Source of the DNA: a virus
Length of the DNA stretch: 64,000 bases
IMG/VR virus record: IMGVR_UViG_3300009165_000006
Strand: one strand, 5' to 3'
Positions within the stretch are counted from its first letter, which is position 1; the number at the start of each line of letters is the position of its first letter. This document shows, in pieces, positions 1-64,000 of the stretch. The translations under genes were made by a program, and so were the position numbers. Below the pieces are notes generated by a model, which was not told the origin of the DNA, searched no databases, and was given only the letters and a program-made list of their open reading frames with translations.

Positions 1-1572
1 AAGATCAACTTCAGGAAGGGCAGGATTCGACGGTCTTACACAGCTCTCTATGCGAAGAGGGACTCTCGTAGGGTTAGGCAAGGTAAGCTAGCTCTACCCT
101 CTTACCGTCATCACATGATGCGATTGAACAGTAATGCCGAGAGTGCCATCCTGGCAGTGATTTTCTTCGGTAAGGATTGGGTAGTGTTCGATCTTCGGGG
201 TCTACTTCGAAACGTTCGATGGCGTAACTTGTTTGTTGATGGGTCAACCCCCAGCACCTTGCTCGGCATGTTCGGGGATCCAGTGATTGACCCCAAGCGT
301 GGAGTTGTGGCCTTCTGCTACAAGGAGCAGATAGTCCCAGTTGTTTCGAAGTCGATCACGAAGATGGTCAAAGCACCGGAGTTATTGAACAAGCTCTACC
401 TAAAAAGTGAGGATCCCTTAGTTCTAGTGGCTATAGATCTAGGTCAAACTAACCCTGTGGGGGTTGGAGTCTATCGAGTGATGAATGCTAGCCTCGACTA
501 TGAGGTTGTTACTCGGTTCGCCTTGGAGTCGGAACTACTCCGTGAAATTGAGTCCTACCGACAGAGAACGAATGCATTCGAGGCTCAGATCAGAGCTGAG
601 ACTTTTGATGCAATGACTTCAGAAGAACAAGAGGAGATTACCCGGGTTAGGGCGTTCTCAGCATCGAAGGCGAAGGAGAATGTGTGCCATCGATTCGGAA
701 TGCCTGTTGATGCCGTGGATTGGGCTACAATGGGATCAAATACCATTCACATAGCCAAATGGGTGATGCGTCACGGTGACCCAAGTTTAGTTGAGGTGCT
801 CGAGTACAGAAAAGACAACGAGATCAAGCTAGATAAGAATGGGGTACCCAAGAAAGTCAAGTTGACGGACAAGAGGATTGCCAACCTGACCAGTATTAGA
901 TTGAGGTTCTCCCAAGAGACCAGCAAGCATTACAACGATACGATGTGGGAGCTGAGACGTAAGCATCCGGTCTACCAGAAGTTGTCCAAGAGCAAGGCAG
1001 ACTTCTCTCGTCGAGTGGTGAACTCCATTATTAGGAGGGTCAATCACCTAGTTCCACGAGCGAGGATTGTATTTATCATCGAGGATCTGAAGAACCTCGG
1101 CAAAGTGTTTCATGGAAGTGGAAAACGCGAGCTCGGTTGGGATTCCTACTTTGAACCAAAGAGTGAAAACCGATGGTTCATCCAGGTGCTTCATAAGGCT
1201 TTCAGCGAGACTGGTAAGCATAAGGGGTACTACATCATAGAGTGTTGGCCAAACTGGACTAGCTGCACATGCCCTAAGTGCAGTTGCTGTGACTCTGAGA
1301 ATCGCCATGGTGAGGTATTCCGGTGCTTAGCCTGCGGATATACTTGCAATACGGATTTTGGTACAGCCCCAGACAACCTAGTCAAAATTGCTACTACAGG
1401 TAAGGGTCTGCCCGGGCCGAAAAAGAGATGCAAAGGGTCCAGTAAGGGGAAAAACCCTAAGATCGCTCGATCGAGCGAAACCGGTGTATCTGTTACCGAA
1501 TCAGGTGCACCAAAGGTCAAAAAGAGTAGCCCAACTCAAACGAGTCAGAGCTCCTCGCAATCTGCGCCCTAA
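1..1572 (+). CDS. cas12j: Cas12j (CasPhi)-like RNA-guided nuclease, 5'-truncated by window edge
   Basis: Frame is open from nt 1. Colinear with CasPhi-2 as I recall it: DWVVFDLRGLLRNVRWR, LVAIDLGQTNP (RuvC-I D), IIEDL (RuvC-II E), GSGKRELGWD..ENRWFIQVLHKAFS, CPKC...CLACG..CNTD (Zn ribbon/RuvC-III). CRISPR array starts 33 nt downstream. Confidence 0.9.
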   Translation, partial: KINFRKGRIRRSYTALYAKRDSRRVRQGKLALPSYRHHMMRLNSNAESAILAVIFFGKDWVVFDLRGLLRNVRWRNLFVDGSTPSTLLGMFGDPVIDPKRGVVAFCYKEQIVPVVSKSITKMVKAPELLNKLYLKSEDPLVLVAIDLGQTNPVGVGVYRVMNASLDYEVVTRFALESELLREIESYRQRTNAFEAQIRAETFDAMTSEEQEEITRVRAFSASKAKENVCHRFGMPVDAVDWATMGSNTIHIAKWVMRHGDPSLVEVLEYRKDNEIKLDKNGVPKKVKLTDKRIANLTSIRLRFSQETSKHYNDTMWELRRKHPVYQKLSKSKADFSRRVVNSIIRRVNHLVPRARIVFIIEDLKNLGKVFHGSGKRELGWDSYFEPKSENRWFIQVLHKAFSETGKHKGYYIIECWPNWTSCTCPKCSCCDSENRHGEVFRCLACGYTCNTDFGTAPDNLVKIATTGKGLPGPKKRCKGSSKGKNPKIARSSETGVSVTESGAPKVKKSSPTQTSQSSSQSAP

Positions 1573-1604
1573 GTCACCTAGATCATTGATAACTCCAGGA
1601 GCTA

Positions 1605-1936
1605 GGATCCAATCCTTTTTGATTGCCCAATTCGTTGGGACTACCCCAAAAAGATCCACGAGGCCCGAGTGATCGACGGATCCAATCCTTTTTGATTGCC
1701 CAATTCGTTGGGACGATGACACTCTGGGTTCCCCAAGCCGGCCACGTTTTCCAAGGATCCAATCCTTTTTGATTGCCCAATTCGTTGGGACTAGGCACCT
1801 TCGGAGAGGTTCGACTGGGCAGCCTTGGATCCAATCCTTTTTGATTGCCCAATTCGTTGGGACATATCGCTTTGTCGGACGCTGAGTTCGAGATGATTAG
1901 GGATCCAACCCTTTTGATTGCCCAATTCGTTGGGAC
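1605..1936 (+). CRISPR. CRISPR array, 5 repeats / 4 spacers, CasPhi-type repeat
   Basis: 37-nt repeat GGATCCAATCCTTTTTGATTGCCCAATTCGTTGGGAC at 1605, 1678, 1755 and 1827. Degenerate 36-nt copy at 1901. Spacers are 36, 40, 35 and 37 nt. The 3' part (GATTGCCC..hairpin CCCAA/TTGGG..GGGAC) resembles the CasPhi-2 repeat end. Same strand as cas12j. Confidence 0.95.
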
Positions 1937-2452
1937 CAGTCTTATTCCTCCTACGAGCATTACACGGTCCTCGAGAACGTGGCCCTCGGTCTGAGGTACC
2001 GAGGGATCCCAAAGAAAGAACGAGAAGCCAAAGCCATGGAGATGATCGTCAAGGTCGGTCTCGAGGGGCATGAGCACAAGTTCGCCAAGTACCCGGACCT
2101 CTCAGGCGGGCAACTCCAACGTGTAGCCATTGCTCGAAGCATCGCCTACGACAGCCGGATCCTCCTAATGGACGAACCCTTTGGAGCCCTTGACCTCGAG
2201 ACTCGTAGCCAGATGCAGGAGATGATCGCTCAATTGTGGTTGAGCATCACCCCTACCATCATCATGGTGACCCATGACATTTCGGAGGCGGTCTACTTGG
2301 GTGATACCATCTATGTGATGGGTAGAAACCCTGGAAACCTCAAGAGGAGTTTCATCTCGCCTTTGCCTCTTGAGCGGAACAAAAGTATGAAACGTAGCCC
2401 TGAATTCACTCGAACTGTTCAAGATATCGAAGACTACATGTCCTCGATATGA
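1937..2452 (+). pseudogene. ABC transporter ATP-binding protein fragment (C-terminal ~170 aa, Walker A missing)
   Basis: In-frame translation starts directly after the last repeat at the Q-loop: QSYSSYEHYTVLENVALGL. Then the signature LSGGQLQRVAIARS, Walker B/D-loop ILLMDEPFGALD and H-loop MVTHD. No N-terminal P-loop region is present. Confidence 0.8.
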
Positions 2453-2484
2453 CTCTTTGCTCACCGAGGAAACGGCAAGACGAT

Positions 2485-3015
2485 TCAGACTTTCCTTCTC
2501 AAGTATTCAATTCGCTCTTGCGTTTTTTGGAGCTCTTCAGGTGAGTACATGTCGAGGTTGACTCTGAGATTGGTTTCGAGAGCTTCCAACTCTCTGCGAG
2601 CCTGGTATTTGGCTTCCGCGGCACGACTTCTGGGTTTAATCAGATACTGGATTTTCCCTTTTAGCTTACGCTTAGCTACGATAGTACCGATAGGGGTTTC
2701 GGTACCAATAGGGATAGATCTAAGAGTAAACGTGGGTCCGAAGTCACTATCGAAACCATGTCCCTCGATTTTGGCGTTTTCCTCTTGGATGAAGCATCCA
2801 TCTTTCCAAGGTTTGTCTGCCTCATCCTTTGGGATCCGCTCTGGTTTGCCAGGTCTACCGCTCTTTGAGAAGTACTGAACCTCTACGGTAGAGTCCAGGT
2901 AGCGCTGTTTAACCTTTTGCGCTTCAGCGTGTTTGTAATCCGACTCCCACTGCTGGTAAACCTTTTTGAGGTTTACCGGGCCTTTTTGGAGTGGACCGGC
3001 TTCGATGGAGATCAA
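2485..3015 (-). CDS. hypothetical protein (start uncertain)
   Basis: 176-aa ORF with TTG start, Lys/Glu-rich, no motif recognised. The upstream in-frame stretch lacks ATG. Lies between the two copies of the 63-nt ABC 3'-end repeat. Confidence 0.5.
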   Translation of the reverse strand: MISIEAGPLQKGPVNLKKVYQQWESDYKHAEAQKVKQRYLDSTVEVQYFSKSGRPGKPERIPKDEADKPWKDGCFIQEENAKIEGHGFDSDFGPTFTLRSIPIGTETPIGTIVAKRKLKGKIQYLIKPRSRAAEAKYQARRELEALETNLRVNLDMYSPEELQKTQERIEYLRRKV

Positions 3016-3211
3016 TCTTTGGATGCTTCCTGGGGCACCCTGTCCGAACTTCCCGTTATCATCAAACTCTGTATTCTCTAACTCCTATGAAAGTGGTCCA
3101 GTACTCACCTTGAGATGGGAGTGACTTAGCCTTGTCGACCAGAGCTTGGATAACTTCGCTTTTCACCTCCTAGTTGTAGTATAAGAACAAAAACTAGGTA
3201 CGTTCAAGGGC

Positions 3212-3274
3212 GAATTCACTCAAACTGTTCAAACCATCGAGGACTATGTGTCCTCGATGTAGTCCTTTGTTCAC
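3212..3274 (+). repeat. Second, diverged copy of the ABC-ATPase 3' end (direct repeat of 2402-2464)
   Basis: GAATTCACTCAAACTGTTCAAACCATCGAGGACTATGTGTCCTCGATGTAG... aligns with 2402-2464. It translates to EFTQTVQTIEDYVSSM*, versus EFTRTVQDIEDYMSSI* for copy 1. Confidence 0.8.
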
Positions 3275-3408
3275 ACATCGGAACGTTATCGAGAGCCACA
3301 GATCTTCAATCCAACTTTCAGTATGCCCCTTAGGCAAATTCTACTTATAATTGTTTCCGTTTGTCCTACTTAGAGGGACGGACACACTATAAGTCTAGAA
3401 AGGAAAGT

Positions 3409-4029
3409 ATGGGACTAGCTCATTTGAACATTTGGGTCCGGAATCGAAACTGTGACCTACTAACCGATATGTGGCGTACTGATTTGGTCATTCAAGCCTG
3501 TACCGGCACGTACCTGGTTGACATTTGGCCGGAGATCTTAAGCCAATTGCAGACTCGGTATCCTACTTACACGATACTGAGTCACTTCTACCAAGGGGCT
3601 CAACGGATCATGATGATGCCGCCGTCAGGGACCTTCTTCAATCACATTGAGGTTGATATCCCTCCTGGCTGTTACAAGGTGTGGACTCGTTGCTGTCACG
3701 GACAGAACGAGGAGACCTCAGTTCAGTTGATCTCTCCACGATGCGGGGAGGAAGCTTGCGTGAATCTGTTGCTGCCGTCTCTCAAGGTATGTGCCCAACA
3801 GATTGTGCACCCGCTCATCGACCATATCGCTGTTCAGGGGGCCTTCCCGGCGGTGGCTGATAGGCTCGTCATTCTGAAAGGGGTGATGTACGCAGGGGAC
3901 ATTGGTCGAGCCCTTTTGCTTGAGCAGTTGCAGTACCGCTTGTCTGAGGCTGTGGCGAAGGGAGACACGGCTCTGCAGGCTCGTGTCAATGCCGTGATAG
4001 CTCTTGCCGATCAGCTTCCAGCTTGCTGA
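3409..4029 (+). CDS. hypothetical protein
   Basis: ORF track 3361..4029. I prefer the ATG at 3409, preceded by AGGAAAG. Cys-rich middle, no family recognised. Confidence 0.6.
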   Translation: MGLAHLNIWVRNRNCDLLTDMWRTDLVIQACTGTYLVDIWPEILSQLQTRYPTYTILSHFYQGAQRIMMMPPSGTFFNHIEVDIPPGCYKVWTRCCHGQNEETSVQLISPRCGEEACVNLLLPSLKVCAQQIVHPLIDHIAVQGAFPAVADRLVILKGVMYAGDIGRALLLEQLQYRLSEAVAKGDTALQARVNAVIALADQLPAC

Positions 4030-4048
4030 TAGTTTGCATCGGAATGTT

Positions 4049-4078
4049 GAAGGGGTCCCTCTGAGTGGGGTCCCCTTC
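4049..4078 (+). terminator. stem-loop downstream of 3409..4029
   Basis: GAAGGGG (4049-4055) pairs with CCCCTTC (4072-4078), 16-nt loop, followed by GCATTT. Weak U-tract. Confidence 0.35.
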
Positions 4079-4281
4079 GCATTTAACACGCTGGCTGTAC
4101 AGTGGTTCGGGACGATATCTCGGGGACTGCGAAGGAGCTACGGGAGTCAGCGGCATCATCTTTGAGCGAGTAGCCTCGATCTCGATCTCGACTGGTCATT
4201 GACTTTACCAGGTCAGAGAAAGCGTGCTACGGTGCGAAGACGTCAAGGGCCGAATATCCTGAACTCACCCTGTAAAACATC

Positions 4282-4569
4282 ATGATCGAAGTACATATTG
4301 ACTTAAACTTATTCGAGATCACTCGAACAGAGGGGGTTCCAGACAACCCTCACGAAAATATCTACTTGGAATTGATCTCTATCCTCTGGAGTGTCAAGGA
4401 ACAAGCTTCAAACTCCTTGGTACTTTTAGCCCTCGGCTCTTACCTGACTCAGAAGTACCCATCAATCCCATGGAAGGTCGTAGCCTTCGTTGACAATGTT
4501 GAGGTGAGTCGACTCGAGTTCCAAAGCTTGGATGAGAGTGCTCCAATCTCCCGCCTAAGATCCGGTTAG
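4282..4569 (+). CDS. hypothetical protein
   Basis: 95-aa ORF, ATG start, no motif recognised. Confidence 0.5.
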   Translation: MIEVHIDLNLFEITRTEGVPDNPHENIYLELISILWSVKEQASNSLVLLALGSYLTQKYPSIPWKVVAFVDNVEVSRLEFQSLDESAPISRLRSG

Positions 4570-4599
4570 GTCTAAACAGATCGGTGTATTTAGACCACT

Positions 4600-5082
4600 A
4601 TGCCAGAAAGTACCATTCCAACTCTCGCAGTACTCGAAGTTGTGGGTTTTGACCAATTCCGTGAGGTAGTAGCCGTCAAGGAATCAGGTTCAAATCGAGT
4701 AAAGTACCTCACCGCTGTGAGTGGTTCTCAGAAGTCATTCGTCGATGTTAGGACTAAGAATGGTCAGATCTTTCGACTTCCAGTAGATCAAGATAGCTAT
4801 GAAGCTATCTGCGAGGATACAATGTCCAACAAAGGTAGTCGTCAAATCAAGAACGTATCTGGGCACCCGCTTCCTAGCTCCTATGCGCGAGATCGAGCTA
4901 AGGAGTATCAAGAGAGGTATGGGTCTCTTGATTCTATCGACTTCAAACGAGCGTGGGCTGAGGCTCAGATGCTCGACTCCACACTACCCCCGAACCCTCC
5001 CAAATATGTCCCTGAGGAAGCTCAGAAGGCCATCACTCTACTGGCTCGGAGAATTCTCAAACTCGAATCGGAGTGGTCATGA
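4600..5082 (+). CDS. hypothetical protein
   Basis: 160-aa ORF, ATG start, protein-like composition. Confidence 0.6.
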   Translation: MPESTIPTLAVLEVVGFDQFREVVAVKESGSNRVKYLTAVSGSQKSFVDVRTKNGQIFRLPVDQDSYEAICEDTMSNKGSRQIKNVSGHPLPSSYARDRAKEYQERYGSLDSIDFKRAWAEAQMLDSTLPPNPPKYVPEEAQKAITLLARRILKLESEWS

Positions 5083-5127
5083 TAGAGACTGCGTGTACTT
5101 GAATGCCAAGTTTGGCCCAGGAAATTC

Positions 5128-5553
5128 ATGCTCCTCTCAAGCCCCCAACGTTTGACTTGGATTTACCTCGTGTTCCAGGATACTCCACCAACATGTGGGG
5201 AGTACGTCGACCCAAAGGGAATCCACTGGCATGTTCGAAACGTGATCCGGGAGCCTGGAGTTGTCCTGCGAGAACCAGCCCCACCGGCATGGTATGTCGA
5301 GATAGCTGCGGACCACCCAGCTTACCAGCTCGAACCCGGATGGGAGCTCCGAAGGTTCTTTAGGCCCGACGAGATTGCTCTTCACCGAGAGCACCTGACG
5401 AACAGCATTCGAAGGATGAGGATCCCAGGATTCGAGTTCGTTGGAGTCTCAGAGGATGAACTCACTCTCGTGGCCAACTTTCAAGGAGTCACTAAGGCTT
5501 CAGGAGTCCCTGATGAGATCGATGGAATGCCGGTTACCATCAATTTCAGGTGA
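5128..5553 (+). CDS. hypothetical protein
   Basis: 141-aa ORF. The competing frame 5103..5363 is Pro/Arg-rich and looks spurious. Confidence 0.5.
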   Translation: MLLSSPQRLTWIYLVFQDTPPTCGEYVDPKGIHWHVRNVIREPGVVLREPAPPAWYVEIAADHPAYQLEPGWELRRFFRPDEIALHREHLTNSIRRMRIPGFEFVGVSEDELTLVANFQGVTKASGVPDEIDGMPVTINFR

Positions 5554-5557
5554 AATC

Positions 5558-5797
5558 ATGAGCTGCAAGTACGAGATAACCATCCTACACCCCAAGTATC
5601 GTGATGATGTAATGGTGTGGAACACAGTATTTAGGTCCGATACATTAACATTGACTGTTCTCAAGCGAAAGATTGATATTGCTCATGAGCTTGGTTTACC
5701 GACGACTGCAGCATATAGTAAAGGTAGTCTAGGTACTGGGAAAATCGTTGAGATGTTTGGTGAGCCTCAGTTCTTCGAGGTGGTAAAGGTTTCCTAG
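5558..5797 (+). CDS. hypothetical protein
   Basis: ATG at 5558, 5 nt after the previous stop (track ORF 5441..5797, internal start MSCKYEITIL). Confidence 0.5.
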   Translation: MSCKYEITILHPKYRDDVMVWNTVFRSDTLTLTVLKRKIDIAHELGLPTTAAYSKGSLGTGKIVEMFGEPQFFEVVKVS

Positions 5798-5825
5798 GTT
5801 ATACAAGCGTCCGGATCTGTCAGCT

Positions 5826-6221
5826 CTACGGTAATACGCTCTGGGGGACTTTAGAGGTATCGTTACGCACCTCCCAGGATACCTCTCCCTCGTCTAACCA
5901 CTTGTAGAAGACCTGGCCTCTTCCGACTTGGTTTCGAACAAGATTTGGCTCACCAAGGTGCACCAAGGCCAAGCAATCATCGGGTACCCCTCTGGACATA
6001 TAGATCTTGGCTCCACGGAAGGTTCCCATGAATCCGATCTTCAGCGAAGCAGGATTCGATTCGGACTCAATCGTGTAGATGTCTCTTCCCCATTTGCGGA
6101 TGTCAGCATATGTACAAGGAGACACCCAGACGTATTCAATCTCAGGAGTTAGCATTCCTCCGAGGATATCAGGAGTTAGCACGTAGGCTCGTTTGACTTC
6201 TTCTCTTTCGATGATGACCAT
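5826..6221 (-). CDS. hypothetical protein
   Basis: 131-aa ORF, ATG start. Confidence 0.6.
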   Translation of the reverse strand: MVIIEREEVKRAYVLTPDILGGMLTPEIEYVWVSPCTYADIRKWGRDIYTIESESNPASLKIGFMGTFRGAKIYMSRGVPDDCLALVHLGEPNLVRNQVGRGQVFYKWLDEGEVSWEVRNDTSKVPQSVLP

Positions 6222-6273
6222 AAGTAGTACCTACACTGATTCAGATGACCCGTTCACAATAATGGCAAGGGCA

Positions 6274-6819
6274 TCACTTCCGTTCTCCAGGTTGACCACA
6301 GACTAAGCACTCATCGGGACATCGATCCTCATCATGATTGTACAAACAACTTCGAGTTGGACTCTTGACGCACTTATGAGTGCCTTCAACTAAGACTGTA
6401 CCTTCAGGCAAACCAAGCTGCTCAGCAGCATACTTCATCAAGTCCGCGTGTACAGATTCGTACCTCGAGAGGGCTTCTTTGAAGTTCTCCCAGGTTCTCC
6501 GACTCTCCCAGTAGACCTCAGGGAGCCGAGATTCTCCCCCCAAGAGGTCGATGGCATAGAGGATCTCTCGGCGAACTCTCTTGTTGATCCTAAGGTTCTG
6601 GCAATCTATTTCGTCCAAAGCCTCAATCAGTGCAGCCTCAGTAGCCCCTACAGGTTTTCTCCCGAGTCGGACAACGGGTATCCCTTTGTCAGCAAAGACT
6701 TTGGCCACGTCCTCACTGATGGTGAATGAGCGGATGACTCGTGGGGCTCCCTCAGGGTACTCTGCACGAAGGCGCCAGTTGGTCTCTTGATTCGGGACTG
6801 GTGGGATGAGGTAGATCAT
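6274..6819 (-). CDS. hypothetical protein with C-terminal Cys cluster
   Basis: Track ORF 6274..6870. ATG at 6819 preferred (MIYLIPP...). C-terminus CPDECLVCG. Confidence 0.55.
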   Translation of the reverse strand: MIYLIPPVPNQETNWRLRAEYPEGAPRVIRSFTISEDVAKVFADKGIPVVRLGRKPVGATEAALIEALDEIDCQNLRINKRVRREILYAIDLLGGESRLPEVYWESRRTWENFKEALSRYESVHADLMKYAAEQLGLPEGTVLVEGTHKCVKSPTRSCLYNHDEDRCPDECLVCGQPGERK

Positions 6820-6910
6820 AAAAGTAGGCTGAGTGCTCAATAACCCTTGGCACCAGAGAGCATACACCAAGAACTTGCTGTTTCCTAGTCATTCAAGTAC
6901 ATTCCGGGGC

Positions 6911-7297
6911 ATGCCAGAATTCAGTGCCGGAGATATTGTTCGAGTAGTCCGTCAGCCAGAGCACCTGATTGTTCAGGTCGTGGGTAAAGTCGGGTTCCTT
7001 ACTAGCTTGACCGCAACCCATGCTGAGTTTACAGGTTTGAATTTAGATGGGTCCTACTCAGGGGGCATTACAACCCAACTTGATTGCCTGGAGCCTGAGA
7101 CCTCCCCTCAGTGGGTTGAAGCCAAAAGGCTTCGAGATGAGGCTTTCAAAAAGACCATAGCCGAGAGTATAGCTCGTGCTGAAAGATACAATGCCAGGAT
7201 GTTCGAACTGTCGGTCAAGTACGGAATCTCGGTGGAGCATGTGAAGGCATTGTTTTCTGACCTAACGTACCTCAATCGTCAGGGTTGGTGGCCGTAA
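6911..7297 (+). CDS. hypothetical protein
   Basis: Track ORF 6833..7297. ATG at 6911 (MPEFSAGDIV...). Confidence 0.55.
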   Translation: MPEFSAGDIVRVVRQPEHLIVQVVGKVGFLTSLTATHAEFTGLNLDGSYSGGITTQLDCLEPETSPQWVEAKRLRDEAFKKTIAESIARAERYNARMFELSVKYGISVEHVKALFSDLTYLNRQGWWP

Positions 7298-7392
7298 GTT
7301 CAGATTTTCAGTTGAACATCAGACCGCTTGTACGTAATAGGAGTTGGCCTGACCAGGTTTTGAGCAAAGCTCAGTCATTCGAGGAGAAGAGT

Positions 7393-7737
7393 ATGAGGAA
7401 TCGAGTATCGCGTGGGTTTACCGTTATAGAGGTGATCATCTGCGTGGCTCTGCTTGGGGTTTTCGCGGTCTTAATTGGGATGCAAGTCATCACGTGGTCA
7501 TCATCTCAGGGCTTGGCCGAAGAAGAAGCCCGAAACTACGCCGCGAAGATGGATAGGACTCTCAAGGGCGTCTCCTGTATGAACCGTGACATAGACGGGG
7601 ATGGTTACGTCTCGTGTACTCTCAACGTGGTCGAGAAAGACGGCTCCCTCTCCCGGGTTCCGATCGAATGCGCGGCCAAATGGACCTACAACAACGAAGG
7701 TTGCAAGGAAGCCTTCGTGAATGTGCTACGAAAGTAA
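7393..7737 (+). CDS. prepilin-type N-terminal cleavage/methylation domain protein (type IV pilin / pseudopilin-like)
   Basis: ATG at 7393 after GAGGAGAAGAGT. N-terminus MRNRVSRG/FTVIEVIICVALLGVFAVLIGM matches the class III signal (G|FT.IE plus hydrophobic helix). Confidence 0.65.
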   Translation: MRNRVSRGFTVIEVIICVALLGVFAVLIGMQVITWSSSQGLAEEEARNYAAKMDRTLKGVSCMNRDIDGDGYVSCTLNVVEKDGSLSRVPIECAAKWTYNNEGCKEAFVNVLRK

Positions 7738-7740
7738 CCC

Positions 7741-8190
7741 ATGGTCGTCAAGTTGGGTTCGGAAAGTGGGTTTGACCTCATCCAAGTACCGGTTTCACGT
7801 CTTTCTGAGATGTGTGACGTTACTCACGGGATAACCCCATGGGGTTATCCGATAAACCCCGAAGAGATTCGGGAAGCTGTAAGTGCCGGTCGAGTAGCGC
7901 CTAAACCCAGAAGGGGATTCCCCGGGTGGCCTACAGAGAGGAAGCGGCAGTATCACATCAAACGCGTGGCCTACTTGGTAATGAACGGATGGTATGATCC
8001 GATTGAGATCGACGTAGGGGTACCAAGCCTGAATTGTTACATTGACTGGCCTATCGTGGACGGAAATCACAGGTTCTATGCGTCTATCGTCCGAGAAGAT
8101 CCTTTCATTCTAGCGGTAATCAGCGGTGAGCTTGACTATGCTGAGGAGGTTCTTGGAGTTAAGTCAAGGGCGACATTGTCGCCCTTGTAG
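7741..8190 (+). CDS. ParB N-terminal/sulfiredoxin-fold nuclease-like protein
   Basis: 149-aa ORF containing WPIVDGNHRFYA (DG.HR motif typical of ParB-like nuclease domains). Confidence 0.45.
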   Translation: MVVKLGSESGFDLIQVPVSRLSEMCDVTHGITPWGYPINPEEIREAVSAGRVAPKPRRGFPGWPTERKRQYHIKRVAYLVMNGWYDPIEIDVGVPSLNCYIDWPIVDGNHRFYASIVREDPFILAVISGELDYAEEVLGVKSRATLSPL

Positions 8191-8272
8191 GTCCCTCATG
8201 CTCTAGGACGGTCGGACTTAAGTTCAAACTTCGATATTTATTGGCATCCCAGTTGAGTTTTGAGTAGGCTTA

Positions 8273-8282
8273 CGCGTAATAC
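8273..8282 (+). promoter_or_regulatory. CGCGTAATAC start-proximal motif
   Basis: CGCGTAATAC, then a 5-nt spacer (TGGGC), then the ATG at 8288. Member of the TGCGTAATA(G/C) motif family. Confidence 0.45.
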
Positions 8283-8287
8283 TGGGC

Positions 8288-9223
8288 ATGGCAAGCAACA
8301 TCAACTACAAGCAACTTCGGGATGGCACGTGGGGAGTTCAGGGGCGCAATCTTGTGACAGGCCGGACCGTGACGGTCACGAAGAAATCTGGTGAGACCAA
8401 GCAAGAAATAGTGGGAGAGATTGTTTGGAAAGGTACTGACGGCTTCTGCTACGCTAGAATTGCCGAACAGGGTGTTTCCTCTAAGTCTTCGACCCGTAGC
8501 AGCTCTACTCGAGGTAGTTCTACTCGTACCACTTCTACCCGGCGAAGCAGCCGGAAAAGCGGTAAGAAAGAGGGCGCCCAAGAGGGCAAATACTCATCAT
8601 CCCGCGAGGGCGATACGGGGGACGAGATCGGGAGAGTCTGCTTCCTCCGTGCGGGTGGAAACCGCATTCCAGTTGTTGTAGTGGGGTGGCAGACGGGCTA
8701 CTGTAGTGAAGATGGTCTCTCCTTTGGGTTACCAATGGATGATGGGTACTACACGGTTTCGTATTACAGAGACGCAACCGAGGAAGAGGCTACTGCACTT
8801 GCCTCCAAGGAAGCTGCTGCGAAGGCTGCGAAGGACTCAGCGGCCCAACAGGCCAAGGATGCTCGGATGGCAGCGGAGACGGCTGCTCGGGCACCTCTCG
8901 CAGGCCTTACGCGAAGTGATAGCTTGAGCACCCCTGCAGGTACCAAGACCTCGGTTGGTACCTACAAGAGTGAGCACGGGTGGGACATTAGCATCACCCG
9001 GGTCGAGATGGGTGATGCTAATGTGGTCTACATCGAGAGTGCCTACGGCTTCGACGACAGCCGAGAGTACCTCTGGGGCACTCCCGAGGTTCTTGCCACC
9101 CTCTACGAAGCCAGACTTGCTGAGCGTTCAATCAGCAAAGAAGAGGCTCAAGAGTACTTGTCCAAGTACTCGGGTTGCTATGGAGCAGACATCTACAAGT
9201 ACGTAGTCGCGCGAGGTGAGTGA
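8288..9223 (+). CDS. hypothetical protein with Ser/Thr/Arg-rich linker
   Basis: 311-aa ORF. Low-complexity SSTRSSSTRGSSTRTTSTRRSSRKS segment between two globular-looking halves. Confidence 0.7.
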   Translation: MASNINYKQLRDGTWGVQGRNLVTGRTVTVTKKSGETKQEIVGEIVWKGTDGFCYARIAEQGVSSKSSTRSSSTRGSSTRTTSTRRSSRKSGKKEGAQEGKYSSSREGDTGDEIGRVCFLRAGGNRIPVVVVGWQTGYCSEDGLSFGLPMDDGYYTVSYYRDATEEEATALASKEAAAKAAKDSAAQQAKDARMAAETAARAPLAGLTRSDSLSTPAGTKTSVGTYKSEHGWDISITRVEMGDANVVYIESAYGFDDSREYLWGTPEVLATLYEARLAERSISKEEAQEYLSKYSGCYGADIYKYVVARGE

Positions 9224-9275
9224 GAAGCTGCTCGATGCCTTGACTCCGCCCAGCACAACGGTGTAGCTGACTTCC

Positions 9276-9740
9276 ATGAAATCCACTGATCTTCTGAAGT
9301 TGGCTTGGAGCAAGATCGATCGACCTCATTCGATGTGTCCTGACATCGAGATTGGCTACGTTCGACGGGTGCTGGGTGAGGTAATGGCGGCCGAGATCAA
9401 GGACCGCGAGATCCTCGCCGAGGAATCCTATCGGTGGGTTTTTGGTCAACTCCTCGTGAGCCCCATGTCCCAGAGTAGTTTGGAGGATGATTGGTACGAG
9501 ACCAATCGAGTGTATCGGGAATGCATTCAACCACCCAACGACAATTACGAGGACGAGGGGTATCAGAAGGCCCTCAGCGACCAGTTCGAGGCTGAGGATC
9601 GGGAGAAGGAGCAACGGGCTGAGGAGGTCTCTGAAGCCCTCAGGTACCTCCTCACACGTGGACTAGTGGGTAGAGATCACGAAAGATACTTCGGCGATCC
9701 GGCAGCCTACCAGATGATGGTCAAGATGTCCTCGGTGTAG
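9276..9740 (+). CDS. hypothetical protein
   Basis: 154-aa acidic ORF. The antisense 9132..9614 ORF looks like a shadow. Confidence 0.6.
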   Translation: MKSTDLLKLAWSKIDRPHSMCPDIEIGYVRRVLGEVMAAEIKDREILAEESYRWVFGQLLVSPMSQSSLEDDWYETNRVYRECIQPPNDNYEDEGYQKALSDQFEAEDREKEQRAEEVSEALRYLLTRGLVGRDHERYFGDPAAYQMMVKMSSV

Positions 9741-9750
9741 CTAACTCGAT

Positions 9751-10338
9751 ATGAAGACCTATCGAGTTGAGTTATCTTCAGATGAAGGGCCTATTCGAAT
9801 TGAGTTACTAATTCGAGATTCGAATTCTACCCTTGAGCCACCTATCAGGAGATGCTTGATACTGAAGGCAAATGGGGTACCCGCATTGGAATACTGTGAC
9901 CAATTACAAGCTGGGGAGCAGCCCAACAGTTTTCGAGTGTTACTTACCCCTAACCCCATCGACTTGACTATGACCGTCGAGGACGAGGTGCTTGAATCCC
10001 AGGACCCCGTTGTCATAGATGGGCTTTATGGTAGGCGTGCGAGAATTAGTGGGGGAATACCTGCTGTTAGAAGAACTCGTGAGGAGTTTCTGGCCTCAAT
10101 GAGCGACGAGTATCGAGAGGCATACCTTACTAAAATTGCACAGAAAAGAGCTCAATATGTAAACCTTGAGGGTCAGTCCCTTTATCGAGTTAACTTAAAC
10201 GAGCTATGGTCCATTCCGGAAGGGATTCCAAGACCCCTTGACTCAAAGTTATTATTGGTTGCTCCGGCTGAGCTACCTCCAGTTGAAGATGGGCCTATCG
10301 TAGTCGAATTTGAATCATGGGAGGGTTCCGATGATTAA
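9751..10338 (+). CDS. hypothetical protein
   Basis: 195-aa ORF, ATG start. Confidence 0.6.
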   Translation: MKTYRVELSSDEGPIRIELLIRDSNSTLEPPIRRCLILKANGVPALEYCDQLQAGEQPNSFRVLLTPNPIDLTMTVEDEVLESQDPVVIDGLYGRRARISGGIPAVRRTREEFLASMSDEYREAYLTKIAQKRAQYVNLEGQSLYRVNLNELWSIPEGIPRPLDSKLLLVAPAELPPVEDGPIVVEFESWEGSDD

Positions 10339-10468
10339 CGGACAAGGCACGGGACTACGCCCCGAAACAGGGCCAATGTGTTTCGAAAGCGATTGGCGTG
10401 GAGTGTTCATCCGCGGGGACAACGCCTTTGGTGTAGCAAATACCCATGGCAAAAGAAGCTTCCTCTGA
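10331..10468 (+). CDS. small hypothetical protein (45 aa)
   Basis: ATG at 10331 overlaps the end of the previous gene (GATGATTAA). MINGQGTGLRPETGPMCFESDWRGVFIRGDNAFG... looks protein-like. Below the track length cut-off. Confidence 0.3.
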   Translation: MINGQGTGLRPETGPMCFESDWRGVFIRGDNAFGVANTHGKRSFL

Positions 10469-10661
10469 ATCCCTTGGGCACGGCAAAGTAGTCAGGGCGT
10501 CGGACAAGGCCCTGCAGATTGAGCTATCCGACATTGGTGAGACCAAGTGGATCCCACGTTCTATTATCCATGACGACTCCGAAGTCTACGATGATGGCGA
10601 GAACAAGGAGGGGGAAGTAGTGGTCAAGCAATGGTGGGCTGTGCAGGAAGGATTGGTCTGA
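10446..10661 (+). CDS. hypothetical protein
   Basis: 71-aa ORF, ATG start. Confidence 0.45.
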   Translation: MAKEASSESLGHGKVVRASDKALQIELSDIGETKWIPRSIIHDDSEVYDDGENKEGEVVVKQWWAVQEGLV

Positions 10662-10699
10662 TGTTGACTATTACCTTCGTGCAGGTGTAGGTTTTTGCT

Positions 10700-10933
10700 A
10701 TGGCTACGCACGAAGAAGAACTCAGGAAGATCGTCGACAACATCGAACTACTCGAGGCCGAGCAAGAGTCCAACACTGAGGAGATGCAGCGAATCGTCCC
10801 TTTGGAGGGCCGTGACAAACGCTTGACGTACCTCAACAAGAGGAATGTGCACATCGAGAACGGCCTCAAGGAATTACACGAGAAGCGTAAGAGCAAGATC
10901 GAAGTTATCGAATGGGAACATCGAACTGGTTAA
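10700..10933 (+). CDS. hypothetical coiled-coil protein
   Basis: 77-aa Glu/Lys-rich ORF. Confidence 0.5.
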   Translation: MATHEEELRKIVDNIELLEAEQESNTEEMQRIVPLEGRDKRLTYLNKRNVHIENGLKELHEKRKSKIEVIEWEHRTG

Positions 10934-11193
10934 GTAACAGACCACCCGCGCTCGAGCGATCGTAGAACCCGGCGAACAGCCCGATCGGCTCCGACAAATT
11001 GGTCCGATCGGAACTTGAGGTTCGGGTGAAGTTCGTGCTCTGAGGTGAAGAACGGATTGCTCGCCCCATCCTGGAAGTACTCAGCGAACCACTCGGTGGT
11101 ATAGCTGTAAGAAAGGGTGGCTCGGTAAGGTGGTATCGAGTATTCCCATGTGTTGTCGGGCTTCAAGTCCCGGGCGATGGCCTTCGGTCTCAT
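10930..11193 (-). CDS. hypothetical protein
   Basis: 87-aa ORF. 4-nt overlap with the upstream gene 11190..11411. Confidence 0.5.
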   Translation of the reverse strand: MRPKAIARDLKPDNTWEYSIPPYRATLSYSYTTEWFAEYFQDGASNPFFTSEHELHPNLKFRSDQFVGADRAVRRVLRSLERGWSVT

Positions 11194-11411
11194 GGATCCT
11201 CAACAACCCAAGCTAGAATCTCAGAGGCTGAGATGAAAGAAAATAGTTGACTCTCTGTCTCTAGCAGAACTTTTGGCTTTCCAGTAGAGGCTACTGAACA
11301 GAAACCTAGGGTGTAGACGTCCCATAGGGTACCTAGTTTGCTGATCGTGCCACAGTATGTTCTACAGTGACATTCGCTCTCTTTCCCTTGGACATTAACT
11401 AACGTTGCCAT
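11190..11411 (-). CDS. hypothetical protein
   Basis: 73-aa ORF, ATG start. Confidence 0.4.
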   Translation of the reverse strand: MATLVNVQGKESECHCRTYCGTISKLGTLWDVYTLGFCSVASTGKPKVLLETESQLFSFISASEILAWVVEDP

Positions 11412-11448
11412 GTGTTGCCCTGACTTCGATGGTTTTGTCTCACTTAGC

Positions 11449-11916
11449 TCACGTTTCTACATGAAACCTACGAAGGCCTATGACGAACGTCATACCGCAC
11501 CCCATTTTTCTACCTTGCTCGTACCAACACCCATTCTTTCGAAGAGTTATGATTCTGACCTCACCCTTCGCATCCCGAATGGCCTCGAGCCCCCCATCCT
11601 TTTCTGAGTGAACGACCAGATCTTGTTGAATGATGAGGGTCTTGTAGCTCAAGAATCTAATGATCGTGTACGGATAGTAATCCGTACCCCAATGGAAGGT
11701 CACCCCCATGCCTATTGCCGGCTCTGGGGTCTGTTTTGCCCACTGTGCCACCAAATCGAGAACGGATGTTTCGGTGTTTGGGCTGTCAATTTCTCCAGGC
11801 CCCCTAAGGTAGAGGCGAATTCCATCCAAACTAACCCAACTCACTTTGGTCATCCGTCCATCAACGTTACAATAGACGGTACCTTCGGAGTCGATTGATA
11901 GGCTTTCTGTTGCCAT
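11449..11916 (-). CDS. hypothetical protein
   Basis: 155-aa ORF, ATG start. Confidence 0.6.
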   Translation of the reverse strand: MATESLSIDSEGTVYCNVDGRMTKVSWVSLDGIRLYLRGPGEIDSPNTETSVLDLVAQWAKQTPEPAIGMGVTFHWGTDYYPYTIIRFLSYKTLIIQQDLVVHSEKDGGLEAIRDAKGEVRIITLRKNGCWYEQGRKMGCGMTFVIGLRRFHVET

Positions 11917-11952
11917 ATCGAATATTGCATGCCAAAGGTGGCGAAATCAACC

Positions 11953-12312
11953 CTAAAATGGCTCGGCAGTGGTTAAAATGATGATGCCTTCCAGCACCTG
12001 AGCCTCGGTGAGCTCCCAATCAACTTCTCGAGGGAGTCCAGCGATAACAGCTACCTTGAACTTCTGGTAGACCTCCAGGGCTTTCTCGTCGTCCCTTAGG
12101 ACGTCTGCGCAGATAGCCAGGGCGAGCTGGGCAGGCCCGCTTCCGGAATAGCCACACTCGAAACCGATCGAATGGTTCCGAAGATCGGAGCGTGGATCGA
12201 TCTTGTTTTCGACCTCACCAATTCGGACGAAAACTGACAGGATATCATCCTCATCACGTTCCCCTATGTAGACTTTCATGAGGTTAACCCCCCCTCCACT
12301 TGCAGGTTTCAT
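11953..12312 (-). CDS. hypothetical protein
   Basis: 119-aa ORF. The start is preceded by the TGCGTAATAC motif. Confidence 0.65.
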   Translation of the reverse strand: MKPASGGGVNLMKVYIGERDEDDILSVFVRIGEVENKIDPRSDLRNHSIGFECGYSGSGPAQLALAICADVLRDDEKALEVYQKFKVAVIAGLPREVDWELTEAQVLEGIIILTTAEPF

Positions 12313-12317
12313 ACTCT

Positions 12318-12327
12318 GTATTACGCA
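12318..12327 (-). promoter_or_regulatory. TGCGTAATAC start-proximal motif
   Basis: Minus strand reads TGCGTAATAC AGAGT ATG (ATG at 12312). Confidence 0.45.
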
Positions 12328-12426
12328 CTAGTCACGACAATCTCAATGACTTTTCAAGCTGCCAGTGCTTTTTTGTTGACTGCTAGGGTGATTCGAGTGC
12401 AATGAGGTGAAATCAGGCAGGTTTCT

Positions 12427-13404
12427 ATGGGCTCATTCAATCAAGTTTGCATGCTTTCTGGGATCCCAATCACCTATCGGGATCCGGTACGGGCTATCCT
12501 CGTGACGGAGCATCCCCGGGCTACCCTTGGTACCGCTGCGCGTGGTTACTCCTCGAAATACATCCCGAGGACCTTTCCAATTCGTGGTACTTACAACGAT
12601 TACGGGTCGTTAGAGAACGTCCCAGACGACGTATTCAAGCGTCTGTGGGTCAAGGGATTGCAGGATGACCTAATCGAGCTTTCGCAAGGTGCGAACCCAA
12701 GAGATGAAGCTGTCACGAAAGACTTGGACTTCGATGACTTGTGGGTGGCTATTTTGCAAGAAAGGCTACTAGTTCCTGGTCACGTTTCGAGGGGAATTGG
12801 CTTTTGTGAGCCGATGCCCTTGGAGGTTGTAGACCATCCGGTTGTTTCGCGACATATACGGAACGTTCGCGTTCAAGTAGCTATGATCCGCGAGGATGTC
12901 TGGCAGTCCATCATGGCTACCCCTCTCAAAACCAGGGCTTTCTTCGAGCTACCTGAGACGTTGGAAGCTCTTCAAGGGGCGGTTCAAGCTTACTGGGGGG
13001 AGTGCTCCACCCTGTTGAACAAGCCCATTAGCAAGTTTGACAAGCAGTTACTTCGAAACACTATTCGTTGTATCCAGCTAGAAGGACCCGTGGCGAACCT
13101 GCCAAGTTATACACTTCGAGACGAATGGGTCTTCGGACTCGGATCGCATTGGCTCATGGCTCTCGAGGGCGAGATTCAAACCCAGGAGTTGAACGACTTC
13201 TACCAAGGCGTAGCCGAGATGGTCTGGTTCATCTGGGTCAACTCCTATCGCAATCGAGAAGGAAGTCTTTGGAAACCCTCCTACGCAGGTGGTGAGGATC
13301 TTCCTTGGAATGACCATCTCCGGTTCCATAAAGACATGGTGCGGATTCTCGAAGGTTTGATTGCCAAGGACAAGGAAGAATACGAAGAATCATGCACACC
13401 ATAA
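12427..13404 (+). CDS. hypothetical protein
   Basis: 325-aa ORF, ATG start. Confidence 0.7.
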   Translation: MGSFNQVCMLSGIPITYRDPVRAILVTEHPRATLGTAARGYSSKYIPRTFPIRGTYNDYGSLENVPDDVFKRLWVKGLQDDLIELSQGANPRDEAVTKDLDFDDLWVAILQERLLVPGHVSRGIGFCEPMPLEVVDHPVVSRHIRNVRVQVAMIREDVWQSIMATPLKTRAFFELPETLEALQGAVQAYWGECSTLLNKPISKFDKQLLRNTIRCIQLEGPVANLPSYTLRDEWVFGLGSHWLMALEGEIQTQELNDFYQGVAEMVWFIWVNSYRNREGSLWKPSYAGGEDLPWNDHLRFHKDMVRILEGLIAKDKEEYEESCTP

Positions 13405-13736
13405 GTCTTGAGCAGGCGCTATCCATATGGTCGGAACTTGAGCAAGCGTATCACAGGCCTGAGACTCATCGTACTATCGAGCTCTACCTGTACCGATTGG
13501 TTACCGGGTCCCCTTCTGCTTATCGAGTTGAACTCATAGAAAGTCCAGGACCTATCGGCGATAACGTTCGGGAAATCTACCGAAAGGCAAATCGAGCTCT
13601 CTATGCTCTATTGAAGCACTTCTGTGACATCAGAGAGGCCTCAATCACTGTGGAGGGCCAAGAGCTTGGACCTTGGTTGGCTGATTCCCTTCAATGTCAC
13701 AGAGTCCAAGTCACTGTGAATCCAAGAAGAAAGTGA
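13392..13736 (+). CDS. hypothetical protein
   Basis: 114-aa ORF overlapping the previous gene by 13 nt. Confidence 0.55.
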   Translation: MHTISLEQALSIWSELEQAYHRPETHRTIELYLYRLVTGSPSAYRVELIESPGPIGDNVREIYRKANRALYALLKHFCDIREASITVEGQELGPWLADSLQCHRVQVTVNPRRK

Positions 13737-13960
13737 TGACTAATAAGCCCGTGATCCAGGTTTCTCACGCTGATCTCGAACGATGGGATGATGGACCTTA
13801 CAAGTCCAAGTGCCCAACCTGCAAGGATGGGATCCTCATGATCTGCCGCGATTCATCTACGTTCAAGCTACAACGTCGAGATCGATGCATCAGTTGTGGT
13901 CAACAATTCAACTACACGGACGCGGAGATCAATGGAGAACGGTTCGAGGGGGACAAGTAA
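13736..13960 (+). CDS. zinc-ribbon protein
   Basis: ATG at 13736 overlaps the previous TGA (GTGATGA). CPTC...CISC four-Cys ribbon. Confidence 0.6.
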   Translation: MTNKPVIQVSHADLERWDDGPYKSKCPTCKDGILMICRDSSTFKLQRRDRCISCGQQFNYTDAEINGERFEGDK

Positions 13961-14104
13961 GCACAAGTAGGTTCTCTGCGGCATTCTGGTTACAAGAACT
14001 CTTGCGGATACTCGCTTGACACGTTGCCTAGATCCTGCTCTCCTTCTTGGTGACTCAATTGTTGAGTTCTAGCCTAGAAGGAATTCGGGGCGGGAAGGAA
14101 CACC

Positions 14105-15250
14105 ATGAAACCTACAGTAGCAGTTATCTCCTTAGTTCTCCAAGCCACAGCCCTAACAGCCTATGCACATCCGGCTTGTCACGGACAGTTACAGGGGGCC
14201 ATCAACACTCCGGCAGATGATTCCGTACATTGCCCGACGGTATGTGATCCGACTGGATGCCAATGTGATCCCACTCAGCTCTCCCCCTATAGCCTCGAGT
14301 GGTGGTACTGGACGGGCCACCTGAAGACACTGAGTGGTCGCAAGTTTGGGTTCTCGAACATCGTCTACACGGGGATCGACCTCGTCACCTACCTTCCACT
14401 CACATGGTCGGACAGTACGGTGGCCGACCTTCGTAACGGCACGTTCAACTATGGTGGACGAGAAGCTATTCTCGGGTTGCCGACGAAGGTCCCCAACGGA
14501 TTCGAGTTCACTTTCCCTCACTCGCAGGTCTTTGGGGGTAATGGAACTGATGCGATCCACTCAGTGATCGTCGACCAAACCTCGGGCAAGCGGTACGAAG
14601 TGGATCTGGCGATTCACTCGGTGAAAAAGCCGGTTCAACAGCGTGCCGATGGACTCGTTTACTACTATTCCCGCGAGCAAATGCTTGCAGTCGGAGCCAT
14701 CGTTATCGATGGGATACCCCAGATCGTAACGGGAACCGTCTGGTTCGACCATCAGTTTGGGGATCAACGAGACGCTTACCAGAATGTCACCACGTGGCAG
14801 TGGTTCGGGATCCAACTCTCGGGCAACCGGCAGCTCGTCCTCTACGACGTCCAGGTGAACGAGAACGAGACTCGCCCCGAGTACGCCTCCGGAGTCATCG
14901 AAGGGACCTTCACGGATCCCAACTGCGGAGTCACTCACCTGACCCGGAACGACTTCACCATCACGCCCCTTGGTAGCTGGCAGTCGGCTTGGATGCCCCC
15001 AGGCTGGGGTGACTTCCAGTGCATCTACCCGATGGGGTGGAGCATCCAAGTCCCCAGCAAGGGGATTGACATCACCGTGGATCCCTACTTCGATGCCCAG
15101 GAGATCATCGCCCCCTTGCCGGCTCCTGAAGGCACATTGACCGTTGGTGACCGGTATTGGGAAGGGGATGCCGCGGTGACGGGTAGCGATACCGGTGAGG
15201 CCTTCGTGGAACTCACCGGCTTCTGCCCATTTGCCCCAGGATCTAACTAG
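14105..15250 (+). CDS. secreted AttH/CrtC-like (lipocalin-like) protein
   Basis: GGAAGGAA RBS. Signal peptide MKPTVAVISLVLQATALTAYA. Blocks EWWYWTGHL, VWFDHQFG and WQWFGIQL resemble the hydroxyneurosporene synthase/AttH family. Confidence 0.6.
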   Translation: MKPTVAVISLVLQATALTAYAHPACHGQLQGAINTPADDSVHCPTVCDPTGCQCDPTQLSPYSLEWWYWTGHLKTLSGRKFGFSNIVYTGIDLVTYLPLTWSDSTVADLRNGTFNYGGREAILGLPTKVPNGFEFTFPHSQVFGGNGTDAIHSVIVDQTSGKRYEVDLAIHSVKKPVQQRADGLVYYYSREQMLAVGAIVIDGIPQIVTGTVWFDHQFGDQRDAYQNVTTWQWFGIQLSGNRQLVLYDVQVNENETRPEYASGVIEGTFTDPNCGVTHLTRNDFTITPLGSWQSAWMPPGWGDFQCIYPMGWSIQVPSKGIDITVDPYFDAQEIIAPLPAPEGTLTVGDRYWEGDAAVTGSDTGEAFVELTGFCPFAPGSN

Positions 15251-15255
15251 TTTGG

Positions 15256-15519
15256 TCAGGTCACGGTACCTGCAATTTCTTTCTTGGCTACAGCTTGCAG
15301 GTACCGTATGACCAACCAATCGTCGACAACGTCCCCTGCTCTTAAGTATTGGGGGGCATCGGGTGGCACGTACTTAGTAAGTTCATCCTTGAAATTTTCA
15401 AGTTCCTCGGGTGTGAGGCCTTGTTTGGTTAGGTCAAAATCATTGTACCCATGAAGACAGAATTCACTAGCTGCATCATTCAGGATAGTCACTAAAACTT
15501 TCAATTGAGCACGATTCAT
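15256..15519 (-). CDS. hypothetical protein
   Basis: 87-aa ORF, ATG start. Confidence 0.55.
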   Translation of the reverse strand: MNRAQLKVLVTILNDAASEFCLHGYNDFDLTKQGLTPEELENFKDELTKYVPPDAPQYLRAGDVVDDWLVIRYLQAVAKKEIAGTVT

Positions 15520-15539
15520 TCCCCGGTGTACACCAGTTC

Positions 15540-15668
15540 ATGCACTTTTGTGGAGACCTATTTCACGATCTGCCGTTTTATTTGGTGACGGCGTTGCCGT
15601 TCTTAGGTACTCTCGTCGCCTGGTGTCGATCCATGGTCAAAAGGCTTCGTGTGGATAGAAGACGATGA
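15540..15668 (+). CDS. small putative membrane peptide (42 aa)
   Basis: ATG ORF in an otherwise empty gap. Hydrophobic core LPFYLVTALPFLGTLVAWC followed by a basic tail. ORF evidence only. Confidence 0.25.
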   Translation: MHFCGDLFHDLPFYLVTALPFLGTLVAWCRSMVKRLRVDRRR

Positions 15669-15705
15669 CTGAGGCTCTTAGGCGAGGCAGAGGTTAAGCT
15701 CACGG

Positions 15706-15912
15706 TCAGCTCTTCATGAAATTCGCTGGGCTATCTTTCCGGACTCGATGCTTGATCTCGTCCCGCACCTTGCATCCCTCGGCTGACTTCGTAGGCTCAA
15801 GTGGGGTAGCAGGGGCTCCACAGTTCTTGCACTTGCCGCCCTTCACATAGAGCGGGTTGTGACAGTAGTGGCACTTCGGCCTTCTCTTCGGCGTGTGCTT
15901 CATAACTACCAC
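15706..15912 (-). CDS. zinc-ribbon protein (paralog of 17357..17551)
   Basis: KCHYCHNPLYVKGGKCKNCGAPATPLEP versus KCYYCHRPLYLSDGKCTNCGAPATPLDP in the paralog. GTG start overlaps the upstream stop (GTGGTAG). Alternative ATG at 15903. Confidence 0.6.
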   Translation of the reverse strand: MVVMKHTPKRRPKCHYCHNPLYVKGGKCKNCGAPATPLEPTKSAEGCKVRDEIKHRVRKDSPANFMKS

Positions 15913-16167
15913 CGGACATCCTCCGGGAGCCTCCCATAGGCCAGCTCACAGGCTTCCTCGTACTTCGTAGCCCGCTCAACCTCACCTTCGAGCCGGAGGC
16001 TCATGGCACACGACTTGTTGATGGCGTAGCAAGCTAGCGTCTCCATGATCCGGCGAGCGCCCTTCCGCTTCCCAGTGACAACGACGGCTTCCTTCTGGGT
16101 GGCGATGTGCCACCCAGAAGTCTCGGAGTTCTTCCCGGCTCATTGCGTCGAAGTTTGGGATTTCCAT
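15906..16167 (-). pseudogene. frameshifted paralog of 17545..17811
   Basis: MEIPNFDAMSREELRDFW matches MELTNLEAMTQDELRAFW. After FW, homology (WHIATQKEAVVVTGKRKGARRIMETLACYAINKSC...LPEDVRW*) continues in the +1 frame, and 5 nt are missing relative to the paralog. Confidence 0.6.
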
Positions 16168-16172
16168 GCCTT

Positions 16173-16182
16173 CTATTACGCA
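16173..16182 (-). promoter_or_regulatory. TGCGTAATAG start-proximal motif
   Basis: Minus strand reads TGCGTAATAG AAGGC ATG (ATG at 16167). Confidence 0.45.
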
Positions 16183-16382
16183 CCACCAGCAGAGAATTCA
16201 ACTGAATCTTTGCTACCCACCTCTCCCCATGGTATCATCTGGCTATGGATACTCGACGAAAAGACCACATCCAAAGAGGAGGTCGTGTATTCCTTCCCCT
16301 TTGGCGTATGAGACAGATTAAGTTCGAAGAGGCTGTACTCAATTCGATAGCCAAGCGCGAGGGATTGACTGGTAGTCTTCAT
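16176..16382 (-). CDS. possible ThiS/MoaD-like ubiquitin-fold protein (C-terminal ..AGGA)
   Basis: 68-aa ORF divergent from the E1-like gene. Its C-terminus IPWGEVGSKDSVEFSAGGA* resembles the ThiS/MoaD ending (..gD.V.f....GG). The stop lies inside the downstream TGCGTAATAG motif. It competes with + ORF 16245..16520. Confidence 0.3.
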   Translation of the reverse strand: MKTTSQSLALGYRIEYSLFELNLSHTPKGKEYTTSSLDVVFSSSIHSQMIPWGEVGSKDSVEFSAGGA

Positions 16383-16598
16383 CACATGGATTGCCGGTGC
16401 GGCTCTATCTACTGCAAGGCGACGCCCTACCTCTCCACGACTAAAGACGCTCGACCCGAAGGATGCACTGAGGAGCCCAAGATGCGGAGCGGTTTCCAGC
16501 CCGGTCGACCTAAGTACTAGGAGTCAAGAGAACGACAAGCGAGTGTTCAATACTGAGGACAAGCAAGTAATCCCCCTCCATCTTTTGTGCTCTGATCT

Positions 16599-17345
16599 AT
16601 GCCTCAGCTAACAATTGAACAGCAAATCCGATATGAGCGTCACGTTAGGCTGCCTGAAGTCAAGGAAGCTGGGCAGATCAAACTGCTTCAGAGCAAGGTC
16701 CTGCTCATAGGGGCGGGCGGGTTAGGATCCCCAGTAGCGCTCTACTTAGCCGCCGCAGGGGTCGGTACCTTGGGGGTCGTGGACTTTGATTCGGTTAGCC
16801 TCTCGAACCTCCAGAGGCAGATCATCCACTCCACCGTCGGAAAACTCAAGGTCCCAAGTGTCACAGAGGCGGTGACCCGGTTGACCCCTGACGTATCCAC
16901 CGTTGAGTATGTCGGTCGCGTGGATGCCTCGACCATAGATCAGATCTTCGAGATTGGTTGGCACGTGGTCATTGACGCCGTGGATAACCTGGAAACTCGG
17001 TACCTCATCAACGAAGCTTGCGTAAAACGTAAGCTCCCATGGATCCACGGGGCCGTTTTCTCGTATGAGGGTCAAGTGACAACCTTCACCCGGGGCGGCC
17101 CCTGCTATCGATGCCTCTATCCAGATGTGCCCCCCAAAGGGGCTGACAAGCCCGGTGGCGTCCTTGGAGTTGTCCCAGGCGTGATAGGTACTATCCAAGC
17201 AACAGAGGCGCTCAAGGTCATCCTGGGGCTCGGACAGACGTTGGAAGGGACGATGCTCAACTACAACGCTCTCTACATGTCCTTCGACCGAATGCCGCTT
17301 GGAGCTCGCAACCCAAACTGCTCAGTTTGCTCGATGACTTACTGA
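16599..17345 (+). CDS. ThiF/MoeB/HesA-family E1-like adenylyltransferase
   Basis: RY.RH..L...G...Q..L..S.VLLIGAGGLGSPVALYLAAAGVG (nucleotide-binding loop), SNLQRQ, Zn motifs CYRC and CSVC. No Cys in the crossover loop (DVPPKGADKPGGVLG). Confidence 0.9.
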   Translation: MPQLTIEQQIRYERHVRLPEVKEAGQIKLLQSKVLLIGAGGLGSPVALYLAAAGVGTLGVVDFDSVSLSNLQRQIIHSTVGKLKVPSVTEAVTRLTPDVSTVEYVGRVDASTIDQIFEIGWHVVIDAVDNLETRYLINEACVKRKLPWIHGAVFSYEGQVTTFTRGGPCYRCLYPDVPPKGADKPGGVLGVVPGVIGTIQATEALKVILGLGQTLEGTMLNYNALYMSFDRMPLGARNPNCSVCSMTY

Positions 17346-17356
17346 GCATAGGTTCA

Positions 17357-17551
17357 TCACTTGAAAAACATGGCTGGTGTGTCCCGACGAAGAGGGTGCT
17401 TGATTTCGTCCTGCACCTTGGGATCTTCAGTGGGCTTCAGCGGGTCAAGTGGAGTAGCGGGGGCACCACAGTTCGTGCACTTGCCATCGCTCAAGTAAAG
17501 CGGACGGTGGCAGTAGTAGCACTTGGGGCGGCCCGTAAGATTACCTACCAC
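17357..17551 (-). CDS. zinc-ribbon protein (paralog of 15706..15912)
   Basis: Track ORF 17357..17590. I prefer the GTG at 17551 overlapping the upstream stop (GTGGTAG), as in the paralog. Confidence 0.6.
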   Translation of the reverse strand: MVGNLTGRPKCYYCHRPLYLSDGKCTNCGAPATPLDPLKPTEDPKVQDEIKHPLRRDTPAMFFK

Positions 17552-17811
17552 CGGACGTCCTCCGGGAGCTTCTCGTACTGGATCTCGCAAGCCTGCTCAT
17601 AGGTCAGGGCAGGTTCAATCTGGCCTTCGAGACGAAGGCCGATAGTACACGATTTGTTGATGGCGTAGCAGGCTAGACTCTCCATGACCTTGCGAGCGTC
17701 TTTCCGGTCACCAAGGAAGAGGCCGGCCTCTTCCTTGGTGGTAACGTGCCACTTCGACCAAAAAGCTCGAAGCTCGTCTTGAGTCATGGCCTCGAGGTTT
17801 GTGAGTTCCAT
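17545..17811 (-). CDS. hypothetical protein (intact copy of duplicated module)
   Basis: 88-aa ORF preceded by the TGCGTAATAG motif. Paralog of 15906..16167. Confidence 0.65.
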   Translation of the reverse strand: MELTNLEAMTQDELRAFWSKWHVTTKEEAGLFLGDRKDARKVMESLACYAINKSCTIGLRLEGQIEPALTYEQACEIQYEKLPEDVRW

Positions 17812-17816
17812 ACGTT

Positions 17817-17826
17817 CTATTACGCA
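17817..17826 (-). promoter_or_regulatory. TGCGTAATAG start-proximal motif
   Basis: Minus strand reads TGCGTAATAG AACGT ATG (ATG at 17811). Confidence 0.45.
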
Positions 17827-17887
17827 CGATTGGGGTGAAACTCAACAAGCAATTGTCTGATTCCTAGGATTGGTGTAGGGTTGAAGC

Positions 17888-18202
17888 ATGGAATGTATTG
17901 ACCAGTCAACTTTGAACTCTGAACCAGATCTCGGAACTATCGCGCAGTTGAATCACGAGGGGGATACGACGTACACGTGGGACAAAACGAATGAAAACGA
18001 GTGCCGGGCCGCCGAGGCACACTTCAACCTGTTGAAGTCGAAAGGATTTCTCACCTTTAAGGTGAAACGTAGTAGACGTAAAAGTCCGGAAGAAGCATTT
18101 GATCCGAAAGCAGGCAAGTACGTCTACGTGGCCCCCGAAATAGCGACCACCCTTGACCCCAAGGCGGACTACGTAGTGACACCACAGATGCGAGGCGGGT
18201 GA
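17888..18202 (+). CDS. hypothetical protein
   Basis: 104-aa ORF, ATG start. Confidence 0.55.
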   Translation: MECIDQSTLNSEPDLGTIAQLNHEGDTTYTWDKTNENECRAAEAHFNLLKSKGFLTFKVKRSRRKSPEEAFDPKAGKYVYVAPEIATTLDPKADYVVTPQMRGG

Positions 18203-18264
18203 TGGGTAGTAGAACTACCCAGTGGATTCCTGAATCAGAACTTAGCCTTAGCAGGAGATAACTT

Positions 18265-18612
18265 GTGCATCTCCTCGTAGGCGTTCTTGATCCAGGTGAG
18301 ATCCCCATTTATGAGTTAGAAGGGGCAGAGCATAGCTATCAGTGGGATGGGGCCTCCAATTTTGCCAATGGAGGAATCTGGGACATCAGGCCCTTAACAG
18401 TCAACCATAGAGTCATAATCAGCTTAGGGCTTGATGAACCACTGACCGTTCTCGTTGCCCAACTTTCAGATCGCCTTCAAGCGTTACCTCAACCACTGGA
18501 TGGTTCCTTGATTCTGTCTATCAGGTCCGTCTATTCTGTTGATGGGGTTACTAATTGGGAATCAGGTCCAGATCAGCATGGGATCTGGATCGTGGGGGTT
18601 TGGCCTTTGTAG
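18265..18612 (+). CDS. hypothetical protein
   Basis: 115-aa ORF with non-ATG start. Weak. Confidence 0.35.
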   Translation: MHLLVGVLDPGEIPIYELEGAEHSYQWDGASNFANGGIWDIRPLTVNHRVIISLGLDEPLTVLVAQLSDRLQALPQPLDGSLILSIRSVYSVDGVTNWESGPDQHGIWIVGVWPL

Positions 18613-19220
18613 AACGAGCCTACACGGGCATAGATCTCGATGGGCAAGATCCAAGCTATTTGATTGAGCAGACGTGCTTGCTTATCGCCGGCAAGGATTA
18701 CGATAGAAACATACCTAGACTTGAAGCTTGGAGGGTTCGTCTCGAAGAAGAAAGGCGCGAGAGGAAAGCCAAGCGTGATAGTGTTGAAGCAAAAGCTCGA
18801 GCTATCCTAATGGCCCATCTCGATGAAACCCAAGTGTCTGAGTTCGAATCCTCTGGATCCTTCCACGTCCTTGGTGCCGATGGTTACACCTATCTCATCA
18901 CCTCCAGGGAACAACACAATGTGTTTCGAATCGAGGAGGGACGTCGAACCTTCGAGTACTGCATCGTGACAAGGGATTTCGTACCCCTTCAGGATCAGAT
19001 GCTGACTCAAATGCTTCTCTTGACGACCCATCCTGCGATGTTTCATCAAATCGCGAACACCTGGGAAATTAGAGAAGATGGGACCCGCATCCGCATAGCA
19101 GGGCGACTAGTTGACGTTCTTGAGAACCCAGCCGCCCAAGTCGGCTGGGTTCTCAAATCTCCTTACCGGCAAGTATCTCTCTGTACATCGGGCCTAGCAC
19201 TTTTGAGACACTCCCCTTGA
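18555..19220 (+). CDS. hypothetical protein (start uncertain)
   Basis: 221-aa ORF with TTG start. The 3' end runs through the 19120-19156 stem-loop and overlaps the ligase gene end. Confidence 0.45.
   Translation: MGIRSRSAWDLDRGGLAFVERAYTGIDLDGQDPSYLIEQTCLLIAGKDYDRNIPRLEAWRVRLEEERRERKAKRDSVEAKARAILMAHLDETQVSEFESSGSFHVLGADGYTYLITSREQHNVFRIEEGRRTFEYCIVTRDFVPLQDQMLTQMLLLTTHPAMFHQIANTWEIREDGTRIRIAGRLVDVLENPAAQVGWVLKSPYRQVSLCTSGLALLRHSP
19120..19156. terminator. perfect 15-bp stem-loop at the convergent gene junction
   Basis: TTGAGAACCCAGCCG (19120-19134), loop CCCAAGT, CGGCTGGGTTCTCAA (19142-19156). It includes the ligase stop codon. No U-tract on either strand. Confidence 0.4.
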
Positions 19221-20094
19221 TGCTCTGCTCGGTAGCCCCGAGTTCGGTCATCTCCCGTTGGCAATCCTTGGCCAGGTCTGCGCAAACCGTGGTCAAGATC
19301 AATGGCATGTCCTTCATGGTATGGGTTAATTCAACCCCTCGGTCGTTAAGGCGTCCGACGGCGTTGATGACTCGCCCCTTCGTGACGTACTTGACGATGA
19401 AGTCATCAATCGGAGAAGGACCCCTTGGAGTTTTCTCTTTGGCGGCGGATGCAACTTCAGCGAACTTGGCGCATTTATGCTTACAGATTAGCCAGTTTCC
19501 AAACACGTTTCGGAGAAGAGGATTCGATCGGATGACCACCCCCTCAGCGATGTTGTCATCCCCAAAACCATTGATCTTCCCAACCGTGCTGGGTTTTTCT
19601 AAGAGCGCATCGAAGTTTGCCTGAGTCGGCTCCCCTCGCCACACCTCGGGTATTACAGGTAGCTCCATCTTGGAGCAAAGCTCGATGAACAGGTCGTAGG
19701 TGACAAAGTTCTTGGCCACCATGATGTCGAAGGCTCTGAAAAGAGGCTCCTGACCACTTGAGTATTGAACTCCCTTGGTTTTGATGCCGGGACCGTGAGC
19801 TTCACCAAAAACGGTGACTTCAGAGAACCCGTAGGACTTGATGACCTCCATCATCCTTGTTAGAAGGTCCTTCTGGGCTTTGAACTTGTTAAGCATGCTC
19901 CCGAGCGGGAAGTTCTGCCCAAGTTGATATTCGACGTCACGTGAACCATAACCAATCTCTTCGATGCTTTTCATCCCGAGTGGGAAAAAGAGACGAAAAT
20001 TCGAACCGTGGATTTTCTCGAGGGCAACTACTTCCCTGACAGAAAAGATCTCTGGGCAGTCGGAGAGTTGAACGATTGAAGGGTACTTTTCCAT
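19153..20094 (-). CDS. Rnl2-family RNA ligase
   Basis: Motif I EKIHGSNF (T4 Rnl2 has EKIHGTNF), VFGEAHGPGIK (T4: VFGEFAGPGIQK), AEGVVIRS, ICKHKCAKFAE (T4: IKCKNSKFSE), plus a C-terminal Rnl2-like domain. Confidence 0.88.
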   Translation of the reverse strand: MEKYPSIVQLSDCPEIFSVREVVALEKIHGSNFRLFFPLGMKSIEEIGYGSRDVEYQLGQNFPLGSMLNKFKAQKDLLTRMMEVIKSYGFSEVTVFGEAHGPGIKTKGVQYSSGQEPLFRAFDIMVAKNFVTYDLFIELCSKMELPVIPEVWRGEPTQANFDALLEKPSTVGKINGFGDDNIAEGVVIRSNPLLRNVFGNWLICKHKCAKFAEVASAAKEKTPRGPSPIDDFIVKYVTKGRVINAVGRLNDRGVELTHTMKDMPLILTTVCADLAKDCQREMTELGATEQSIKGSVSKVLGPMYREILAGKEI

Positions 20095-20193
20095 TGGATC
20101 CTGTATAAATCCACGGATAGGTACTCCAATCCCTTGGCCAAGTCAACATAATGTTGACTTTCTTGATATACCCTGACACCTTGGACTACTACT

Positions 20194-20529
20194 ATGTCAA
20201 AAGACGAATGTCCGGCTGAGGATAGACTGATAATAGGTCCAGATCTTGGGGATGGGTCGCATTCGTGCGTGAGGCATACTCCAGATCACAAGATCCACGT
20301 GGGTAGAGTCCAACCTTTGAGAGATGGGCAATCGATCATTGGGGACCAAGAGATTCTGATGGTGAAGTACGATTCCCAGCAAGGAGACTTTTTGGTACGA
20401 ACTGTATACAATCCTCGTCATCAAGGAGAAGAGTCCAACACCTCGAAGGGCCCAGCCAAGGTCACCAGCGACGCTTATCGAGCCGGCTACGACCGTATCT
20501 TCGGCAAGACTTCGATCGGAACAGCTTGA
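20194..20529 (+). CDS. hypothetical protein
   Basis: 111-aa ORF, ATG start. TACCCT box about 21 nt upstream. Confidence 0.55.
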   Translation: MSKDECPAEDRLIIGPDLGDGSHSCVRHTPDHKIHVGRVQPLRDGQSIIGDQEILMVKYDSQQGDFLVRTVYNPRHQGEESNTSKGPAKVTSDAYRAGYDRIFGKTSIGTA

Positions 20530-20598
20530 TGAGCTGGTTCGGTGTAATCACCGATAGTGTCTCAGGAGTTCAAAAACCCCAATGGGTTTGATCGGTTT

Positions 20599-20639
20599 GA
20601 TCAACTTTGACTAGCTTTGGAGTCAACTGCTACTACCCT
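20599..20639 (+). repeat. 41-nt element, copy A (second copy at 46707..46747)
   Basis: GATCAACTTTGACTAGCTTTGGAGTCAACTGCTACTACCCT versus GATCAACTTTGATCAGGTTTGGAGTCAACTGCTGCGACCCT: 5 mismatches in 41 nt, counted by eye. Confidence 0.7.
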
Positions 20640-20665
20640 GATCGATACAAGCGAGAACCCATGAT

Positions 20666-20869
20666 ATGACTTTCTCCGAAGCCCTTGTTCACCTCAAAGC
20701 TGGTCGACAGATTAAGCGCAAGGGGAGTGTTGTTTGGCTGCATATCGACAAGTACGGGCACATCCGGGAATTGGACTTTGCCTTTGGATTTCCAGACTCC
20801 ACACTCTGGGTACCAACCGAAGAGGACATCTTAGCCGAGGACTGGGAAATGCGCGAAGTTACCAGCTAA
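20666..20869 (+). CDS. DUF2829-like small protein (Tad2-like fold candidate)
   Basis: MTFSEALVHLKAGRQIKRKG...LWVPTEEDILAEDWEM matches the DUF2829 pattern (M.F.EAl..lk.G..v.R.gW ... p...DllA.DWe). Confidence 0.6.
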   Translation: MTFSEALVHLKAGRQIKRKGSVVWLHIDKYGHIRELDFAFGFPDSTLWVPTEEDILAEDWEMREVTS

Positions 20870-20931
20870 ATAGCTCATTGACACATAGTACTTAAATTAA
20901 CACTACCCTCAATTTACACAAAAGGTATCGT

Positions 20932-21561
20932 ATGTTCTTCTGGTTCGGATTGGCCCCTTGGATCTGGGGGTTTGAATTTGTACTGTTTGTAGGGCTTATT
21001 GTGCTAGTCGAATTCGAGTTCTACAAGTGGTCCACCGCAACCCTCATAGGAGCTCTCGTACTGAGTCACTTCCTGCATGCGTTCTCAGTAGTGGATCTAG
21101 TAAGGCATAACCCTGGAACCTCCTTTATCGTAGTCCTGAGCTATTTCCCTGCGGGCACCATATGGGCAACCTTCAAGTGGTTCTTGTTCCTCTATCGGTT
21201 CAAGGACGCCAGGATGGATGCCTTGGATGAGTTCCATGATATTCAGGAAGCGGCTCGAGCTCGAATCGCTTCGGGTGCTGTCTACACAATGGATGAGGAG
21301 TTGGTCAATAAGACGGATTACCAGTATTTGCGTAGCCAATACTTCAAGAAGACCAACCTTTCGAAGATCCCACGTGTCCGTGACTACAAGAGGAAGGTTA
21401 TCGGTTGGATTGCGTTCTGCGTGTTTTCGATAGTTGGCACTATCTTCCACGACCTGGTTCGTAGGATCGCACTCTGGATCTACAATCGAGTCAGCAGTTT
21501 CCTTCAGTGGATGTCAAATCGGATTATCTCCGAGGTGGAAGAAATACCTGAAAAGACCTAG
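20932..21561 (+). CDS. membrane protein
   Basis: 209-aa ORF with several hydrophobic helices (FFWFGLAPWIWGFEFVLFVGLIVLV, ...). Confidence 0.65.
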   Translation: MFFWFGLAPWIWGFEFVLFVGLIVLVEFEFYKWSTATLIGALVLSHFLHAFSVVDLVRHNPGTSFIVVLSYFPAGTIWATFKWFLFLYRFKDARMDALDEFHDIQEAARARIASGAVYTMDEELVNKTDYQYLRSQYFKKTNLSKIPRVRDYKRKVIGWIAFCVFSIVGTIFHDLVRRIALWIYNRVSSFLQWMSNRIISEVEEIPEKT

Positions 21562-22451
21562 TGAACCAAGGTTCGCTCGAAGGCCTCGTTGTTGAGCACA
21601 ATCATGATGGAGGGTGGATCCGGAGCGTTCGCTTGACGAGTTGACTCATCGTACTCGTGGCAACCCCACTCACCCTTCTCCATGTAAGGTTGAACTCTTA
21701 CCCATGTTCCGATACTTGGATCAATGGCTGCAGCAGCCGCTATTGTGTCGTGAAGGGCCTTCCCCTCTGGGCGCTTTTTGAAGTAAAAAGCCATCCCTTC
21801 CTTGATGAGGTCAAGCCCAGCATGGGCTCCGGAAGGGATTCTCTCATTGACCATAGGACCCCAGAAGACACCGTGACAAACGTTCTTGGAAACCATCCGT
21901 CGAGTCCAGATAGGTGAGTTTTTACCCAGTAAACCGAGGGCTGCTTTCGAGTCGCCCCCAAGGTTGAAGGTCGGACAGGTGAGCTTGCCGGCGAACTTGG
22001 GTAGCCGGTGTTCGGGTGGGACGATGTTGTCTCCGGCGAAGCCACCCTGGCAAGTCCACGTACGGAAAAACGGCCACACCTCACTGCTAGCCTTCCAGAT
22101 GTTGGTGAGGGCCGCTCCAGTGATTAGGTGGGTGGTTGGAAAGTCCAGTAGTACCTGCTTAATGACCTCAGTGGCGCTTCCCTGGGGCTGACAGGGGGAG
22201 ATCTTCCCAAGCCAATCATAGTGGAACTGGGACACCTTAGAAGTTTGCTTCTTGAGGCTCCCAATTCCGATAGGCACGTCCGTCCGCCCAAGACGATCGA
22301 GGACATGACGAACTATCCCGACCTGGTCGAAACCTCCTGGATGGATCGTAGCCCCAACGAGTTTGGCTCGGGGATGAGTAGCAAGGAGCGCTAGAGTGAA
22401 CACGTCATCTGGGTCACTCGTTTCCATGTCGAACAGATATTCTTGAGTCAC
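21558..22451 (-). CDS. nucleoside hydrolase-like (IU-NH family) protein
   Basis: N-terminal DMETSDPDDVFTLALL resembles the D.D...DD motif. ALHDTIAAAAAIDPSI resembles the family's LHD..A...a.dP block. GTG start. Confidence 0.6.
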   Translation of the reverse strand: MTQEYLFDMETSDPDDVFTLALLATHPRAKLVGATIHPGGFDQVGIVRHVLDRLGRTDVPIGIGSLKKQTSKVSQFHYDWLGKISPCQPQGSATEVIKQVLLDFPTTHLITGAALTNIWKASSEVWPFFRTWTCQGGFAGDNIVPPEHRLPKFAGKLTCPTFNLGGDSKAALGLLGKNSPIWTRRMVSKNVCHGVFWGPMVNERIPSGAHAGLDLIKEGMAFYFKKRPEGKALHDTIAAAAAIDPSIGTWVRVQPYMEKGEWGCHEYDESTRQANAPDPPSIMIVLNNEAFERTLVH

Positions 22452-22514
22452 TTGAAATCAATCTCAGGTTATAGGAGTGGCTGCCACCTAAATTTCGATG
22501 GTGTATCAGCTACC

Positions 22515-23456
22515 ATGCCCTCTTCGTTGAGTAAAGCCCAAGCTTGTCTGCTGTGTCATGTGGTCGGAGACTCCCTTGGGAGCCTCGTAGAGTTCGAGTC
22601 CGAGGAGACCATCCTTCAGGAGCACCAAGGAGAAAAAGTGCGCTACCTCGCTGATGGGGGCACCTGGGAGACCTTGGCGGGGCAAGGCACAGACGATTCC
22701 GAAATGGCCATCACCCTAGCTAGGACTCTCATTCACCATGGTTTTTACAGCTCAACCATTATGCGGAGTATGTATTGCTATTGGCTCAATAGCCAACCAT
22801 TTGACGTTGGCAGGACCACTCAAAATGGACTCCTGGATATGCCTGACTTCCACAGCCAAGCCAATGGGGCTTTGATGCGTGTCGCCCCCTTGGGGATCTT
22901 TGGAGCGAAGAAGAAGGACTGGAGAAAGACCATGATCTGGGCGATGGAGGATGCCCTTATTACGCACCCAAATCAAATATGCTTACAAATCAATGCACTT
23001 TATGTATCGATGATCGATCAAGCAATCGGAAGTGATGCAAGCCCAGATCAACTCTACGGTGCGCTGGCCGCAACAGCAGTGGATATGGAAGCCCATCCAG
23101 TTATCCTCGAAGCTATCGACCGAGCTAGAACTGCCCCACCGGAAAACTACATGGTGAATATGGGTTGGGTTGTCCTCGCTTTCCAGAATGCGCTCTATCA
23201 ACTACTACACGCCCCGTCATTGACTGAAGGAATTGTCGATACCGTCAATCGCGGAGGTGATACCGATACCAACGGAGCAATTGCCGGTGCTCTGCTTGGG
23301 GCTGTTTACGGGATGGAGCAAGTCCCCAAGGATTGGATCGATGGAGTAACCCAATGTTGCCCATCGGTGACCAACCCCTACTCTAGAAAGCCACGTACAG
23401 GCTTCTTTTGGACTAATGATGTGCTAGAAGTAGCCAAAAAACTACTTGATAGTTGA
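22515..23456 (+). CDS. ADP-ribosylglycohydrolase family protein
   Basis: GDSLGSLVEF, GTDDSEMAITLA and GGDTDTNGAIAGALLGAVYG are classic DraG/ARH motifs. ATG at 22515 within track ORF 22443..23456. Confidence 0.85.
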   Translation: MPSSLSKAQACLLCHVVGDSLGSLVEFESEETILQEHQGEKVRYLADGGTWETLAGQGTDDSEMAITLARTLIHHGFYSSTIMRSMYCYWLNSQPFDVGRTTQNGLLDMPDFHSQANGALMRVAPLGIFGAKKKDWRKTMIWAMEDALITHPNQICLQINALYVSMIDQAIGSDASPDQLYGALAATAVDMEAHPVILEAIDRARTAPPENYMVNMGWVVLAFQNALYQLLHAPSLTEGIVDTVNRGGDTDTNGAIAGALLGAVYGMEQVPKDWIDGVTQCCPSVTNPYSRKPRTGFFWTNDVLEVAKKLLDS

Positions 23457-23488
23457 CACCTGCGCTACTTTAGGGCAAGCATCCGCCC

Positions 23489-23941
23489 ATGAGTGAACAA
23501 ACCCCTGGTAGAGACGAGAAAGGCCTTACGATATCCGGAAGGACGATGCTCCGGATACTCTTGGAGTTTGCGAGGTTACTCGCAGCTTCGAGAAAAGTCG
23601 GAAGTAAGATGACTTATGAGGTTCTCCAGACTCCAACCATTCTCGTTGAGATTCGGACCCTCCTGTGGATTGCATCTGGGATGGCCAAGAGATTGGGTTC
23701 GCTTGTGGAGGTAGAAGACTACTTGGCCGAGCATGCTGAGGAAGACGAGAGGACTGTTTTAGCTGGAACTACTGAACTAGAGAAGACCTTGATAGCGGAA
23801 GCTCTGGCGCGTAGCGGGGTTCCAAGATGCCCCAAGTGTCACGAACCTACCTGCCCAATGTGTAGGGAGTGTCACTCTTGTGAAAAGCGAGAGTCGCACT
23901 CTAGCCCTTTCGATTTCTCAGGTGGTGGAGCGGCTAACTAA
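23489..23941 (+). CDS. hypothetical protein with C-terminal Cys cluster
   Basis: 150-aa ORF. CPKCHEPTCPMCRECHSC near the C-terminus. Confidence 0.55.
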   Translation: MSEQTPGRDEKGLTISGRTMLRILLEFARLLAASRKVGSKMTYEVLQTPTILVEIRTLLWIASGMAKRLGSLVEVEDYLAEHAEEDERTVLAGTTELEKTLIAEALARSGVPRCPKCHEPTCPMCRECHSCEKRESHSSPFDFSGGGAAN

Positions 23942-23948
23942 TGTTGAT

Positions 23949-24221
23949 ATGGAGGCTACGAAGATGATCCGTGCAGTAGGTACTCAGAAAGACGGGCGTA
24001 AGTTACTGATCCTTGGGGTTGATGCGATCAACCTCGAGAACTTGAAGGCCAAGAATGCCATTCTCGTCCGAGGAACTCAGTTCGGTATTAATCTGCCAGT
24101 GGACGTATTGATCATGTATGGGGACACCTTGGAGGAGGTAGCGGAAGACCTTCGTAAGAGTGGGGTTGGATCCATTCCAACCCCACTACCAGATCCCGTA
24201 GAAGGAGGTTCCAATGTCTGA
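23949..24221 (+). CDS. hypothetical protein
   Basis: ATG at 23949 within track ORF 23880..24221. Confidence 0.5.
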   Translation: MEATKMIRAVGTQKDGRKLLILGVDAINLENLKAKNAILVRGTQFGINLPVDVLIMYGDTLEEVAEDLRKSGVGSIPTPLPDPVEGGSNV

Positions 24222-24516
24222 AGTCCGAGCTGTCACCTATGTCTCATTCGCTATCCCTAGAAGAAACCTAGGGGTGCTCATTTTAGAGGGGGAGCTGAAC
24301 GTATCTGAGGCAATCCTTGAAGCTAACCGTCTCAAGTTGAACCCTGGTGGAGAAGTAATCGCGGTCTCATGCAAAGAGACCGATACGGATGTACCAAAGG
24401 AACTCTTTGAAGCCATGTGGAACAATCGGAACCGTCTCATCCCTGAGGTAGAAGCTCGAATTCTATTTGAAGCAGCTTCAATCAGAGATTGGGATGGGAC
24501 TGCGGTTCAATCTTGA
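24214..24516 (+). CDS. hypothetical protein
   Basis: 100-aa ORF. 8-nt overlap with the previous gene. Confidence 0.55.
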   Translation: MSEVRAVTYVSFAIPRRNLGVLILEGELNVSEAILEANRLKLNPGGEVIAVSCKETDTDVPKELFEAMWNNRNRLIPEVEARILFEAASIRDWDGTAVQS

Positions 24517-24791
24517 GTACGTTATCCGGAAGAAGAAATATCGTGGCTGATGATCAAAATCTAGTGCAGTGGTCGAATGCTGATCCCCGAGACACCATTT
24601 ACAAGCGAGCTAACATCATCATTTTGAGACCCAATACCCAAGGTCAATTCGGCAATGAAGTAGGTGAGGGTTGGGTTGAAACTAAAGAAGGATACCACAT
24701 TCATACAACATTTGAGGACCACCGACATATCAGTGCGGACGATAAGTGGGATCCCATATGGTGGTGGGTTAGGGGCCCCATGCAACCGTAG
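24489..24791 (+). CDS. hypothetical protein
   Basis: 100-aa Trp-rich ORF. Start uncertain. Confidence 0.45.
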   Translation: MGWDCGSILSTLSGRRNIVADDQNLVQWSNADPRDTIYKRANIIILRPNTQGQFGNEVGEGWVETKEGYHIHTTFEDHRHISADDKWDPIWWWVRGPMQP

Positions 24792-24843
24792 TTGGTAGGT
24801 TTTGTCATCCAGCTTCCACTTTGTAATCGGTGTAATTTTCAGA

Positions 24844-25092
24844 ATGAACAAAGAAAAGTACGGGTCCCCAGCTGAGGAACAAGCTACCAAGATCCTCGCA
24901 GGCATAAAGATCATTCAGAAGTATTACGCCAAGGTCTCACTGATAGGACTGGATAAGGGAGTGTTCGTCGGTCCCTGCTACGGCCCCAAGGACGCCCCGT
25001 ATCTAGATGCGGACGTGAAGGAGCTTCAGTCCCTAGGATGGAGTTGGAGTCAAGAACAAGGCGCCTGGGAGTTCTATACAGGTCATGGCTAA
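24844..25092 (+). CDS. hypothetical protein
   Basis: ATG at 24844 within track ORF 24802..25092. Confidence 0.5.
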   Translation: MNKEKYGSPAEEQATKILAGIKIIQKYYAKVSLIGLDKGVFVGPCYGPKDAPYLDADVKELQSLGWSWSQEQGAWEFYTGHG

Positions 25093-25441
25093 CGAATCGA
25101 ACCTATTCACGTTTGCCGCTAATTGTGGCTACGAGGTGTGTAAGGTTACACTAACCTCTTTTGGTCCCAACCCCAATCGGATCCGCCAGTACCTTCGTCA
25201 ACGATTCGTCTACACTCTAGCCGAAGTCCTTCGAGTTCGACCACCAGTCCCATTGCTAGAGACCATCTTTTGCGAGGAGGTTCAGCTGATTAAGAATGAG
25301 CTCGAATCCCGTGGTGCGAGAACCAAACTAGATTACGGGTGCAAATCTGCAAGTGAGGATTACCCTAAGGTTAGAATTTCACTCTTCGAATCCATTCCCA
25401 ACCCAACTACCCAAACCTGTAGGGGGTCCAATGGAGGCTAA
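25085..25441 (+). CDS. hypothetical protein
   Basis: 118-aa ORF. 8-nt overlap with the previous gene. Confidence 0.5.
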   Translation: MANESNLFTFAANCGYEVCKVTLTSFGPNPNRIRQYLRQRFVYTLAEVLRVRPPVPLLETIFCEEVQLIKNELESRGARTKLDYGCKSASEDYPKVRISLFESIPNPTTQTCRGSNGG

Positions 25442-25470
25442 TTTCAGTGCCAAGCACGTGTAACTTTCTT

Positions 25471-26094
25471 ATGAATGGCGTTACTAGGTGTAAAATGAAG
25501 AAACCGTCCTGGCTTCGTTGGATCGATGTTGTTACCTTTGGTGGTCTTACGGCCGTCTCTTCTTCAGCGTTCTTCTACGCTCTTACGCACAAGATCGAGA
25601 CCCCTCATGCTACTGAAGGACTGTGTCTGCTTGGTACTGTAGCTCTATGCTTTGGTTTGATCTGGCTCCGTTTTACCCTACTCTACAAAAAGTGGTGGGA
25701 TGCCTTCACTTGGTACCCAGAATATGGATTCATGATCAACCCTGGGAAGTACAAGCTCCCTGATTCCAAGGAGCTGAACAGGCTCGTCAAGAAGACCATC
25801 GACGCTTGGTCACCCTACCACCCAACAGCTTACTTCATTGTTCGATCTGAGGTCAACTGGGTTTGGTTTGAGGAAGGTCTCAACATTAGGGTTCGAGACG
25901 TTGTTGGAAAGCTCTGCAAAGGGTACACTGTGCCCTTTAGTCACTTGATGGGGGTTGACTACGATACCCCGAATGACGTGCTAGAGCTGACAGCCTTTGA
26001 GCATGAGCTAGGCCATGTTATCAGGGGAAATGCCACTGGCATTTGGGACGAAGATGAACACCACAAGTTCATGCGTGAGCACGGACTCAAGTAA
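25471..26094 (+). CDS. membrane-anchored HExxH metallopeptidase-like protein
   Basis: Two N-terminal hydrophobic helices. C-terminal FEHELGHVIRG (HExxH). Start is ATG 25471 or 25495. Confidence 0.55.
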   Translation: MNGVTRCKMKKPSWLRWIDVVTFGGLTAVSSSAFFYALTHKIETPHATEGLCLLGTVALCFGLIWLRFTLLYKKWWDAFTWYPEYGFMINPGKYKLPDSKELNRLVKKTIDAWSPYHPTAYFIVRSEVNWVWFEEGLNIRVRDVVGKLCKGYTVPFSHLMGVDYDTPNDVLELTAFEHELGHVIRGNATGIWDEDEHHKFMREHGLK

Positions 26095-26134
26095 TTTACA
26101 TTCAGACCAGTGTGTGAGCTTCGTAAGCACCATC

Positions 26135-26281
26135 ATGGAACAAGTTGAACGTGAATACTCAGCCCGATTAGGTATTTGTTTGGAACTTCTCCGCAAGATC
26201 AACCAAGCTCGAAGACTTGGGGAATGGGACTTAGCTGAGAACTTGCTGAGAAAGTTGCGTCGAGTTGAAGGCAAAGTGTGA
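26135..26281 (+). CDS. small hypothetical protein
   Basis: 48-aa helical ORF from ATG 26135 (track ORF 26015..26281). Confidence 0.3.
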   Translation: MEQVEREYSARLGICLELLRKINQARRLGEWDLAENLLRKLRRVEGKV

Positions 26282-26297
26282 GGGTATCGGGGGCTAC

Positions 26298-26819
26298 ATG
26301 AAGATCGATACCAAGTTATGGACCTTGAATCAAAGTAGCGGTCCAGTGCTCTTGGTTTGTATTGAGGGCGCTGAGACTTTCTTACTTCGAGACAATGGTG
26401 AGTTAGGGCATCAGGTTGGGAGTAAGATTAAGTGGTATTTCAATAACCGGTTGTCATCAACTCAGGCACTACTTGAGGTAAGGCTTGTTCTTGTACCAGT
26501 ACCTAGGCTAACCCTCTTCGGTGGTCAATTTACAACTAATGAATGGGTTGGGTGGCAAGCTCGGAAGCTAATACAGTTTGCTCAAGAGATGAAAGGATCT
26601 TCGATTGCTGGCACTTTGCACCTGATAGATCTCTGGTCTGAAATCCAGGATGGAATGCCACGAAGGGATCTGGCCCTGCTGTTCTCGTCCTCCAAGTTCG
26701 ATACCTCGGCGCTAACTCCGATACCAGAGTACTGCGGTTGGACTGGAATCTTCAATAGCGATGGAAAAGAAGAGAGCCTTCCTCGAAAGAACCGGTACTC
26801 TAGACCATGGGTTATCTGA
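26298..26819 (+). CDS. hypothetical protein with C-terminal RYxR tail
   Basis: ATG at 26298. Ends ...PRKNRYSRPWVI*. Confidence 0.55.
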   Translation: MKIDTKLWTLNQSSGPVLLVCIEGAETFLLRDNGELGHQVGSKIKWYFNNRLSSTQALLEVRLVLVPVPRLTLFGGQFTTNEWVGWQARKLIQFAQEMKGSSIAGTLHLIDLWSEIQDGMPRRDLALLFSSSKFDTSALTPIPEYCGWTGIFNSDGKEESLPRKNRYSRPWVI

Positions 26820-26898
26820 CCCTCTAGCCGAATTACTAGTCCTCGAACTAATTGGTTGAGAATGTAGAAGCCTGTGCGTAGTACATCGACATAAGTCT

Positions 26899-27291
26899 AT
26901 GCCGATACCTATCCACCAAGAATCAGATCCTGAGATTCCTCGAAACTCGGACCTGGAACGGTGCTGCATCTGCCGAGAACGAACGTCTTGGTGGACTTCC
27001 CTTCCAGACCGTAAACCCGGAGAGCAGGTGGCGATCTGCCCTCATTGTGCATCTCGAGGAAATCCCGAGGACGTCCCCTCGAAGTTGGTTTGGTGCCGGC
27101 GAGAAGACATCGCGTACCACCCGACTTTTGGTGACATCAGTCAAGGTCACGACCGAGAATACCCACCCGCGCCAATAGTTCAACCAGAGGCCAAGAATGA
27201 CCTACTACAGCGACCCAGTCAAAGACAGCGAAGCCCAAAGCATCGTAACTCAAATTCAGGCTCGACTCGCCGAAGTCGGACTCAAGTCTGA
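26899..27291 (+). CDS. Cys-rich hypothetical protein
   Basis: CCICR...CPHC motifs. The basic tail overlaps the next gene by 95 nt. Confidence 0.45.
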   Translation: MPIPIHQESDPEIPRNSDLERCCICRERTSWWTSLPDRKPGEQVAICPHCASRGNPEDVPSKLVWCRREDIAYHPTFGDISQGHDREYPPAPIVQPEAKNDLLQRPSQRQRSPKHRNSNSGSTRRSRTQV

Positions 27292-27997
27292 GATTACCAC
27301 CAACTGGTATCACTATCAGTTAACGGTAAAAGAGCCTCAAGATTACGTAGCATTTCAGGTTTTGGAGGGCGGACTTGAGAGTTTGGAGGGCGGACTTGAC
27401 CGCAAACTAATTGTGGTCTTTAGTACCATTAGGCTAAGTAATGACGGGGAGACCTTATACCATGGGGTCAACCTCAGAGAAGACCTGGAGAACTTCCATG
27501 AGAAGATATTCGATGAAGCCAAGCGCCAGAACGATTGGGTTAAGCAGAAGATACAACGGGAAGTTGAGAGCGCCGAAGCAATCCAAAGTTGCAATCGGAT
27601 CCTTCAACAACTAAAAAACGACTTCCCAACCTATGCCAAGTCCATATTGATTGGGCTGTCGTCTCCTGAGGGGCCTAAGTTCAGCTTGGGGCTCCACGGA
27701 CTTACGGAAGATCGGATCCGTCAAATTCTAAACCTGATCGGGTCACCTTCGATGTACGCAATAATTGGAATTTACTCTGATAAACCTACCATTTGGGGTA
27801 TCGGAGGCACTCCAGATGAGGCCCTAGCTGATGCTCAGAGTAACGGCTTCCAGATATCCAACTGGAGCATCATCCCAATCACCGACGATCAAGTTCGAAT
27901 GATCACCAAGAAGGGGGCCGAGGGTACGGATCCTAGAGCCATTGGAATCGAGCTAGCTGAAAAAGATTGGTTGAACTTAGGATACCGTCGCGCGTAA
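27197..27997 (+). CDS. hypothetical protein
   Basis: 266-aa ORF, ATG start. Confidence 0.65.
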   Translation: MTYYSDPVKDSEAQSIVTQIQARLAEVGLKSEITTNWYHYQLTVKEPQDYVAFQVLEGGLESLEGGLDRKLIVVFSTIRLSNDGETLYHGVNLREDLENFHEKIFDEAKRQNDWVKQKIQREVESAEAIQSCNRILQQLKNDFPTYAKSILIGLSSPEGPKFSLGLHGLTEDRIRQILNLIGSPSMYAIIGIYSDKPTIWGIGGTPDEALADAQSNGFQISNWSIIPITDDQVRMITKKGAEGTDPRAIGIELAEKDWLNLGYRRA

Positions 27998-28169
27998 TAG
28001 GTCCCATACCACTTCACGAACGCATTGCGAAAGCTCTAGGTTGGACGGTCAATGAGACCCAGAGCTTCTCGTTGGCTTCGTTAAGGGATCTGGTTCGTCC
28101 AATCTCTTTGAAGTTGGCCGCTGAGATCACTCAAGCCATCGAGACTGGATCCTACCTTGTAAGCTAATC

Positions 28170-28682
28170 ATGGTCCTTTTCCGCGATATCCCCCTGTTCC
28201 CTCGGGCTCACTACGAGATCGACGTGGATTGGAACTTCCTCGAAAAGTTCATTAGCAATGCCATCAAAGAGGACGGGCTCAACCTTGACCCCGACTTCCA
28301 ACGAGCCCACGTGTGGACTCGGGAACAACAGGTGGCCTACGTCGAGTACATCTTGAAGGGTGGCGAGGTAGGCCGTAATCTAACCTTCAACGCAAAGGGT
28401 TGGGGGTACGATCTTGTAACCGGGTCGTATGAGATCGTGGATGGAAAGCAAAGGCTCGAAGCGGCTCGAGCCTTCCTTCGGGATGACTTTCCAGTCTTTG
28501 GGCACTACCGATCGGAGTATACGGATCGGATGCGGCTCCACGCTGGCTTCAAGTGGCGGATTTGCTCCCTCGAAACTCGAGAGGAAGTCCTCCAACTCTA
28601 CCTCAATATCAATGCCGGTGGGACCCCTCATACGCAAGAGGAACTTGACCGAGTTCGCCACATGCTGCGTTCACGTTCATAG
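28170..28682 (+). CDS. DUF262 (ParB-like/GmrSD N-terminal type) domain protein
   Basis: DPDFQRAHVWTREQQVAYVEYIL and IVDGKQRLEA match the DUF262 FQR..vW / DGQQR blocks. No DUF1524-type nuclease half is present. Confidence 0.6.
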   Translation: MVLFRDIPLFPRAHYEIDVDWNFLEKFISNAIKEDGLNLDPDFQRAHVWTREQQVAYVEYILKGGEVGRNLTFNAKGWGYDLVTGSYEIVDGKQRLEAARAFLRDDFPVFGHYRSEYTDRMRLHAGFKWRICSLETREEVLQLYLNINAGGTPHTQEELDRVRHMLRSRS

Positions 28683-28837
28683 AAGACTCTGGCATCACCG
28701 TCGGACTCATCGAGGCGGTAAGGCACAGAACTCCCGTGCCTCGGCTCCTAAGGGGCTGTTGCCGAGGGTATCTCTTACCTGGATCGCCTCCTGACCCTTC
28801 TCGCGCCCCAGGAAGTACTCGACAAACGTAAAGACCA

Positions 28838-29098
28838 ATGATCTCTCAACTAGCTAATCAACTGTCCTATGCCTTCCTGGGGCTCTCGTTCCTCGTCCTA
28901 TGCACTTGCTTCTGGATGCTCCGGAAAGCTCATAAGCATTTGACCAGAGTCACCAAGATGGCTGCTCCTTGGTGGTTTCTTGAAAGTAAGAAAACTCGGA
29001 TGCTTCCAGATGGGTACCACGAGTTGGCCAATACCCCTGTCGGCGATGCAAGAAAAACCCGAATACTTCCAGTCGGATGCTATGAGAGATCTTCTTGA
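28838..29098 (+). CDS. hypothetical membrane protein
   Basis: 86-aa ORF with N-terminal helix LSYAFLGLSFLVLCTCFWML. Confidence 0.4.
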   Translation: MISQLANQLSYAFLGLSFLVLCTCFWMLRKAHKHLTRVTKMAAPWWFLESKKTRMLPDGYHELANTPVGDARKTRILPVGCYERSS

Positions 29099-29161
29099 GT
29101 CAGAGCTCAGGTAGTGCAGGTGTATGGGATAACGAATCGTCGTAGTCTTGAAGGCAGGCCT

Positions 29162-29497
29162 ATGTGGGCATTATTCAGAAGGAAGCCGAATGAGGATCCC
29201 GTTGAGTACCCTCGCATAGCTAAGATCAAGATCCACCCTCTACGCTGCCACACCTGTGGGGAGTCTTTGAAAGATGGGGACTTAGCTGTATGGTCCGAGA
29301 AGAAGAATGGGTGGAAGGGGGAAATGTCTCACGCTCGATGTGTAGTTTTCATCAGGCACCCTGACTCTTCAACTACCAGACTCGATGGGAGATCAATCAG
29401 AACCGATGGGAGAGGGGGCATCCTAGAACCACTTCCGAAAGGATCTCTGCTCCTGACCGTATCCGAGTGGGAGCATTGGTCGAATATGGCTGACTAG
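29162..29497 (+). CDS. hypothetical protein
   Basis: ATG at 29162 within track ORF 29114..29497. Confidence 0.5.
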   Translation: MWALFRRKPNEDPVEYPRIAKIKIHPLRCHTCGESLKDGDLAVWSEKKNGWKGEMSHARCVVFIRHPDSSTTRLDGRSIRTDGRGGILEPLPKGSLLLTVSEWEHWSNMAD

Positions 29498-29690
29498 ACG
29501 CCTCGCCCGCGCCTTGAAGACTCGAGGTGAGGGCCAACCCCAGAAGGCCAGTGGTTGGACGGTTGGTACTCGGAGCAAGAGGTCTCGTAAGTCAACCTAA
29601 TTACTTGCGAAACTAGGTTGTTAAGGTGTCTTGACTTTTCCACCTCATTCAGGCAACGGTAAGATCTGCTCGAGGAGTCCACCAGGTCAA

Positions 29691-29963
29691 ATGCCAAACT
29701 CACCAAATGATTCTAAGCTAACCATCGGGCAGCCGCGTTCGGAATCCCTCAGCATCCTGACAATCTTCGAGCATCCACTGGACTACCCTACCAAGTACGT
29801 AGTCCGAGAGTTCATTGTGGATGTCGACGGGAAGCTCTATGCTCGAAAGGCGTGCAATCTCGCTGATACTTTAGAGGGCGCCCGCCTACTGATCCCTCCA
29901 GGACGTGTTTGCGTTCAAGAACCAAACACCAAAGAGTTACCAGCCGTGGAGTCCTGGATATGA
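29691..29963 (+). CDS. hypothetical protein
   Basis: ATG at 29691 within track ORF 29631..29963. Confidence 0.5.
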   Translation: MPNSPNDSKLTIGQPRSESLSILTIFEHPLDYPTKYVVREFIVDVDGKLYARKACNLADTLEGARLLIPPGRVCVQEPNTKELPAVESWI

Positions 29964-30376
29964 AATTCGATGCACCTTACGAAGCTCTATTCCTTCTTCC
30001 AGAGCCTATTTGCAAGTCCTGTGGGACCAAGATTCCACGAGACTCTGAGAAGTGCCCCAAGTGTGGATCCCTCTTCGAGTGGTCCCTTCGTGAGAAGCTA
30101 GCTACTGCAGCGATCTTGTCCTACGTTGCTGCTGAGGTTGTCAAAGAAGAGGCGGACCGAGTTCTTCGTGAGTTCAAGGCTCGTAAGTGGTGCAAGCAGC
30201 ATGGATTTCAACGCACTCTTACTTTGCCAAAAGATGGTAGGGAAATCGTGGTCTGCATTCACTGTCTTGCTCATGCGATGATGCAACCGGCTCGGATCTC
30301 TACTGTCCCCGCGTCCCAAAGTGACACGCGAGCAACTCATGGCGAAGAGCAAGACCCGAACAAGTCTCAAGCCTGA
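29960..30376 (+). CDS. zinc-ribbon protein
   Basis: ATGA overlap with the previous stop. CKSCG...CPKCG ribbon. Confidence 0.55.
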   Translation: MKFDAPYEALFLLPEPICKSCGTKIPRDSEKCPKCGSLFEWSLREKLATAAILSYVAAEVVKEEADRVLREFKARKWCKQHGFQRTLTLPKDGREIVVCIHCLAHAMMQPARISTVPASQSDTRATHGEEQDPNKSQA

Positions 30377-30542
30377 ACCCACTCCCAAGCAACTCAAAAC
30401 TCTTTGGGATGCCATCGTCGCTTGGCGGAACGAGCACGAAGTGAGTTGCCCGGAGGCCCTTGTACAAATTGATTCCGTCAACGAGGGCCTACCGATCCTT
30501 GCTGAGAATGCACTGAATATCGTGGGCTATTGGGGCGAGTAG
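30321..30542 (+). CDS. hypothetical protein
   Basis: 73-aa ORF overlapping the previous gene. Start uncertain. Confidence 0.4.
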   Translation: MTREQLMAKSKTRTSLKPEPTPKQLKTLWDAIVAWRNEHEVSCPEALVQIDSVNEGLPILAENALNIVGYWGE

Positions 30543-30669
30543 TCTGATTGTCTTGACCGGGGAGCTGAACTCGTTCGAAAGTTTCACTTTACTGGCTATC
30601 TCGAATAGTGTAGACCCGAACCCCACAAAAAGGGCAGGGTGTCTAGGATTCGAGTAGAAAGGAACGAGC

Positions 30670-33301
30670 ATGGCCGAAGGTAAGAAGGAACTAGTACTAG
30701 TAAACAACGAGTTTGCATGGGTGAAGGATCTGTCAGGGGGTATGATTTGTGTATTGCGGTCCCCACAAGGAGCCGCTATCCGTAGACTCTGTGATTGTGA
30801 TCCAGAATGCGAATAGAGAGTTCGTTCCGATCGGTGGGGACCAACTGAAGGGGCAGACTTTCGTCCAAGCTCTGGAATCCCAGTACATCATCCTACACAA
30901 TCCCGAGACTCCCGGTGCTCGACTGATGACTCGAGGGAAGAACGAAGCCATAGCTCTCCAAACCGGTAAGTGCATCGTCAAACGTGGTCCATGCGAGTTC
31001 CCTCTTTGGCCTGGTCAGCAAGCGGAGGTTGTTGACGGCCATCGCATGACTTCGGACCAGTTCCTTCGAATTCGAGTAGTGGGGGAAGTGGCTCCTGACG
31101 ACGTCAAGGCTCTTCAGTTGTTACTCAAGGAGGACTGGCTCACCTCAAAGCCCATGCCTCAGCCCGTCAAAGCCGAGGAGCCTGCGGGTCTTTTCATCAT
31201 GGCCAGTGCATCCAAGGATCCGGAACCCGTAGAGGATGAGGTCAAGCTACCCGAGCTAACCATCGGCTCTGAGTGGATTGTCCGCGGAATGAAGACCAAG
31301 TTCTTCATTCCTCCTACTGGGGTTACGGTCCTCCCTGCTAATGACCGTGTGACCATAGGGGAAGACCCTTATGTGATGAATGGCGTTCCGCTCGATGCTG
31401 ATGAGTACGTCATTCTGAAGAACCGCAGTGGTCGAATCAGCTACGTTCTAGGCCCAACAACAGTCACCCCCTGCGAAGACCAAGAGTTTCAAGAATCTAA
31501 CAGTGGGTCTCACAACCCAGTCTTCAAGGCCCAAAGTATCGACGAAAACAGCGGTGTTCTACTCCGAACCCTGTTCCCGATGACTCGCAAGACGATCCAA
31601 GAACGTATGGGCTTGGATGTTCAAGTCCAATTTACTCCAATTGCCAACCCCAATGAGGACGGAGAGGAAAGCGATAGGAGAACACCTTCCTCTGATGAGG
31701 TATTACCTCCAGGGACTCAACTTGTCGTTTGGCGGGAGAAGCGATTGGTCTTCCCGGCGGATGGTATCCAGATCATCAAGAAGTTTGAGGCCATCCACAT
31801 TCTAGCGGGTACTGCTCGGTACGTGAAGAACTCGCTGACGGGTAGAACTCGAATCGTGCAAGGGGAATGTCTATACCTAGCTGATCCCCGATGTGAGGAG
31901 TTCACCAGCCGTCGTCTGACCAAAGAGATGATCGGACTCTGGCTTCCGGGGCAAACCTTCGAGACTTACAACCCCGAACTGGTTCCCTGCATTACCGTTC
32001 CTCAGGGTACGGCCGCCATGATCCTCAAGCGAGGAATTGGCTCAAACACTCGCAAGACCATCATTGGTTATGCCACTTACTTTCTGGAGTGGGACGAGAC
32101 CCTCTGCGAGATGAAGCTCTCGACCTCGCGGGGTGGAGAAGCCAAGACCTATCAGAATGCAATCAAGATCTGCTACCTCTGGATGAAGTCCAATCGAATT
32201 AACGATGCTCTACTGGATGGACGTACCCGGGAGGATTGTGAGTTCTCGATCCAATACACCCTGACGGTTGACTTCGAGGAGGAGCACAATGACTCCTGGT
32301 TCAACGTCGATGACTATGTGTTTCTCGTCTGTGAAGAGGTTCGCTCACGTCTACGCGGAGGTCTCCTTGCTACCTCCATCAGCGAATTGTCCACAAACTA
32401 CGTCGAGATCATCCGAGACATAGTTCTCGGCATGAAGCCCAGTGTACCGCTTAAGAGTGAAGACCCACTAGCCAGGCTAGAAGCCTATACCATACCTCAC
32501 CGCCCAGGAATCGAGTTCCCGAGGTTCGGAGCTCGACTGGTCGACATCAACATCAATGCCTTCAGTATTCGAGATCCAGAACTGCAGGGGCAGCTCCGCC
32601 AACTTCAGATGGCGGGGATCAACGAGTCTGTTCGAACTCGAACAGCTCAGATCATCTTAGATGGGGCTCGAATTCGAGCGGAGATTGAGAGGAACCAAGC
32701 CACCCTTGCCACGGAGACCACCAAGTTCAAGAAGGGTCAGGAGCTTATAAACACTGAGGTGGCTGAAGAGACCACTCGTAAGAAAGGTCAGCAAGAGCAT
32801 CAAACGGCCCTTGCTTACTTGGAAGCGGAAAAGGCTCGGTTATTGGCTGAAGCAAGTAAGAACCTTGAGGTAGCTGCGAAGAATGACGAGCTATCGAAAT
32901 CTCAGCTAACTACTCAAGCTACTCTTGCAGATCTTGGACTCAAGATCACCGAGCTCAAGAAGCTGACTGATCTTGCAGTTCTCGAAGTAACTAGCAAGAA
33001 TATGGAGCTCAAACGTCAAGACGAAACCGAAAAGGTGAAGGCAACTGCCGAGGCCGCTGCTATCGTCAACAACTCGGTCTTACCGACTCTCGGGGCACAC
33101 CTGGCGGAGATTCGAGACTCCCTCGTTGCAGACAAGCTGGTTAGTGCCTTCGGTGCAGCGGCAAGCTTCCGAGGCGTGGAAGTCGTCGAGCTTGCTGCTC
33201 AGACCCTCAGCTCGTTACCCGGTTTGGGATCTGTTCTTGGTCGACTACGTCGGAATCCTTCACGGAATGAAGGCCAGGGTAGCCCTCAAGCGACTAGATA
33301 A
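30670..33301 (+). CDS. major vault protein (MVP)-like protein; N-terminal 26 codons in a different frame (+1 shift near 30746-30752)
   Basis: Track ORF 30749..33301 (GTG start). QYIILHNPE...CEFPLWPGQ parallels MVP [9 protein letters not shown]...DPFPLYPGE. The shoulder-like DDYVFLVCEEVRSRLRG and the long C-terminal coiled coil parallel the MVP shoulder and cap-helix. ATG 30670 ORF (MAEGKKELVLVNNEFAWVKDLSGGMI) aligns with the MVP N-terminus. Confidence 0.75.
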
Positions 33302-33304
33302 TCA

Positions 33305-33607
33305 CTACTCGGTGGGCTGAATCATAGCCCCTTCGGTATTCAGTACTGAGGGGGCTGTTGGTCTCTTACCTCTACAACACTTGCAACCCTTCTGCTTAAC
33401 TAGGTTGTTCGTCTGACGTACACTGACCGTCACGATGGCCCCACAGACGAGACAGAGAGCCTTCCAGAAGGACCAGTCAGCATTCGGTCCCTCTCCAGCG
33501 ATCTTGATCAGCTCGTAGGGGCCGAACACTTCCCCCTTGTGACGTTTCCTCGGGTCATAGTTTCTCTTGAGAATAAGGGGTTTTCTCTCATCTGTGGACA
33601 TCGACAT
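33305..33607 (-). CDS. Cys-rich hypothetical protein
   Basis: 100-aa ORF. CLVCG...CKCC motifs. Confidence 0.55.
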   Translation of the reverse strand: MSMSTDERKPLILKRNYDPRKRHKGEVFGPYELIKIAGEGPNADWSFWKALCLVCGAIVTVSVRQTNNLVKQKGCKCCRGKRPTAPSVLNTEGAMIQPTE

Positions 33608-33652
33608 GTGTGCTTACTACACCAATTGATGTGATGTCGAATCCGGAGACCT

Positions 33653-34033
33653 ATGTCCGAAAAACTAGTAATCCCTGCTAAAACTGAACTGATTGTTCTC
33701 CCCGCGGATGCCCACGAGAAAAGGACCTTTGGGTTCGTTGTGCACGAATGGAATGGAGTTCCTCTTCATTCCATTCTCGACGGCAAGATTGTGAAAAAGC
33801 CCGTACCCACAACCGAAGATCTGGTTGTAGGTCATGACTATGCAGCCTGCGGCCTCAGTGGCTATCTGCTCTGGACCGTTGGCAAGGATGCCGATGGAGA
33901 GCTCCACATCACCTGTGGGCCCTACCTGATTGGGTGCCTTGAACGTGGCAGGGATGAGCGCAATTGCTGGGTGGTCACCGGGATGATCAATACTCGGGGG
34001 CTCACGAAGATTAAGAAGGCTTATTCAACTTAG
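33653..34033 (+). CDS. hypothetical protein
   Basis: 126-aa ORF, ATG start. Confidence 0.6.
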   Translation: MSEKLVIPAKTELIVLPADAHEKRTFGFVVHEWNGVPLHSILDGKIVKKPVPTTEDLVVGHDYAACGLSGYLLWTVGKDADGELHITCGPYLIGCLERGRDERNCWVVTGMINTRGLTKIKKAYST

Positions 34034-34245
34034 ACTGTTGGTTTCTTCCAGCCTTCTTGTGCTCGGATCTGTAAGACCTGCGCAATCGAAAGCTTCCCAA
34101 GTTCGGTAGGCCAGCCTTGATCTTGACAATACTTCAGGGCGAAAGCATGACGAGCATCGAGGATTACTTTCGCCCGGTCAGCATCTTCTTGAGTCCCGTG
34201 AGTGGTTACAGATCCAAGGTTACCAGGAAGCTTTATGGTCGGCAT
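34030..34245 (-). CDS. hypothetical protein
   Basis: 71-aa ORF, convergent with the previous gene. Confidence 0.5.
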   Translation of the reverse strand: MPTIKLPGNLGSVTTHGTQEDADRAKVILDARHAFALKYCQDQGWPTELGKLSIAQVLQIRAQEGWKKPTV

Positions 34246-34248
34246 AGT

Positions 34249-34548
34249 TCAGGTTTTCTTGATGTTAGCGTTGTCAAGCGCTTGCTGGACGATCAGCTCA
34301 GCCGCTTCGATCATCGAAAGTCCCGTTGCCCATGACGGTCGTGCATTTTCAGAACACCAGTCCTGTAGTGCTATCACTCCATCTCCCATGTCATGAGCTC
34401 CGTAAGGTGGAACCTCCATCGGTGGCTCCTTGCCTATGAGGACCTTGAGTGCCTCCCGGAAGTAGTTGAGCGCCCCCTCAACATTGCGGCTCTGACCTTT
34501 TCGACCTGAATTCATATGTGTCCTCGAGCTCGACCCCAATCCAACCAT
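34249..34548 (-). CDS. hypothetical protein
   Basis: 99-aa ORF. Confidence 0.5.
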   Translation of the reverse strand: MVGLGSSSRTHMNSGRKGQSRNVEGALNYFREALKVLIGKEPPMEVPPYGAHDMGDGVIALQDWCSENARPSWATGLSMIEAAELIVQQALDNANIKKT

Positions 34549-35486
34549 GCCTGAGTAATCAAATCAAGCTTCCCCTCCATCTCTTCCGTACAAGGATTCT
34601 CTTTTGTAATAGCCTGTAAGGCTGGACCCCACCAGTCTGGGTTATCTCGTAGCTCCTCCAGAATGATTGGGACCACAGGCATGCCCATCTGGATGACTTT
34701 TTGATAGGCTTTGTGGTTCAGGTCAATGGCGGACAATACTTGGGCGTCTTTCTTCCAACTGTCTCTGAGAGCTCTGAAGGAAAGACGCAACGTGATCTTG
34801 GTCTGCAGAGCTTCGAACCTGTTAGCTACCTCCTTTAAACCAAGAGCTCTCCACAGAAGCTGGCGAGTATTTGCCCCCTCGACCCCAGTAGCAAGCTTCG
34901 GGCAGTCATAGAGCAGCCTAGCCATCTCGAGCAGGTCATTGTCGTCCTTAGCTTGACTGAAATGAGCCTCGAGAGATCCATTAGGCGCTCTCGATTCAGA
35001 ATAAGGTTTCTCCTCCCGAAGGTACAAAAGATCTGCCCACAGGTCCTCCAAGAGCCTTCTCTCAGTGTTGTTGAGTCCTGGCCAAAGTCTCTCATCTCGA
35101 CTTACGAGCTTAACACTCTCAGGTTTCTCCAGATTCGGATCTGTTCTAAAAGCATCCCCCAACTTGATGAGGTTGGCAGCACTCTCATAGAAAATTGGTG
35201 AGAGTAGTATTGGCATCTTGGAGTTAGACGTAGGGGTTTTGGGAAGATTCTGGATGACTCTCATCTTACCTTCCTTGGTCAGCTTCCACGCTGACCAAGG
35301 ATAGACAACTCGTTCAACGTACCCATTCAAAATCAGATAGTTCAAGTATGTTTCCGTCTTACCCTCATCTTGAGGGCTTACGACTATGAAGATGGTGTCT
35401 GGATCCATCCTTTTTTGAATCCAATCAGCACCAATCTGGTCTAGTAGGTTAGTAGCGCCCTCACGGATCTCCTCGATCGTCATCAT
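34512..35486 (-). CDS. hypothetical protein
   Basis: 324-aa ORF, ATG start. Confidence 0.7.
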   Translation of the reverse strand: MMTIEEIREGATNLLDQIGADWIQKRMDPDTIFIVVSPQDEGKTETYLNYLILNGYVERVVYPWSAWKLTKEGKMRVIQNLPKTPTSNSKMPILLSPIFYESAANLIKLGDAFRTDPNLEKPESVKLVSRDERLWPGLNNTERRLLEDLWADLLYLREEKPYSESRAPNGSLEAHFSQAKDDNDLLEMARLLYDCPKLATGVEGANTRQLLWRALGLKEVANRFEALQTKITLRLSFRALRDSWKKDAQVLSAIDLNHKAYQKVIQMGMPVVPIILEELRDNPDWWGPALQAITKENPCTEEMEGKLDLITQAWLDWGRARGHI

Positions 35487-35549
35487 TGTGCGCTTTTACT
35501 TCATGTGGTAAGATGTTTCAAGCTGAGAAGTAAAGGTTTGGCGCATAAT

Positions 35550-35831
35550 ATGGCAACCATCAATTTGACCACGCAGTTGTTCGAGGGTTTGACCGACCAA
35601 GAGGTCAATGAGCTTCAGGCATGGGCTGAAGGCGTAGTGCTTCGAGGAGAGTTCCCGCCCAAGCACCCAGACACGATCGAACAATGGTTTGTAAGTTTCG
35701 GTTATGACGCGGATCATCGGCTACTAGTATTCTCCACTGCGCTGCCCCAACGGGTCCTCTTGTCCCTGCTGAAGCGGAAGGATGAGCAGATCTCCAAACT
35801 CTGTGAGTTAATTCACATGCCTATCGAGTAG
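35550..35831 (+). CDS. hypothetical protein
   Basis: ATG at 35550 directly preceded by GCATAAT. Track ORF 35505..35831. Confidence 0.5.
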   Translation: MATINLTTQLFEGLTDQEVNELQAWAEGVVLRGEFPPKHPDTIEQWFVSFGYDADHRLLVFSTALPQRVLLSLLKRKDEQISKLCELIHMPIE

Positions 35832-35902
35832 TGTCACCAAGGTGTAGTGAGTGCCGTCCAATCACTGGTCGACGCACTCGACTTGGCAACAGGAGTACCG
35901 AC

Positions 35903-36223
35903 ATGAGAAATCAAGATCTGATGAAGCGAGTTAAAGGACCCGTCGATGTCCCCAATGAGCCTCACTTCGCAATCCTCATCTATGCAACCCGGAGCATCTA
36001 TCACGAGGGAGATGAACGCTCACGCACTTGCCCAGGTCACGGATACCCAGCTCATACGGAAACGCTCGATGCGTTTGAGCACTGGGTGACGACCGAAAAG
36101 TCCTACCTCGAAGAGTTCATCACCGAACTTGATGCCCGAACCGGGTACGACAAGAAGCCTTACGTCATTCTGGAGGTGACCAAGAAAGGTAGCGTGGCTA
36201 GGAGCACCACGGTTCAGTTCTAA
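35903..36223 (+). CDS. hypothetical protein
   Basis: ATG at 35903 with AGGAG 7 nt upstream. Track ORF 35831..36223. Confidence 0.6.
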   Translation: MRNQDLMKRVKGPVDVPNEPHFAILIYATRSIYHEGDERSRTCPGHGYPAHTETLDAFEHWVTTEKSYLEEFITELDARTGYDKKPYVILEVTKKGSVARSTTVQF

Positions 36224-36636
36224 TGGTCCGCCCAGGTTGGCTCCAAGTAGGGCTTCATCTTCGATCGAAAGAAACGCCGAACGACCTCTTCCGAGTCACG
36301 AAGATCGTTCAGGAGTTCGTCGAGCTCGAGGGGATCAACCACCCAGAGGACAATAAACACAGAACGAAAATCGACTACCTCCATGCCTTCTATTGGGCTC
36401 CGGACTACTTCGAATGTGATGACTGTCGACGCAAGCCTGGGGCCCCTACTCTATGTTCTGATTGCCTCAGACGAAGAGAGGAGTTTTACAGTAATGGTAG
36501 GCTTAAATGTGAGCTACCTCGCTTCTGTTCTAAACCTTACAATGGGTACCCGGCGGTTTACCTCCCAATGGGGCTTTCTAATGATGACGTACCAGTTGTG
36601 AGATTGTCTAGATATCAGAGAAAGTGGGTAGTCTAG
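36223..36636 (+). CDS. hypothetical protein with C-terminal RYxR tail
   Basis: TAATG overlap with the previous gene. Ends ...VVRLSRYQRKWVV*. Confidence 0.6.
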   Translation: MVRPGWLQVGLHLRSKETPNDLFRVTKIVQEFVELEGINHPEDNKHRTKIDYLHAFYWAPDYFECDDCRRKPGAPTLCSDCLRRREEFYSNGRLKCELPRFCSKPYNGYPAVYLPMGLSNDDVPVVRLSRYQRKWVV

Positions 36637-36654
36637 CTGTGGTGTATTCAATGA

Positions 36655-37135
36655 GTGCCGTTCAACAACATCTTGGACTTCGTTGAAGGCCCGATGGGGC
36701 TGAACTGGACTCTCCTGCCGGTCCAGCGCTTCATTTTGAAGCTATACTACGGGATTGAACTCAATACCTCCGAGCGTCGGATCCAGATCTTTGATCCATT
36801 TCAGGAGACGCTTCGATACAGTCTTTCTGAAGACGACTACTTGAGCTACCTCTTTGAAGAAGGTCGGTGCAACGTCCAGGACCAGTCATTGCTGCCCCGT
36901 CCTGGCCTTGTCCTAGCTGCTGGGCGCAGGACGGGGAAGAGCACCTTGGCAGAGCTAACCGCCAGCTACACGGTCATCCAGCTGCTTCAATTGGGGAACG
37001 CTCATGAGGCCTTTGGTGCTTCGAATCCCAACCTGGGAGGTTCAAGTTCTCCCCAGTGGGTTCCTACGCGAGGAGTTCATGCGGGATCCTCATCGATTCT
37101 GGACTGAGTATGGGGCTGAGTTCGCTCCCAGGTAG
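36655..37135 (+). pseudogene. terminase large subunit-like fragment (N-terminal Walker A segment plus frame-shifted short tail)
   Basis: LLPVQRFILKLYYG and Walker A LAAGRRTGKST are typical of TerL N-termini. After about 120 aa the sense continues in the +1 frame (...LPSGFLREEFMRDPHRFWTEYGAEFAPR*). No Walker B or nuclease domain is present. Confidence 0.45.
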
Positions 37136-37151
37136 CTCAGACACGTTAGGA

Positions 37152-37475
37152 TCAATCTCCGGGTTTAATAGCCTCTCTGATGCCTTCAAGAATCTGAGAC
37201 AGAATGCTGTCTTCTAAGCTTTCGAGGGCTATGAGCAACGATCCGGCGCGTTGGGCTATCAAGTGGATCATATCCTTGGCGTATCTCGCAGTCCATCCAT
37301 GCTTACCCCAAGCATCCATCGCTTCTTTAGTTCGATAGACGAAGATCTCAGACGGTTCCCCTCTATCCAATATGGCGGAACCCCATACTCTCTGTATGAC
37401 AACAACCGCGTGAGTTAGAGTGTCATTTGCACCGAATCTCGTTTGAAGAGCTACGTCACAGCCACCTGGAAGCAT
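37152..37475 (-). CDS. hypothetical protein
   Basis: 107-aa ORF, ATG start. Confidence 0.55.
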   Translation of the reverse strand: MLPGGCDVALQTRFGANDTLTHAVVVIQRVWGSAILDRGEPSEIFVYRTKEAMDAWGKHGWTARYAKDMIHLIAQRAGSLLIALESLEDSILSQILEGIREAIKPGD

Positions 37476-37573
37476 GTCACGTTCCTTGGGTCTACGGGAA
37501 TAGTTAGGACAAAAGACGACTTGTGACAGGCTGCTTAACCAAATACGTCAAGGAACCGGATAACCATTGGTTC

Positions 37574-37777
37574 TTAACACCTGTATGGATTGCCACCCTC
37601 CCCCATGTCGTCAAAACCAAGACCACAATCCGGGCAACGCCAATGCCCGCACCCACGGTGGCACTCCCGCATACGCCGATGATCACATTGCCGTAAGACG
37701 GACCAACTCTTACGTGGTCGTAGTATTCTACGTTCGTTCCCACCGAGGTCCCGAACACCTTGCTTGGTCAGCTTCAT
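37574..37777 (-). CDS. Cys/His-rich small protein (alternative: 37504..37758 in another frame)
   Basis: 67-aa ORF with CHRGCGHWRCPDCG. Overlaps an 84-aa Gly/Val-rich ORF on the same strand. I cannot decide between them. Confidence 0.3.
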   Translation of the reverse strand: MKLTKQGVRDLGGNERRILRPRKSWSVLRQCDHRRMRECHRGCGHWRCPDCGLGFDDMGEGGNPYRC

Positions 37778-37792
37778 TCCGATTGGGCTGAC

Positions 37793-38170
37793 CTATGCCA
37801 AGCCAACGAAGGGAGTCGTGAGACGATAGTTGTTTAGGGTCAGCACTTGGGCCTTTACCCCTTCCGGTTCCGCCACTACAAACCAGAATGCAACGACATC
37901 CTTGGTGAGAGGCATACTCCTGGATGCTTTCACTTGAGCCGGCTCGTCAAGGGCCTGCTTGAGTGTATCCCCACATGAACTCGTGATAGACAGGAACTTA
38001 TTTCTGTCCGTTACCAGGAAATCCCCCTTGGCGTCGGAGTCAACGTAGATAACCAAGTCGTTGCTCACCGTCTCTAGCCCTCGCTTCGCTGCTCTCAAGA
38101 GGCGGGCATTCACGTACGGTTTCAGTTCTGTTAGGTTATCTTGAGTCATTTGTCTGGCTGTTCTCCACAC
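37793..38170 (-). CDS. hypothetical protein
   Basis: 125-aa ORF, ATG start. Confidence 0.6.
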   Translation of the reverse strand: MWRTARQMTQDNLTELKPYVNARLLRAAKRGLETVSNDLVIYVDSDAKGDFLVTDRNKFLSITSSCGDTLKQALDEPAQVKASRSMPLTKDVVAFWFVVAEPEGVKAQVLTLNNYRLTTPFVGLA

Positions 38171-38222
38171 TCTGGATTATATAGGTATCCACTCCTACAG
38201 ATCAATACTTTTCAAGTCGTTC

Positions 38223-38765
38223 TCAGATCACCGGGCTACGCTTGTAGCGGCTTGGGATGGTCGTTCGGTCTTTTTTCATGGGCTCCTTCTTCCTCGAAGA
38301 TGAAGGTTCCGGTTCAGACCGTCCTCGCACCCGTTCGACAACAACCTCAAGCCTCTCTCTGATAGGCTCCGTCAGGATGGCGTCAATCAGAGTTCTTCGC
38401 TGAGGGAGATTCAATTCAGTGAGTTCTGTGCGAACCGGCATGAGCCCGACGGACTCTGGCTCAGAATTGAAATAGATATGACCTATGGCGGGGCGAATCC
38501 TTTCCCAGGGCGTCTCTTCAATTAGGTTCTGATTCCTCCTTACTACGACCTGAATGTCATTAGGATTGAATACGACGATCCCACTCTCTATTTGGTTTCG
38601 AAGGCTATTCCAGAAGGTGGCACCCAACTCGCGAGCCAGGTCGAACGGATCCTCGAGTTCACCAGCGCTCCAGGATCGCATAACCTCATCGGTCATTGTG
38701 AATTCAGAGGAGGCTAGGTCCCCACCTTCCCCAATGACTCGAACAAGAACCTGTACCGTTGGCAT
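38223..38765 (-). CDS. hypothetical protein with C-terminal RYxR tail
   Basis: Track ORF 38223..38792 (TTG start). ATG at 38765 preferred. Ends ...TIPSRYKRSPVI*. Confidence 0.6.
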   Translation of the reverse strand: MPTVQVLVRVIGEGGDLASSEFTMTDEVMRSWSAGELEDPFDLARELGATFWNSLRNQIESGIVVFNPNDIQVVVRRNQNLIEETPWERIRPAIGHIYFNSEPESVGLMPVRTELTELNLPQRRTLIDAILTEPIRERLEVVVERVRGRSEPEPSSSRKKEPMKKDRTTIPSRYKRSPVI

Positions 38766-38785
38766 AATCTTAATGAAGCTTACTT

Positions 38786-38833
38786 CAATCAACTTCCGGT
38801 GTAAAGACCTTCATGGATAGGCTGAGCTGATCG
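38786..38833 (+). repeat. 48-nt duplicated 5' region, copy 1 (copy 2 at 42978..43026)
   Basis: CAATCAACTTCCGGTGTAAAGACC..CATGGATA(A)GGCTGAGCTGATCG. This copy lacks one A, so its ATG opens only a 5-codon ORF. Confidence 0.7.
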
Positions 38834-39009
38834 AGTATCGATCTATACGACGATAGACGAGTAGCGGTTCATCGATTGGGGGATGGTGTTCAGTGACCGG
38901 CATCCAGCCTTTTCTTTCGGGTTCAGGCTTCTCTTTCATGGGGGATCCTCCGGTGGCAGGGATACACCGGTTGACTTTTGGAGGTGATCCCCGGATAATG
39001 GGGGTCATT

Positions 39010-39204
39010 ATGGTCACCATTACGAAAGAACACCTTGAGAATTGGAAGACTTCCGGCTTTATCCTAAGTGAACTTTTCCCGATGGGAGTGATGGGAGTGT
39101 TTGATGCTCCGATTTCTTCTGAAATCAAGGTTCGGATTCTCCTACGGGAGGAGATTCTTGGTAGCAGGGGTTTGATCTATGTAACGGCGAGGGCGGTACG
39201 CTGA
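39010..39204 (+). pseudogene. unit A, N-terminal part (interrupted)
   Basis: MVTITKEHLENWKTSGF...GLIYVTARAVR*. Homology to the other units resumes in the +1 frame (YAEGGEIPKEELEKAAEAA) and again in the frame of 39267..40016. Confidence 0.55.
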
Positions 39205-39266
39205 AGGGGGAGAGATCCCGAAGGAAGAGTTAGAGAAGGCTGCTGAGGCTGCTTCTATGGCAGCCG

Positions 39267-40016
39267 TTGAAGCTGTTAGGGGGAATGCTTGGGCTTCTTC
39301 TATTGACTGCTTGGGCTGCTTCTATGGCTGCTTGGGCTAATGCTAGAGTTACTTGGGATGCTACTAATGCCTGGAATAATGCTATCACTGCTGCCCGAGC
39401 CACTGCTTGGATGGATTTTTCTAGTGAGGAGGAAGAGAAAGAAGCCCAACTCACTGATTGCCGAGAGTGGTTGCTGAGGGTTCCTGTACCAACGAATAAT
39501 GGGGGTGATATGATAGCCAATAAGAAAGAGATCATTCCGATGGGGCTTATGGGATTGTTTGAAATCCCTATCTCCCCTATTAATACCCTATTGATACTCT
39601 TACACGAGGAGGTTCTTGGGAGGAGGGGAATGGTCTATGTGGCGGCGAAGGCTGCCCGTCGGGCCTGTACGAAGACAGAATTGTCTCATTCTGATAGCCT
39701 TCGAGCTCTAGATCTATGCGACCGATACGTTGAAGGGGAAGAGATCCCGAAAGAAGAGCTAGCGAGAGCTGCTAATGTGGCTGATGTGGCGGCTCTGTCT
39801 GCTTGTGATGCTACTTGGGGGGCGGCATGGGCTACTTGTAAGGCGGTAAGGGCTGCTAATGCCGCTTCGTCTTTGTCCCCTGTCAGGACTGATGCTTGGG
39901 CCGCTGTGGAGGCAGCTGCTGTTAGAGCCACTTCTAATGAGGAAGGAGAAAGGGAAGAGGAGAGAAAGTCCCAACTCGCTGATTGTCGAGAGTGGTTGCT
40001 GAAAGGGAACACATAA
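39267..40016 (+). CDS. unit A C-terminal part fused in frame to unit B
   Basis: Contains two ..QL(T/A)DCREWLL.. ends. Unit B could start independently at ATG 39510 (MIANKKEIIPMGLMGLFE...). Unit B ends LLKGNT* and lacks the RYQRIMRSL tail (deletion). Confidence 0.5.
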   Translation: MKLLGGMLGLLLLTAWAASMAAWANARVTWDATNAWNNAITAARATAWMDFSSEEEEKEAQLTDCREWLLRVPVPTNNGGDMIANKKEIIPMGLMGLFEIPISPINTLLILLHEEVLGRRGMVYVAAKAARRACTKTELSHSDSLRALDLCDRYVEGEEIPKEELARAANVADVAALSACDATWGAAWATCKAVRAANAASSLSPVRTDAWAAVEAAAVRATSNEEGEREEERKSQLADCREWLLKGNT

Positions 40017-40028
40017 GATGAGGTCGTT

Positions 40029-40565
40029 GTGATTACAATTACGAGTGAACTTCTCGAAAGTTGGGAGGTTTCCGACTTTATCCCAAAAGAACTACTTCCG
40101 ATGGAGGTGATGAGGTTGTTCGAAGCCCCGATTCCCTCTAGGGACAAGGTTCGGGTTCTTTTACGTGAGGAAGTTCTTGGGCGGAGGGGTTTGGTCTATG
40201 TAGCGGCCAGGGCGGCACGCCGAGCCCGTACAGTGACAGGTTGGTACCATTCTGATAGTCTTCGAGCTCTAGATCTATGTGATCGGTACGCTGCTGGAGA
40301 AGATATCCAGAAAGAAGAGTTAGAGAGAGCTATTAAGGCGGCTGAGGTGGCTTCTTCTGAAGCTGCTTCTTCTTGGGCTGCTAGGGCTGCTGCTAATGCT
40401 GCTAGAGCGATTGCTGTTCCTAGGGCTGCTTGGACTGCTACTTCTAATGAAGAGATAGAGAGAAGGTCCCAACTTACTGATTGCCGAGATTGGCTTCTAA
40501 GGGGAAACCCACAAGAAAGAGCCCCCATACTCACAAGGTATCAGCGGATAATGAGGTCCTTGTGA
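40029..40565 (+). CDS. unit C, apparently intact family member
   Basis: 178-aa ORF with GTG start. Full set of family blocks and the TRYQRIMRSL* tail. Confidence 0.65.
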   Translation: MITITSELLESWEVSDFIPKELLPMEVMRLFEAPIPSRDKVRVLLREEVLGRRGLVYVAARAARRARTVTGWYHSDSLRALDLCDRYAAGEDIQKEELERAIKAAEVASSEAASSWAARAAANAARAIAVPRAAWTATSNEEIERRSQLTDCRDWLLRGNPQERAPILTRYQRIMRSL

Positions 40566-41185
40566 TAACCATTACGAGTGAACTCCTTGAGAGGTGGGAA
40601 AATTCTGACCTTATCCCGAACGAACAACTCCCGATGGGGGTGATGGATGTGTTCGGAGCATCGATCCCCTCTAAGAACAAGGTTCGGCTTCTCCTACACG
40701 AGGAGGTTCTTGGGAGGAGGGGAATGGTCTATGTGGCGGCTCGGGCTGCGCGCCGGGCCTGTACGAAGACAGAAGGGTCTCATCCTGGTAGCCTTCAAGC
40801 CTTAGATCTATGCGACCGATACGCTGAGGGGGAAGAGATCCCGAAAGAAGAGCTAGAGAGCGCTTCTAATGCGGCTGACGAAGCGGCTAGGGTTGTTTCT
40901 GAGGCTGCTTCTACTTGAGCTGCTTTTGACGCTTCTGTTTCTGATGTTAGAGATGTTTGGCCAGCGAGAGCTGCTGCTTTTGCTGCTGGAGCTGCTTTGG
41001 GTACTTGGACTGTTTCTGATGCTTGGGATGCTACTACTTGGGCTTGGGATACTACTGATGGGGTTAGTGATGAAGAAAGAAACTCCCAACTCGCCGATTG
41101 CCGCGAGTGGTTGCTGAGGAATTCCCCACAAGAAAAGGCTCCAGTACTTACTCGGTACCAACGGATAATGAGGTCGCTATCCTAA
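40562..41185 (+). pseudogene. unit D, interrupted by a single in-frame TGA (40916-40918)
   Basis: GTG at 40562 overlaps unit C's stop. ORFs 40481..40918 and 40997..41185 are in the same frame. The TGA aligns with a TGG (Trp) codon of unit C (TCT TCT TGG GCT GCT versus TCT ACT TGA GCT GCT). Confidence 0.6.
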
Positions 41186-41353
41186 CCGTAGGACGGGAGC
41201 ACCTTCAAGGCCAGACTCGAGCTAGTCCAGCCCAGATCAGGTTCAGTAGAGTGACCACAATGAGGCACTCAATAGCCGCTTCTTTCGGGAACTTGAGGAC
41301 GGCACAGGTCATCAAGCAGATGACCCAGGAGGTGAGGATCCTCGTGACCACGG

Positions 41354-41650
41354 TCATCCTACGAGTCTGAAGGTCTTCCAGCACCTGACGCAACCGTTGC
41401 TCTCAACGTCATCAAGCTGGTCGAGGGCATTGACCTCAACCTGGACGGCTCGGCCCAGGATAAGTTGCACGACGGATTGGACCTCAAGGATTGAGAGGTC
41501 TTGGTAGCTCGTAAGAGGCGTTCCTACCTTGACGAGGTCAGCCACGACCTCTACGCGAGTGATGTGCCAGCCCAGAGTTGGATCGTTCGGGAGCGTGTAC
41601 TGCACCCTCGCACGTTGGAAACCCTCCATCCTGACGACCTCGATGGTCAT
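41354..41650 (-). CDS. hypothetical protein
   Basis: 98-aa ORF. ATG overlaps the stop of a 14-codon upstream ORF (ATGA). Confidence 0.55.
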   Translation of the reverse strand: MTIEVVRMEGFQRARVQYTLPNDPTLGWHITRVEVVADLVKVGTPLTSYQDLSILEVQSVVQLILGRAVQVEVNALDQLDDVESNGCVRCWKTFRLVG

Positions 41651-41691
41651 GGGGACTCACCTATCAGGATGAGAGAGTACGTCTTTGTCAT
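41647..41691 (-). CDS. 14-codon upstream ORF (MTKTYSLILIGESP)
   Basis: ATG at 41691 sits 5 nt downstream of the CGCGTAATAC motif, the same architecture as full-length genes. TGA overlaps the ATG of 41354..41650. Confidence 0.3.
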   Translation of the reverse strand: MTKTYSLILIGESP

Positions 41692-41696
41692 ACTGG

Positions 41697-41706
41697 GTAT
41701 TACGCG
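41697..41706 (-). promoter_or_regulatory. CGCGTAATAC start-proximal motif
   Basis: Minus strand reads CGCGTAATAC CCAGT ATG (ATG at 41691). The motif contains the TAA stop of 41700..41942. Confidence 0.4.
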
Positions 41707-41942
41707 GCAGGCTTGGATTTCTCAACCACTCTCTTGGGCACCTTGGGGGCGTTCGCGAGCCAAGCCTCAACCTTAATCCGGAAGTCAATCCAAGCCTCAG
41801 TGTTACCCAGAGTCCAATTCTCGGTAGCGTGGTCAATGGTGCGTGCCATATGGATCAGGTCGATGACCGTTGGAAGGAGGAGCTTTCTATTGAGCTTGGC
41901 TGAGATCTCCTCAGCGGGCTTCAATCGTTTTAGGCGTTTCAT
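41700..41942 (-). CDS. hypothetical protein
   Basis: 80-aa ORF. Overlapping + strand ORFs look weaker. Confidence 0.5.
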   Translation of the reverse strand: MKRLKRLKPAEEISAKLNRKLLLPTVIDLIHMARTIDHATENWTLGNTEAWIDFRIKVEAWLANAPKVPKRVVEKSKPAA

Positions 41943-41945
41943 TCG

Positions 41946-42170
41946 TTACTTTTTCAGTAGCTCGGGGGGAATGTTCTCGCAGGAGACTTGGAAGGCCGAT
42001 TGATTCCATAGGCCCATGCAAATCTTTGGGGCTCGCGGATCTCGAAAGTACGTGGGTTGATTCCAAGTCGTTCTCTGCCGGTGCCCAACCCAAAGAAGCA
42101 ACGAAGTTGACCACAAGATCGCTGCTACGACCAGAGCTATGCAACCTATCTGCTTGGAACTTAGAGCCAT
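41946..42170 (-). CDS. small membrane protein
   Basis: 74-aa ORF with helix IGCIALVVAAILWSTSLLLWV. Confidence 0.45.
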   Translation of the reverse strand: MALSSKQIGCIALVVAAILWSTSLLLWVGHRQRTTWNQPTYFRDPRAPKICMGLWNQSAFQVSCENIPPELLKK

Positions 42171-42736
42171 TGGTTTACCTCAGGATCCCAGTACTTCTTC
42201 GACACTGGGCATACTTTGGACACTAGCTGACGCATCTTGGTGTGGTCAACTTTATTCAGCGTTTCGATCCCTATGCAAAGAGCCGCAGTCATCACTCGAC
42301 GATGGCTGACGGCCCCAAAGGTCTGCCTCCACACGTAGTCAACCCCCTCGAGCAACCCCTGCGTGGAAGTACACTCGAGCACCAGGACGAAGTTGGAACA
42401 GATTCGACCCCTCACCTTTCGGGGCGCCCACTTCTCGATTAGCTGCTTAAGTGTACTCTGGGGCTTCCTCTTGAGTATTTGAATGCCTATAACTATCGCG
42501 GTTTTAGCCAACCTGTGTTTGGTAACGGTGCATTTGATTCTACCCTCACCCTTGTCCTTAGTTGAGGCCAAAAGTGCCATCATGATCTCAGCACTCTCTG
42601 GACTACCAACCAAGTTGAGTACCGAATTGCGACGAATTGCCAAAAGAAACCCCTCGAGATGCCAAATCCCCGAAGCAACGTAGGTTATGGCATTTGACTG
42701 TGCGAGAGGGTACACGAGCTTTTTGGCCCATGACAA
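42161..42736 (-). CDS. hypothetical protein
   Basis: 191-aa ORF, ATG start. Confidence 0.6.
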   Translation of the reverse strand: MSWAKKLVYPLAQSNAITYVASGIWHLEGFLLAIRRNSVLNLVGSPESAEIMMALLASTKDKGEGRIKCTVTKHRLAKTAIVIGIQILKRKPQSTLKQLIEKWAPRKVRGRICSNFVLVLECTSTQGLLEGVDYVWRQTFGAVSHRRVMTAALCIGIETLNKVDHTKMRQLVSKVCPVSKKYWDPEVNQWL

Positions 42737-42977
42737 GGAAGAAATGCTAAAAAGAACGTGGATTTATCGGCGGTGCTGGGTCAAGCAGAATGAGGTGGTT
42801 GAGTTTTTAGGGGCTTTCAGCTACGAGGCTCGATTACTGCTCGAAAAACTCGTTACAATCGTTCGTTGTGCGTCCCGGATTAGGGACTTCGTTCCGACGA
42901 GGACCCGCAAGATGGGTTGTCTACCGGGCCGGTAAAAGGGCCAGGGTCACTTTTGGCATGATCTTGATGGTTTACCC

Positions 42978-43026
42978 CAATCAACTTCCGGTGTAAAGAC
43001 CCACATGGATAAGGCTGAGCTGATCG
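42978..43026 (+). repeat. 48-nt duplicated 5' region, copy 2
   Basis: Same sequence as 38786..38833. Here it carries the functional ATG of 43005..43244. Confidence 0.7.
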
Positions 43027-43244
43027 CAAGCTACAAGTTCGAGAAGGGTCGTCAAGTCATGGTTGAGAAGGCCCAAGAGATTCAGAAGCGAAAGCTCTCT
43101 AGTATCTGCAAAGAACTACTCGAGAAATACGGCAAAGGTCCACATGACCTTGGAGATGGGAACTCCGAAGGGTACAACATCATCCAAAAAGGCGATACTT
43201 GTTACTTGAGTCAAGTTCGAGCCAAGAAGGCTGCTTCCGGTTGA
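43005..43244 (+). CDS. hypothetical protein
   Basis: 79-aa ORF, ATG start inside the duplicated block. Confidence 0.55.
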   Translation: MDKAELIASYKFEKGRQVMVEKAQEIQKRKLSSICKELLEKYGKGPHDLGDGNSEGYNIIQKGDTCYLSQVRAKKAASG

Positions 43245-43265
43245 ATCCTATGACCCAGGCTGGCG

Positions 43266-43637
43266 TTATGGTTTCCAACCAGCAGGTGGTTGGAAACCAG
43301 CATCCTTAGCTTTCACGGCCCAATCAGGCCATGGACGTTCAACTCCCAGCAATGCAACGTTGGCAGCATCTAGCGCTTGCTGAGCGCGTTTCTTCGAGTT
43401 GAACTCGAAGACATCCTCTTTCGGGTCAATCGCGTAGGACCTAACAGCCTTCTGTGCTATCGTGAAATCGCGATCGTAGGTTTTAAAATCCCCCAAGGGG
43501 GCATCGGCCGGATCCGATCCTTCCTCTGCTTGAGGATAGTACCATCCGATGGCATATGCATGCCTCGTTTCAAAGAGAGCAAGAACCGCGCCATCCGAGG
43601 TGGTGTACTTTGGTTGCTTAGTAGCTTGCTTTGGCAT
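43266..43637 (-). CDS. hypothetical protein
   Basis: 123-aa ORF. TGCGTAATAG motif 11 nt upstream. Confidence 0.65.
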   Translation of the reverse strand: MPKQATKQPKYTTSDGAVLALFETRHAYAIGWYYPQAEEGSDPADAPLGDFKTYDRDFTIAQKAVRSYAIDPKEDVFEFNSKKRAQQALDAANVALLGVERPWPDWAVKAKDAGFQPPAGWKP

Positions 43638-43648
43638 ATGACGAAACC

Positions 43649-43658
43649 CTATTACGCA
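43649..43658 (-). promoter_or_regulatory. TGCGTAATAG start-proximal motif
   Basis: Minus strand reads TGCGTAATAG, then 11 nt, then ATG (43637). Confidence 0.4.
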
Positions 43659-43764
43659 CGAGATCTGGGGAACTCAATGAGAAAGTATACCGTTTAGCAA
43701 TGCCTACCGCTGCTTGGAGCTGGGGGCTGAACATCGTGGGATCGCTCGGTTTGGTAGGGGCTAA

Positions 43765-44484
43765 TCATCGCTCACTGCGTTGTATTAGCGGGCGAGAGCT
43801 CTCATTCCACAAGCCATCCAACCTTTGGATCTCTCGCCTGATAAGGGATACATTCTCATCGATCTCGGGCTTCAAGTACTTGAGGTACACTTCGCGTCTC
43901 TTACTGAGCCAGACCTCTTGGGCATCCTCATCATCCATGGGCCTCTTCCCGAAGGCACTCACCTCTTCTAGGATCTTGTCCCGATCAGGACCATACACCC
44001 AAAACAAAACATCCCCTTGATGGTCCACAGAGGAAGGGCCGATTCGAACACCCCATGGATCCACAGCCCAATGACGACGTCTCTTACTGAGGGACGCCTC
44101 CTGTTCTTCAGTGACTACTAGTACAGGAATGTTGTGAGCATCACAGTCATAGTTGTAGTAGGGGACCGCCTCTTGAAAGAGAACCAACTCTGAGCTGATA
44201 TCAGTTGACATCCTACTCTCTCGGTCCCCAACCTTAATCGCAATCCAACGAGTAACACTGTAGATGTAGTCTCGTTCGAATCCGAACATCCCCGATTGGT
44301 AATCAAATCCAATGGAAGTCGGACGTTTGAAGATGTCGTCGGTGGGGGGACTTGCCGATCCGTGCCATTCGTCAGGATTCTTTCCTGACACCTTGTCCCA
44401 AGACAAGAAGTTCTCCTCCATGAAACAGAAGAACTTCATCCTGAGTTTCTTATCCCCAATTGGAACGGATATTGAATAACCCAT
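43765..44484 (-). CDS. hypothetical protein
   Basis: 239-aa ORF, ATG start. Confidence 0.65.
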   Translation of the reverse strand: MGYSISVPIGDKKLRMKFFCFMEENFLSWDKVSGKNPDEWHGSASPPTDDIFKRPTSIGFDYQSGMFGFERDYIYSVTRWIAIKVGDRESRMSTDISSELVLFQEAVPYYNYDCDAHNIPVLVVTEEQEASLSKRRRHWAVDPWGVRIGPSSVDHQGDVLFWVYGPDRDKILEEVSAFGKRPMDDEDAQEVWLSKRREVYLKYLKPEIDENVSLIRREIQRLDGLWNESSRPLIQRSER

Positions 44485-44600
44485 CGAGGCAACTACACCA
44501 GGCTTTGGTGACTCCCCTTAGGATCGTAATGGTAGCCCACTTGTACCCCTATGTTATCTACCTCTTGACCAAGATAGTAAGACAGAGTACACCTACCTAC

Positions 44601-44792
44601 ATGGAATCAGACCAAGCAATCCACTACCTTCTCCATACCTTGTGGACGAAGGCCGTAGGGACTGAGAACTACGACAAATCCGAGTGGAAACGCATGAGCG
44701 CCTTTATCTACGCTCACTTGGACAGAAACAAGATCTACACAAGAAGTCCCCGAAACGATCAACAAGAGGTCGAGCGAAAGCCCGTGATCTAA
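44601..44792 (+). CDS. small hypothetical protein ending ..EVERKPVI
   Basis: ATG at 44601 within track ORF 44460..44792. The C-terminus resembles the RYERKPVI tail but lacks RY. Confidence 0.4.
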   Translation: MESDQAIHYLLHTLWTKAVGTENYDKSEWKRMSAFIYAHLDRNKIYTRSPRNDQQEVERKPVI

Positions 44793-45244
44793 GAGATGGG
44801 CTTGGTGTGAGTGTACCTGGGTTCAACTTCTTTGACCACCTTGTTCAAAAAGTCAGCCAAATGCTTTGCTACCTGAGCCGGAGTACCAGTTTTCCCTCGG
44901 AGTCGATACTCTCGGGGCATAGCCGATAACCTATGCTCGACCTGGACCTTACCTGTTGGTGGGGGGCTGTGTGGAGTCTCCTTTCCGAAGCCTTTGATCG
45001 AGAAGGCCATGCGGTTGTTCTCGGCTTCTGCTCCTCCGCCGGCACTCCCCACACCTTTGGGCAGATTGATGAAATTGACAAACACCGTGTCGTATCGGAC
45101 TCCAGCGAGTTTACTCACGTTGTCGAATTTAATCTGGCGGCCCTGAAGATTGAGATGGGACTCAACCATCTTGATGAACTCTTCGGATCCTCCACTCTCA
45201 GCAGCGAATCTTGTGGCAACTCTCTTGGTTAGATCTTGGGTCAT
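44789..45244 (-). CDS. hypothetical protein
   Basis: 151-aa ORF, ATG start. Confidence 0.6.
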   Translation of the reverse strand: MTQDLTKRVATRFAAESGGSEEFIKMVESHLNLQGRQIKFDNVSKLAGVRYDTVFVNFINLPKGVGSAGGGAEAENNRMAFSIKGFGKETPHSPPPTGKVQVEHRLSAMPREYRLRGKTGTPAQVAKHLADFLNKVVKEVEPRYTHTKPIS

Positions 45245-45249
45245 ACCCT

Positions 45250-45520
45250 TGAACCTCGATAAGAACTATCGCACGCCTTGACTCCAGTGACGAACTGTGA
45301 ACCGCTTCAACCACTCTTACGCGCGAGCTTGTCTGAATCTCAACTAAATTGAGTATAGCCTTCCAAAAGACCGTTCTGTGAAACTTATTCAAAGTTGCTC
45401 ATAGGAGAACTCCGATGTTCACTTCCTGCTTCAACGAGACATGACTCGTAGGCCGAAGGGTTCTCCTTCGTTCCGCCGCTAGAGGACTCTCCACAGGCTT
45501 TTTAGCGCCGAAGGCGCCTA
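45250..45520 (-). ncRNA. predicted omega RNA (reRNA) region of the TnpB element
   Basis: By analogy with IS200/605 TnpB loci, the guide RNA scaffold overlaps the tnpB 3' end and the right end. The 154-nt non-coding stretch after the stop contains the hairpin CTCAA-CTAAA-TTGAG (45339-45353). Boundaries are not determinable by eye. Confidence 0.35.
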
Positions 45521-46643
45521 GGTTCCTCGGGAACTCCGAGTACCTTTCCAAATTCTTCGCCGCATTCTCATCTCGATCATGAATAGCTCCACATCCTTCA
45601 CAAACCCACTCTCTCACAGAAAGAGCCAGCTGCGGCCGTTTAAGGCCGCAGCTGGTACATATCTTCGAGGATGGGAACCATCGATCAGCTACTTCTAGCT
45701 TAGATCCATACCAAGTGGTCTTGTAGGAAAGTAGCCTCTTACTTTCAAACCACCCTTGGTCCAAGATCGACCGAGAAAGGTGAGGATTCTTACTCATTCC
45801 ACGAATACCAAGGTCTTCCACAACGATGGCTGACTTGGTTTTCGCCAGCCCCGTTGTGAACTTATGAAGGAAATCCCTTCGAACGTTTGCTACTCGTGAG
45901 TGAATCCTCGCTAATCTTTGAGCTGATTTCCTCCTATTTGACGAACCCTTACGCTTCCTCGAATGAGAGCGTTGAGCCCTTCTTAACCGACTTAACGCTT
46001 GTTTCAATGGATTCGGGGCATGTATCTTCGTACAGGCCCCGTCCGAAGAGACCGTAGCGAAAGTAAGAATCCCTAGATCTACCCCAGCTTTTGGTCCTTG
46101 GATAGGAATAGGATCCGTCACGACCTCAACGGTATTGACGGATACGAACCATCGATCTGCTACCCTCGAAATCGTAGCTGAAAGGATCTCCCCACTAATC
46201 CTGCCGTTGATCTTCTCTTTGGTTCGAATAGTCCCAAGCCTAGGGAGCTTAATATACCTAGTTTGTGGCTCAATTGAACCATAGAGACGGAAGGAATCCT
46301 TTGATTTATGCTTCTTTTTGAACTTTGGGAAGCCAACTCCTTCTGATCTTCTGGACCAGAAAGCTTTGAAAGCTTTGTCAAGATCACGAAGAGCTTCCTG
46401 AGGGGCACACTTGGAAACCTCGTACATCCAAGGGAAGTCAGGGCCCTTGCGGGCGTTGAGGTCCCGATGTTCAGCGATGGCGTTGGTGAACTTCTCCTTA
46501 CCTTCTTGGGTTCGGAAGCGTTCGATCCTCCTTTGGAGGGACCAATTCCAAGCGAAGCGAGCCGTTCCGGCATGCTTCGCCAAGAACGTCCGAACCCGAT
46601 TGTTCGGATCTAACTCGAACTTATACGCCTTCCGAAGTTCCAT
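45399..46643 (-). CDS. tnpB: TnpB (IS200/IS605 OrfB-family RNA-guided endonuclease)
   Basis: MELRKAYKFELDPN...FLAKHAGTARFAWNW (OrfB N-terminus), RuvC-I GVDLGILTFAT, RuvC-II AIVVEDLGIRGM, Zn finger CTSCG...CEGCG, RuvC-III HDRDENAAKNL. Confidence 0.92.
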   Translation of the reverse strand: MELRKAYKFELDPNNRVRTFLAKHAGTARFAWNWSLQRRIERFRTQEGKEKFTNAIAEHRDLNARKGPDFPWMYEVSKCAPQEALRDLDKAFKAFWSRRSEGVGFPKFKKKHKSKDSFRLYGSIEPQTRYIKLPRLGTIRTKEKINGRISGEILSATISRVADRWFVSVNTVEVVTDPIPIQGPKAGVDLGILTFATVSSDGACTKIHAPNPLKQALSRLRRAQRSHSRKRKGSSNRRKSAQRLARIHSRVANVRRDFLHKFTTGLAKTKSAIVVEDLGIRGMSKNPHLSRSILDQGWFESKRLLSYKTTWYGSKLEVADRWFPSSKICTSCGLKRPQLALSVREWVCEGCGAIHDRDENAAKNLERYSEFPRNLGAFGAKKPVESPLAAERRRTLRPTSHVSLKQEVNIGVLL

Positions 46644-46706
46644 GAAGAATGGGTATCTTACACCAAGTTCAGAAAAAGTTATCGAAATTCAAGTTTGAAT
46701 AGGGTC

Positions 46707-46747
46707 GATCAACTTTGATCAGGTTTGGAGTCAACTGCTGCGACCCT
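46707..46747 (+). repeat. 41-nt element, copy B (copy A at 20599..20639)
   Basis: See copy A. Here it lies on the + strand between two minus-strand genes, just upstream of tnpB. Confidence 0.7.
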
Positions 46748-46842
46748 CGGAGGAGCCCCCAGCTCCTCCAGCTCCATTTGCTCGATAGGTTTTTCAGGAT
46801 CCCGCCTCCAAACTACATGGAATCGGAGGCTAGGAGTCAGAC

Positions 46843-47340
46843 CTAGGTCCGAGCAGCCAAAGCCCGAGCGATAAACCGTCGAGCCTCGGGGTCCGAGGGA
46901 TCGAAGGCAATCGAGGCGCGTCCGGTGATTGGCACCGGGGGTTGTACGGATTTTGAACCGCCATCAATAGCAGGCTTCTTGGCGGACTTCCCCTCCGCCT
47001 TCTTGTCAGCACTCCGGAGAGTGTAAATCGTATTCGGGGTAATTACGGCTCCAAGTGCAGCTGCCTTCTCGACGATCTGCGCAGCCGAGAGCTTGGGATA
47101 CTTTCGAATAAACGCAGACTTATTGAGGGGGTTCCCCTCAACTTTCTTGGCAGCCTTGGCGGTCTTCTTGGCAGCCTTGCCAACCTTCCCCTCCGCCTTG
47201 CGCTTGTCCGCACTTCGGAGAGTCCAGATCGTTCCTGGACTTATTTCTTCCCCCAGTTTAGCCGCTTCCTCGACGACTTCTGCAGGCTTGAGGTTGGGAA
47301 ACCTGCGGATGAACTCTGATTTGTTGAATCTTTCTCCCAT
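46843..47340 (-). CDS. Lys/Ala-rich protein with internal tandem duplication (putative DNA-binding, histone-like)
   Basis: NKSEFIRRFPNLKPAEVVEEAAKLGEEISPGTIWTLRSADKRKAEGK is repeated as NKSAFIRKYPKLSAAQIVEKAAALGAVITPNTIYTLRSADKKAEGK. K/A-rich linkers. The function is inferred only. Confidence 0.6.
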   Translation of the reverse strand: MGERFNKSEFIRRFPNLKPAEVVEEAAKLGEEISPGTIWTLRSADKRKAEGKVGKAAKKTAKAAKKVEGNPLNKSAFIRKYPKLSAAQIVEKAAALGAVITPNTIYTLRSADKKAEGKSAKKPAIDGGSKSVQPPVPITGRASIAFDPSDPEARRFIARALAART

Positions 47341-47839
47341 GTGCTTATTACTTTCTAGCCATTTAGGCTGTGGCCATCAATAGTGGATCAAAGTAGATCG
47401 AGGTACAACCTGAAAAGTACGTGCAGAGCTTGACTATCGTCAAAACCTGTAACTTCAGCCATAAGGCCCGTGAGGGATCTGTATATAAAATGAGGCATTT
47501 CGACCAAGGTAGTAGATGATAACTGTATGATAGAGCTAAGAAATGAAGCTAGTAAGGCGGACTTAAGGGTAGTTCGTTGGGGCCTACTGACTGAGAATCC
47601 TTGGACTCGGCGATGCTAGTGCGTCTAATCTCGGAAGAATTGGGTTTCAAGCGACGGCAGAGTACCTACGCAGTCAAAGCAATCGAGGGCTTCGAGACGG
47701 GCAAGCGAATACGCTCCCCCAAGGATGATTGGAGTCCATTGGTTCTAGGACTAACTTGGCCAAGCACACCTACCGCAATGAACTCACCCTGTCAGACACC
47801 AAGCGTGGTTTGCGGGTCTTGCCGATGCCACGACAGCCT

Positions 47840-47901
47840 AAAAAAGCAAAAAGCCCATCCAGCTCCGCTCTGTGGGACTGGATGGGCTTTTTGCTTTTTT
47901 T
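47840..47901. terminator. bidirectional intrinsic terminator
   Basis: A6 run, then GCAAAAAGCCCATCCAG (47846-47862), a 15-nt loop, CTGGATGGGCTTTTTGC (47878-47894), then a T7 run. Perfect 17-bp stem. Lies 3 nt after the stop of 47904..48941. Confidence 0.85.
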
Positions 47902-47903
47902 GG

Positions 47904-48941
47904 TCAACAACCCAAAGTGTCGACGATTCGGCTAATCTTCTGGACCTTGGACCGGAGCTGATCTTCGGCAGCCATTCGGGCCACGGATCGATCCTCATCG
48001 TTACCCTCGCACCACAGTTCAAGACCGTGCACGAAGATTTCGGTGTGCCACTTCCCACCTGTTTGCTTCTCGGAAAGAACAACATCCTCGTTCTGGTAGT
48101 GGCAATGAGTTGGGTTTACCGAGTGCATGGGTTGGTTCATCCATGTCGAGAACTCTGACTGTACTTTGGCTTTGCTCTTAGCGAGATCAGCATCGTCCTC
48201 ATCATCGTCATCGGACTCGTCACCCTCCTCGTCATCATCGTTCTCAGACTCATCATTCTTCCCCTCATCCTCATCAGACTCGTCGCTCATAGCTTGAAGA
48301 GCTTCTCCAAGATCTAGGGTATCATTTGAGGGGTCATCTCCGAGGATTGGGCTAATCTTCGCTTTGGTTGCTAGAGAGTACCTGCCCCTCACGGGGCAGA
48401 TGAACCGATTCTTGTGTGCCGAAAGTATATTACTTACTGAACTCCTTCGCTTGGGCATCCAACATCTCTTCTCCAGCCTAGTGCAAATCTCGCCGACGCT
48501 GAGAGTCTCAGTTCCAATGACATAGATTACCCTATCGAGTAACTTTTGAGGTTTTTCATCTTCCGACATCACAACTTCCTCCTCCACCGATACTGACACC
48601 TCTACCACAGGTGCCCGAGTATCGGAACTACTTACTGAGGTGGCGGGGCTCGTCGGGGTTAGCCCTGTCCCATTAAGCAGTTTCTTATGTTCAATCACGG
48701 CTATAGCGGTTGCCCTCCTTTCTTTCTCTTGCAACCGCCTCGCTTCAACGATTGCCAGCCTGCGGTCCGTGAACAAGCAGCTCTCGCTGGCCACGAATTC
48801 GTAATGGTCTTCAACTGAACGTACGGTCACAGGATCAGGAGGGGCATTCGTCGGCGAATGCCCTTCAGTACCAGCTTTTATGATGAAAACTGGTATGATC
48901 TGCCCCGTTCCCGCTATCCAGCGCATAGGGTGGGTAGTCAT
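47904..48941 (-). CDS. hypothetical protein with poly-acidic segment
   Basis: Track ORF 47904..48968 uses TTG. ATG at 48941 preferred, 8 nt after the TGCGTAATAA motif. Contains DESDEDEGKNDESENDDDEEGDESDDDDEDD. Confidence 0.7.
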   Translation of the reverse strand: MTTHPMRWIAGTGQIIPVFIIKAGTEGHSPTNAPPDPVTVRSVEDHYEFVASESCLFTDRRLAIVEARRLQEKERRATAIAVIEHKKLLNGTGLTPTSPATSVSSSDTRAPVVEVSVSVEEEVVMSEDEKPQKLLDRVIYVIGTETLSVGEICTRLEKRCWMPKRRSSVSNILSAHKNRFICPVRGRYSLATKAKISPILGDDPSNDTLDLGEALQAMSDESDEDEGKNDESENDDDEEGDESDDDDEDDADLAKSKAKVQSEFSTWMNQPMHSVNPTHCHYQNEDVVLSEKQTGGKWHTEIFVHGLELWCEGNDEDRSVARMAAEDQLRSKVQKISRIVDTLGC

Positions 48942-48949
48942 GCCCCGTG

Positions 48950-48959
48950 TTATTACGCA
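48950..48959 (-). promoter_or_regulatory. TGCGTAATAA start-proximal motif
   Basis: Minus strand reads TGCGTAATAA CACGGGGC ATG (ATG at 48941). Confidence 0.4.
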
Positions 48960-49055
48960 TAGATGCAAGAAAATTCAACAGAAATTGTCGAGTGGTGAAA
49001 TCTCCTACCTTGTACCCAATCGTGACCAGGCGCATCCTCGGTGTAGCCCATCTGA

Positions 49056-49541
49056 ATGGCACTCCTAGACTTCGTTCTCAGTGAAAATGAGAGCTACATC
49101 AACCGATCCTACTACCATTCGCACTGCGAAGAGCACGAAGCCTCCCGAGAGGAAGTCCTTCTGTGGCGTAAAGTGAAGGAGCTGGAAGCTATCCTTCAGA
49201 GCCTCCGACCTCAGGTTGTCAATGAGCTCCTAGCGGCTATCCCTAGGGATACTGAAAAGGTGTGGGTAAATGTCAGAAGCATGGAACTCCTGAAGAAGTA
49301 CGCTGGAGACCTAATCAGACAAGAGATCCTCTCTAGTATTGACAGCACCTACCAAGAGATCTGGGGATCAATTCAGGTCCTCTCCGACTATGACGAGGAG
49401 CCGCATACCATCTGGCTCGCGGTGGACCCAAACTTACCAGATGATGGGGTCAGCACTGAGAGAGCTTCCACGTACCTGACCCCGGTAATCGAAACTCTCC
49501 GATCTGCAATTGACCATCAGCCTGTTGAGGTGGATTCATAA
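49056..49541 (+). CDS. hypothetical protein
   Basis: 161-aa ORF, ATG start. Confidence 0.6.
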   Translation: MALLDFVLSENESYINRSYYHSHCEEHEASREEVLLWRKVKELEAILQSLRPQVVNELLAAIPRDTEKVWVNVRSMELLKKYAGDLIRQEILSSIDSTYQEIWGSIQVLSDYDEEPHTIWLAVDPNLPDDGVSTERASTYLTPVIETLRSAIDHQPVEVDS

Positions 49542-49803
49542 TTACAGTGATATTGCTCCCTTTAAAGCTCTCCAGGAAATCACTGCCCACTATGATCCTC
49601 TTCACCTCATATTGAAAGACCTTCGCCCTCAACAGGAATAGTCGAAGCTCGTTCAAGTTACTGAAGCAAGGTAGGTAGTAGCGACCTGGTGTAGTCGATT
49701 GAATGTAGATCGGCGACCCGTTTGCCCAAGGGAGTAATGCCCCGGAGAGGCTACCTCGCACTGATTTAGGTCCTTCAGTCACGCAGCAGCACCCTAGCAC
49801 CAA
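49450..49803 (-). CDS. hypothetical protein
   Basis: 117-aa ORF. Convergent 92-nt overlap with 49056..49541. Confidence 0.45.
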   Translation of the reverse strand: MVLGCCCVTEGPKSVRGSLSGALLPWANGSPIYIQSTTPGRYYLPCFSNLNELRLFLLRAKVFQYEVKRIIVGSDFLESFKGSNITVIMNPPQQADGQLQIGEFRLPGSGTWKLSQC

Positions 49804-49805
49804 TT

Positions 49806-50108
49806 ATGGATACAACGCAAATCCTAAAAGTATCGGAGAGATACAGATCAATATTTCAGCTTGCAGGAGCTACTCCTCGAAAGTGGGATACCTCTCTGAA
49901 CACTTGTCCAGGAAACCTCTGCGCTTATGATCACTGCTTTTGGATGTGCGAGGAGATTCGGAAGATGATACCAGCGAATCCGGAAAAGGCTGTTCGTTGG
50001 TTGTGCTTCGTTCAGGGCATCCTCTGGGTTTCTGGAAAATCTAGTATCGATTCTATGCGGGAGGATAATCGACTCATCCTCGGTAGTCAAGCCGACTGCC
50101 GAGGATGA
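49806..50108 (+). CDS. hypothetical protein
   Basis: 100-aa ORF, ATG start. Confidence 0.55.
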   Translation: MDTTQILKVSERYRSIFQLAGATPRKWDTSLNTCPGNLCAYDHCFWMCEEIRKMIPANPEKAVRWLCFVQGILWVSGKSSIDSMREDNRLILGSQADCRG

Positions 50109-50233
50109 GGGGGCGCATGACCCCGAAGTGGCTCAGCGTCGCTCATCACTTCGACTCCGACACAGTCCGTTCAAGGCGGTTAGCAGCCTCTGAGAGGTCT
50201 CCGTTAATGAGTTGGGCACCCGCCACGCTTCTT

Positions 50234-50269
50234 CACTACACCAAACTCAAACACGATTCTGGTGTAGTG
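50234..50269 (+). promoter_or_regulatory. 10-bp-stem hairpin upstream of the Cas-like operon
   Basis: CACTACACCA (50234-50243), a 16-nt loop, TGGTGTAGTG (50260-50269). Ends 22 nt before the GTG at 50292. Single copy in the window. Confidence 0.35.
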
Positions 50270-50291
50270 TACTGCGACGAATGAGGTGTGA

Positions 50292-51218
50292 GTGCTAGCA
50301 ACAAGAAAATGCGCATTCGACTCATGCGAGATAGAGTTCGAACCAACACATCCATACCAACAATACTGCTGTACTAGGTGCAAGGAGCGCGCTCGTTGGC
50401 ATCGTTCAGAACAGATTGAAAAATCCAAGAAACGCAGCCAAAAGTGGTACTCCGATCCGGAAAATAAGCTCAACCACAGGGTAGCTCGAAGGGGTAGACG
50501 CATGTCAGTAAAAACTGGTAGAGGTGAATGGGAGATGCCAGCCCCAATGATCGAATACCTACCGGGCGGATGCGTCCCGATTGCTATTGAGTGTGGGTAT
50601 AAGTTCGAACATTGGCAACTTGCATCACTTCACGGAATGATGAGTACGATCACTGGACCTCACTCAGCCAACAACCCAGTATTTACACTGTTTCCGTGGC
50701 ACATAGGGTGCGGATGGGCCGCGTACATTCGAGATATTGAGTTAGCCAGATCGATTGCCATGCGTACACACGTGGTCAACTTCAATGACCGTGAGCAGGA
50801 ACTCGCTCTAGGATGGCTCGTACGTGTCAAAGCACCACAGATCAAGCCAGGTGCTTGGAAACTTCGAATCACAACTATTACACCTGTGTGTTGTCGCGCA
50901 ACTGGAGGGACTTATTACATGGCTCCAACTGCGAACAACATCAAAGGGACTCTTGAGGTAAACGTTGCACGAAGGCTTGGAATAAAGACTGAGAAACACG
51001 ACGTTCAGGTCAGATTGCTTGACTCAAAAGCCTTCTTAGACAAGCTTCGACTATCTGGCAATGGCAGCAAGCTTGGTGACATTTGTGGGTGGTCTGGAAG
51101 CATCGACATTGAAGTGAATGCGCTTGGTAGGCTTCTGCTTGAATGTGCCGCCCTCGGCATGGGATTGGGAGGCAAGTTGGCGTTTGGATTTGGGCGAATC
51201 AAGGTAGAGACAATATGA
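50292..51218 (+). CDS. Cas6-like RAMP protein with N-terminal zinc-ribbon extension
   Basis: The C-terminus GMGLGGKLAFGFGRIKVETI is the glycine-rich loop typical of Cas6/RAMP C-termini. N-terminus CAFDSC...CCTRC. GTG start. First gene of a 6-gene operon. Confidence 0.55.
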   Translation: MLATRKCAFDSCEIEFEPTHPYQQYCCTRCKERARWHRSEQIEKSKKRSQKWYSDPENKLNHRVARRGRRMSVKTGRGEWEMPAPMIEYLPGGCVPIAIECGYKFEHWQLASLHGMMSTITGPHSANNPVFTLFPWHIGCGWAAYIRDIELARSIAMRTHVVNFNDREQELALGWLVRVKAPQIKPGAWKLRITTITPVCCRATGGTYYMAPTANNIKGTLEVNVARRLGIKTEKHDVQVRLLDSKAFLDKLRLSGNGSKLGDICGWSGSIDIEVNALGRLLLECAALGMGLGGKLAFGFGRIKVETI

Positions 51219-52387
51219 GGCCCTCGCCAAGTCAGCTGCTTCACAAAGCAATAGGAAGCCCGCGGGTTGACGGGTGCTCGGAGGCAAACGGTCTTTGCTA
51301 CGTTTGCGCAGGTCCTGTAGTTCGAGGAAAACCCGTTGTCGACTGGTGTACTTCAAGTTACACAGATCAGAATCGTGCGCGTTGTCCTGCAGCAATTTAC
51401 GTCTGTGAGGCATGTTGCATGCTTGCTGCACGTACTTTTCCAGTCCCTGGGCGCCCGCCAGGACAGTGTTCGGTTTGCGAGGGAACCGGAACTGTGAAAA
51501 AGATTCCTCCCAAGGGCAAAGGAAAGGCGTCCAAGATCGGAGACGCTTGCCCTAAGTGTGGTGGTACGGGCGAAGCGTCGTTCGGTGGCAACTTCCGCAA
51601 TTACAGCCACCTATATGAGGAGGGGTGGGATTCACCGTCACTTCCGGATGGAACCGTGATCCCAGGCTACCTGAACGCATCAAAGGGAGAAAAACCGATC
51701 GTGCTTAACTTCCTAAGGCGTGACCACCACGGCATGTGGTTCGCTGCAATCGCAGACAGTGGACAGAAGCATGTGGTGCATCATACACCACCGAACCTGC
51801 TCGGTCCAGGCGGAACGGTGCTGTTCGAGGAGACGCTTGTTAGCATCCCACCAGGTCTCTCGCTGGTAGACGAAATGACAGCACTTCTCACCGCTGGAGC
51901 AACAAAGGAAGAGATTCTCATCGGAGAATATAGCCAGTTCACATGGCTGCGCTTGGAGACAGCAATCCGTGAATTTGAGGGTCGTAACGCGAAGCGGCGG
52001 CATACTGGGTGGTTTCGTTTGGCGCTATGGCTATCTCAACGAGATGAGGCAGCAGTAGCTATAAGGATTGAAGCCGAGAAGGCAGCAGAGAAAGAACGTA
52101 AGGCACGGACCAAACAGAGAACCAAGGAGACTCAAAGTGTTGAAACAGGAAGAAAGAAAGCATCTCGAAACACTTCTTGTCGAGATGCTGTTATCGATCC
52201 GAGACCGGTATGTGAAGGACAAAGGGGGGAAGGTAAAGCCGGACTACCTCGAACAGATCCAAAACCGAGCCAGAACAAGTGCAGAAATGTCACCGACCAT
52301 CAATCGGTGGGTGAACGAGCTTCAAATAGACCTACAAATGCAGAGCATCGACACGTGGGGCAGCTCAGCCTCTTCAACGCTCCTTGA
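51215..52387 (+). CDS. Csf1-like (type IV Cas8-like) zinc-finger large subunit candidate
   Basis: ATGA overlap with the upstream stop. N-terminus CYVCAG...SSYTDQN...VCEACC has the Csf1-like CxxC..FTD-like..CxxC layout. Inserted DnaJ-type CSVCEGTG...CPKCGGTG. The last ~85 codons are low-complexity and overlap the next ORF. Confidence 0.45.
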   Translation: MRPSPSQLLHKAIGSPRVDGCSEANGLCYVCAGPVVRGKPVVDWCTSSYTDQNRARCPAAIYVCEACCMLAARTFPVPGRPPGQCSVCEGTGTVKKIPPKGKGKASKIGDACPKCGGTGEASFGGNFRNYSHLYEEGWDSPSLPDGTVIPGYLNASKGEKPIVLNFLRRDHHGMWFAAIADSGQKHVVHHTPPNLLGPGGTVLFEETLVSIPPGLSLVDEMTALLTAGATKEEILIGEYSQFTWLRLETAIREFEGRNAKRRHTGWFRLALWLSQRDEAAVAIRIEAEKAAEKERKARTKQRTKETQSVETGRKKASRNTSCRDAVIDPRPVCEGQRGEGKAGLPRTDPKPSQNKCRNVTDHQSVGERASNRPTNAEHRHVGQLSLFNAP

Positions 52388-52607
52388 TCTAGTAAGCTTC
52401 TGCGACGAACACTCGTGCCACAGAGAAGCGAAAATGATGGTAATTCGCGATGGTGCGTTCTTGTTTGCATTGCTCCGCAAACAGATCGAACTTCGCAAAG
52501 AAGAACGGGAGCGAGAGAAGCAGGAGCGAATCCTTGGGAAACTTACCAAGGAAGACATGTTGGCAGCAGCAGAAGAGAATGGATTGTTAGTTGAGGAAAC
52601 GGCATAA
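52137..52607 (+). CDS. Cas11-like small subunit candidate
   Basis: GTG at 52137 preceded by AAGGAGA (6-nt spacer). About 156 aa, helical and charged. Sits between the large-subunit-like and Cas7-like genes. Frame is +1 relative to the upstream ORF. Track ORF 52068..52607. Confidence 0.4.
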   Translation: MLKQEERKHLETLLVEMLLSIRDRYVKDKGGKVKPDYLEQIQNRARTSAEMSPTINRWVNELQIDLQMQSIDTWGSSASSTLLDLVSFCDEHSCHREAKMMVIRDGAFLFALLRKQIELRKEEREREKQERILGKLTKEDMLAAAEENGLLVEETA

Positions 52608-53590
52608 TGGAGACAACTCGATACATTTCGGTGGTCAGGGCAGTTCAACCGATCGCGCATCACAAGGGTAGTATCGGAAATCACGCAACGATCATGCGTG
52701 CAGCTGTAAGGCTTCCTGGCGGAGAGATCGCAGACGTGCCAGAGGGCACTGGTAACGCAGTTAGAAATCGATTACGCCGAGCTGCCGCGATCTGTTCATT
52801 GGACGCAGCTGGAATTCTGGGGGATCCCCAACTCGAACGTGGAGCGATGCGGCTGCTGTTCAACGGCGGAATGCTCACTGGAAAGGGTGATGGGACCACG
52901 ATCAACATCGATCGATGGCGCGAGCTTGTGACGCTATTCCCGTTTCTTGGGATCCTTGGGGGTTGCATCGACAATCGTACCCAAGGCGGACAACTCAATG
53001 TTGACGCACTGAAGCTCATCTGCGAGGAAAACATGCACTCGCTAAATCCATGGACGCGACAGTGGCTCAAGGATAACAATGAAGGGATCTGCGAAAGCTC
53101 CTACCTACTTGAGAAAGTTCAACGGGTGAATATGGACCCGGAGATCCTTCCCGAGAACCTGAAACTGCTTTCGGAGGGTGCGAGGTTACAAGTCTATAAC
53201 AAGCTACTAGCACAGGGTAAAGCTCACGAGGAGGGGAACGCGATCGAGGCCGCAAAAGTCAAGAGCGACATGATGCCGCATACGTTCGAGCGAATCATTC
53301 GCGGGTCATTGTTTCAACTGTCGTTCTTGTTGAGGTCTTATAACGAGCTTGAGCGAGACGCTTTCGAGTACGCCTACTCCTGCCTATTGAACAACTTCCG
53401 TTTCGGAGGAAAACAAGCATCAGAACACGGGGAACTCGAATTCCTTGCGGGTGCCAGGGTTCACTTCAAACAATACACAGGAGAGCTCGACATCGGTGAG
53501 CGAAAAGGAACCGGTGATCTGTTCCGAGCGCACGTTACCGATCACAAGGAACAGCTGGTGAACTGGTTACGGCACGAGGTAGCAGCGTGA
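52607..53590 (+). CDS. Csf2/Cas7-like RAMP backbone subunit
   Basis: Three blocks as in Csf2/Cas7: VPEGTGNAVRNRLRR (..GNslRg.lR), LLFNGGMLTGKG (L.sGG.l) and LFPFLGILGG (..P...LFGG). TAATG overlap with the upstream gene. Confidence 0.6.
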   Translation: METTRYISVVRAVQPIAHHKGSIGNHATIMRAAVRLPGGEIADVPEGTGNAVRNRLRRAAAICSLDAAGILGDPQLERGAMRLLFNGGMLTGKGDGTTINIDRWRELVTLFPFLGILGGCIDNRTQGGQLNVDALKLICEENMHSLNPWTRQWLKDNNEGICESSYLLEKVQRVNMDPEILPENLKLLSEGARLQVYNKLLAQGKAHEEGNAIEAAKVKSDMMPHTFERIIRGSLFQLSFLLRSYNELERDAFEYAYSCLLNNFRFGGKQASEHGELEFLAGARVHFKQYTGELDIGERKGTGDLFRAHVTDHKEQLVNWLRHEVAA

Positions 53591-54240
53591 ACTACGAGCC
53601 AATCAAGGTCAGCTGCAAGCTTGCCGAGGGGTTCGTAATGCGAACCCCTACCGTGTTGGATTCACTATTGGCCGCAGTGATAGCAATGCGTGAGCAGTTG
53701 CCTACTCCGATATCCGAGGACGAAATCAAAGAGATCCCAGTACCCATTGACGAAGCTGCTGGGATTCGACTGTGCTCATCGGCCATGTTTGAGATAGAGG
53801 AGACATTCGGCTCATTTCGAACACGACGCCCACCAATCGAAGAATACTGCCACTTTGGAAAGCGTGGTGGTTCCGTATCGATTGCTAGTGGCCCCGACAA
53901 GCTCTATATGATGGAGTATGACTACCAGTTCGCAGTTGACGACAAAGTGACATGGTTTGCATTGGGAGACATTGTCAGTGTACACAACTTACTGACGGAT
54001 GTATTCTACCTCGGCAAACATCGCTCAATCGGCAAAGGGCGGATCATTGAAGGCTCATGGAAGGTTGAAAGCTGTAAACCCTGGGGTGAAGGGTTTCCGG
54101 TGGTTCATAACGGCACTCCGAAGCGTCCCTTGCCGTTAGGTTGGCCTGGCGTGGCCACGACAACCAGGACCGGTTACGCAACGTTACGACCCCCCTATTG
54201 GATGTACTCTCGTGAGGAAGCCTGCTTCCTCCCAGGATAG
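53587..54240 (+). CDS. Csf3/Cas5-like RAMP subunit
   Basis: N-terminus ..RTPTVLDSLLAAVIA (LDgLL-type block) and glycine-rich loop LGKHRSIGKGRI. 217 aa. GTGA overlap with the Cas7-like gene. Confidence 0.5.
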   Translation: MNYEPIKVSCKLAEGFVMRTPTVLDSLLAAVIAMREQLPTPISEDEIKEIPVPIDEAAGIRLCSSAMFEIEETFGSFRTRRPPIEEYCHFGKRGGSVSIASGPDKLYMMEYDYQFAVDDKVTWFALGDIVSVHNLLTDVFYLGKHRSIGKGRIIEGSWKVESCKPWGEGFPVVHNGTPKRPLPLGWPGVATTTRTGYATLRPPYWMYSREEACFLPG

Positions 54241-55701
54241 ATGAAAGCTCTAGCTTGCACGCTCGACACATGGGATGCCTTCGCAAGGGCCACCGGAAGA
54301 ACTGAGACCACCGGTCTCACGTTTCCCCTACGAATACTCGAGATTATCGGAAAGCCCTACGGACTAGAGCTCGAATACGCGAACAAACTGAACCGCCATG
54401 ACGCAGTGTTCATAGCGGTTCACGACTTTAGTTCGATGCTGTCCCTTGGAAAGGCGATGCAGAAGCTGAAATTGCCGCTACTTGCCAAAGACCGCGACCG
54501 AAGTCACCCGCTCGTATGGATGGGCGGACAAGGTACACGCAATCCGCTACCTATTGCCGATATTGCTGACTTGATAGTGCTTGGGGATGCAGAGCTCTCG
54601 CTGCCTCAATTACTCCAAATATGGGAGCGAAATGGGAACAGTAGAGAGTTCCTGGTGGGAGCGTCTACTGTCTCTGGGGTATTCGTTCCTTCGATCCACA
54701 ACGAAAATGAGGTGACCCTGAAAATGGGTTGGTCACCGGATATACGAACTTCACTTCAAAGCAGAAGCCTACCAATGGAACAGCATGCCAGAATCGAGCT
54801 CTCGCGTGGATGCAAGAGCAAGTGCTCATTCTGCGGACTCGGATGGATGGGTCCAGTTCGACATAACACCTTGGACGACGTACGGGATGCTATCCGAGGA
54901 GTGCCTTCGGTCCACCTGCAGGCTTGCGATGCCGAAGCTTACCCGGACATCGTTCGGTTGCGTGAGTGGATGCGCGAGAGAGGAATCAAAGACACCGGGT
55001 GTACCTCACGTCTCGATTCTAATTACGATGCTAGGAGCGAATTTCTATTCGACAAGTTGTTCAATTTCGGAATCGAGGCTGTGACCGAGCGTGTCCGCCG
55101 CAAAATCGGCAAGGCCAGACTAACGAACGACTTCATCGTTGAGGCTATGTGCGGGCTATACGAGAGACAGAAAACGCGGAAGGGTGAAGCCTGTGAGAAG
55201 ACCAATTGGCACATGATCTCTGGACTTCCGGGGGAGTTGGTATCTGAAACCGCGGAACTGGCGCAGACAATCCGAAGGCTCGATGCGACAATGCTGGAAC
55301 GGAGAATCACCGGGCAGCTAACGATCCGATGGCAACCGTTACTACCCTGTCCTGGGACACCACTGCAGTGGTGTCCCATTGGGCCGGATTGCGAGCCGTG
55401 GAGTAAGGCCTTGGCCAGAAACATCCGCAAAACGTACTGTCTGAAGCTAGAACATGGTTCCGGGAGACAGGAACGAAAGCACGCCCTGACCTGTATACTG
55501 ATGCGGTCAGGGCGTGTGGGGGCAAAGCTGATCGCACTTGAGTCAAAGTCTGCGGTTACCCCAGTTGCCGCGGTCGAGCTTACCGGGACGACTACCGGTA
55601 AGCTCGACCTTAGTGGTCCGCTTCCATGGGATTTCGTGCATGGTTACTACCCGCGAGGGGTGCTCGAAAAGGCCTACAAAAAGACCATACAATGCACGTA
55701 G
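54241..55701 (+). CDS. radical SAM enzyme with N-terminal B12-binding-like domain
   Basis: IELSRGCKSKCSFCGLGW gives CX3CX2C at 54811-54834 (aa 191-198). N-terminal VWMGGQGTRNP...DLIVLGDAELSLPQLL resembles the class B (cobalamin-domain) rSAM fold. The start abuts the Cas5-like stop. Confidence 0.8.
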   Translation: MKALACTLDTWDAFARATGRTETTGLTFPLRILEIIGKPYGLELEYANKLNRHDAVFIAVHDFSSMLSLGKAMQKLKLPLLAKDRDRSHPLVWMGGQGTRNPLPIADIADLIVLGDAELSLPQLLQIWERNGNSREFLVGASTVSGVFVPSIHNENEVTLKMGWSPDIRTSLQSRSLPMEQHARIELSRGCKSKCSFCGLGWMGPVRHNTLDDVRDAIRGVPSVHLQACDAEAYPDIVRLREWMRERGIKDTGCTSRLDSNYDARSEFLFDKLFNFGIEAVTERVRRKIGKARLTNDFIVEAMCGLYERQKTRKGEACEKTNWHMISGLPGELVSETAELAQTIRRLDATMLERRITGQLTIRWQPLLPCPGTPLQWCPIGPDCEPWSKALARNIRKTYCLKLEHGSGRQERKHALTCILMRSGRVGAKLIALESKSAVTPVAAVELTGTTTGKLDLSGPLPWDFVHGYYPRGVLEKAYKKTIQCT

Positions 55702-55715
55702 ACTGGAACGAGGAA

Positions 55716-55958
55716 TCAGTTAGATCGTTTTGGCGGAAGAAGCTCGTGAAAAACGAATCCATCCGTAGACTCTGTAAGAAACAGACGCATCCCCGGCTTC
55801 AATTCCGGGTACTTCGCCACATCCTCAGCGGTAATAGTGAACTTGAAAATCGTATCATCCACTTCGTCTGCCATACCCTTTTGGGCGCGTTCCCAAAAGT
55901 CAAGAACAAACTTGGGCTCTCCTTGAAACTTGTCAGTCAATCGATCTCCATTCAGCAT
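55716..55958 (-). CDS. hypothetical protein
   Basis: 80-aa ORF preceded by the TGCGTAATAG motif. Confidence 0.6.
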   Translation of the reverse strand: MLNGDRLTDKFQGEPKFVLDFWERAQKGMADEVDDTIFKFTITAEDVAKYPELKPGMRLFLTESTDGFVFHELLPPKRSN

Positions 55959-55963
55959 ACCCT

Positions 55964-55973
55964 CTATTACGCA
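55964..55973 (-). promoter_or_regulatory. TGCGTAATAG start-proximal motif
   Basis: Minus strand reads TGCGTAATAG AGGGT ATG (ATG at 55958). Confidence 0.45.
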
Positions 55974-56025
55974 TGAAGAACCAATAACTAAACCAAGAAT
56001 CCGAATTTTGGTGTATTAGCACCCC

Positions 56026-56481
56026 ATGGAATACTCAATTCTGGTTGAAGGTGGGTCTATCACATTGGACGAAAAGGTGGATTGTCGAAAGATTATCGAC
56101 GGTTGCATCTACTTAGGCCTTCTCGCCAATTCCAAAAGTGAAGTCAAAACCGAGTCAAAACCCATCTACCTGAAGGTCAGTGCGTACTACTTCCTCAACC
56201 TTGGGTGCCTCGTCATGCTTCGAAACATCAAAGACGACACCGTCCTCGAACACCGATCTGCCATCATCGCTTGGCAGGGTGGTCTCGTAACGCACATGGA
56301 GGTGGACCGTTTCTTGGCCCAGTCCATTCATTGGTCTGCTGTTCGGATAAGAGATGCGGACTTCCTTGGCGGGAGGTTCGCCAAGGGCTACTTCGAACCA
56401 GCATCATCTCTCGCCGAAATCTTCAACCCATCTGAGCCCAGGGTGCCCACTCCAATGAGCGCGGCTCCGGTTCCTAGTTGA
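56026..56481 (+). CDS. hypothetical protein
   Basis: 151-aa ORF, ATG start. Confidence 0.55.
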   Translation: MEYSILVEGGSITLDEKVDCRKIIDGCIYLGLLANSKSEVKTESKPIYLKVSAYYFLNLGCLVMLRNIKDDTVLEHRSAIIAWQGGLVTHMEVDRFLAQSIHWSAVRIRDADFLGGRFAKGYFEPASSLAEIFNPSEPRVPTPMSAAPVPS

Positions 56482-56523
56482 GGATTGACATAGTATTGAA
56501 GCTTGAGCACTGTTCCGCATTGT

Positions 56524-56754
56524 ATGGAACCCAAGAAACTCCGGCAATACGGTAAGGTAATTAACTTCAACCCTATTATAATGGGCTACCCAATCCGTTC
56601 GGTTGCTCCTGCCAAGGGACTTCGTTCAGGTCCCCACCGGGATGGGGACCTGAACAGTGCTCTAGCTATACAGTCTCCTCAGGCACCTCCAACTTCAATG
56701 GTACGAGTAAGTCGATACCAAAGGGTCTTGAATCGGGGGAAATGGTTAATCTAG
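56524..56754 (+). CDS. small protein with extended RYxR tail
   Basis: ATG at 56524 within track ORF 56503..56754. Ends ...VRVSRYQRVLNRGKWLI*. Confidence 0.4.
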   Translation: MEPKKLRQYGKVINFNPIIMGYPIRSVAPAKGLRSGPHRDGDLNSALAIQSPQAPPTSMVRVSRYQRVLNRGKWLI

Positions 56755-56790
56755 TGACATCAGAACCGAGAGCAGTGAACGGGACAACCC

Positions 56791-57069
56791 ATGAGTCAGC
56801 GTAGGTTGGAAGTAAAGGTCCTCCCCGCGAATGGGTCAAGTCCTGAGGTTGTCGAGATCCCACTAGACAATCCGTCAGCCAGCAAGCTCAACTTGTTCGT
56901 CTTTCGACGCCCGACCTCTATGGGCGAACGGGACATCGAAGAGCTCGTTCAGATCTCAACTCAGGTATCTGGGCATCCAGGTGCTGCGATAATTCTCGGA
57001 GAAGAAGACAAGTTTGAAGTGTATGAAGTAGAGATCCCAACCCGGTACGAAAGAAAGCCGGTCATCTAG
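56791..57069 (+). CDS. hypothetical protein with C-terminal RYxR tail
   Basis: 92-aa ORF. Ends ...EIPTRYERKPVI*. Confidence 0.55.
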   Translation: MSQRRLEVKVLPANGSSPEVVEIPLDNPSASKLNLFVFRRPTSMGERDIEELVQISTQVSGHPGAAIILGEEDKFEVYEVEIPTRYERKPVI

Positions 57070-57088
57070 TTTCGGTGTACTTGATTGA

Positions 57089-57727
57089 ATGCGACCGCGC
57101 TACGGAGATTGGGTGCAAACCCTGACAGGACATAGATTCTATGTCCTAGACCCAGAACCAGAGGACATACAAATCGCAGATATCTCTGGTTCCTTGGGGA
57201 AAATCTGCCGATTCAACGGGCACCCCCGAATCCCATACTATGTCGGCCAACATTGTGTCTTGGGCTCTCACGTTGTCGAGGAGCAGACTCACAACTTGAT
57301 CCTAGCCTTGGCGTTTCTCCTTCATGACTCGGGAGAAGCCTATTTGATGGACATGGTCCGTCCGTTGAAAGTGATGCCTGAGTTGGAAGCCTACCGTTTG
57401 GCTTCCAAGAGACTGGATAGGGTGATCGAGAAGCGGTTCAACTTACCAGAGGGGATCCTGGACCACCAAGTCATCAAGGAAACGGACAATCGAATGCTCT
57501 TCACTGAGAAGAGAGACCTGCTCGTTGCTCTTCAGTGGGATCAATCAGCCCAACCTTACGACTTCAAGATCAAACCTTGGAGCTGGCAGAAAGCTCAGAA
57601 GAGGTACTTGTTTCGATATCACGAGTTGTGCCTAAGGCTTGATGGTTATCCAGAGATGGCTACCAAAGCACTCTCCTTGACTCGATTGCTACCAGTTGTC
57701 GGCAAGTTCTCGACTAGAGAACGGTAG
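57089..57727 (+). CDS. HD-domain phosphohydrolase
   Basis: ..YYVGQHCVLGS.. (H) and FLLHDSGEAYLMDMV (HD...E..D) match the HD metal-binding pattern. Confidence 0.7.
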   Translation: MRPRYGDWVQTLTGHRFYVLDPEPEDIQIADISGSLGKICRFNGHPRIPYYVGQHCVLGSHVVEEQTHNLILALAFLLHDSGEAYLMDMVRPLKVMPELEAYRLASKRLDRVIEKRFNLPEGILDHQVIKETDNRMLFTEKRDLLVALQWDQSAQPYDFKIKPWSWQKAQKRYLFRYHELCLRLDGYPEMATKALSLTRLLPVVGKFSTRER

Positions 57728-58088
57728 CCACTCCATCGTCCACAGGATGATCACTTAGCACCAGCTTGATGGTGGAGACCAGCTCGGTCAAGTGAAAGGG
57801 CTTGGACAGAAAGTAAGGAAAACCCTCAAGATCCGGCCATCCTGAGACCACGATGAACCTGTCCTTCAGCTGGAGGTCTTTATCGACGAGCCATTGATAC
57901 AATTCCGTTGCTGTACCGGCACCCAACTTGAAGTCAGCCACGATTACTTCGACTAATCCCGTAGCTATGATACGCTTAGCCCCCTCTACGGAGTCAGTCT
58001 CCTCAACAATGTAGTTTTCGGCTTTCAGAAAAGTCCGTATCAGCTTCCTGAGAGCAGACTCATCCTCCACCAGCAAAACGCGGTTCAT
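57714..58088 (-). CDS. stand-alone response-regulator receiver (CheY-like) domain
   Basis: VLLVEDE acidic pocket, VIVADFKL (phospho-acceptor Asp position), IVVSG (Ser/Thr position), LSKPF (Lys-Pro). No output domain. Confidence 0.8.
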   Translation of the reverse strand: MNRVLLVEDESALRKLIRTFLKAENYIVEETDSVEGAKRIIATGLVEVIVADFKLGAGTATELYQWLVDKDLQLKDRFIVVSGWPDLEGFPYFLSKPFHLTELVSTIKLVLSDHPVDDGVATVL

Positions 58089-58122
58089 TCCTTACCTATT
58101 CAAAAGTAGAATCCTACGTGCC

Positions 58123-59478
58123 ATGAAAGTCCCTGAAAGAGTCCGTTTTATCTGCAGTATCTTGAATCAAGCAGGCTTTGAAGCCTGGGTTGTTGGTGGC
58201 GCAGTGCGCGACTCTATACTTGGCCGAGAAGCTCACGACTTCGATGTGGCCACTAATGCTCTCCCTGATAGAGTCGTCAGGCTGTTCAGTCGTGTCATTG
58301 AGACCGGTATCCAACATGGAACGGTCACGGTCATGATTGAAAACGAGGGCTTCGAGGTCACCACCTTCCGTGGTGAAGGTACCTACTCGGATGGGCGCCA
58401 CCCAGATAGTGTCAGGTTCTTGGACTCTATCATCGAGGACTTGGCTCGTCGAGACTTCACAATGAATGCGGTCGCGTACGACCCCTTGACAGGGAAGTTC
58501 TGTGACCCCTTCGGTGGGGTGCAGGATATCGAATGCATGCTCATCCGAGCTGTAGGATCTCCTGAAGAAAGATTCCAAGAAGACGGCTTGAGAGTCATGC
58601 GAGCTATTCGTTTCATGAGTACTCTGGGATTCTCCATTGAACCACGTACTCTCGAAGGTATGGCGAAGATTGATTCCCTAGCCTCCCTAGCCAAGGTCAG
58701 CGTTGAACGGGTCAGGGACGAGCTCTTTAGGATCATGGGCTCGAAAGCACCCTCTCGTTCAATGAATGCCATAGTTCATACCGGAGTCTTGGACGTGATC
58801 CTACTAGAGATGCGCCCGATGGTTGGGTGTACTCAAAATCGGTACCATTCCTACGACGTTTGGACCCACACGATGGTTACTCTCGACCATTGTCCGGATG
58901 ACAACCCTATCCTCAGGTTTGGGGCTCTCTTTCACGATATCGCAAAGCCCGAGGTGAAAGGGGTTCACCCAGTCCATGGGGATGCCACTTTCTACGATCA
59001 TGAGCTGGTGGGGGCAAAGAAGACCGATGAGATCTTGACTCGGTTGAGGTTCTCAACCGAAGATCGGGAGAAGATTGTTCACTTGGTTGAGCACCACTTC
59101 ATCCGGTACGAACACGAGTGGTCGAATTCAGCGCTTCGTCGTTGGGTTCGGAAGGTTGGATTGGAGAGCGTCCCCACTTTCTGCACTCTCGCCCGGGCGG
59201 ACATCGCCGGGAAAGGGCCTATAGCCACAGTTGAATCCGAGAATTCAGTCATTGATGACCTGGAGAATCGGGTATCCAGACTGCAATTGACCGAAGTGAT
59301 CCCAACGTCAATCAAGGTGCTTGCCATCGACGGGAACGACGTGATGGCTCACTTGGGTATAGGACCAGGCCCTAGGATAGGAAGAGTGCTAGAAAGCCTT
59401 CTAGACGCCGTAACGGAGGACCCAGAACTCAACACCCGGGAGAAGCTCTTGGAGCTTGCCAGGGAAGTTCAAGTGTGA
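58123..59478 (+). CDS. cca: CCA-adding enzyme / tRNA nucleotidyltransferase with HD domain
   Basis: VVGGAVRDSILGREAHDFDVAT (GG.vRD...G....D.D), ERV.DEL, and a C-terminal HD domain (LFHDIAKP...HH). Confidence 0.9.
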   Translation: MKVPERVRFICSILNQAGFEAWVVGGAVRDSILGREAHDFDVATNALPDRVVRLFSRVIETGIQHGTVTVMIENEGFEVTTFRGEGTYSDGRHPDSVRFLDSIIEDLARRDFTMNAVAYDPLTGKFCDPFGGVQDIECMLIRAVGSPEERFQEDGLRVMRAIRFMSTLGFSIEPRTLEGMAKIDSLASLAKVSVERVRDELFRIMGSKAPSRSMNAIVHTGVLDVILLEMRPMVGCTQNRYHSYDVWTHTMVTLDHCPDDNPILRFGALFHDIAKPEVKGVHPVHGDATFYDHELVGAKKTDEILTRLRFSTEDREKIVHLVEHHFIRYEHEWSNSALRRWVRKVGLESVPTFCTLARADIAGKGPIATVESENSVIDDLENRVSRLQLTEVIPTSIKVLAIDGNDVMAHLGIGPGPRIGRVLESLLDAVTEDPELNTREKLLELAREVQV

Positions 59479-59496
59479 GAAAAAGTGCAAAACGAG

Positions 59497-59586
59497 ATGC
59501 TACTAGTACTCGGCTTGTCCTTCTTGGCTATACTCGTAATAACCACGGTCATCATCACGCTAATCGTGGTCAACCTCCGTGACTGA
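59497..59586 (+). CDS. 29-aa hydrophobic peptide
   Basis: MLLVLGLSFLAILVITTVIITLIVVNLRD*: a single TM-like helix, 18 nt after the cca stop. ORF evidence only. Confidence 0.3.
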   Translation: MLLVLGLSFLAILVITTVIITLIVVNLRD

Positions 59587-59658
59587 AAAAACCGCGGATA
59601 CAGCTGAAAGAGCTGCAGGCCGAAACGAAATCAGTGTGAACAGTTCGTATGTAGCCTT

Positions 59659-59697
59659 AAAAAGCGAGACCCCAAGTCGGAGGAAATGGGGTCTCGC
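59659..59697 (-). terminator. intrinsic terminator for the 59766..62007 minus-strand genes
   Basis: GCGAGACCCCA (59664-59674), a 12-nt loop, TGGGGTCTCGC (59687-59697). On the minus strand the stem is followed by TTTTT (59659-59663). Confidence 0.7.
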
Positions 59698-59765
59698 CGA
59701 AGAACGGCATCAAATGGCAATTTACGATGAGCAACAATACATCATTGATCCCCAATAAAAGGATT

Positions 59766-60089
59766 CTACATTTCTCGGGGGCACGGGATCCCAGTTGCCA
59801 TTCTACCCGCTAGGTACTCTCTTTCGGCTTCTTCTACCTCTTCTGGCAAAAGCTCTCCCCCAAAAGTACTGTTCATGATGTCCTTGACTTTCATGTCTTC
59901 TGGGAGCAAGTCCTCAAGACAGAACAGTCCCTTAGTGGCTTCTCCGTTGTCGCCTTCGATATTGGACTCAACAAACAGATGCGGGTAGCCCTCGTTGTCA
60001 ATAACGAGTTGCCACTTGCCACTCTTGGGACGAATTACGCCTTGTGCCTGAGGATCACGGTCATAACGACCGACGATTATGTCTTCCAC
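59766..60089 (-). CDS. hypothetical protein
   Basis: 107-aa ORF, ATG start. Confidence 0.6.
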   Translation of the reverse strand: MEDIIVGRYDRDPQAQGVIRPKSGKWQLVIDNEGYPHLFVESNIEGDNGEATKGLFCLEDLLPEDMKVKDIMNSTFGGELLPEEVEEAEREYLAGRMATGIPCPREM

Positions 60090-60180
60090 GTCAATACCCT
60101 TTCGAGCTCCTCACGGAGCGGTTAGGGCCAGTGGTCATCCCCCATTGGCTCCCCAAGCCTAAGACACCAAGAACGGGAGG

Positions 60181-62007
60181 TCAAGAAAATTCTTGCAGGT
60201 ACCTTTGAGCCACTAAAGTCACGAGGTCGTCCATCGACGAGAAGACGGATCTGAAGGATTCAAGCTGATCTCGATCCATGTCCATCTCCAACACGTAGTG
60301 AGTGAAAGCTTCAGCGAAAGCCTCATCTATATTGGCTCCCCCATACTCGGAAACTGGGGCGACAGGGCGAGTATCCTCTCTGAATCTTCGATCCCAATCC
60401 TCTACGACTCTCTTCCCCTTAGTATTCTCGTACTCGTTGGTTGCCTCAACCGCAATCGTCACATAATGGTGCGCAGCCTTAACCGTACGATTGATCAAAT
60501 CTAGCGTCTTGTCTAGCCACTTACCTCGCTCGACTCGGAACACTTGATTGAAGTCAGTTCCATCTGGGTACTTGTTCACAGTGCTATTCAAGACTTCACT
60601 CATATTCGCACAAGTGGTGTGCACCTCAGCAACCAGATCTAAGACATCTAGTAGGGCTTTCCTGACTGTCTGATTAACTGGCGAGTCAGCGCTTGAAGAA
60701 TGAACCGCTGTGATCATTTCATTCTTGAAATCCCAGGCCGTATCGTTGATTGGTCGGGAGAAAGCATCCAAGATCTTCATGTACCAACGAAGCTTTGACT
60801 TGCGGAATAGTTCCAACTTCTGCTTGATAGGCTCGGCTACACTGTCAATCTTAGCCTGAGCTGCTTGTACCTTCTCTTCTGGGATTGTGTAGGTTGGGAT
60901 GTCACTCTCTGAAGGGCGAATTGCGGTTGGTCTTACCTTTATCAGACTGTTGAATTTGGCTCTCTGAGTTGAGGTCATCTGTTTGAACCAATAGCGATGA
61001 CCGAGTTCATGAACTAGAAGCTTCACAATAAACTTACCAGGCTTCGAGTAGCAGTTGATGGTATCTGGTCCGATTCGGTAATCCCCACCGGTCTCACCTG
61101 ATAGTGAGTTAGGATTTACTCCTCCACAATTATGGCACCTAACAAAGAACGTGCCATACCAAGCTTTCCCGAACCCCTTGGTTTTCATTCTCGTGTGAGC
61201 TTCGTCTATGTATTTGACATAATCCTCGGTGTCCATCTCAGTTACGGTTGAATCGTCAATGACGACCTTCATCCTGTACATGTCAAATTCACGAAAGATA
61301 TTACTATTCTGAACCGCTTGCTCAGTGTAGTTGGACTTCAGTACTTCACAGACCCAATCGAACCACTTGATGGGGTTGAAGTTGTCGATCCTAATTCGCT
61401 TGACGGTCTTGAGTGCTTCACGCTTGAACCCAACAGCAGCTAGAAAGGCGGTGACAACCCTGAAGTTCCGATCAATATCAGCGTCCACTAGAGCTTTAAT
61501 TTGGGTTGGAGTAGCCTTATTGATGGTTTGTTGCACGAGGCGCTCTATGGCAGCCTCATCAATGACCCAACCCCAAGTAAAAAACCCCCCAAAGGTTTTT
61601 GTTGTACTTGCAATCTTTTCTCGGATCTCTACGGCTGCCCGCCATGTTAGGTACTGTGTTGGATCACTAATGTCAACGTAATTTCCGTACCTTCCAACTG
61701 CGTCTAACGATTCCGTGATTACCTCCAGTTTGTCCTGGGCTTCCTTAACCCTACGATGAACAGACTCTAGGGCTGGTTCGAATGTAACCATGCTCTTGAA
61801 GTCTTTTTCAAATTTCGTTAGGAAACCCCCAACCTTGTCATCCAACAAGTGAGCCCACCACTTAGATTGATGGCCTTCAATTGGGGTCTTCAAGATAGCT
61901 ACGAGTTCCGCCCTCTTCGCTTTGAACCACTTGTCTGGGATGAAAGTAGCAACAATCCCTCTCTGGAAGCGGGCAGCTACTCGAAGGATGATAAGATCTT
62001 CTCGCAT
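60181..62007 (-). CDS. large hypothetical protein with HExxH zincin motif
   Basis: 608-aa ORF. KLLVHELGHRYWF, and a C-terminal EAFAEAFTHYVL that may supply a third ligand. Confidence 0.65.
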   Translation of the reverse strand: MREDLIILRVAARFQRGIVATFIPDKWFKAKRAELVAILKTPIEGHQSKWWAHLLDDKVGGFLTKFEKDFKSMVTFEPALESVHRRVKEAQDKLEVITESLDAVGRYGNYVDISDPTQYLTWRAAVEIREKIASTTKTFGGFFTWGWVIDEAAIERLVQQTINKATPTQIKALVDADIDRNFRVVTAFLAAVGFKREALKTVKRIRIDNFNPIKWFDWVCEVLKSNYTEQAVQNSNIFREFDMYRMKVVIDDSTVTEMDTEDYVKYIDEAHTRMKTKGFGKAWYGTFFVRCHNCGGVNPNSLSGETGGDYRIGPDTINCYSKPGKFIVKLLVHELGHRYWFKQMTSTQRAKFNSLIKVRPTAIRPSESDIPTYTIPEEKVQAAQAKIDSVAEPIKQKLELFRKSKLRWYMKILDAFSRPINDTAWDFKNEMITAVHSSSADSPVNQTVRKALLDVLDLVAEVHTTCANMSEVLNSTVNKYPDGTDFNQVFRVERGKWLDKTLDLINRTVKAAHHYVTIAVEATNEYENTKGKRVVEDWDRRFREDTRPVAPVSEYGGANIDEAFAEAFTHYVLEMDMDRDQLESFRSVFSSMDDLVTLVAQRYLQEFS

Positions 62008-62058
62008 CTTACGTAAGCGGGCCCAACAAGAGAAAACCGCTCGGTGTACTAACCCTTT

Positions 62059-62430
62059 GTGAAACCAGGTGATAATCTCGACGGGCCAGTACCTTACGTA
62101 GTGTGTGCGACTCTCAATGACTTGGACCAGTTTGTTACGATCCCCAAGTTCATTGTCGATGGGGTAGTCAAAGCTTCTGGGTTGACACCATGGTGGCCCC
62201 TAGGAGTGTTCGTCATCTTCACGGATGAGGGGGCTACTGTCTGCGTCTACGGGCATGACGAGAATCTGGTCTTCGGCTTCAGACGCAACACCATCCCTCT
62301 TAGCGACGATGAGTCCAAGAATCCACCGATCGGAGAAGCTGTTCTGAAAATGTGGAAGGAACTCCGGAGCACACCTGAGTCCGTCCTATCGGAAAACCTC
62401 AACAAATTGAGGTCCAAAAGTGACACATGA
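62059..62430 (+). CDS. hypothetical protein
   Basis: 123-aa ORF, GTG start. Confidence 0.5.
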   Translation: MKPGDNLDGPVPYVVCATLNDLDQFVTIPKFIVDGVVKASGLTPWWPLGVFVIFTDEGATVCVYGHDENLVFGFRRNTIPLSDDESKNPPIGEAVLKMWKELRSTPESVLSENLNKLRSKSDT

Positions 62431-63038
62431 TCACCTTCGACGATATCACACCTCTACCATTAGCCGGCCAGTACTGGGCAAATTTACTCGAATTATCTCT
62501 CATGCGAGTAATAGAGGGATACCCAAATCCGCTTGCATACGCATTCACACAATGGTGTCTAGGTCAAGAATCCGAAACTCTGTACAGTTTTATCCCACCA
62601 TTAAATAGGGAGTTTAAGCTACTGCGCTGGTCCTACCCCTACAGTGATGAGCGAATCTCCAATGATCTGGGATACAAGTTCAAATCTCGCATGGGCGACA
62701 TTCTAGAGCTCTCATCTGGGCTCCTAGCATTTGTCGTGATAGTTGATGAGGCAGTCTTTCTCTACACGGATGAGCAATTGCCTCTTGCAATTGACTATGT
62801 TGAACCGTCAGTTTACACTGTAGTTCAACGGGGTCCTGGTCCTCTTGAGGCCGCACCTCCCCCAAAGAAACCCCCCTACCTCAATCGTTACGAGAGAGTC
62901 CTCAATGCGATGTCCAATCGATCGATGCCACGACCTGAGGATCCTCTACGAAAAACAGACTTACCGTTCTATGACTCTCAGAATCATAGAACGGTTTTCA
63001 CAAACGCCAACCTAGTAGGGAGATGGCGACACCTCTAG
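62427..63038 (+). CDS. hypothetical protein (internal YLNRYERVLN motif)
   Basis: 203-aa ORF with ATGA overlap to the previous gene. Confidence 0.6.
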   Translation: MITFDDITPLPLAGQYWANLLELSLMRVIEGYPNPLAYAFTQWCLGQESETLYSFIPPLNREFKLLRWSYPYSDERISNDLGYKFKSRMGDILELSSGLLAFVVIVDEAVFLYTDEQLPLAIDYVEPSVYTVVQRGPGPLEAAPPPKKPPYLNRYERVLNAMSNRSMPRPEDPLRKTDLPFYDSQNHRTVFTNANLVGRWRHL

Positions 63039-63092
63039 TTAAGCCCTTTACAAGAAGGCCTACCTTGCTCAAAAGACGGGAAATCGAGTGCT

Positions 63093-63518
63093 TCAGCTAG
63101 AGGTCTTGGTTGGTAGCTTGATGTCGAAGTGATCGAGTAGTGCTTGGGACATTTCTTTCAGCTCTCGCACACAGGCATGCAAGCACTTCAACTCATTAGC
63201 GACGGAGTTGCTCTCATTCTCGTGTACTGCTGCAGACCCCTCGAAACGAGATATGGCAGTGTCCAATTTAGCCTGAACAATGCCCAATTGCTCGTGTACT
63301 TGCTGTTGCGACTCGTGAACTTCCTCGACTTTCTTGCCGTACCATACAGCTTGGACCAAAGCCGATTCTCCGATATCACTCAGGGTCAACAAACCTTGGG
63401 TGATGGTCTCCGGATCCAAGGGGTTTTCGTTGAATCGGTCTCTCCATTCCCGTAGGCTCGAGAGCACTACTACTTCCGATTGCACTCTTTCACTAGATCT
63501 CGTTTGATTTTCACCCAT
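63093..63518 (-). CDS. hypothetical coiled-coil protein
   Basis: 141-aa ORF, ATG start. Confidence 0.6.
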   Translation of the reverse strand: MGENQTRSSERVQSEVVVLSSLREWRDRFNENPLDPETITQGLLTLSDIGESALVQAVWYGKKVEEVHESQQQVHEQLGIVQAKLDTAISRFEGSAAVHENESNSVANELKCLHACVRELKEMSQALLDHFDIKLPTKTSS

Positions 63519-63618
63519 TGGACTAACTCCAGAAGCTTTTACCTAAGCTAGGGGAACCCATCAGGCATTTAATCACTAGACTTATAATCGCTAAGACCCC
63601 CTGAGCCCCAAAAAGCTC

Positions 63619-63897
63619 TTAAACTGGAATGCAGCAACAATTGGAGGTTTGGAGGGGTTGAGGTAGTACAAGCACCGATTCAAAAACTATCCTTGTGTGA
63701 TACCCAGCAGGCAAACCAAGTATGGGGGTAAGGTCCTTGGGGAAGACCCCTAGAGAGATAGTTCGGTAAGCAGGCTCTACAGTCCACCCAATACTGTCAG
63801 AGTACCAAAGAGCGGCGCCAGGCCCCTCCGCTACCAGGCTGACATAGTGACCGCTTCTCGGAGTTCCCATAACTAAGACTTCCAAAAGGACTTCCAA
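63619..63897 (-). CDS. hypothetical protein
   Basis: 92-aa ORF near the window end. Start uncertain. Confidence 0.35.
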   Translation of the reverse strand: MEVLLEVLVMGTPRSGHYVSLVAEGPGAALWYSDSIGWTVEPAYRTISLGVFPKDLTPILGLPAGYHTRIVFESVLVLPQPLQTSNCCCIPV

Positions 63898-64000
63898 CGG
63901 TGTAGTTAGGCCCCATGATCAGAGAAACGCTAACTAGCGTGGAAAGGCTCAGAATCCTCACCGGTCCAATGTTCTCCGACAAGACGGAAACGTTGATTCA

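Follow-up and report, generated by a model that had tools for sequence, protein, structure and literature searches.

Vaults are among the largest particles of eukaryotic cells, and there is no agreement on their function. The vault shell is a closed, two-halved structure self-assembled from the major vault protein (MVP), with 39 copies in each half, and in eukaryotic vaults the waist contact between the two halves is made by the domain R1. MVP homologues have also been described from bacteria (Sokolskyi, bioRxiv 10.1101/872010), with Myxococcales, Cytophagales and Oscillatoriales named as their bearers by Daly et al. 2013 as cited in PMC12962969. Asgard MVP homologues, which have five repeats, have been described as well (PMC12962969), and Santos et al. 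(bioRxiv 10.1101/2023.11.10.566534) reported that the phages Caudoviricetes ctOa11 and ct2Ri15 encode two MVP homologues, full-length MVP-like proteins encoded outside the structural gene clusters. The bacterial and Asgard proteins possess repeats, shoulder and cap-helix but no demonstrated particle, and the literature searched contains no demonstration of a particle formed by a prokaryotic or viral MVP homologue. An earlier note on the locus described here called vaults eukaryotic cage particles; the novelty that this implied for a viral copy was overstated since bacterial, Asgard and phage homologues had already been described. The locus is a new divergent representative of these known bacterial and phage homologues.

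The locus lies in a 64-kb stretch of DNA (64,000 nucleotides; the window) from IMG/VR record IMGVR_UViG_3300009165_000006. The 850-aa open reading frame (ORF) that had been described there was found with a GTG start (Table 1), and it is a genuine full-length relative of MVP. The Pfam model MVP_shoulder (PF11978) matches the ORF at aa 492-564 with 37.3 bits (cut-off 25; E 3.1e-9) and matches all 30 of the 30 clade members. With phmmer, residues 512-790 of the query align with residues 556-834 of human MVP. Sequence matches in the PDB are MVP chains only, at E 1.9e-5 with phmmer and E 2.4e-16 with the clade profile, positions 355-753 of which align with MVP 367-794. When the window clade was compared by hhalign with a clade of MVP homologues that carry Vault_3, the alignment began at residue 1 and covered 750 columns (probability 100%, E 2e-102). 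The Pfam Vault repeat models (PF01505, PF17794, PF17795, PF17796) did not match the window ORF at E <= 1; among the 30 clade members Vault_3 matches nine (best E 1.4e-4) and Vault_2 two, all below the gathering score.

Predicted structure extends the likeness to the whole protein. The AF2 model of the window ORF has a pLDDT of 77.8, and its top 12 Foldseek matches in the PDB are full-length MVP (E 3e-31 to 7e-26, ~780-930 aligned columns), followed by MVP R1-R7 fragments (E 2e-11) and, from rank 17 on, SPFH proteins. The N-terminal half is an MVP repeat array at the level of the fold, the cap-helix directly follows the shoulder, and the protein is collinear with MVP over its whole length in the model and in the phmmer, profile and Foldseek alignments. 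The pTM is 0.53 and the TM-scores to MVP are ~0.45-0.54, a poor global superposition that is expected because the protein is a long flexible rod. The description of the N-terminal half as repeat-like holds through its fold matches to MVP repeats R1-R7 and not through sequence, since self-comparison with hhalign gave no significant internal repeats (off-diagonal E 0.02-0.2). The array is estimated from its length and strand count, rather than from a domain-by-domain count, to hold ~8-9 repeats. The proposed SPFH-like shoulder was recovered by Pfam, phmmer and the predicted structure, and the long C-terminal helix likened to the cap-helix is a single predicted helix aligned with it. Near the C-terminus the clade has a conserved block, ...NASILPTLGAHL..IRDSLV...FRGM.VVEL (alignment A3).

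Compared with eukaryotic MVP (human, rat and rabbit; PDB 4V60, 4HL8, 7PKZ, 9BW5, 9R86), the window protein has the same order of domains (repeats, shoulder, a cap-helix that is ~160 residues long in the eukaryotic protein, small C-terminal domain) and a similar length, but the two are only ~15-17% identical in structural alignments. It also differs from eukaryotic MVP in having no Pfam repeat-model match and two disordered insertions in the N-terminal array (aa 133-161 and ~300-320), and in its prokaryotic or viral setting with no TEP1, PARP4 or vault RNA nearby. Eukaryotic MVP forms a 78-mer shell, whereas the window protein is known here from its gene and a monomer model. The bacterial and Asgard proteins are of other lineages, and the Asgard ones, as described, have five repeats against the full MVP length of the window protein.

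The nearest relatives outside the clade of elements that includes the window are MVP-like genes of Patescibacteria (Candidatus Uhrbacteria MAGs; P0021-P0041, loci L012-L014), which are full length and 42-47% identical. These and the window clade make up one subfamily, which comprises only 6 clusters at 50% identity and scores >950 bits, the next cluster scoring 420 bits. The window gene thus belongs to a small divergent subfamily common to Patescibacteria (Uhrbacteria) chromosomes and large ORFan-rich phage-like elements. The Patescibacteria genes sit among housekeeping genes (release factor, rpsB, tsf, ksgA, pgk, gap, groEL) and have no neighbours in common with the window; some of their products carry an insertion of ~150 aa. 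The small genes downstream in these loci were ruled out as operon partners, being unrelated, and no conserved neighbour of the MVP gene was found across clades, with shared neighbours within the close clade only. An 820-aa clade bearing Vault_3 (alignment A5), possibly that of the ctOa11 and ct2Ri15 proteins, can be aligned with the window clade over its full length, at ~24-28% identity. The window clade differs from the phage MVP homologues in that Pfam recognizes it through the shoulder only, in being carried by much larger, uncatalogued elements, and in the frameshift of the window copy. Full-length homologues are also present, unannotated, in the megaphages LR756500.1 (462 kb) and LR756501.1/LR756503.1 (735 kb), and no paper in the literature searched mentions them. 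They are 27% identical to the window protein and fall in the Vault_3-bearing clade; the intact ORF of LR756500.1 encodes 827 aa and matches MVP_shoulder at E 4.5e-27 and Vault_3 at E 6.5e-7.

Table 1. Features of the MVP-family gene in the window (aa numbering of the 850-aa ORF)
Feature	Position	Strand	Remarks
Codons 1-26 of the MVP-family gene (MAEGKKELVLVNNEFAWVKDLSGGMI), not in the frame of the body	30670..30747	+	match to intact N-termini; DNA alignments
Frameshift-derived ORF, 48 codons	30670..30816	+	26 native codons, then 22 out-of-frame codons and TAG
Frameshift site	30745..30751	+	ancestral ...ATT TAC GTG..., here ...ATTT GTG...; conserved Tyr codon destroyed
Body ORF, MVP family	30749..33301	+	850 aa; GTG start at 30749
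Beta-rich N-terminal array, MVP repeat domains	30749..32173	+	aa 1 to ~475
Shoulder (SPFH-like alpha/beta) domain	32174..32569	+	aa ~476-607; Pfam PF11978, phmmer, predicted structure
Cap-helix equivalent	32576..33079	+	aa 610-777; single continuous predicted helix (~168 residues), aligned to the MVP cap-helix region
Four short C-terminal helices at the MVP cap-ring position	33089..33250	+	aa 781-834; disordered tail after

The body ORF encodes an MVP-family protein that lacks its first 27 residues. An ORF of 48 codons in the adjacent frame begins with the ATG at 30670, and the body frame runs from 30749. The first 26 codons of this short ORF, which the earlier note had aligned with the MVP N-terminus, agree in 25 of 26 residues with the N-termini of the intact relatives P0002 and P0092 (MAEGKKELVLVNNEYAWVKDLSGGMIYVYCGPHKEPLS); together with the DNA alignments, this identity indicates that they are the true N-terminus of the gene. 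The window reads ATGATTTGTG where intact relatives, 99% and 90% identical, have ATGATTTACGTG. In the DNA alignment (A6) the window has ATGATTT--GTGTATTGC against ATGATTTACGTG in L016 (99% aa identity) and ATGATCTACGTG in L001 (90%), both of which are intact at this site, so two bases are missing from the window. Removal of one T from 30746-30748, the repair suggested earlier, does restore the reading frame, but according to the DNA alignments the true lesion is a 2-nt deletion and no T is in excess. Judged by its comparison with L016 (9 synonymous and 4 nonsynonymous codon differences), the body of the gene is otherwise intact. An intact frame for the complete protein is lacking in the window allele only; P0092 and P0002 have one, and the 99%-identical sibling encodes a full-length protein of 877 aa.

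The profile and structure searches on which the earlier note had staked its proposal returned MVP itself along the whole length, repeat array included, beyond generic SPFH or coiled-coil similarity. That the protein is instead a generic SPFH/band-7 protein with a coiled coil, its likeness to MVP being superficial, is hardly credible: SPFH matches span only ~200-450 columns of the C-terminal part, while the alignments with MVP chains extend over ~800 columns and their E values are better by 20 orders of magnitude; collinearity of the clade with Vault_3-bearing MVP homologues begins at residue 1; and the ORF is matched by MVP_shoulder and unmatched by Band_7 (PF01145). The SPFH cage formers (HflK/C, flotillin, prohibitin, stomatin, erlin) also differ from the window protein, which has no evident membrane anchor and ~480 extra N-terminal residues corresponding to MVP repeats. 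As for the frameshift, a sequencing or assembly artefact hiding an intact 877-codon gene is suggested by the short T run beside the lesion, the flawless remainder of the ORF and the intact 99%-identical sibling. However, contig L017, assembled separately from another sample record (JGI sample 3300009146, in which other window genes are located on separate short contigs), shows 2 SNPs against the window over 6705 nt and carries the same 2-nt gap; the same 751-aa gene call (P0093) is on record for two contigs, one of them 99 kb; and a missing AC differs in kind from a homopolymer-length error. An artefact is therefore quite improbable, and the deletion is, on the strength of the independent assembly with the same gap, read as a genuine allele. 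Still less probable is programmed +1 ribosomal frameshifting at AUU-U, which would give a near full-length protein (…GGMI-VYCGPHK…) with stimulation by the Shine-Dalgarno-like AGGGGG upstream of the GTG (30735-30740). The site, AGGGGG-UAUG-AUU-U-GUG, superficially resembles that of prfB (AGGGGG-UAU-CUU-UGA), but the AGGGGG consists of conserved Ser-Gly-Gly codons equally found in intact relatives, the spacer is 4 nt and not 3, the next codon, UGU, puts neither a stop nor a rare codon in the A site, and tRNA-Ile re-pairing on UUU would face a first-position mismatch. The product would also lack a conserved Tyr within a beta strand, and no relative needs such recoding.

The nature of the element was the other point weighed. 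Synteny ties the window to two contigs, that of L016 (120 kb, Ga0654620_0000002) and that of L002 (443 kb, Ga0265338_10000010), and two TnpB genes lie within the window. It may be a plasmid-like giant extrachromosomal element or an ORFan-rich island in a cellular genome, and its MVP accordingly not viral. This is somewhat unlikely, yet it has evidence on its side: capsid, portal, terminase and tail genes are absent among the 107 ORFs of the 64-kb window, the closest homologues outside the clade are chromosomal in Patescibacteria, TnpB is present, and an alignment-based pattern scan of IMG/VR gave distant (24-30%) relatives only and none of the contigs of the window clade, including the 443 kb one. 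On the other side, no housekeeping gene or tRNA was seen in the 64 kb, ~80% of the ORFs have no family, and accessory genes typical of phages are present (Tad2-like anti-Thoeris, RNA ligase, CCA-adding enzyme, dNMP-phosphatase PHROGs, GmrSD_N-like). Contigs of 341-465 kb repeatedly carry relatives, the sporadic best matches of the window ORFans are megaphages and one actinophage, and in IMG/VR phages more distant MVP homologues adjoin genes for Gp23 capsid and DNA polymerase; such homologues are also found in the 462-735 kb megaphage genomes. The phage-like character of the element is thus plausible but unproven.

The element is not close to any known phage since a concatenate of eight window ORFans gave only three matches in INPHARED, all sporadic, and the CCA-adding enzyme is at most 42% identical to that of any catalogued phage. 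The named relatives of this enzyme are scattered (Lentisphaeria, Bryobacteraceae, Deltaproteobacteria), while the MVP gene points to Patescibacteria. Scanning IMG/VR with the single protein P0002 gave no match, and an exact 60-mer from the end of the window, which is part of a 102 kb contig, was absent from metagenome_contigs. Exact matches to the MVP ORF product (P0001) and to the products of a 608-aa and a 485-aa ORF of the window were likewise absent from the records. Promoter and terminator scans of the window were at or below the shuffle expectation, and Shine-Dalgarno enrichment was weak (22 of 107 gene calls by a crude count, against 13.7 ± 3.3 at random).

Taken as a whole, the locus is very probably an MVP-family gene of a divergent subfamily, whose product would comprise the repeat array, an SPFH-like shoulder, a cap-helix equivalent of ~168 residues and a small helical C-terminal domain; in this lineage a real 2-nt deletion at codon 27 parts the first 26 codons from the other 850, and the intact form has a putative cage role. 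As sequenced, the window allele cannot yield the full-length protein by standard translation. It may be a recent null, or it may give an N-terminally truncated protein initiated at GTG 30749, which would be without two to three strands of repeat R1. In intact relatives the first 26 codons account for strands 1-2 of this repeat and the beginning of strand 3; the deletion strips about 2.5 (2-3) strands. In the model of intact P0002 these strands (6-10, 14-20 and 26-30) are confident, with pLDDT 85-90, and in that of the truncated ORF the first 40 residues score 43-69.

Copies of the intact protein would associate laterally by way of the shoulder and cap-helix, in the manner of MVP and SPFH proteins, and would form a vault-like or half-vault cage inside the infected cell. 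A shell or scaffold role is suggested by homology. No TROVE, vWA or PARP family of the vault partners TEP1 (TROVE/NACHT/WD40) and PARP4 was found among the window ORFs, and no Rfam family, vault RNA included, reached the gathering score in the 64 kb. An ADP-ribosylglycohydrolase gene, which is no vault component, lies 7 kb upstream of the MVP gene. The shoulder of eukaryotic MVP binds ADP-ribose (bioRxiv 10.64898/2026.05.01.722283; the pocket of the human shoulder is in PDB 9MXJ), and because of this and the nearby Tad2-like and ADP-ribosylglycohydrolase genes, the sequestering of immune signals is a candidate use. PADLOC-DB models of anti-phage defence did not match intact P0092 or its immediate neighbours. 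In the broadest and frankly speculative form of this proposal, the uncatalogued phage-like elements (~400-460 kb), IMG/VR phages and 462-735 kb megaphages would use MVP homologues to build vault-like cages in bacterial cells during infection, a non-capsid, virus-encoded nanocompartment perhaps sequestering host factors or nucleotide-derived immune signals, and vaults would be an invention or acquisition of prokaryotic viruses that predates or parallels the eukaryotic organelle.

MVP-like genes form 950 clusters at 50% identity in metagenomes, published megaphages included, which shows that they are far commoner there than the few described cases suggest. For expression, the frameshifted copy in the window is the least promising choice. 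The intact siblings of this copy, P0092 and P0002, add a divergent subfamily and are tractable experimentally, and with them it may be asked whether bacterial vaults exist and of what use they would be to phages.

The 850-codon ORF of the window encodes a protein belonging to the family of major vault proteins (MVP). Pfam places MVP_shoulder (PF11978) on residues 492-564 (37.3 bits, gathering score 25, E 3.1e-9) and nothing of note beyond it. The only matches of a phmmer search against all PDB sequences were major vault protein chains; the top match is human MVP (E 1.9e-5), with query residues 512-790 aligned to MVP 556-834, which comprise the shoulder and the cap-helix. A profile of 30 close relatives (alignment A3) reached PDB MVP at E 2.4e-16 (profile 355-753 against MVP 367-794), and its alignment extends back into the last repeats.

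The AlphaFold2 model of the ORF (53-sequence alignment, mean pLDDT 77.8) is beta-rich to about residue 475 and continues as an alpha/beta domain to 607, a single continuous helix (610-777), and four short helices. When the model was compared with the PDB by Foldseek, twelve full-length MVP chains ranked first (E 2.8e-31 to 6.6e-26, 780-930 aligned columns), followed by murine MVP R1-R7 fragments (3gnf, 3gng, 3gf5; E 2e-11 to 7e-10, target TM 0.51-0.55). SPFH proteins (flotillin, prohibitin, erlin, stomatin, HflK/C) appear first at rank 17, with partial coverage. The earlier note had proposed MVP homology and named generic SPFH or coiled-coil similarity lacking MVP repeats as the competing outcome; because the Pfam, phmmer, profile, and Foldseek results point to MVP, with full-length chains and R1-R7 fragments outranking SPFH proteins, MVP homology is retained. 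Fold, domain order, and family are established for this ORF. The model also aligns over 861 columns (E 1.8e-11) with BFVD entry A0A3G5A4K1 of Harvfovirus sp. (802 aa, "prohibitin domain-containing protein"), a possible case of an MVP-like protein encoded by a giant virus of eukaryotes.

The Pfam Vault repeat models do not match the window ORF, Vault_3 occurs in only 9 of the 30 relatives (all sub-threshold in Pfam), and profile self-comparison gave no significant internal repeats. By hhalign, the window's clade aligns with a Vault_3-carrying clade over 750 columns from residue 1 (probability 100%, E 1.7e-102). Given neither a Pfam Vault match nor significant self-repeats, the predicted repeat architecture of the N-terminal half rests on the modeled structure and on end-to-end collinearity with the Vault_3-carrying clade.

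Reading the bases and ORFs directly confirmed the earlier note's MVP-like ORF with an out-of-frame N-terminal piece, as well as its coordinates and both peptide strings that it quoted. In the frame of ATG 30670 the junction reads ...TCA GGG GGT ATG ATT TGT GTA..., and the long ORF starts at the G of 30749 (G TGT ATT GCG = GTG TAT TGC G...). The intact relatives P0002 (90% identity) and P0092 (877 aa, ~99%, same 90% cluster) start with MAEGKKELVLVNNEYAWVKDLSGGMIYVYCGPHKEPLS; therefore, the 26 codons from 30670 are the real N-terminus of the gene, out of frame with its body. In DNA alignments the window has ATGATTT--GTGTATTGC, the intact sibling contig L016 has ATGATTTACGTGTATTGC, and the intact homologue L001 has ATGATCTACGTGTATTGC. 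Removing one T, proposed as an extra base, does restore the frame, but the alignments identify the lesion as a 2-nt deletion within a conserved Tyr codon and not as a one-T insertion.

L017 (6.7 kb, JGI sample 3300009146) shares the gap; over 6705 nt it shows 2 mismatches to the window (99.97% identity). Only short contigs of this strain were assembled from that sample (L017 and L019, the latter 22.9 kb), so its assembly is separate from the 102 kb contig with the window's proteins. The matching 751-aa gene call, P0093, is on record for a 99 kb contig too. Together, the shared gap, the independent assembly, and this gene call speak for the deletion being a real allele. Programmed +1 frameshifting could restore the protein across the deletion, at a site whose AGGGGG superficially resembles that of prfB. 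This is unlikely: the Shine-Dalgarno-like AGGGGG is made up of Ser-Gly-Gly codons and is present in intact relatives also, and, judging from the sequence, the next codon is an ordinary UGU and tRNA-Ile would re-pair poorly on UUU. The window's own allele is expected to yield no full-length protein.

The first 50 residues of the intact P0002 model form five confident strands (6-10, 14-20, 26-30, 33-37, and 41-46; pLDDT 85-90), and pLDDT in the first 40 residues of the 850-aa ORF model is down to 43-69. Given the confident strands of the one and the weak start of the other, the deletion costs repeat R1 roughly two and a half strands. In the rat vault structure, R1 is where the two half-vaults meet at the waist. 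Elsewhere the ORF is without decay, differing from L016 at 9 synonymous and 4 nonsynonymous codons; therefore, either the lesion is recent or the GTG-start product, with AGGGGG 8 nt upstream of GTG 30749, is still in use. The MVP gene is 98.7% identical to that of L016 at the nucleotide level and the flanks 92-95% (window 30638-34013, L016 9969-13352), which suggests stronger constraint on this segment or its recent exchange.

Eukaryotic MVP self-assembles through lateral contacts of the repeats, shoulder, and cap-helix, and its SPFH relatives use the same shoulder-plus-helix module to build closed cages (PDB entries among the Foldseek matches are such assemblies). From alignment and model, the intact protein of the window's clade keeps repeats, shoulder, and cap-helix along with conserved C-terminal helices, so homo-oligomerisation is its most likely activity. 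Intact relatives may in this way form a vault-like or half-vault shell in the host-cell cytoplasm, for which the chances are put at slightly below even. No partner gene conserved across clades was found in the loci compared, no vault components were found in the 64-kb window (Pfam, Rfam), and PADLOC gave no match for the MVP homologue. The human MVP shoulder binds ADP-ribose (bioRxiv 10.64898/2026.05.01.722283; PDB 9mxj), and 7-10 kb upstream of the MVP-like gene the window has genes for a Tad2-like protein, a nucleoside hydrolase, and an ADP-ribosylglycohydrolase; a connection with NAD/ADP-ribose biology is no more than a lead.

The 90 relatives returned by a word-indexed search form three groups. 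A close clade, sharing 61-100% identity, lies on contigs as large as 435 and 443 kb; a second clade, at 42-47%, contains proteins labelled Candidatus Uhrbacteria; and a large set at 24-31% has both Vault_3 and MVP_shoulder. When 1.84 billion representatives were searched exhaustively with a profile, 950 clusters reached E <= 1e-3 and 445 reached E <= 1e-30. Just six of them belong to the window's subfamily; these all exceed 950 bits, and the score then falls to 420 bits for the next cluster. GTDB loci of the 42-46% clade are cellular, with release factor, rpsB, tsf, ksgA, pgk, gap, groEL, and yidC among the neighbors, and a release-factor gene lies within 10 kb of the MVP gene in all three Patescibacteria loci. 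Two of these, L012 and L014 (CAYQCK010000003.1, CAZSQN010000001.1), are titled "uncultured Gammaproteobacteria". Judged by the ribosomal protein S2 next to the L014 MVP gene, which is identical to, or nearest, entries from Candidatus Uhrbacteria and Patescibacteria, these labels look wrong.

The IMG/VR scan yielded eight contigs (13-395 kb) with homologues at 24-30% identity, whose neighbors include genes for a Gp23-type major capsid protein, family A DNA polymerases, VapE, 5-hmdU DNA kinase, DNA ligase, and primase; it returned none of the window's MVP clade. In INPHARED, tblastn found matches in published genomes of megaphages: LR756500.1 (462 kb) and, both termed megaphages in PMC9723777, LR756501.1/LR756503.1 (735 kb). 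Their MVP homologues are unannotated in the published genomes, and no mention of them was found in the searchable literature.

Coordinates of features in the window and of MVP homologues in megaphage genomes
Feature	Location	Strand	Remarks
TnpB-like ORF, second, weaker	115-1572	+	
CrtC N-terminal lipocalin + Lipocalin_9 protein	14105-15250	+	E 5e-12 and 3.5e-24
ThiF/E1-like protein	16599-17345	+	Pfam E 2e-72; many PADLOC "E1-E2" models over adenylation domain
RNA ligase	19153-20094	-	
Tad2-like anti-Thoeris protein	20666-20869		
Inosine-uridine nucleoside hydrolase	21558-22451	-	
ADP-ribosylglycohydrolase	22443-23456		
GmrSD_N-like protein	28170-28682	+	also PADLOC NsnA / PD-T4-2_A, E 1e-9 to 1e-7
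48-codon ORF	opens at ATG 30670, upstream of long ORF		neighboring frame; ORF reading
MVP-like ORF, 850 codons	GTG 30749 to TAA 33301	+	ORF reading
TnpB, complete IS605-type	45399-46643	-	OrfB_IS605 + Cas12f-like TNB domain, phrog_506 E 1e-106
Co-directional block	50292-55701		308-, 414- (Cys-rich), 327- (phrog_22746), 217-, 486-aa (radical SAM) genes
CCA-adding tRNA nucleotidyltransferase	58123-59478	+	
608-aa ORF, no family match	60181-62007	-	HELGH (HExxH) zinc-protease-like motif in translation
Response-regulator receiver	in window		Pfam-recognized gene
MVP homologue, intact, 827 aa	LR756500.1 (L018) 9905-12388		MVP_shoulder E 4.5e-27, Vault_3 E 6.5e-7
MVP homologues	LR756501.1 and LR756503.1, 17566-19521		tblastn vs INPHARED

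Gene calling in the window was crude (107 ORFs, 87% of 64 kb covered), and only about 20 of the 107 ORFs have any Pfam family. PHROG matches are to transposases, a dNMP phosphatase, an RNA ligase, and unknowns; Pfam and PHROG revealed no housekeeping or virion genes among the ORFs, and the 64-kb window has no tRNA or Rfam family. The cluster from RNA ligase to ADP-ribosylglycohydrolase (19153-23456) is conserved in L016 and resembles a counter-defence island dealing with NAD/ADP-ribose and RNA repair. The GmrSD_N-like protein is 77% conserved in a 443 kb contig, upstream of that contig's MVP gene. The co-directional block may be a RAMP/type IV-like module: a protein identical to its 217-aa product, in L019/L020, has a precomputed Pfam match to PF27782 "Csf3" that is absent from the Pfam search in this analysis. 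The CrtC/lipocalin protein is an unusual gene in a phage-like element.

Window genes from ~19 to 45 kb are collinear with L016 (120 kb) and with the 443 kb contig (L002/L003; 25-77% protein identity). Relatives of the CCA enzyme (52-80%) are found repeatedly on contigs of 341-465 kb, and both the 435 kb and the 226 kb contig that have an MVP relative also carry one of the enzyme; this hints at a genome size class of ~0.4-0.46 Mb for this element family. The closest catalogued phage copy of this enzyme is only 42% identical, and the element resembles no catalogued phage. These features fit, but do not prove, that the window comes from a family of giant extrachromosomal elements, huge phages or others; that the element is viral is considered fairly probable.

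Bacterial MVP homologues have been described (Daly et al. 2013, as cited in PMC12962969; Sokolskyi, bioRxiv 10.1101/872010), as have Asgard homologues with five repeats (PMC12962969) and two gut-phage homologues, for which a capsid role was discussed and largely discounted (bioRxiv 10.1101/2023.11.10.566534). The literature search found no paper tying huge or jumbo phages to MVP. The vault-protein interpretation of the earlier note is thus supported as to homology and overstated in its implied novelty, since the window protein is a divergent addition to these homologues and not the first viral vault protein. What is new is a divergent MVP subfamily in a new setting, that of Patescibacteria and large phage-like elements, and an allele-specific frameshift.

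Follow-up and report, generated by a model that had tools for sequence, protein, structure and literature searches.

A cluster of Ala/Trp-rich paralogous genes in the virus record IMGVR_UViG_3300009165_000006 contains an in-frame TGA where its paralogues have TGG. This locus raises the question of whether the codon is a nonsense mutation in a decaying gene or is decoded as tryptophan, and what kind of protein the family encodes. We analyzed the cluster in its 64,000-nucleotide stretch of DNA (hereafter the window), together with related contigs and proteins.

Organization of the tandem array

The segment 39010-41185 of the window (+ strand) comprises four paralogous units, A to D, arranged head-to-tail. 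The preliminary description had proposed four such units of approximately 0.5-0.6 kb, and this was borne out by direct-repeat families, which gave start-to-start spacings of 529, 561, and 533 nt. The five conserved protein blocks that it listed were all located, in the order claimed, and a four-way DNA alignment of units A-D yielded a mean column identity of 70%. The array had been thought to begin at position 38786; the stretch 38786-39009, however, belongs to no unit; it holds the first part of a gene on the minus strand, intergenic sequence, and a remnant resembling a unit tail. This remnant (..PRIMGVI, compared with ..QRIMRSL; approximately 38990-39009, + strand) lies directly 5' of the unit A ATG; both the DNA alignment and the translation place it opposite the tail/start junctions in units C and D. 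A consensus scan also identified a promoter-like site, TTGACT-17 nt-GATAAT, just 5' of unit A (38971-38999, + strand, 10/12 matches), which is a candidate only because the regional number of such sites is no higher than in shuffled sequences.

All four units are encoded on the + strand. Unit A (39010-39509) is a pseudogene that runs through frames 1, 2, and 0 in turn, as shown by DNA alignment and translations, in agreement with the earlier statement that it is broken into three frames. A 71 nt deletion between 39193 and 39194 brings a premature stop codon, TGA 39202-39204, into frame; a 22 nt tandem duplication at 39286-39338 shifts the frame further, and the shortened tail is fused in frame into unit B. 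Unit B (39510-40016) is an open reading frame of 168 aa without interruptions, extending from ATG 39510 to TAA 40014-40016, and was called by the JGI pipeline as a 201 aa protein (P0013) starting at ATG 39411. It had been described as having lost its tail; approximately 35 nt of the tail are indeed gone, and 42 nt (14 codons) are additionally missing from the N-terminal part. Unit C (40029-40565) is a full-length gene of 178 aa, from GTG 40029 to TGA 40563-40565, which is followed by TAA; its protein is identical to P0001 except for the translation of the start codon. The stop codon of unit C overlaps the start codon of unit D, GTG 40562, as GTGA. Such overlaps had been ascribed to the units generally and were found at the C/D junction but at no other. 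Unit D (40562-41185) comprises 207 codons from GTG 40562 to TAA 41183-41185, with one in-frame stop. The view that unit C alone is intact thus holds for the canonical architecture, but unit B is also open, and the tail that it lacks is likewise absent from several homologues.

Recurrence of the array in independent assemblies

Tandem repeats of 0.5-0.6 kb are difficult for short-read assemblers, and contigs from other samples do end within the array, as might be expected if repeat assembly or sequencing error had produced the array, the broken units, or the TGA. Nevertheless, three overlapping contigs from two other samples tile the entire array at 100% identity. L014 corresponds to window positions 36670-39715 and contains the same unit A sequence, L006 corresponds to 39583-40776 and, with L014, reproduces unit B, and positions 1-3063 of L002 correspond to 40111-43173 and include all of unit D. 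The A-B, B-C, C-D, and D-flank junctions and every lesion were covered, indicating that the lesions and the TGA are not assembly artefacts. Collapse of units is unlikely because their pairwise identity is only approximately 70-76%. The concern that reads might carry TGG at 40916-40918, or that units had been collapsed or expanded, can therefore be set aside, since the TGA and all unit junctions recur in independent assemblies, and we consider an artefact extremely improbable.

The in-frame TGA of unit D

The TGA at 40916-40918 (+ strand) corresponds to a TGG-to-TGA change with the G-to-A substitution at 40918. As originally noted, it stands opposite a Trp codon of unit C; in the alignment, TGG is present at this position in units A, B, and C and in the near-identical orthologous cassettes of L001 unit 5 and L003 unit 3, and P0016 reads STWAAF where unit D has the TGA. 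In unit D, 3 nt are also deleted after 40946, and Trp72 and Arg79, residues that otherwise hardly vary, are replaced by Gly and Gln, respectively. Relaxed selection on this unit could not be demonstrated, the dN/dS of its N-terminal domain being 0.31, similar to that of the other units, and the D-specific changes 3' of the TGA were too few for a selection test.

The preliminary description had offered readthrough, or decoding of the TGA as Trp, as an alternative. Unit D would then be expressed at full length, through genome-wide or gene-specific Trp recoding or through efficient programmed readthrough. Consistent with this, the coding potential of unit D is high both 5' and 3' of the TGA, every conserved motif is retained 3' of it, and all three nonsense codons found in the family are TGA, two of them exactly at Trp positions. 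However, TGA terminates 33 of the 63 long ORFs in the window, that of unit C included, and because it is the commonest true stop there, recoding is unsupported. The drop in coding potential after TGA is the same as after TAA and TAG, and a pattern of genes split in the same frame was absent for all stop types. No tRNA was found in the window, a set of 11 related loci contained none with anticodon UCA, and the sole suppressor tRNA in the related contigs reads UAG, not UGA. With TGA terminating genes, no split genes, and no tRNA of that anticodon, neither a code of the 4/25 type, with TGA as Trp or Gly, nor phage recoding was recognized; TAG recoding was not evident in the window. The RNA 3' of the TGA folds no better than shuffled sequences (z = -1.4), the third family TGA stands at an Arg codon rather than a Trp codon, and the changes at nearly invariant residues of unit D likewise speak against decoding. 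Moreover, TGG is the top source of one-step stop codons in these Trp-rich genes, and TGG-to-TGA is accordingly the expected commonest route to a stop. Decoding of the unit D TGA is thus very unlikely. Under neutral mutation, the probability that all three family nonsense codons would be TGA is approximately 0.06, so a small selective tolerance of a leaky UGA is possible.

Selenocysteine insertion was also considered and rejected, as no stable SECIS element was present: the fold of 40913-40985 was matched by 19 of 200 shuffled sequences. An Rfam search of the window returned zero matches.

Judged from these sequence comparisons, the TGA of unit D is an ordinary nonsense mutation read under the standard code. 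Unit D would therefore be a recent pseudogene or, at most, the source of a 118 aa fragment.

Protein family and remote homology

The close family comprises 18 proteins among 5.8 billion. Its members are approximately 180-200 aa long and almost wholly alpha-helical. A helical scaffold at the N-terminus and a C-terminal helix bearing the motif QLxDCREWL are both conserved; between them lies a helical hairpin, rich in Ala and Trp, that is hypervariable, and the basic tail is optional. The AlphaFold2 model of unit C contains nine helices and is almost entirely alpha-helical (mean pLDDT 76.7).

When 1.84 billion proteins were searched, the family profile matched 152 at E<=1e-3. We scanned 104 of these; 92 matched phrog_18326 (best E 4.5e-33), 24 matched Imm5_like, and 11 matched Imm5. 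Four proteins, P0038, P0047, P0064, and P0080, were matched by the family profile at E 1e-7 to 7e-6 in the same search and scored 32-48 bits on Imm5_like, above the Pfam gathering cut-off (25 bits). Alignment of the family with these four proteins by hhalign gave a probability of 99.2% (E 1e-19, 155 columns), and alignment with all 104 relatives gave a probability of 99.8% (E 1e-29). No Imm5_like or Imm5 match in Pfam was obtained, even at E<=1, for unit B, unit C, or a version of unit D in which Trp takes the place of the TGA, and in PHROGs unit C did not match phrog_18326 at E<=1e-3, matching phrog_1793 alone, and weakly. Membership in Imm5_like, Imm5, and phrog_18326 therefore rests on profile-level homology, because unit C has no direct match. 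PADLOC and NCBIfam scans of the units gave nothing meaningful, sequence searches of the PDB with the family and superfamily profiles gave no credible match, blastn against cultured phages found no match for the region, and relatives of the family were not detected by pattern scans of GTDB genomes and IMG/VR. At the level of remote sequence homology, the family forms a lineage-specific branch within a large superfamily to which phrog_18326, Imm5_like, and Imm5 also belong.

Imm5_like (PF21805) and Imm5 (PF14423) are predicted immunity proteins of polymorphic toxin systems (PMC3482391, Zhang et al. 2012). They share with the window family a similar size, a mostly alpha-helical build, and an identical succession of parts, in which the conserved helices precede a variable, Ala-rich region and a C-terminal ER..Q...L helix. 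In contrast, the window family lacks the N-terminal W.PCY motif of these relatives, and no toxin, secretion system, or cassette context was recognized, the setting being phage- or mobile-element-like rather than a bacterial conflict locus. The phrog_18326 family, of unknown function, includes gp36 of Burkholderia phage Bcep176 and AF_046 of Pseudomonas phage AF. Its members are likewise small proteins from phage early or accessory regions; however, one copy was present in each of the two cultured-phage loci examined, compared with at least eight copies per genome in four loci, with tandem arrays, in the lineage studied here.

Copy-number change, mosaicism, and decay

The contig L007 is syntenic to window positions 29645-51400 at 90-99% identity but has only one gene, P0002, in place of the four window units. 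The related arrays have nonsense and frameshift lesions of their own: L003 and L005 have TGA in place of the conserved Trp within GWDHP, L001 unit 2 has TGA at an Arg codon, and a 4 nt deletion in P0016 occurs in three contigs. The units are also mosaics, in that the nearest relative changes along the gene. Along unit D, the closest sequence is L003 unit 2 for the 5' part (92-96% identity), unit B for the middle (86-91%), L001 unit 5 and L003 unit 3 for the variable cassette (89-99%), and the L007 gene for the tail (96%), indicating that segments have been exchanged between copies. The N-terminal domain has a mean dN/dS of 0.33 (dS 0.3-1.0), indicating purifying selection. The suggestion of birth-and-death evolution made in the preliminary description is well supported by the one-versus-four copy difference in the syntenic genome, the lesions in related arrays, the mosaic units, and the dN/dS value.

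Unequal crossing-over and segmental gene conversion, both within and between loci, very probably drive the evolution of the cluster, and account for the differing copy number of near-identical genomes and for the mosaic composition of each unit. Single copies are lost through ordinary mutations, namely deletion, slippage duplication, and nonsense mutation. Tandem multigene families of large phages and mobile elements share with the array the head-to-tail paralogues, GTGA translational coupling, strain-dependent copy number, and mixture of intact and decayed copies; we found no specific difference from them, this category being an evolutionary mode and not a function. A diversity-generating retroelement was rejected as a source of the variation, since no reverse transcriptase domain was found among the 87 window ORFs and the cassette differences are not confined to adenines.

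The conserved flanks around a variable central cassette also recall pilin or Vls antigenic variation, in which case unit C would be expressed and the damaged units A, B, and D would serve as silent donors of the hypervariable hairpin by gene conversion. The mosaicism is clear, D-type cassettes that share 96-99% identity are found on different scaffolds, and the broken copies have been kept unchanged across several samples. Yet deletion, slippage, and nonsense are all represented among the lesions, which follow no system, three of the five L001 units are full-length, single-copy loci also exist, and no recombinase or dedicated machinery adjoins the array. There is no sign of frequent switching, because the three assemblies are 100% identical over the array. 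A programmed cassette system is therefore unlikely, and an ordinary birth-and-death array of paralogues from a divergent Imm5-like phage protein family is the probable overall explanation. The array anatomy, this mode of evolution, and the reading of the TGA as a nonsense codon are very probably correct.

Genomic setting and possible function

Only 22 Pfam families were matched across the 87 ORFs of the window, and no phage structural genes were found, with no capsid, portal, or terminase gene seen. Among the genes of the related contigs are an amber-suppressor tRNA and Ro60, and superfamily members are encoded both in a phage-like contig of 44 kb and in the early regions of cultured phages. 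We infer that the genome belongs to a large phage or another mobile element. The nearest relatives of its CCA-adding enzyme come from Myxococcota MAGs, a hint as to the lineage of the host.

A role in host interaction or evasion of immunity had been guessed at for this family, and the remote homology to a phage family and to Imm5_like and Imm5, whose immunity function is predicted, lends it indirect support. We found no experimental work on Imm5_like in the literature, and no superfamily member with a tested function. No toxin gene or domain was recognized near the array or elsewhere among the 87 window ORFs; tandem immunity-type copies without an adjoining toxin are also a feature of polyimmunity loci as described. 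We tentatively suggest that the proteins may be binders that neutralize a variable partner, such as a toxin or a defence effector. The hypervariable hairpin would set the binding specificity, and several paralogues could widen the range of partners neutralized, as has been proposed for polyimmunity loci.

A role other than that of an immunity-like binder, for instance as a virion structural or scaffolding protein, might be suggested by the weak match of unit C to a head-scaffolding PHROG (E 1.6e-4) and by the Ala-rich helices that scaffolding proteins often have. However, this match lies within the low-complexity Ala-rich part and is not common to the relatives, 92 of 104 of which belong to phrog_18326; the cultured-phage relatives are located in early regions rather than structural modules, and a structural protein would not usually be present in eight or more variable copies per genome. 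Such a role is accordingly most improbable. It is also conceivable, though quite doubtful, that a large phage maintains the at least eight copies as an exchange repertoire, in which hairpins are re-assorted by gene conversion and damaged donors are kept, shifting the set of binders against toxins or defence effectors of hosts or rivals, with a leaky UGA at Trp allowing low-level expression of apparently broken copies.

These results describe, for the first time, the evolution and structure of a divergent and expanded branch of the widespread phrog_18326 family, and tie this branch to Imm5-like predicted immunity proteins. They also illustrate that an in-frame TGA at a Trp position of a Trp-rich gene can be explained without special decoding. 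If the proteins do neutralize toxins or effectors, the changes in copy number and the shuffling of cassettes would document an arms race involving a large phage, or a mobile element, that has not been cultured.

Organization and integrity of the array

The array occupies window positions 39010-41185 on the plus strand and consists of four head-to-tail units (A to D) of 0.5-0.6 kb. Direct-repeat families within it had start-to-start spacings of 529, 561, and 533 nt, the mean column identity in a four-way DNA alignment was 70%, and the protein blocks followed the same order in all four units (ITITSELLE, LLHEEVLGRRG/VYVAARAARRA, LRALDLCDRY, QLxDCREWL, and TRYQRIMRSL), confirming the arrangement given in the preliminary description. 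Unit A, which starts at ATG 39010, is indeed spread over three reading frames: a 71-nt deletion at 39193/39194 shifts the frame and brings in a TGA at 39202-39204, and a 22-nt tandem duplication (39286-39338) causes the second frameshift. Its tail is shortened, and it continues in frame into unit B. Unit B is an open ORF from ATG 39510 to TAA 40014-40016; besides the reported loss of its tail (approximately 35 nt), it lacks 14 N-terminal codons. As described, unit C is a full-length gene (GTG 40029 to TGA 40563-40565, 178 aa). Unit D extends from GTG 40562 to TAA 41183-41185 and contains a single in-frame TGA at 40916-40918. GTGA stop/start overlaps had been ascribed to the units in general; such an overlap was found at the C/D junction only, where the start of unit D overlaps the stop of unit C.

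The tail codons (..ATG AGG TCC TTG TGA) place GAGG a few bases upstream of the next GTG, so that the tail doubles as the ribosome-binding region for the unit that comes next. Upstream of unit A, a tail-like remnant was detected at approximately 38990-39009 (plus strand), together with a candidate promoter-like site at 38971-38999 (plus strand), although such sites were no commoner in this region than in shuffled sequence. Because minus-strand genes flank the array on either side, it is probably a separate transcription unit, in which C and D would be translationally coupled.

The array region (38000-42000) showed the strongest positive GC skew in the window (0.11-0.12) as well as negative AT skew, because the coding strand of the variable regions is rich in GCT, TGG, and GTT. 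In a second frame, the GCT-rich variable region also opens a Leu-rich ORF that was annotated as a gene by the JGI pipeline, both in the window (40869-41117) and in the related contigs L002 (759-1007) and L001 (10904-11155). In L001, this call displaced the true frame of an intact fifth unit (10597-11222), which is therefore unannotated and absent from protein databases.

The assembly was tested against three short, mutually overlapping contigs from two other metagenome samples. L014 (sample 3300027956) matched window 36670-39715, L006 (sample 3300027675) matched 39583-40776, and positions 1-3063 of L002 (sample 3300027956) matched 40111-43173, each with 100% identity. Together they reproduced all array junctions and lesions, including the TGA, which rules out an assembly error at the TGA or in the units. 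Collapse or expansion by the assembler is also unlikely because DNA divergence between the units is 24-30%.

Evolution of the array

The related contig L007, which shares synteny with window 29645-51400 (90-99% identity), carries one gene (P0002) in place of the four units; L008, from a second sample, showed the same single-copy state. Along unit D, the closest relative switches four times: the 5' part was closest to unit 2 of L003 (92-96%), the middle to window unit B (86-91%), the variable cassette to L001 unit 5 and L003 unit 3 (89-99%), and the tail to the L007 gene (96%). In its middle part, that gene shared 91-100% identity with a single-copy gene of another locus (L009), and in the database protein P0016 the N-terminal half is B-like and the cassette D-like. 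In the genome of contigs 2 and 3 (sample 3300081805), at least eight family copies were found in four loci, with one five-unit array. Truncating or disrupting lesions affected about a third to half of the units across arrays. The single-copy contigs, the mosaic units, and the recurrent lesions in related arrays support the birth-and-death evolution proposed previously. With dS values of 0.3-1.0 in the N-terminal domain, the paralogues are old; purifying selection acts on this domain (mean dN/dS of 0.33). The identity of the window array across three assemblies argues against fast programmed switching of the units.

Transposon positions differ among these near-identical genomes. In L007, the window's IS605-family TnpB element (45371-46748) occupies another site (17207-18581, 92% identity), and two short extra fragments (1228-1414 and 8152-8269) resemble one end of this element. 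L002 departs from the window immediately past 43173 (region L002 3064-5347); a few hundred bases beyond the divergence point lies a pair of the IS607 type, a serine recombinase and a TnpB.

The TGA codon of unit D

The TGA of unit D had been reported to lie opposite a Trp codon of unit C. TGG is present at the aligned site in units A, B, and C, as well as in the near-identical variable cassettes of L001 unit 5 and L003 unit 3, and P0016 reads 'STWAAF' there. TGA is a normal stop codon in the window genome. Its readthrough or decoding as Trp, offered earlier as an alternative, is not supported, as judged by its use as the stop of 33 of the 63 long ORFs in the window, by a codon-usage signal that drops past TGA stops just as it does past TAA and TAG, and by the lack of a UGA-reading tRNA: no tRNA genes were found in the window, and the sole suppressor tRNA in related contigs has the anticodon CUA, which reads UAG. 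No same-frame split-gene pattern was seen for any stop type, and RNA folding 3' of the TGA was no better than that of shuffled sequence (z = -1.4).

TGG is the top source of one-step stop codons in these Trp-rich genes. Related arrays contained two further in-frame TGAs, one at the conserved Trp of 'GWDHP' (L003 and L005) and one derived from an Arg codon (CGA to TGA, L001 unit 2). All three in-frame stops of the family are thus TGA (neutral probability approximately 0.06), a value that is no more than suggestive. Unit D also carries a 3-nt deletion and substitutions at nearly invariant residues (Trp72 to Gly and Arg79 to Gln). Confidence is high in the anatomy of the array, in its evolution by birth-and-death plus gene conversion, and in the interpretation of the TGA as a nonsense mutation that is ordinary and fairly recent.

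Genomic setting and amber suppressor tRNA

Among 87 window ORFs, just 22 Pfam families were matched, including two TnpB transposases, an MVP-shoulder protein, a radical SAM enzyme, a CCA-adding enzyme, an RNA ligase, an ADP-ribosylglycohydrolase, and ThiF; none of the matches was to a ribosomal or other core gene. Related contigs also encode Ro60, the amber-suppressor tRNA, dCTP deaminase, peptide deformylase, and DUF551, a domain that occurs in phage proteins. Cultured phages carry superfamily members in their early regions (Bcep176 gp36 and AF_046 of Pseudomonas phage AF), and the superfamily is also represented in a 44-kb phage-like contig. The source is most likely a large phage or other mobile element; this origin is not proven, since no phage structural genes were seen in the window. 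The family was not found in 185,579 GTDB species genomes or in IMG/VR. Within GTDB, the CCA enzyme was closest to those of Sandaracinaceae and Myxococcales MAGs (49-51% identity), a possible hint to the lineage of the host.

The RNA ligase (19153-20094, minus strand) and CCA-adding enzyme (58123-59478, plus strand) genes, with Ro60 in a related contig (L001 2984-4570, minus strand), suggest an RNA/tRNA repair and quality-control module. An 850-aa protein with a major-vault-protein shoulder domain (Pfam E 3e-9), unusual in prokaryotic or phage genomes, is encoded at window 30749-33301 and, with 98.6% DNA identity, at L007 1436-4069.

A full-length tRNA with anticodon CUA and an encoded CCA end (Rfam 55.6 bits) was detected on the minus strand of L001 (5307-5377) and L003 (1037-1107), approximately 0.7 kb from the Ro60 (TROVE/vWA) gene in both. 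The tRNA may indicate that TAG is suppressed or recoded in parts of this genome; the window itself gave no indication of TAG recoding. At window 53587-55701, a 217-aa ORF stops at TAG 54238-54240, and a radical SAM gene begins in the same frame at ATG 54241. With the suppressor tRNA of the related contigs, readthrough could conceivably fuse the two, and chance adjacency would explain the arrangement equally well.

Protein family and proposed function

Among 5.8 billion proteins, a word-indexed search returned just 18 close relatives, all metagenomic and all lacking Pfam domains; for units B, C, and D there was no direct Pfam match either. When 1.84 billion representatives were searched exhaustively with the family profile, 152 proteins were found at E<=1e-3; their lengths were similar, and they covered most of the profile. 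They share an N-terminal helical part, a variable region rich in Ala, Trp, Tyr, Asp, and Arg, and a C-terminal 'ER..Q...L' helix, indicating that the Ala/Trp-rich region is a superfamily-wide hallmark. Among 104 of these relatives, 92 matched the PHROG phage family phrog_18326, 24 matched Pfam Imm5_like, and 11 matched Imm5; four profile relatives exceeded Pfam's own Imm5_like cut-off. In profile-profile comparisons, the window family matched those four with a probability of 99.2% (E 1e-19) and the 104 relatives with 99.8% (E 1e-29). The array proteins are a divergent, expanded member of a known superfamily, in a known type of arrangement. The AlphaFold2 model of unit C was nearly all helix (mean pLDDT 76.7), with high pLDDT for residues 1-110 and low pLDDT in the variable hairpin; structure searches with it gave generic helical matches only.

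Imm5 is a predicted, mostly alpha-helical immunity protein defined by comparative genomics, associated with toxins of the DYW deaminase and CdiA-CT types, and frequent in polyimmunity loci and proteins without an adjacent toxin (PMC3482391). No experimental work on Imm5_like or Imm5 was found in the literature. Remote homology and domain layout allow a tentative proposal, which we consider somewhat less probable than not, that the small helical proteins of this family would neutralise a variable partner, for instance a toxin or a defence effector, by binding it. Specificity would be set by the hypervariable hairpin, with the conserved N-terminal bundle serving as scaffold, and multiple paralogues would broaden the target range, an idea also put forward for polyimmunity loci. 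The birth-and-death reading is now documented through related genomes. The main gain is that a widespread phage family of unknown function is now linked to Imm5-like predicted immunity proteins; in addition, the array provides a clear example of cassette-like mosaic evolution.

Follow-up and report, generated by a model that had tools for sequence, protein, structure and literature searches.

A phage-borne CRISPR effector locus of predicted type IV-B-like character with a radical-SAM enzyme in the place of the CysH-like partner

The function of the type IV-B CRISPR systems is still termed enigmatic in the 2025 classification. In their review, Taylor et al. propose that the IV-B complex recruits CysH for the modification of bound nucleic acid, and a sponge (anti-CRISPR) model is discussed for type IV-B as well (PMC8175902). 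The RNA bound by the solved IV-B complex is reported to be heterogeneous and of non-CRISPR origin (PMC7937560); thus, specific RNA guidance remains putative. No named subtype with a radical-SAM accessory turned up when the 2020 type IV survey, the 2021 type IV review, the 2023 rare-systems survey and the 2025 classification, the last two with their supplements, were searched, which agrees with the statement in an earlier note on the DNA described below that no radical-SAM-coupled type IV variant was known. Likewise, neither this classification nor the further literature searched yielded a description of a pairing of Csf proteins with a radical-SAM enzyme.

The present locus is phage-borne and is contained in a 64,000-nucleotide stretch of viral DNA (IMG/VR record IMGVR_UViG_3300009165_000006), hereafter referred to as the window. 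It consists of six open reading frames on the plus strand, and the junctions between them that had been proposed in the earlier note are confirmed by the coordinates: the ATG of ORF2 at 51215 overlaps the stop of ORF1 (ATGA), TAATG at 52605-52609 unites the stop of ORF3 with the ATG of ORF4, the GTG of ORF5 at 53587 overlaps the stop of ORF4 (GTGA), and the stop of ORF5 (54238-54240) directly abuts the ATG of ORF6 at 54241. These abutting and overlapping stops and starts, together with the absence of a terminator-like site on the plus strand within the six-ORF block, argue for one transcription unit. In comparison with a relative of 68-78% identity, substitutions in the operon are mostly found at the third codon position, which is indicative of purifying selection. 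All of the motifs quoted in the earlier note are present in the sequence, i.e., GLGGKLAFGFGRIKVE, given there as the glycine-rich loop of ORF1, as well as GNAVRNRLRR, LFNGGMLTGKG, LFPFLGILGG, LDSLLAA, GKHRSIGKGRI and CKSKCSFC. The phage-like context described there is also seen, including TnpB (45399-46643, minus strand) and a partial gene for Cas12j (CasΦ) at 1-1572. Neither the six operon genes nor the tested flanking ORFs match effector nuclease or cas1/cas2 domains, and DinG, RecD and HD-Cas10 are missing from the same set of genes.

ORF4 (52607-53590) encodes Csf2, the Cas7 backbone subunit of type IV, as evidenced by matches to the PADLOC profiles typeIV_Cas7 (E 9e-33, residues 9-322) and Csf2_0_IV (E 3.5e-31), while ORF5 (53587-54240) encodes Csf3, the type IV Cas5, matching Csf3_0_IV over its full length (E 1.3e-29); hence, the Cas7- and Cas5-like nature previously attributed to these two proteins is sustained at the profile level. 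Their matches to the NCBIfam models TIGR03115 (ORF4, E 1e-5) and TIGR03116 (ORF5, E 9e-8) are below the cut-offs, and neighbour genes of related loci match Pfam PF27782 (Csf3). The nearest solved sequence to ORF4 is the type IV-B Csf2 of 7jhy (E 5e-6); one of its 30 homologues is named Csf2 by JGI. ORF2 (51215-52387), for which a Csf1-like identity had been suggested, is indeed Csf1, the type IV large subunit, according to PADLOC Csf1_0_IV (E 1.4e-13, residues 6-279). It contains a DnaJ-like CxxCxGxG zinc-finger insert (DnaJ_CXXCXGXG, E 0.012), and its match to TIGR03114 (E 4e-5, residues 4-74) is again below the cut-off. The signature protein Csf2 of type IV is, thus, present with Csf3 and Csf1 alongside.

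The boundary between ORF2 and ORF3 requires a closer look, given that the substitution pattern by codon position changes frame at about 52115. The tail of ORF2 from 52115 to 52387 (~270 nt) is open, yet the substitutions in it follow the frame of ORF3 when the 68-78%-identical relative is compared, suggesting that the selected coding portion of ORF2 stops near 52115. An AAGGAG ribosome-binding site at 52124-52129 precedes a GTG at 52137 and, based on this site and on the N-termini of homologues, this GTG is the most likely start of ORF3 (52137-52607, ~156 aa). Almost every related locus has a conserved gene of ~125-160 aa in this position, with csf1 and csf2 on either side. The proposed identity of ORF3 as Cas11 stays putative: position and size agree with it, and its profile retrieves the type IV-B Cas11 of 7jhy among PDB sequences at a non-significant E of 1.2.

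The first gene of the operon, ORF1 (50292-51218), encodes an N-terminal, NinG-like zinc ribbon (CxxC...CxxxC) fused to a Cas6-fold domain. The latter has the two ferredoxin/RRM-like domains and the C-terminal glycine-rich loop (GLGGKxAFGFGR) that characterise the Cas6 endoribonuclease family, in support of the earlier assignment as a Cas6-type protein. The conservation of this loop and the invariance of histidine residues suggest that a defined RNA is recognised. A cognate repeat was not detected near the operon, and the sole repeat family in the window is that of a five-repeat array at 1603-1936, which is next to the partial Cas12j gene, has a Cas12j-type repeat and belongs to Cas12j. As noted earlier, there is no CRISPR array close to the operon; none is found within 10 kb of it or of any related locus, nor are adaptation genes found beside any related locus. 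In one Cas6-bearing relative, an element of CRISPR size with two repeats lies at a distance of 8.5 kb. The 10-bp perfect hairpin 5' of ORF1 (50234-50269, plus strand), to which the earlier note had drawn attention, is real (-14.7 kcal/mol) but not special, given that the window contains 23 different perfect hairpins whose stems reach 10 bp or more, this one included (~0.8 expected by shuffling). Since these 23 share no sequence relationship, the hairpin 5' of ORF1 does not specifically mark the locus; it has no counterpart upstream of the ORF1 homologues in L001, L003 and L018 and is probably no specific component of the system.

ORF6 (54241-55701) closes the operon and encodes a dedicated, Csf-associated radical-SAM enzyme, as had been proposed. 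It matches Pfam PF19864 and PF04055, the latter above the cut-off, and is composed of an N-terminal Rossmann-like (B12-binding-like) domain, a TIM barrel with the CxxxCxxC motif and a C-terminal helical domain. The radical-SAM triad C191, C195 and C198 provides the only invariant cysteines among 26 family members, and the fold resembles many radical-SAM structures. Among the closest of these are the protein modifiers MgmA and RimO, the small-molecule enzymes AprD4, CysS and TsrM, and the tRNA enzyme MiaB. A role as a methylthiotransferase (MiaB/RimO) was considered and rejected, because the three N-domain cysteines are not conserved among the 26 family members. The designation "B12-type" holds with regard to the fold, but ORF6 has no match to the B12-binding domain PF02310 and, therefore, its use of cobalamin stays putative.

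The evidence that this enzyme belongs to the effector module comes from 39 radical-SAM loci, gathered by tblastn and jackhmmer from viral, genome and metagenome collections. In 23 of the 24 distinct lineages with sufficient flanking DNA, the radical-SAM gene is located within 700 bp of csf3, the linked proteins spanning 29-77% identity, the loci coming from different contigs and samples, and two lineages being in divergent orientation. The radical-SAM gene is, thus, kept beside homologous modules, and its near-obligate linkage to csf3 is not that of a chance neighbour. In L031, the gene is present with no csf genes within 10 kb. The family is small, with only 15 representatives at 50% identity reaching E 1e-30 among 1.84 billion, and between it and TIGR03960-like proteins E-values drop from ~1e-80 to ~1e-25, i.e., by ~55 orders of magnitude; it is separate from TIGR03960, the nearest named family. 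No fusion of a radical-SAM and a Csf protein was found among related loci; an apparent fusion in L019 was rejected as an artefact of overlapping frames.

A second line of evidence concerns the CysH-like partner. Genes of the PAPS_reduct family, above the Pfam cut-off, occur in the loci of Csf2 relatives with 36-52% identity. The CysH-like gene is adjacent to csf3 in four loci, including L038 and the P0022 locus, and 2-4 kb downstream in the others; over L041, L042 and L039/L040 taken together, it lies 0.7-4 kb downstream of csf3. It adjoins csf3 also in the Skermania phage SPI1, whose Csf2 is more distant (27%). No radical-SAM locus has a CysH-like match, and none was obtained in a six-frame translation of the window with a CysH-like profile from sister loci (best E 1.7). 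CysH-like and radical-SAM partners, thus, alternate among closely related effector modules, and the two kinds of loci interleave on a rough neighbour-joining tree of Csf2 from these loci. This interleaving points to a type IV-B-like effector in which the signature accessory was swapped and Cas6 added; from these comparisons, the module is classed as specifically type IV-B-like, the radical-SAM enzyme apparently being in the place of the CysH-like partner. Other nucleic-acid-modifying genes of sister loci are a SpoU-type methylase (L042) and an N6/N4 methylase (L039).

We consider it somewhat better than an even bet that this is a phage type IV-B-like module whose CysH-like accessory was replaced and whose Csf complex, once loaded with RNA, brings in the radical-SAM enzyme for nucleic-acid modification. 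Csf2, Cas11, Csf3 and Csf1 would assemble on RNA by analogy with the solved type IV-B complex, the Cas6 subunit may bind or trim this RNA, and a nucleic acid that is bound by, or base-paired in, the ribonucleoprotein would thereby come within reach of the radical-SAM enzyme, which would carry out a radical modification on it. Given the class-B-like fold, C-methylation would be the most likely chemistry. To the phage, this might be of use in counter-defence or in competition with other mobile elements; adaptive immunity is probably not the role, since neither an adaptation module nor an array is present beside the operon. Counting against this explanation are the lack of a fusion protein, the mixed substrates of the structural relatives, the lack of an array within 10 kb, the Cas12j-type repeat of the sole array in the window, the heterogeneous RNA of the solved IV-B complex, and L031.

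A more specific version, in which an RNA-loaded Csf filament serves as a programmable or RNA-selective platform and delivers radical-SAM chemistry, such as the C-methylation of an unactivated carbon, to specific RNA or DNA sites, with the CysH-like, SpoU-like and N6/N4-methylase proteins as alternative "writers", is possible but clearly less probable. It is rather unlikely that the enzyme acts on protein, either as a maturase of a Csf subunit or as a modifier of a host protein recruited by the complex. Next in rank and doubtful is that the Csf complex serves as a sponge for guide RNAs of the host or of rivals, which the radical-SAM enzyme inactivates without sequence-specific targeting. This would fit the phage-borne setting, the lack of arrays and adaptation genes adjoining any locus and the heterogeneous RNA of the IV-B complex, for which a sponge model has been discussed (PMC8175902), but the conserved loop and invariant histidines of the Cas6-fold subunit suggest a defined RNA, and a CRISPR-sized two-repeat element is found near one Cas6-bearing relative. 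It overlaps with our preferred explanation, given that the chemistry takes place on nucleic acid in both. Slightly lower still we place the formation of a signal or toxin from a free nucleotide or metabolite upon recognition of RNA or DNA by the Csf complex. Parallels are the cyclic-oligoadenylate signalling of type III and viperin-like chain terminators; however, viperin-type enzymes match ORF6 far more weakly than class-B-like and methylthiotransferase-like enzymes do, and related loci share no conserved downstream sensor or effector gene, the only recurrent extra genes being F10 (a small domain of ~90 aa) and F15 (a 122-aa protein). A chance juxtaposition, in which the radical-SAM gene would be a phage auxiliary gene without relation to the type IV module, is very improbable, for although phage genomes are gene-dense, radical-SAM genes are common in them and L031 is devoid of csf genes, the csf3 linkage persists down to ~29% identity, neighbouring genes of the operon overlap or directly adjoin one another, and CysH-like genes hold the same csf3-adjacent position in L038, the P0022 locus and SPI1.

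The exchange of the conserved CysH-like partner for a radical-SAM enzyme between closely related effector modules, together with the RNA/DNA methylases added in sister loci, reduces the range of hypotheses to those in which the complex holds a nucleic acid or nucleotide that is covalently modified, and the pairing suggests that type IV-B chemically modifies nucleic acids. The radical-SAM partner offers a second, chemically distinct enzyme for testing this idea, with an activity that is readily measured through 5'-deoxyadenosine formation and the mass shift of the product. If guide-directed, the system would be an RNA-guided "writer", acting by modification and not by cleavage or repression, with clear potential as a tool, and an additional mode of phage counter-defence.

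Among the known systems, type IV-C (Cas10-like HD) differs from the present locus, which is without HD-Cas10 and an adjacent array and contains Csf1; unlike type IV-A (DinG), the locus is without DinG/RecD and an adjacent array and contains a gene in the Cas11 position. ORF6 scores 67.6 bits against the cut-off of 462 for the "B12-binding radical SAM" family (TIGR03960/PF19864), whose members are often fused to DUF2344, which ORF6 does not have, and it is set apart from the class B radical-SAM methylases MgmA, CysS and TsrM by the missing PF02310 match. It has in common with UAS-99 (Altae-Tran et al. 2023, PMC10910872 supplement) that both are CRISPR-linked radical-SAM proteins; UAS-99, the only such protein found in the literature searched, bears no label but "Radical SAM protein" in the supplement table, type IV not being mentioned (PMC10910872), is not significantly similar to ORF6 (BLASTP E 1.8) and, by our reading, appears to have a MoaA-like cysteine motif. 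From type IV-B (7JHY, Mycobacterium sp. JS623), the locus differs in encoding a Cas6-fold protein, without which IV-B is defined (PMC8175902), and in its phage-carried lineage with no PLSDB plasmid match at E 1e-5. It shares with type IV-B the lack of an adjacent array and of adaptation genes in the operon and the tested flanking ORFs, the closest solved Csf2, the Csf2 relatives of 36-52% identity in CysH-bearing loci, and the core order csf1, small subunit, csf2, csf3 and one enzyme gene, where the signature CysH-like gene is missing from the window and the radical-SAM gene occupies its position.

The six open reading frames described by the earlier note are all present on the plus strand of the window between 50292 and 55701, together with the tight junctions claimed for them. 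ORF1 (50292-51218, +) has a stop codon overlapping the ATG of ORF2 at 51215, the stop of ORF3 is shared with the ATG of ORF4 at 52605-52609 (+), the GTG of ORF5 at 53587 (+) overlaps the stop of ORF4, and the ATG of ORF6 at 54241 (+) directly follows the stop of ORF5. Within this block, no plus-strand terminator-like site is found. In comparison with the related locus L037 (68-78% protein identity), substitutions fall mostly at third codon positions, which is the pattern expected of expressed genes under purifying selection.

Three of the ORFs are assigned by PADLOC profiles, in line with the initial reading of the sequence—ORF2 as Csf1 (E 1.4e-13), ORF4 as Csf2 (E 9e-33) and ORF5 as Csf3 (E 1.3e-29). 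The solved sequence nearest to ORF4 is the type IV-B Csf2 of the complex 7JHY (E 5e-6). The NCBIfam equivalog models for Csf1, Csf2 and Csf3 are matched weakly and below their cut-offs, indicating that these are divergent family members. Residues 79-121 of Csf1 (51449-51577) form a DnaJ-type CxxCxGxG double zinc-finger segment (Pfam E 0.012). ORF1 combines a zinc ribbon with a Cas6 fold; Cas6 profile matches are weak (E 3e-5), and an AlphaFold model, built with 11 homologues (pLDDT 78), matches several Cas6 structures across ~200 residues. In the ORF1 family, the loop GLGGKxAFGFGR and the histidines of the LHG and PH motifs are invariant. By the model and these invariant motifs, and as the glycine-rich loop had already indicated, ORF1 is a Cas6-fold protein with an extra N-terminal zinc ribbon. 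As a candidate hidden relative of Cas6, DUF2344, to which TIGR03960 radical-SAM proteins are usually fused, was rejected: when aligned by hhalign with 21 DUF2344 regions, the ORF1 family reached a probability of 1%.

ORF3 had been proposed as Cas11 and is supported in this by its kept size and position, with nearly every relative carrying a homologue between csf1 and csf2, but its match to the Cas11 of 7JHY is non-significant (E 1.2) and no family match was found, so that the assignment is positional. The ORF3 start is most likely GTG 52137, according to the N-termini of homologues and an AAGGAG at 52124-52129. Codon-position substitutions relative to L037 place the move of the selected frame from ORF2 to ORF3 at ~52115, so the final ~270 nt of ORF2 are open yet unselected in the ORF2 frame. 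Several diverged relatives (L037, L038, L001, L013, L017 and L021), like the window at 52115-52387, have a csf1 frame that runs on, still open, for ~270-320 nt inside the cas11-like gene, although selection tracks the cas11 frame. Purine-rich, T-poor sequence may account for the long open csf1 frame; a Csf1-Cas11 fusion made by frameshift across 52115-52387 is possible.

The last gene, ORF6, encodes a radical-SAM enzyme (PF19864 and PF04055). Its initial designation as "B12-type" holds at the level of the fold only, and use of cobalamin is putative. Among 26 family members, the sole invariant cysteines are those of the CxxxCxxC motif, which argues against an auxiliary cluster of the methylthiotransferase type. 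Searching 5.8 billion protein clusters returned ~50 close relatives with E-values from 0 down to 1e-80, followed by a gap, after which TIGR03960-like proteins appear at E above 1e-25; HMMER, run in full against 1.84 billion representatives, yielded only 15 at E <=1e-30. By these sequence comparisons, ORF6 belongs to a small, distinct family, of which no full-length relative was found in GenBank phages. A 98%-identical relative, P0031, sits on a JGI contig of 120 kb.

The association of this family with csf genes is dedicated. We gathered 39 radical-SAM loci from IMG/VR, GTDB genomes, JGI metagenomes and Logan assemblies, screened them with the window proteins using tblastn and iterated HMMs, and collapsed sequences at least 95% identical, leaving 24 lineages with flanking DNA sufficient to judge. 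In 23 of these, csf3 and the radical-SAM gene are no more than 700 bp apart, bearing out the expected conservation of the gene beside homologous modules; csf1, the cas11-like gene, csf2 and csf3 upstream on the same strand is the commonest layout, and two lineages show a divergent arrangement. Since the linkage persists down to ~29% identity, it reflects a functional association and not the shared ancestry of one contig, and chance adjacency is effectively excluded. The sole exception is L031 (9512-11479), where the radical-SAM gene follows a gene with the F10 domain (see below) and no csf genes lie within 10 kb on either side. An apparent Csf3–radical-SAM fusion in L019 was dismissed as an artefact; frames stay open over long distances in this GC-rich DNA, and the two matches are in different ones.

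In other loci with related Csf2 proteins, the partner is swapped for a CysH-like protein. The CysH-like gene directly follows csf3 in L038 (Csf2 identity 52%), in the locus of protein P0022 (40%) and in Skermania phage SPI1 (27%); it lies ~2 kb downstream of csf3 in L042 (48%) and after one intervening gene for 223 aa in L041 (38%), while L039/L040 (36%) have two such genes, 2.6 and 4.3 kb downstream. No CysH-like match occurs in any radical-SAM locus or in the 64-kb window, and no Csf2 relative was found among PLSDB plasmids at E 1e-5. On a rough neighbour-joining tree of Csf2, CysH-linked and radical-SAM-linked loci interleave, which suggests repeated exchange between the two partners.

Further genes accompany these modules. 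F10, a kept domain of ~90 aa with the motifs TPHAVxRYxER…AHFVK…WRG…RLR…TVL, replaces Cas6 as the C-terminal domain of the zinc-ribbon protein upstream of csf1 in sister loci, and is present in CysH-type and radical-SAM-type loci alike, often fused to the Cas6-associated zinc ribbon (L037 8302-8622, L038 8467-8745, L017 3628-3924, L040 5685-5948, L015 11473-11727 and others). It has no Pfam match, and its best PDB match, to Smr/MutS2, is non-significant (E 0.44); we presumed a likeness to DUF4258-type RNase toxins, which was not confirmed. F15, a kept gene for 122 aa, overlaps the radical-SAM stop in the nearest clades of the window (L001 11322-11690, L003 11416-11784, L037 13093-13464, L034 463-822); the window lacks F15 and instead has a convergent small ORF (55716-55958, -) after the radical-SAM gene. 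Two type IV-B-like phage loci add modification enzymes: L042 (3512-6266) holds a Cas6-like gene, a SpoU-methylase/phosphatase fusion and a CysH-like gene, and L039 (11616-16736) an N6/N4 methylase with two PAPS-reductase genes. The L039 phage additionally encodes DpdA and a cytosine methylase.

As stated in the earlier note, the operon is array-less: neither the window nor any of the fetched loci has a CRISPR-like array within 10 kb of it. The sole array of the window (1603-1936; five repeats of 36-37 nt ending in GATTGCCCAATTCGTTGGGAC) follows a Cas12j (CasΦ) gene inside which the window opens (1-1572; matching CasΦ-2 residues 293-756, E 2e-91), and is, thus, a Cas12j array; together with the type IV-like module, this makes a phage with two unrelated CRISPR-type effectors. 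Solitary copies of the Cas12j repeat are not found near the operon at <=3 mismatches, and Rfam and tRNA scans around it gave nothing relevant. A role as substrate of Cas6 is not supported for the hairpin at 50234-50269: the window holds 23 distinct, mutually unrelated perfect inverted repeats (stem of at least 10 bp, loop 3-20), this one included, compared with ~0.8 expected from shuffles, and the hairpin has no apparent counterpart upstream of ORF1 homologues. Further examples are 8985-9024, 19120-19156, 50073-50109, 55353-55378, 55480-55516 and 55572-55609; many of the 23 lie inside coding regions, three of them within the final 350 nt of ORF6. In L003, 8.5 kb downstream of a radical-SAM type IV locus that includes Cas6, a non-coding stretch of 490 nt holds two 37-nt direct repeats (19927-20035; 92% identical, 35-nt spacer); they may form a mini-CRISPR array, which we regard as a lead and not as evidence.

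Elsewhere in the window, the TnpB noted previously is complete, with OrfB_IS605 and TNB domains (45399-46643, -; 3.6 kb upstream of the operon), and a CCA-adding-type nucleotidyltransferase is encoded 2.4 kb downstream of the operon (58123-59478, +); a similar one occurs in L038, ~5 kb downstream of its CysH-type locus. Four tandem units of ~530-560 bp, 63-78% identical, in a coding region with many Ala, Glu and Trp motifs (39194-41187), look like a repeat protein. An 850-aa ORF (30749-33301) matches the major-vault-protein "shoulder" domain (PF11978, E 3e-9), which seemed unexpected for a phage genome, and a ~280-bp segment is duplicated at 15903-16183 and 17542-17827 (73-76% identity, 1.64 kb apart).

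Beyond subunit identities, operon structure, dedicated linkage and partner swap, which the loci display directly, a mechanism can be proposed. The Csf proteins would come together on RNA in the manner of the solved IV-B complex (PMC7937560), the Cas6 subunit would bind or trim this Csf-bound RNA, and the complex would then place the radical-SAM enzyme on nucleic acid for radical modification. Alternatively, the enzyme may modify a protein or produce a small molecule, and the Csf complex may act as an RNA sponge. We infer radical modification of nucleic acid because the enzyme is interchangeable with one of the PP-loop type, because sister operons hold RNA and DNA methylases, and because nucleic-acid modification by a complex-recruited CysH has been proposed previously (PMC8175902).

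A pairing of type IV with radical SAM, which the first reading did not know of either, was not found described in full-text literature searches, with subscription papers mostly outside their scope. The 2025 classification recognizes three type IV subtypes and mentions radical-SAM enzymes neither in the main text nor in the supplement, the 2021 type IV review (PMC8175902) yielded no such partner, the term "radical SAM" is absent from the 2020 type IV survey by full-text search (PMC7038947), and the 2023 survey of rare systems with its supplements (PMC10910872) yielded no radical-SAM accessory of type IV. The only CRISPR-linked radical-SAM protein found listed, UAS-99 of the latter survey (Altae-Tran et al.), is unrelated in sequence to ORF6 and was rejected as the same system. 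On available evidence, the radical-SAM-partnered module is an undescribed variant.

The signature of subtype IV-B, a PAPS-reductase-fold (CysH-like) gene, is present in the Csf2-related loci. The window locus differs from IV-B in two respects, the absence of a CysH-like gene and the presence of Cas6; given the CysH-bearing loci of its Csf2 relatives and the swapped partner, the most fitting description is a type IV-B-like effector whose accessory has been exchanged.
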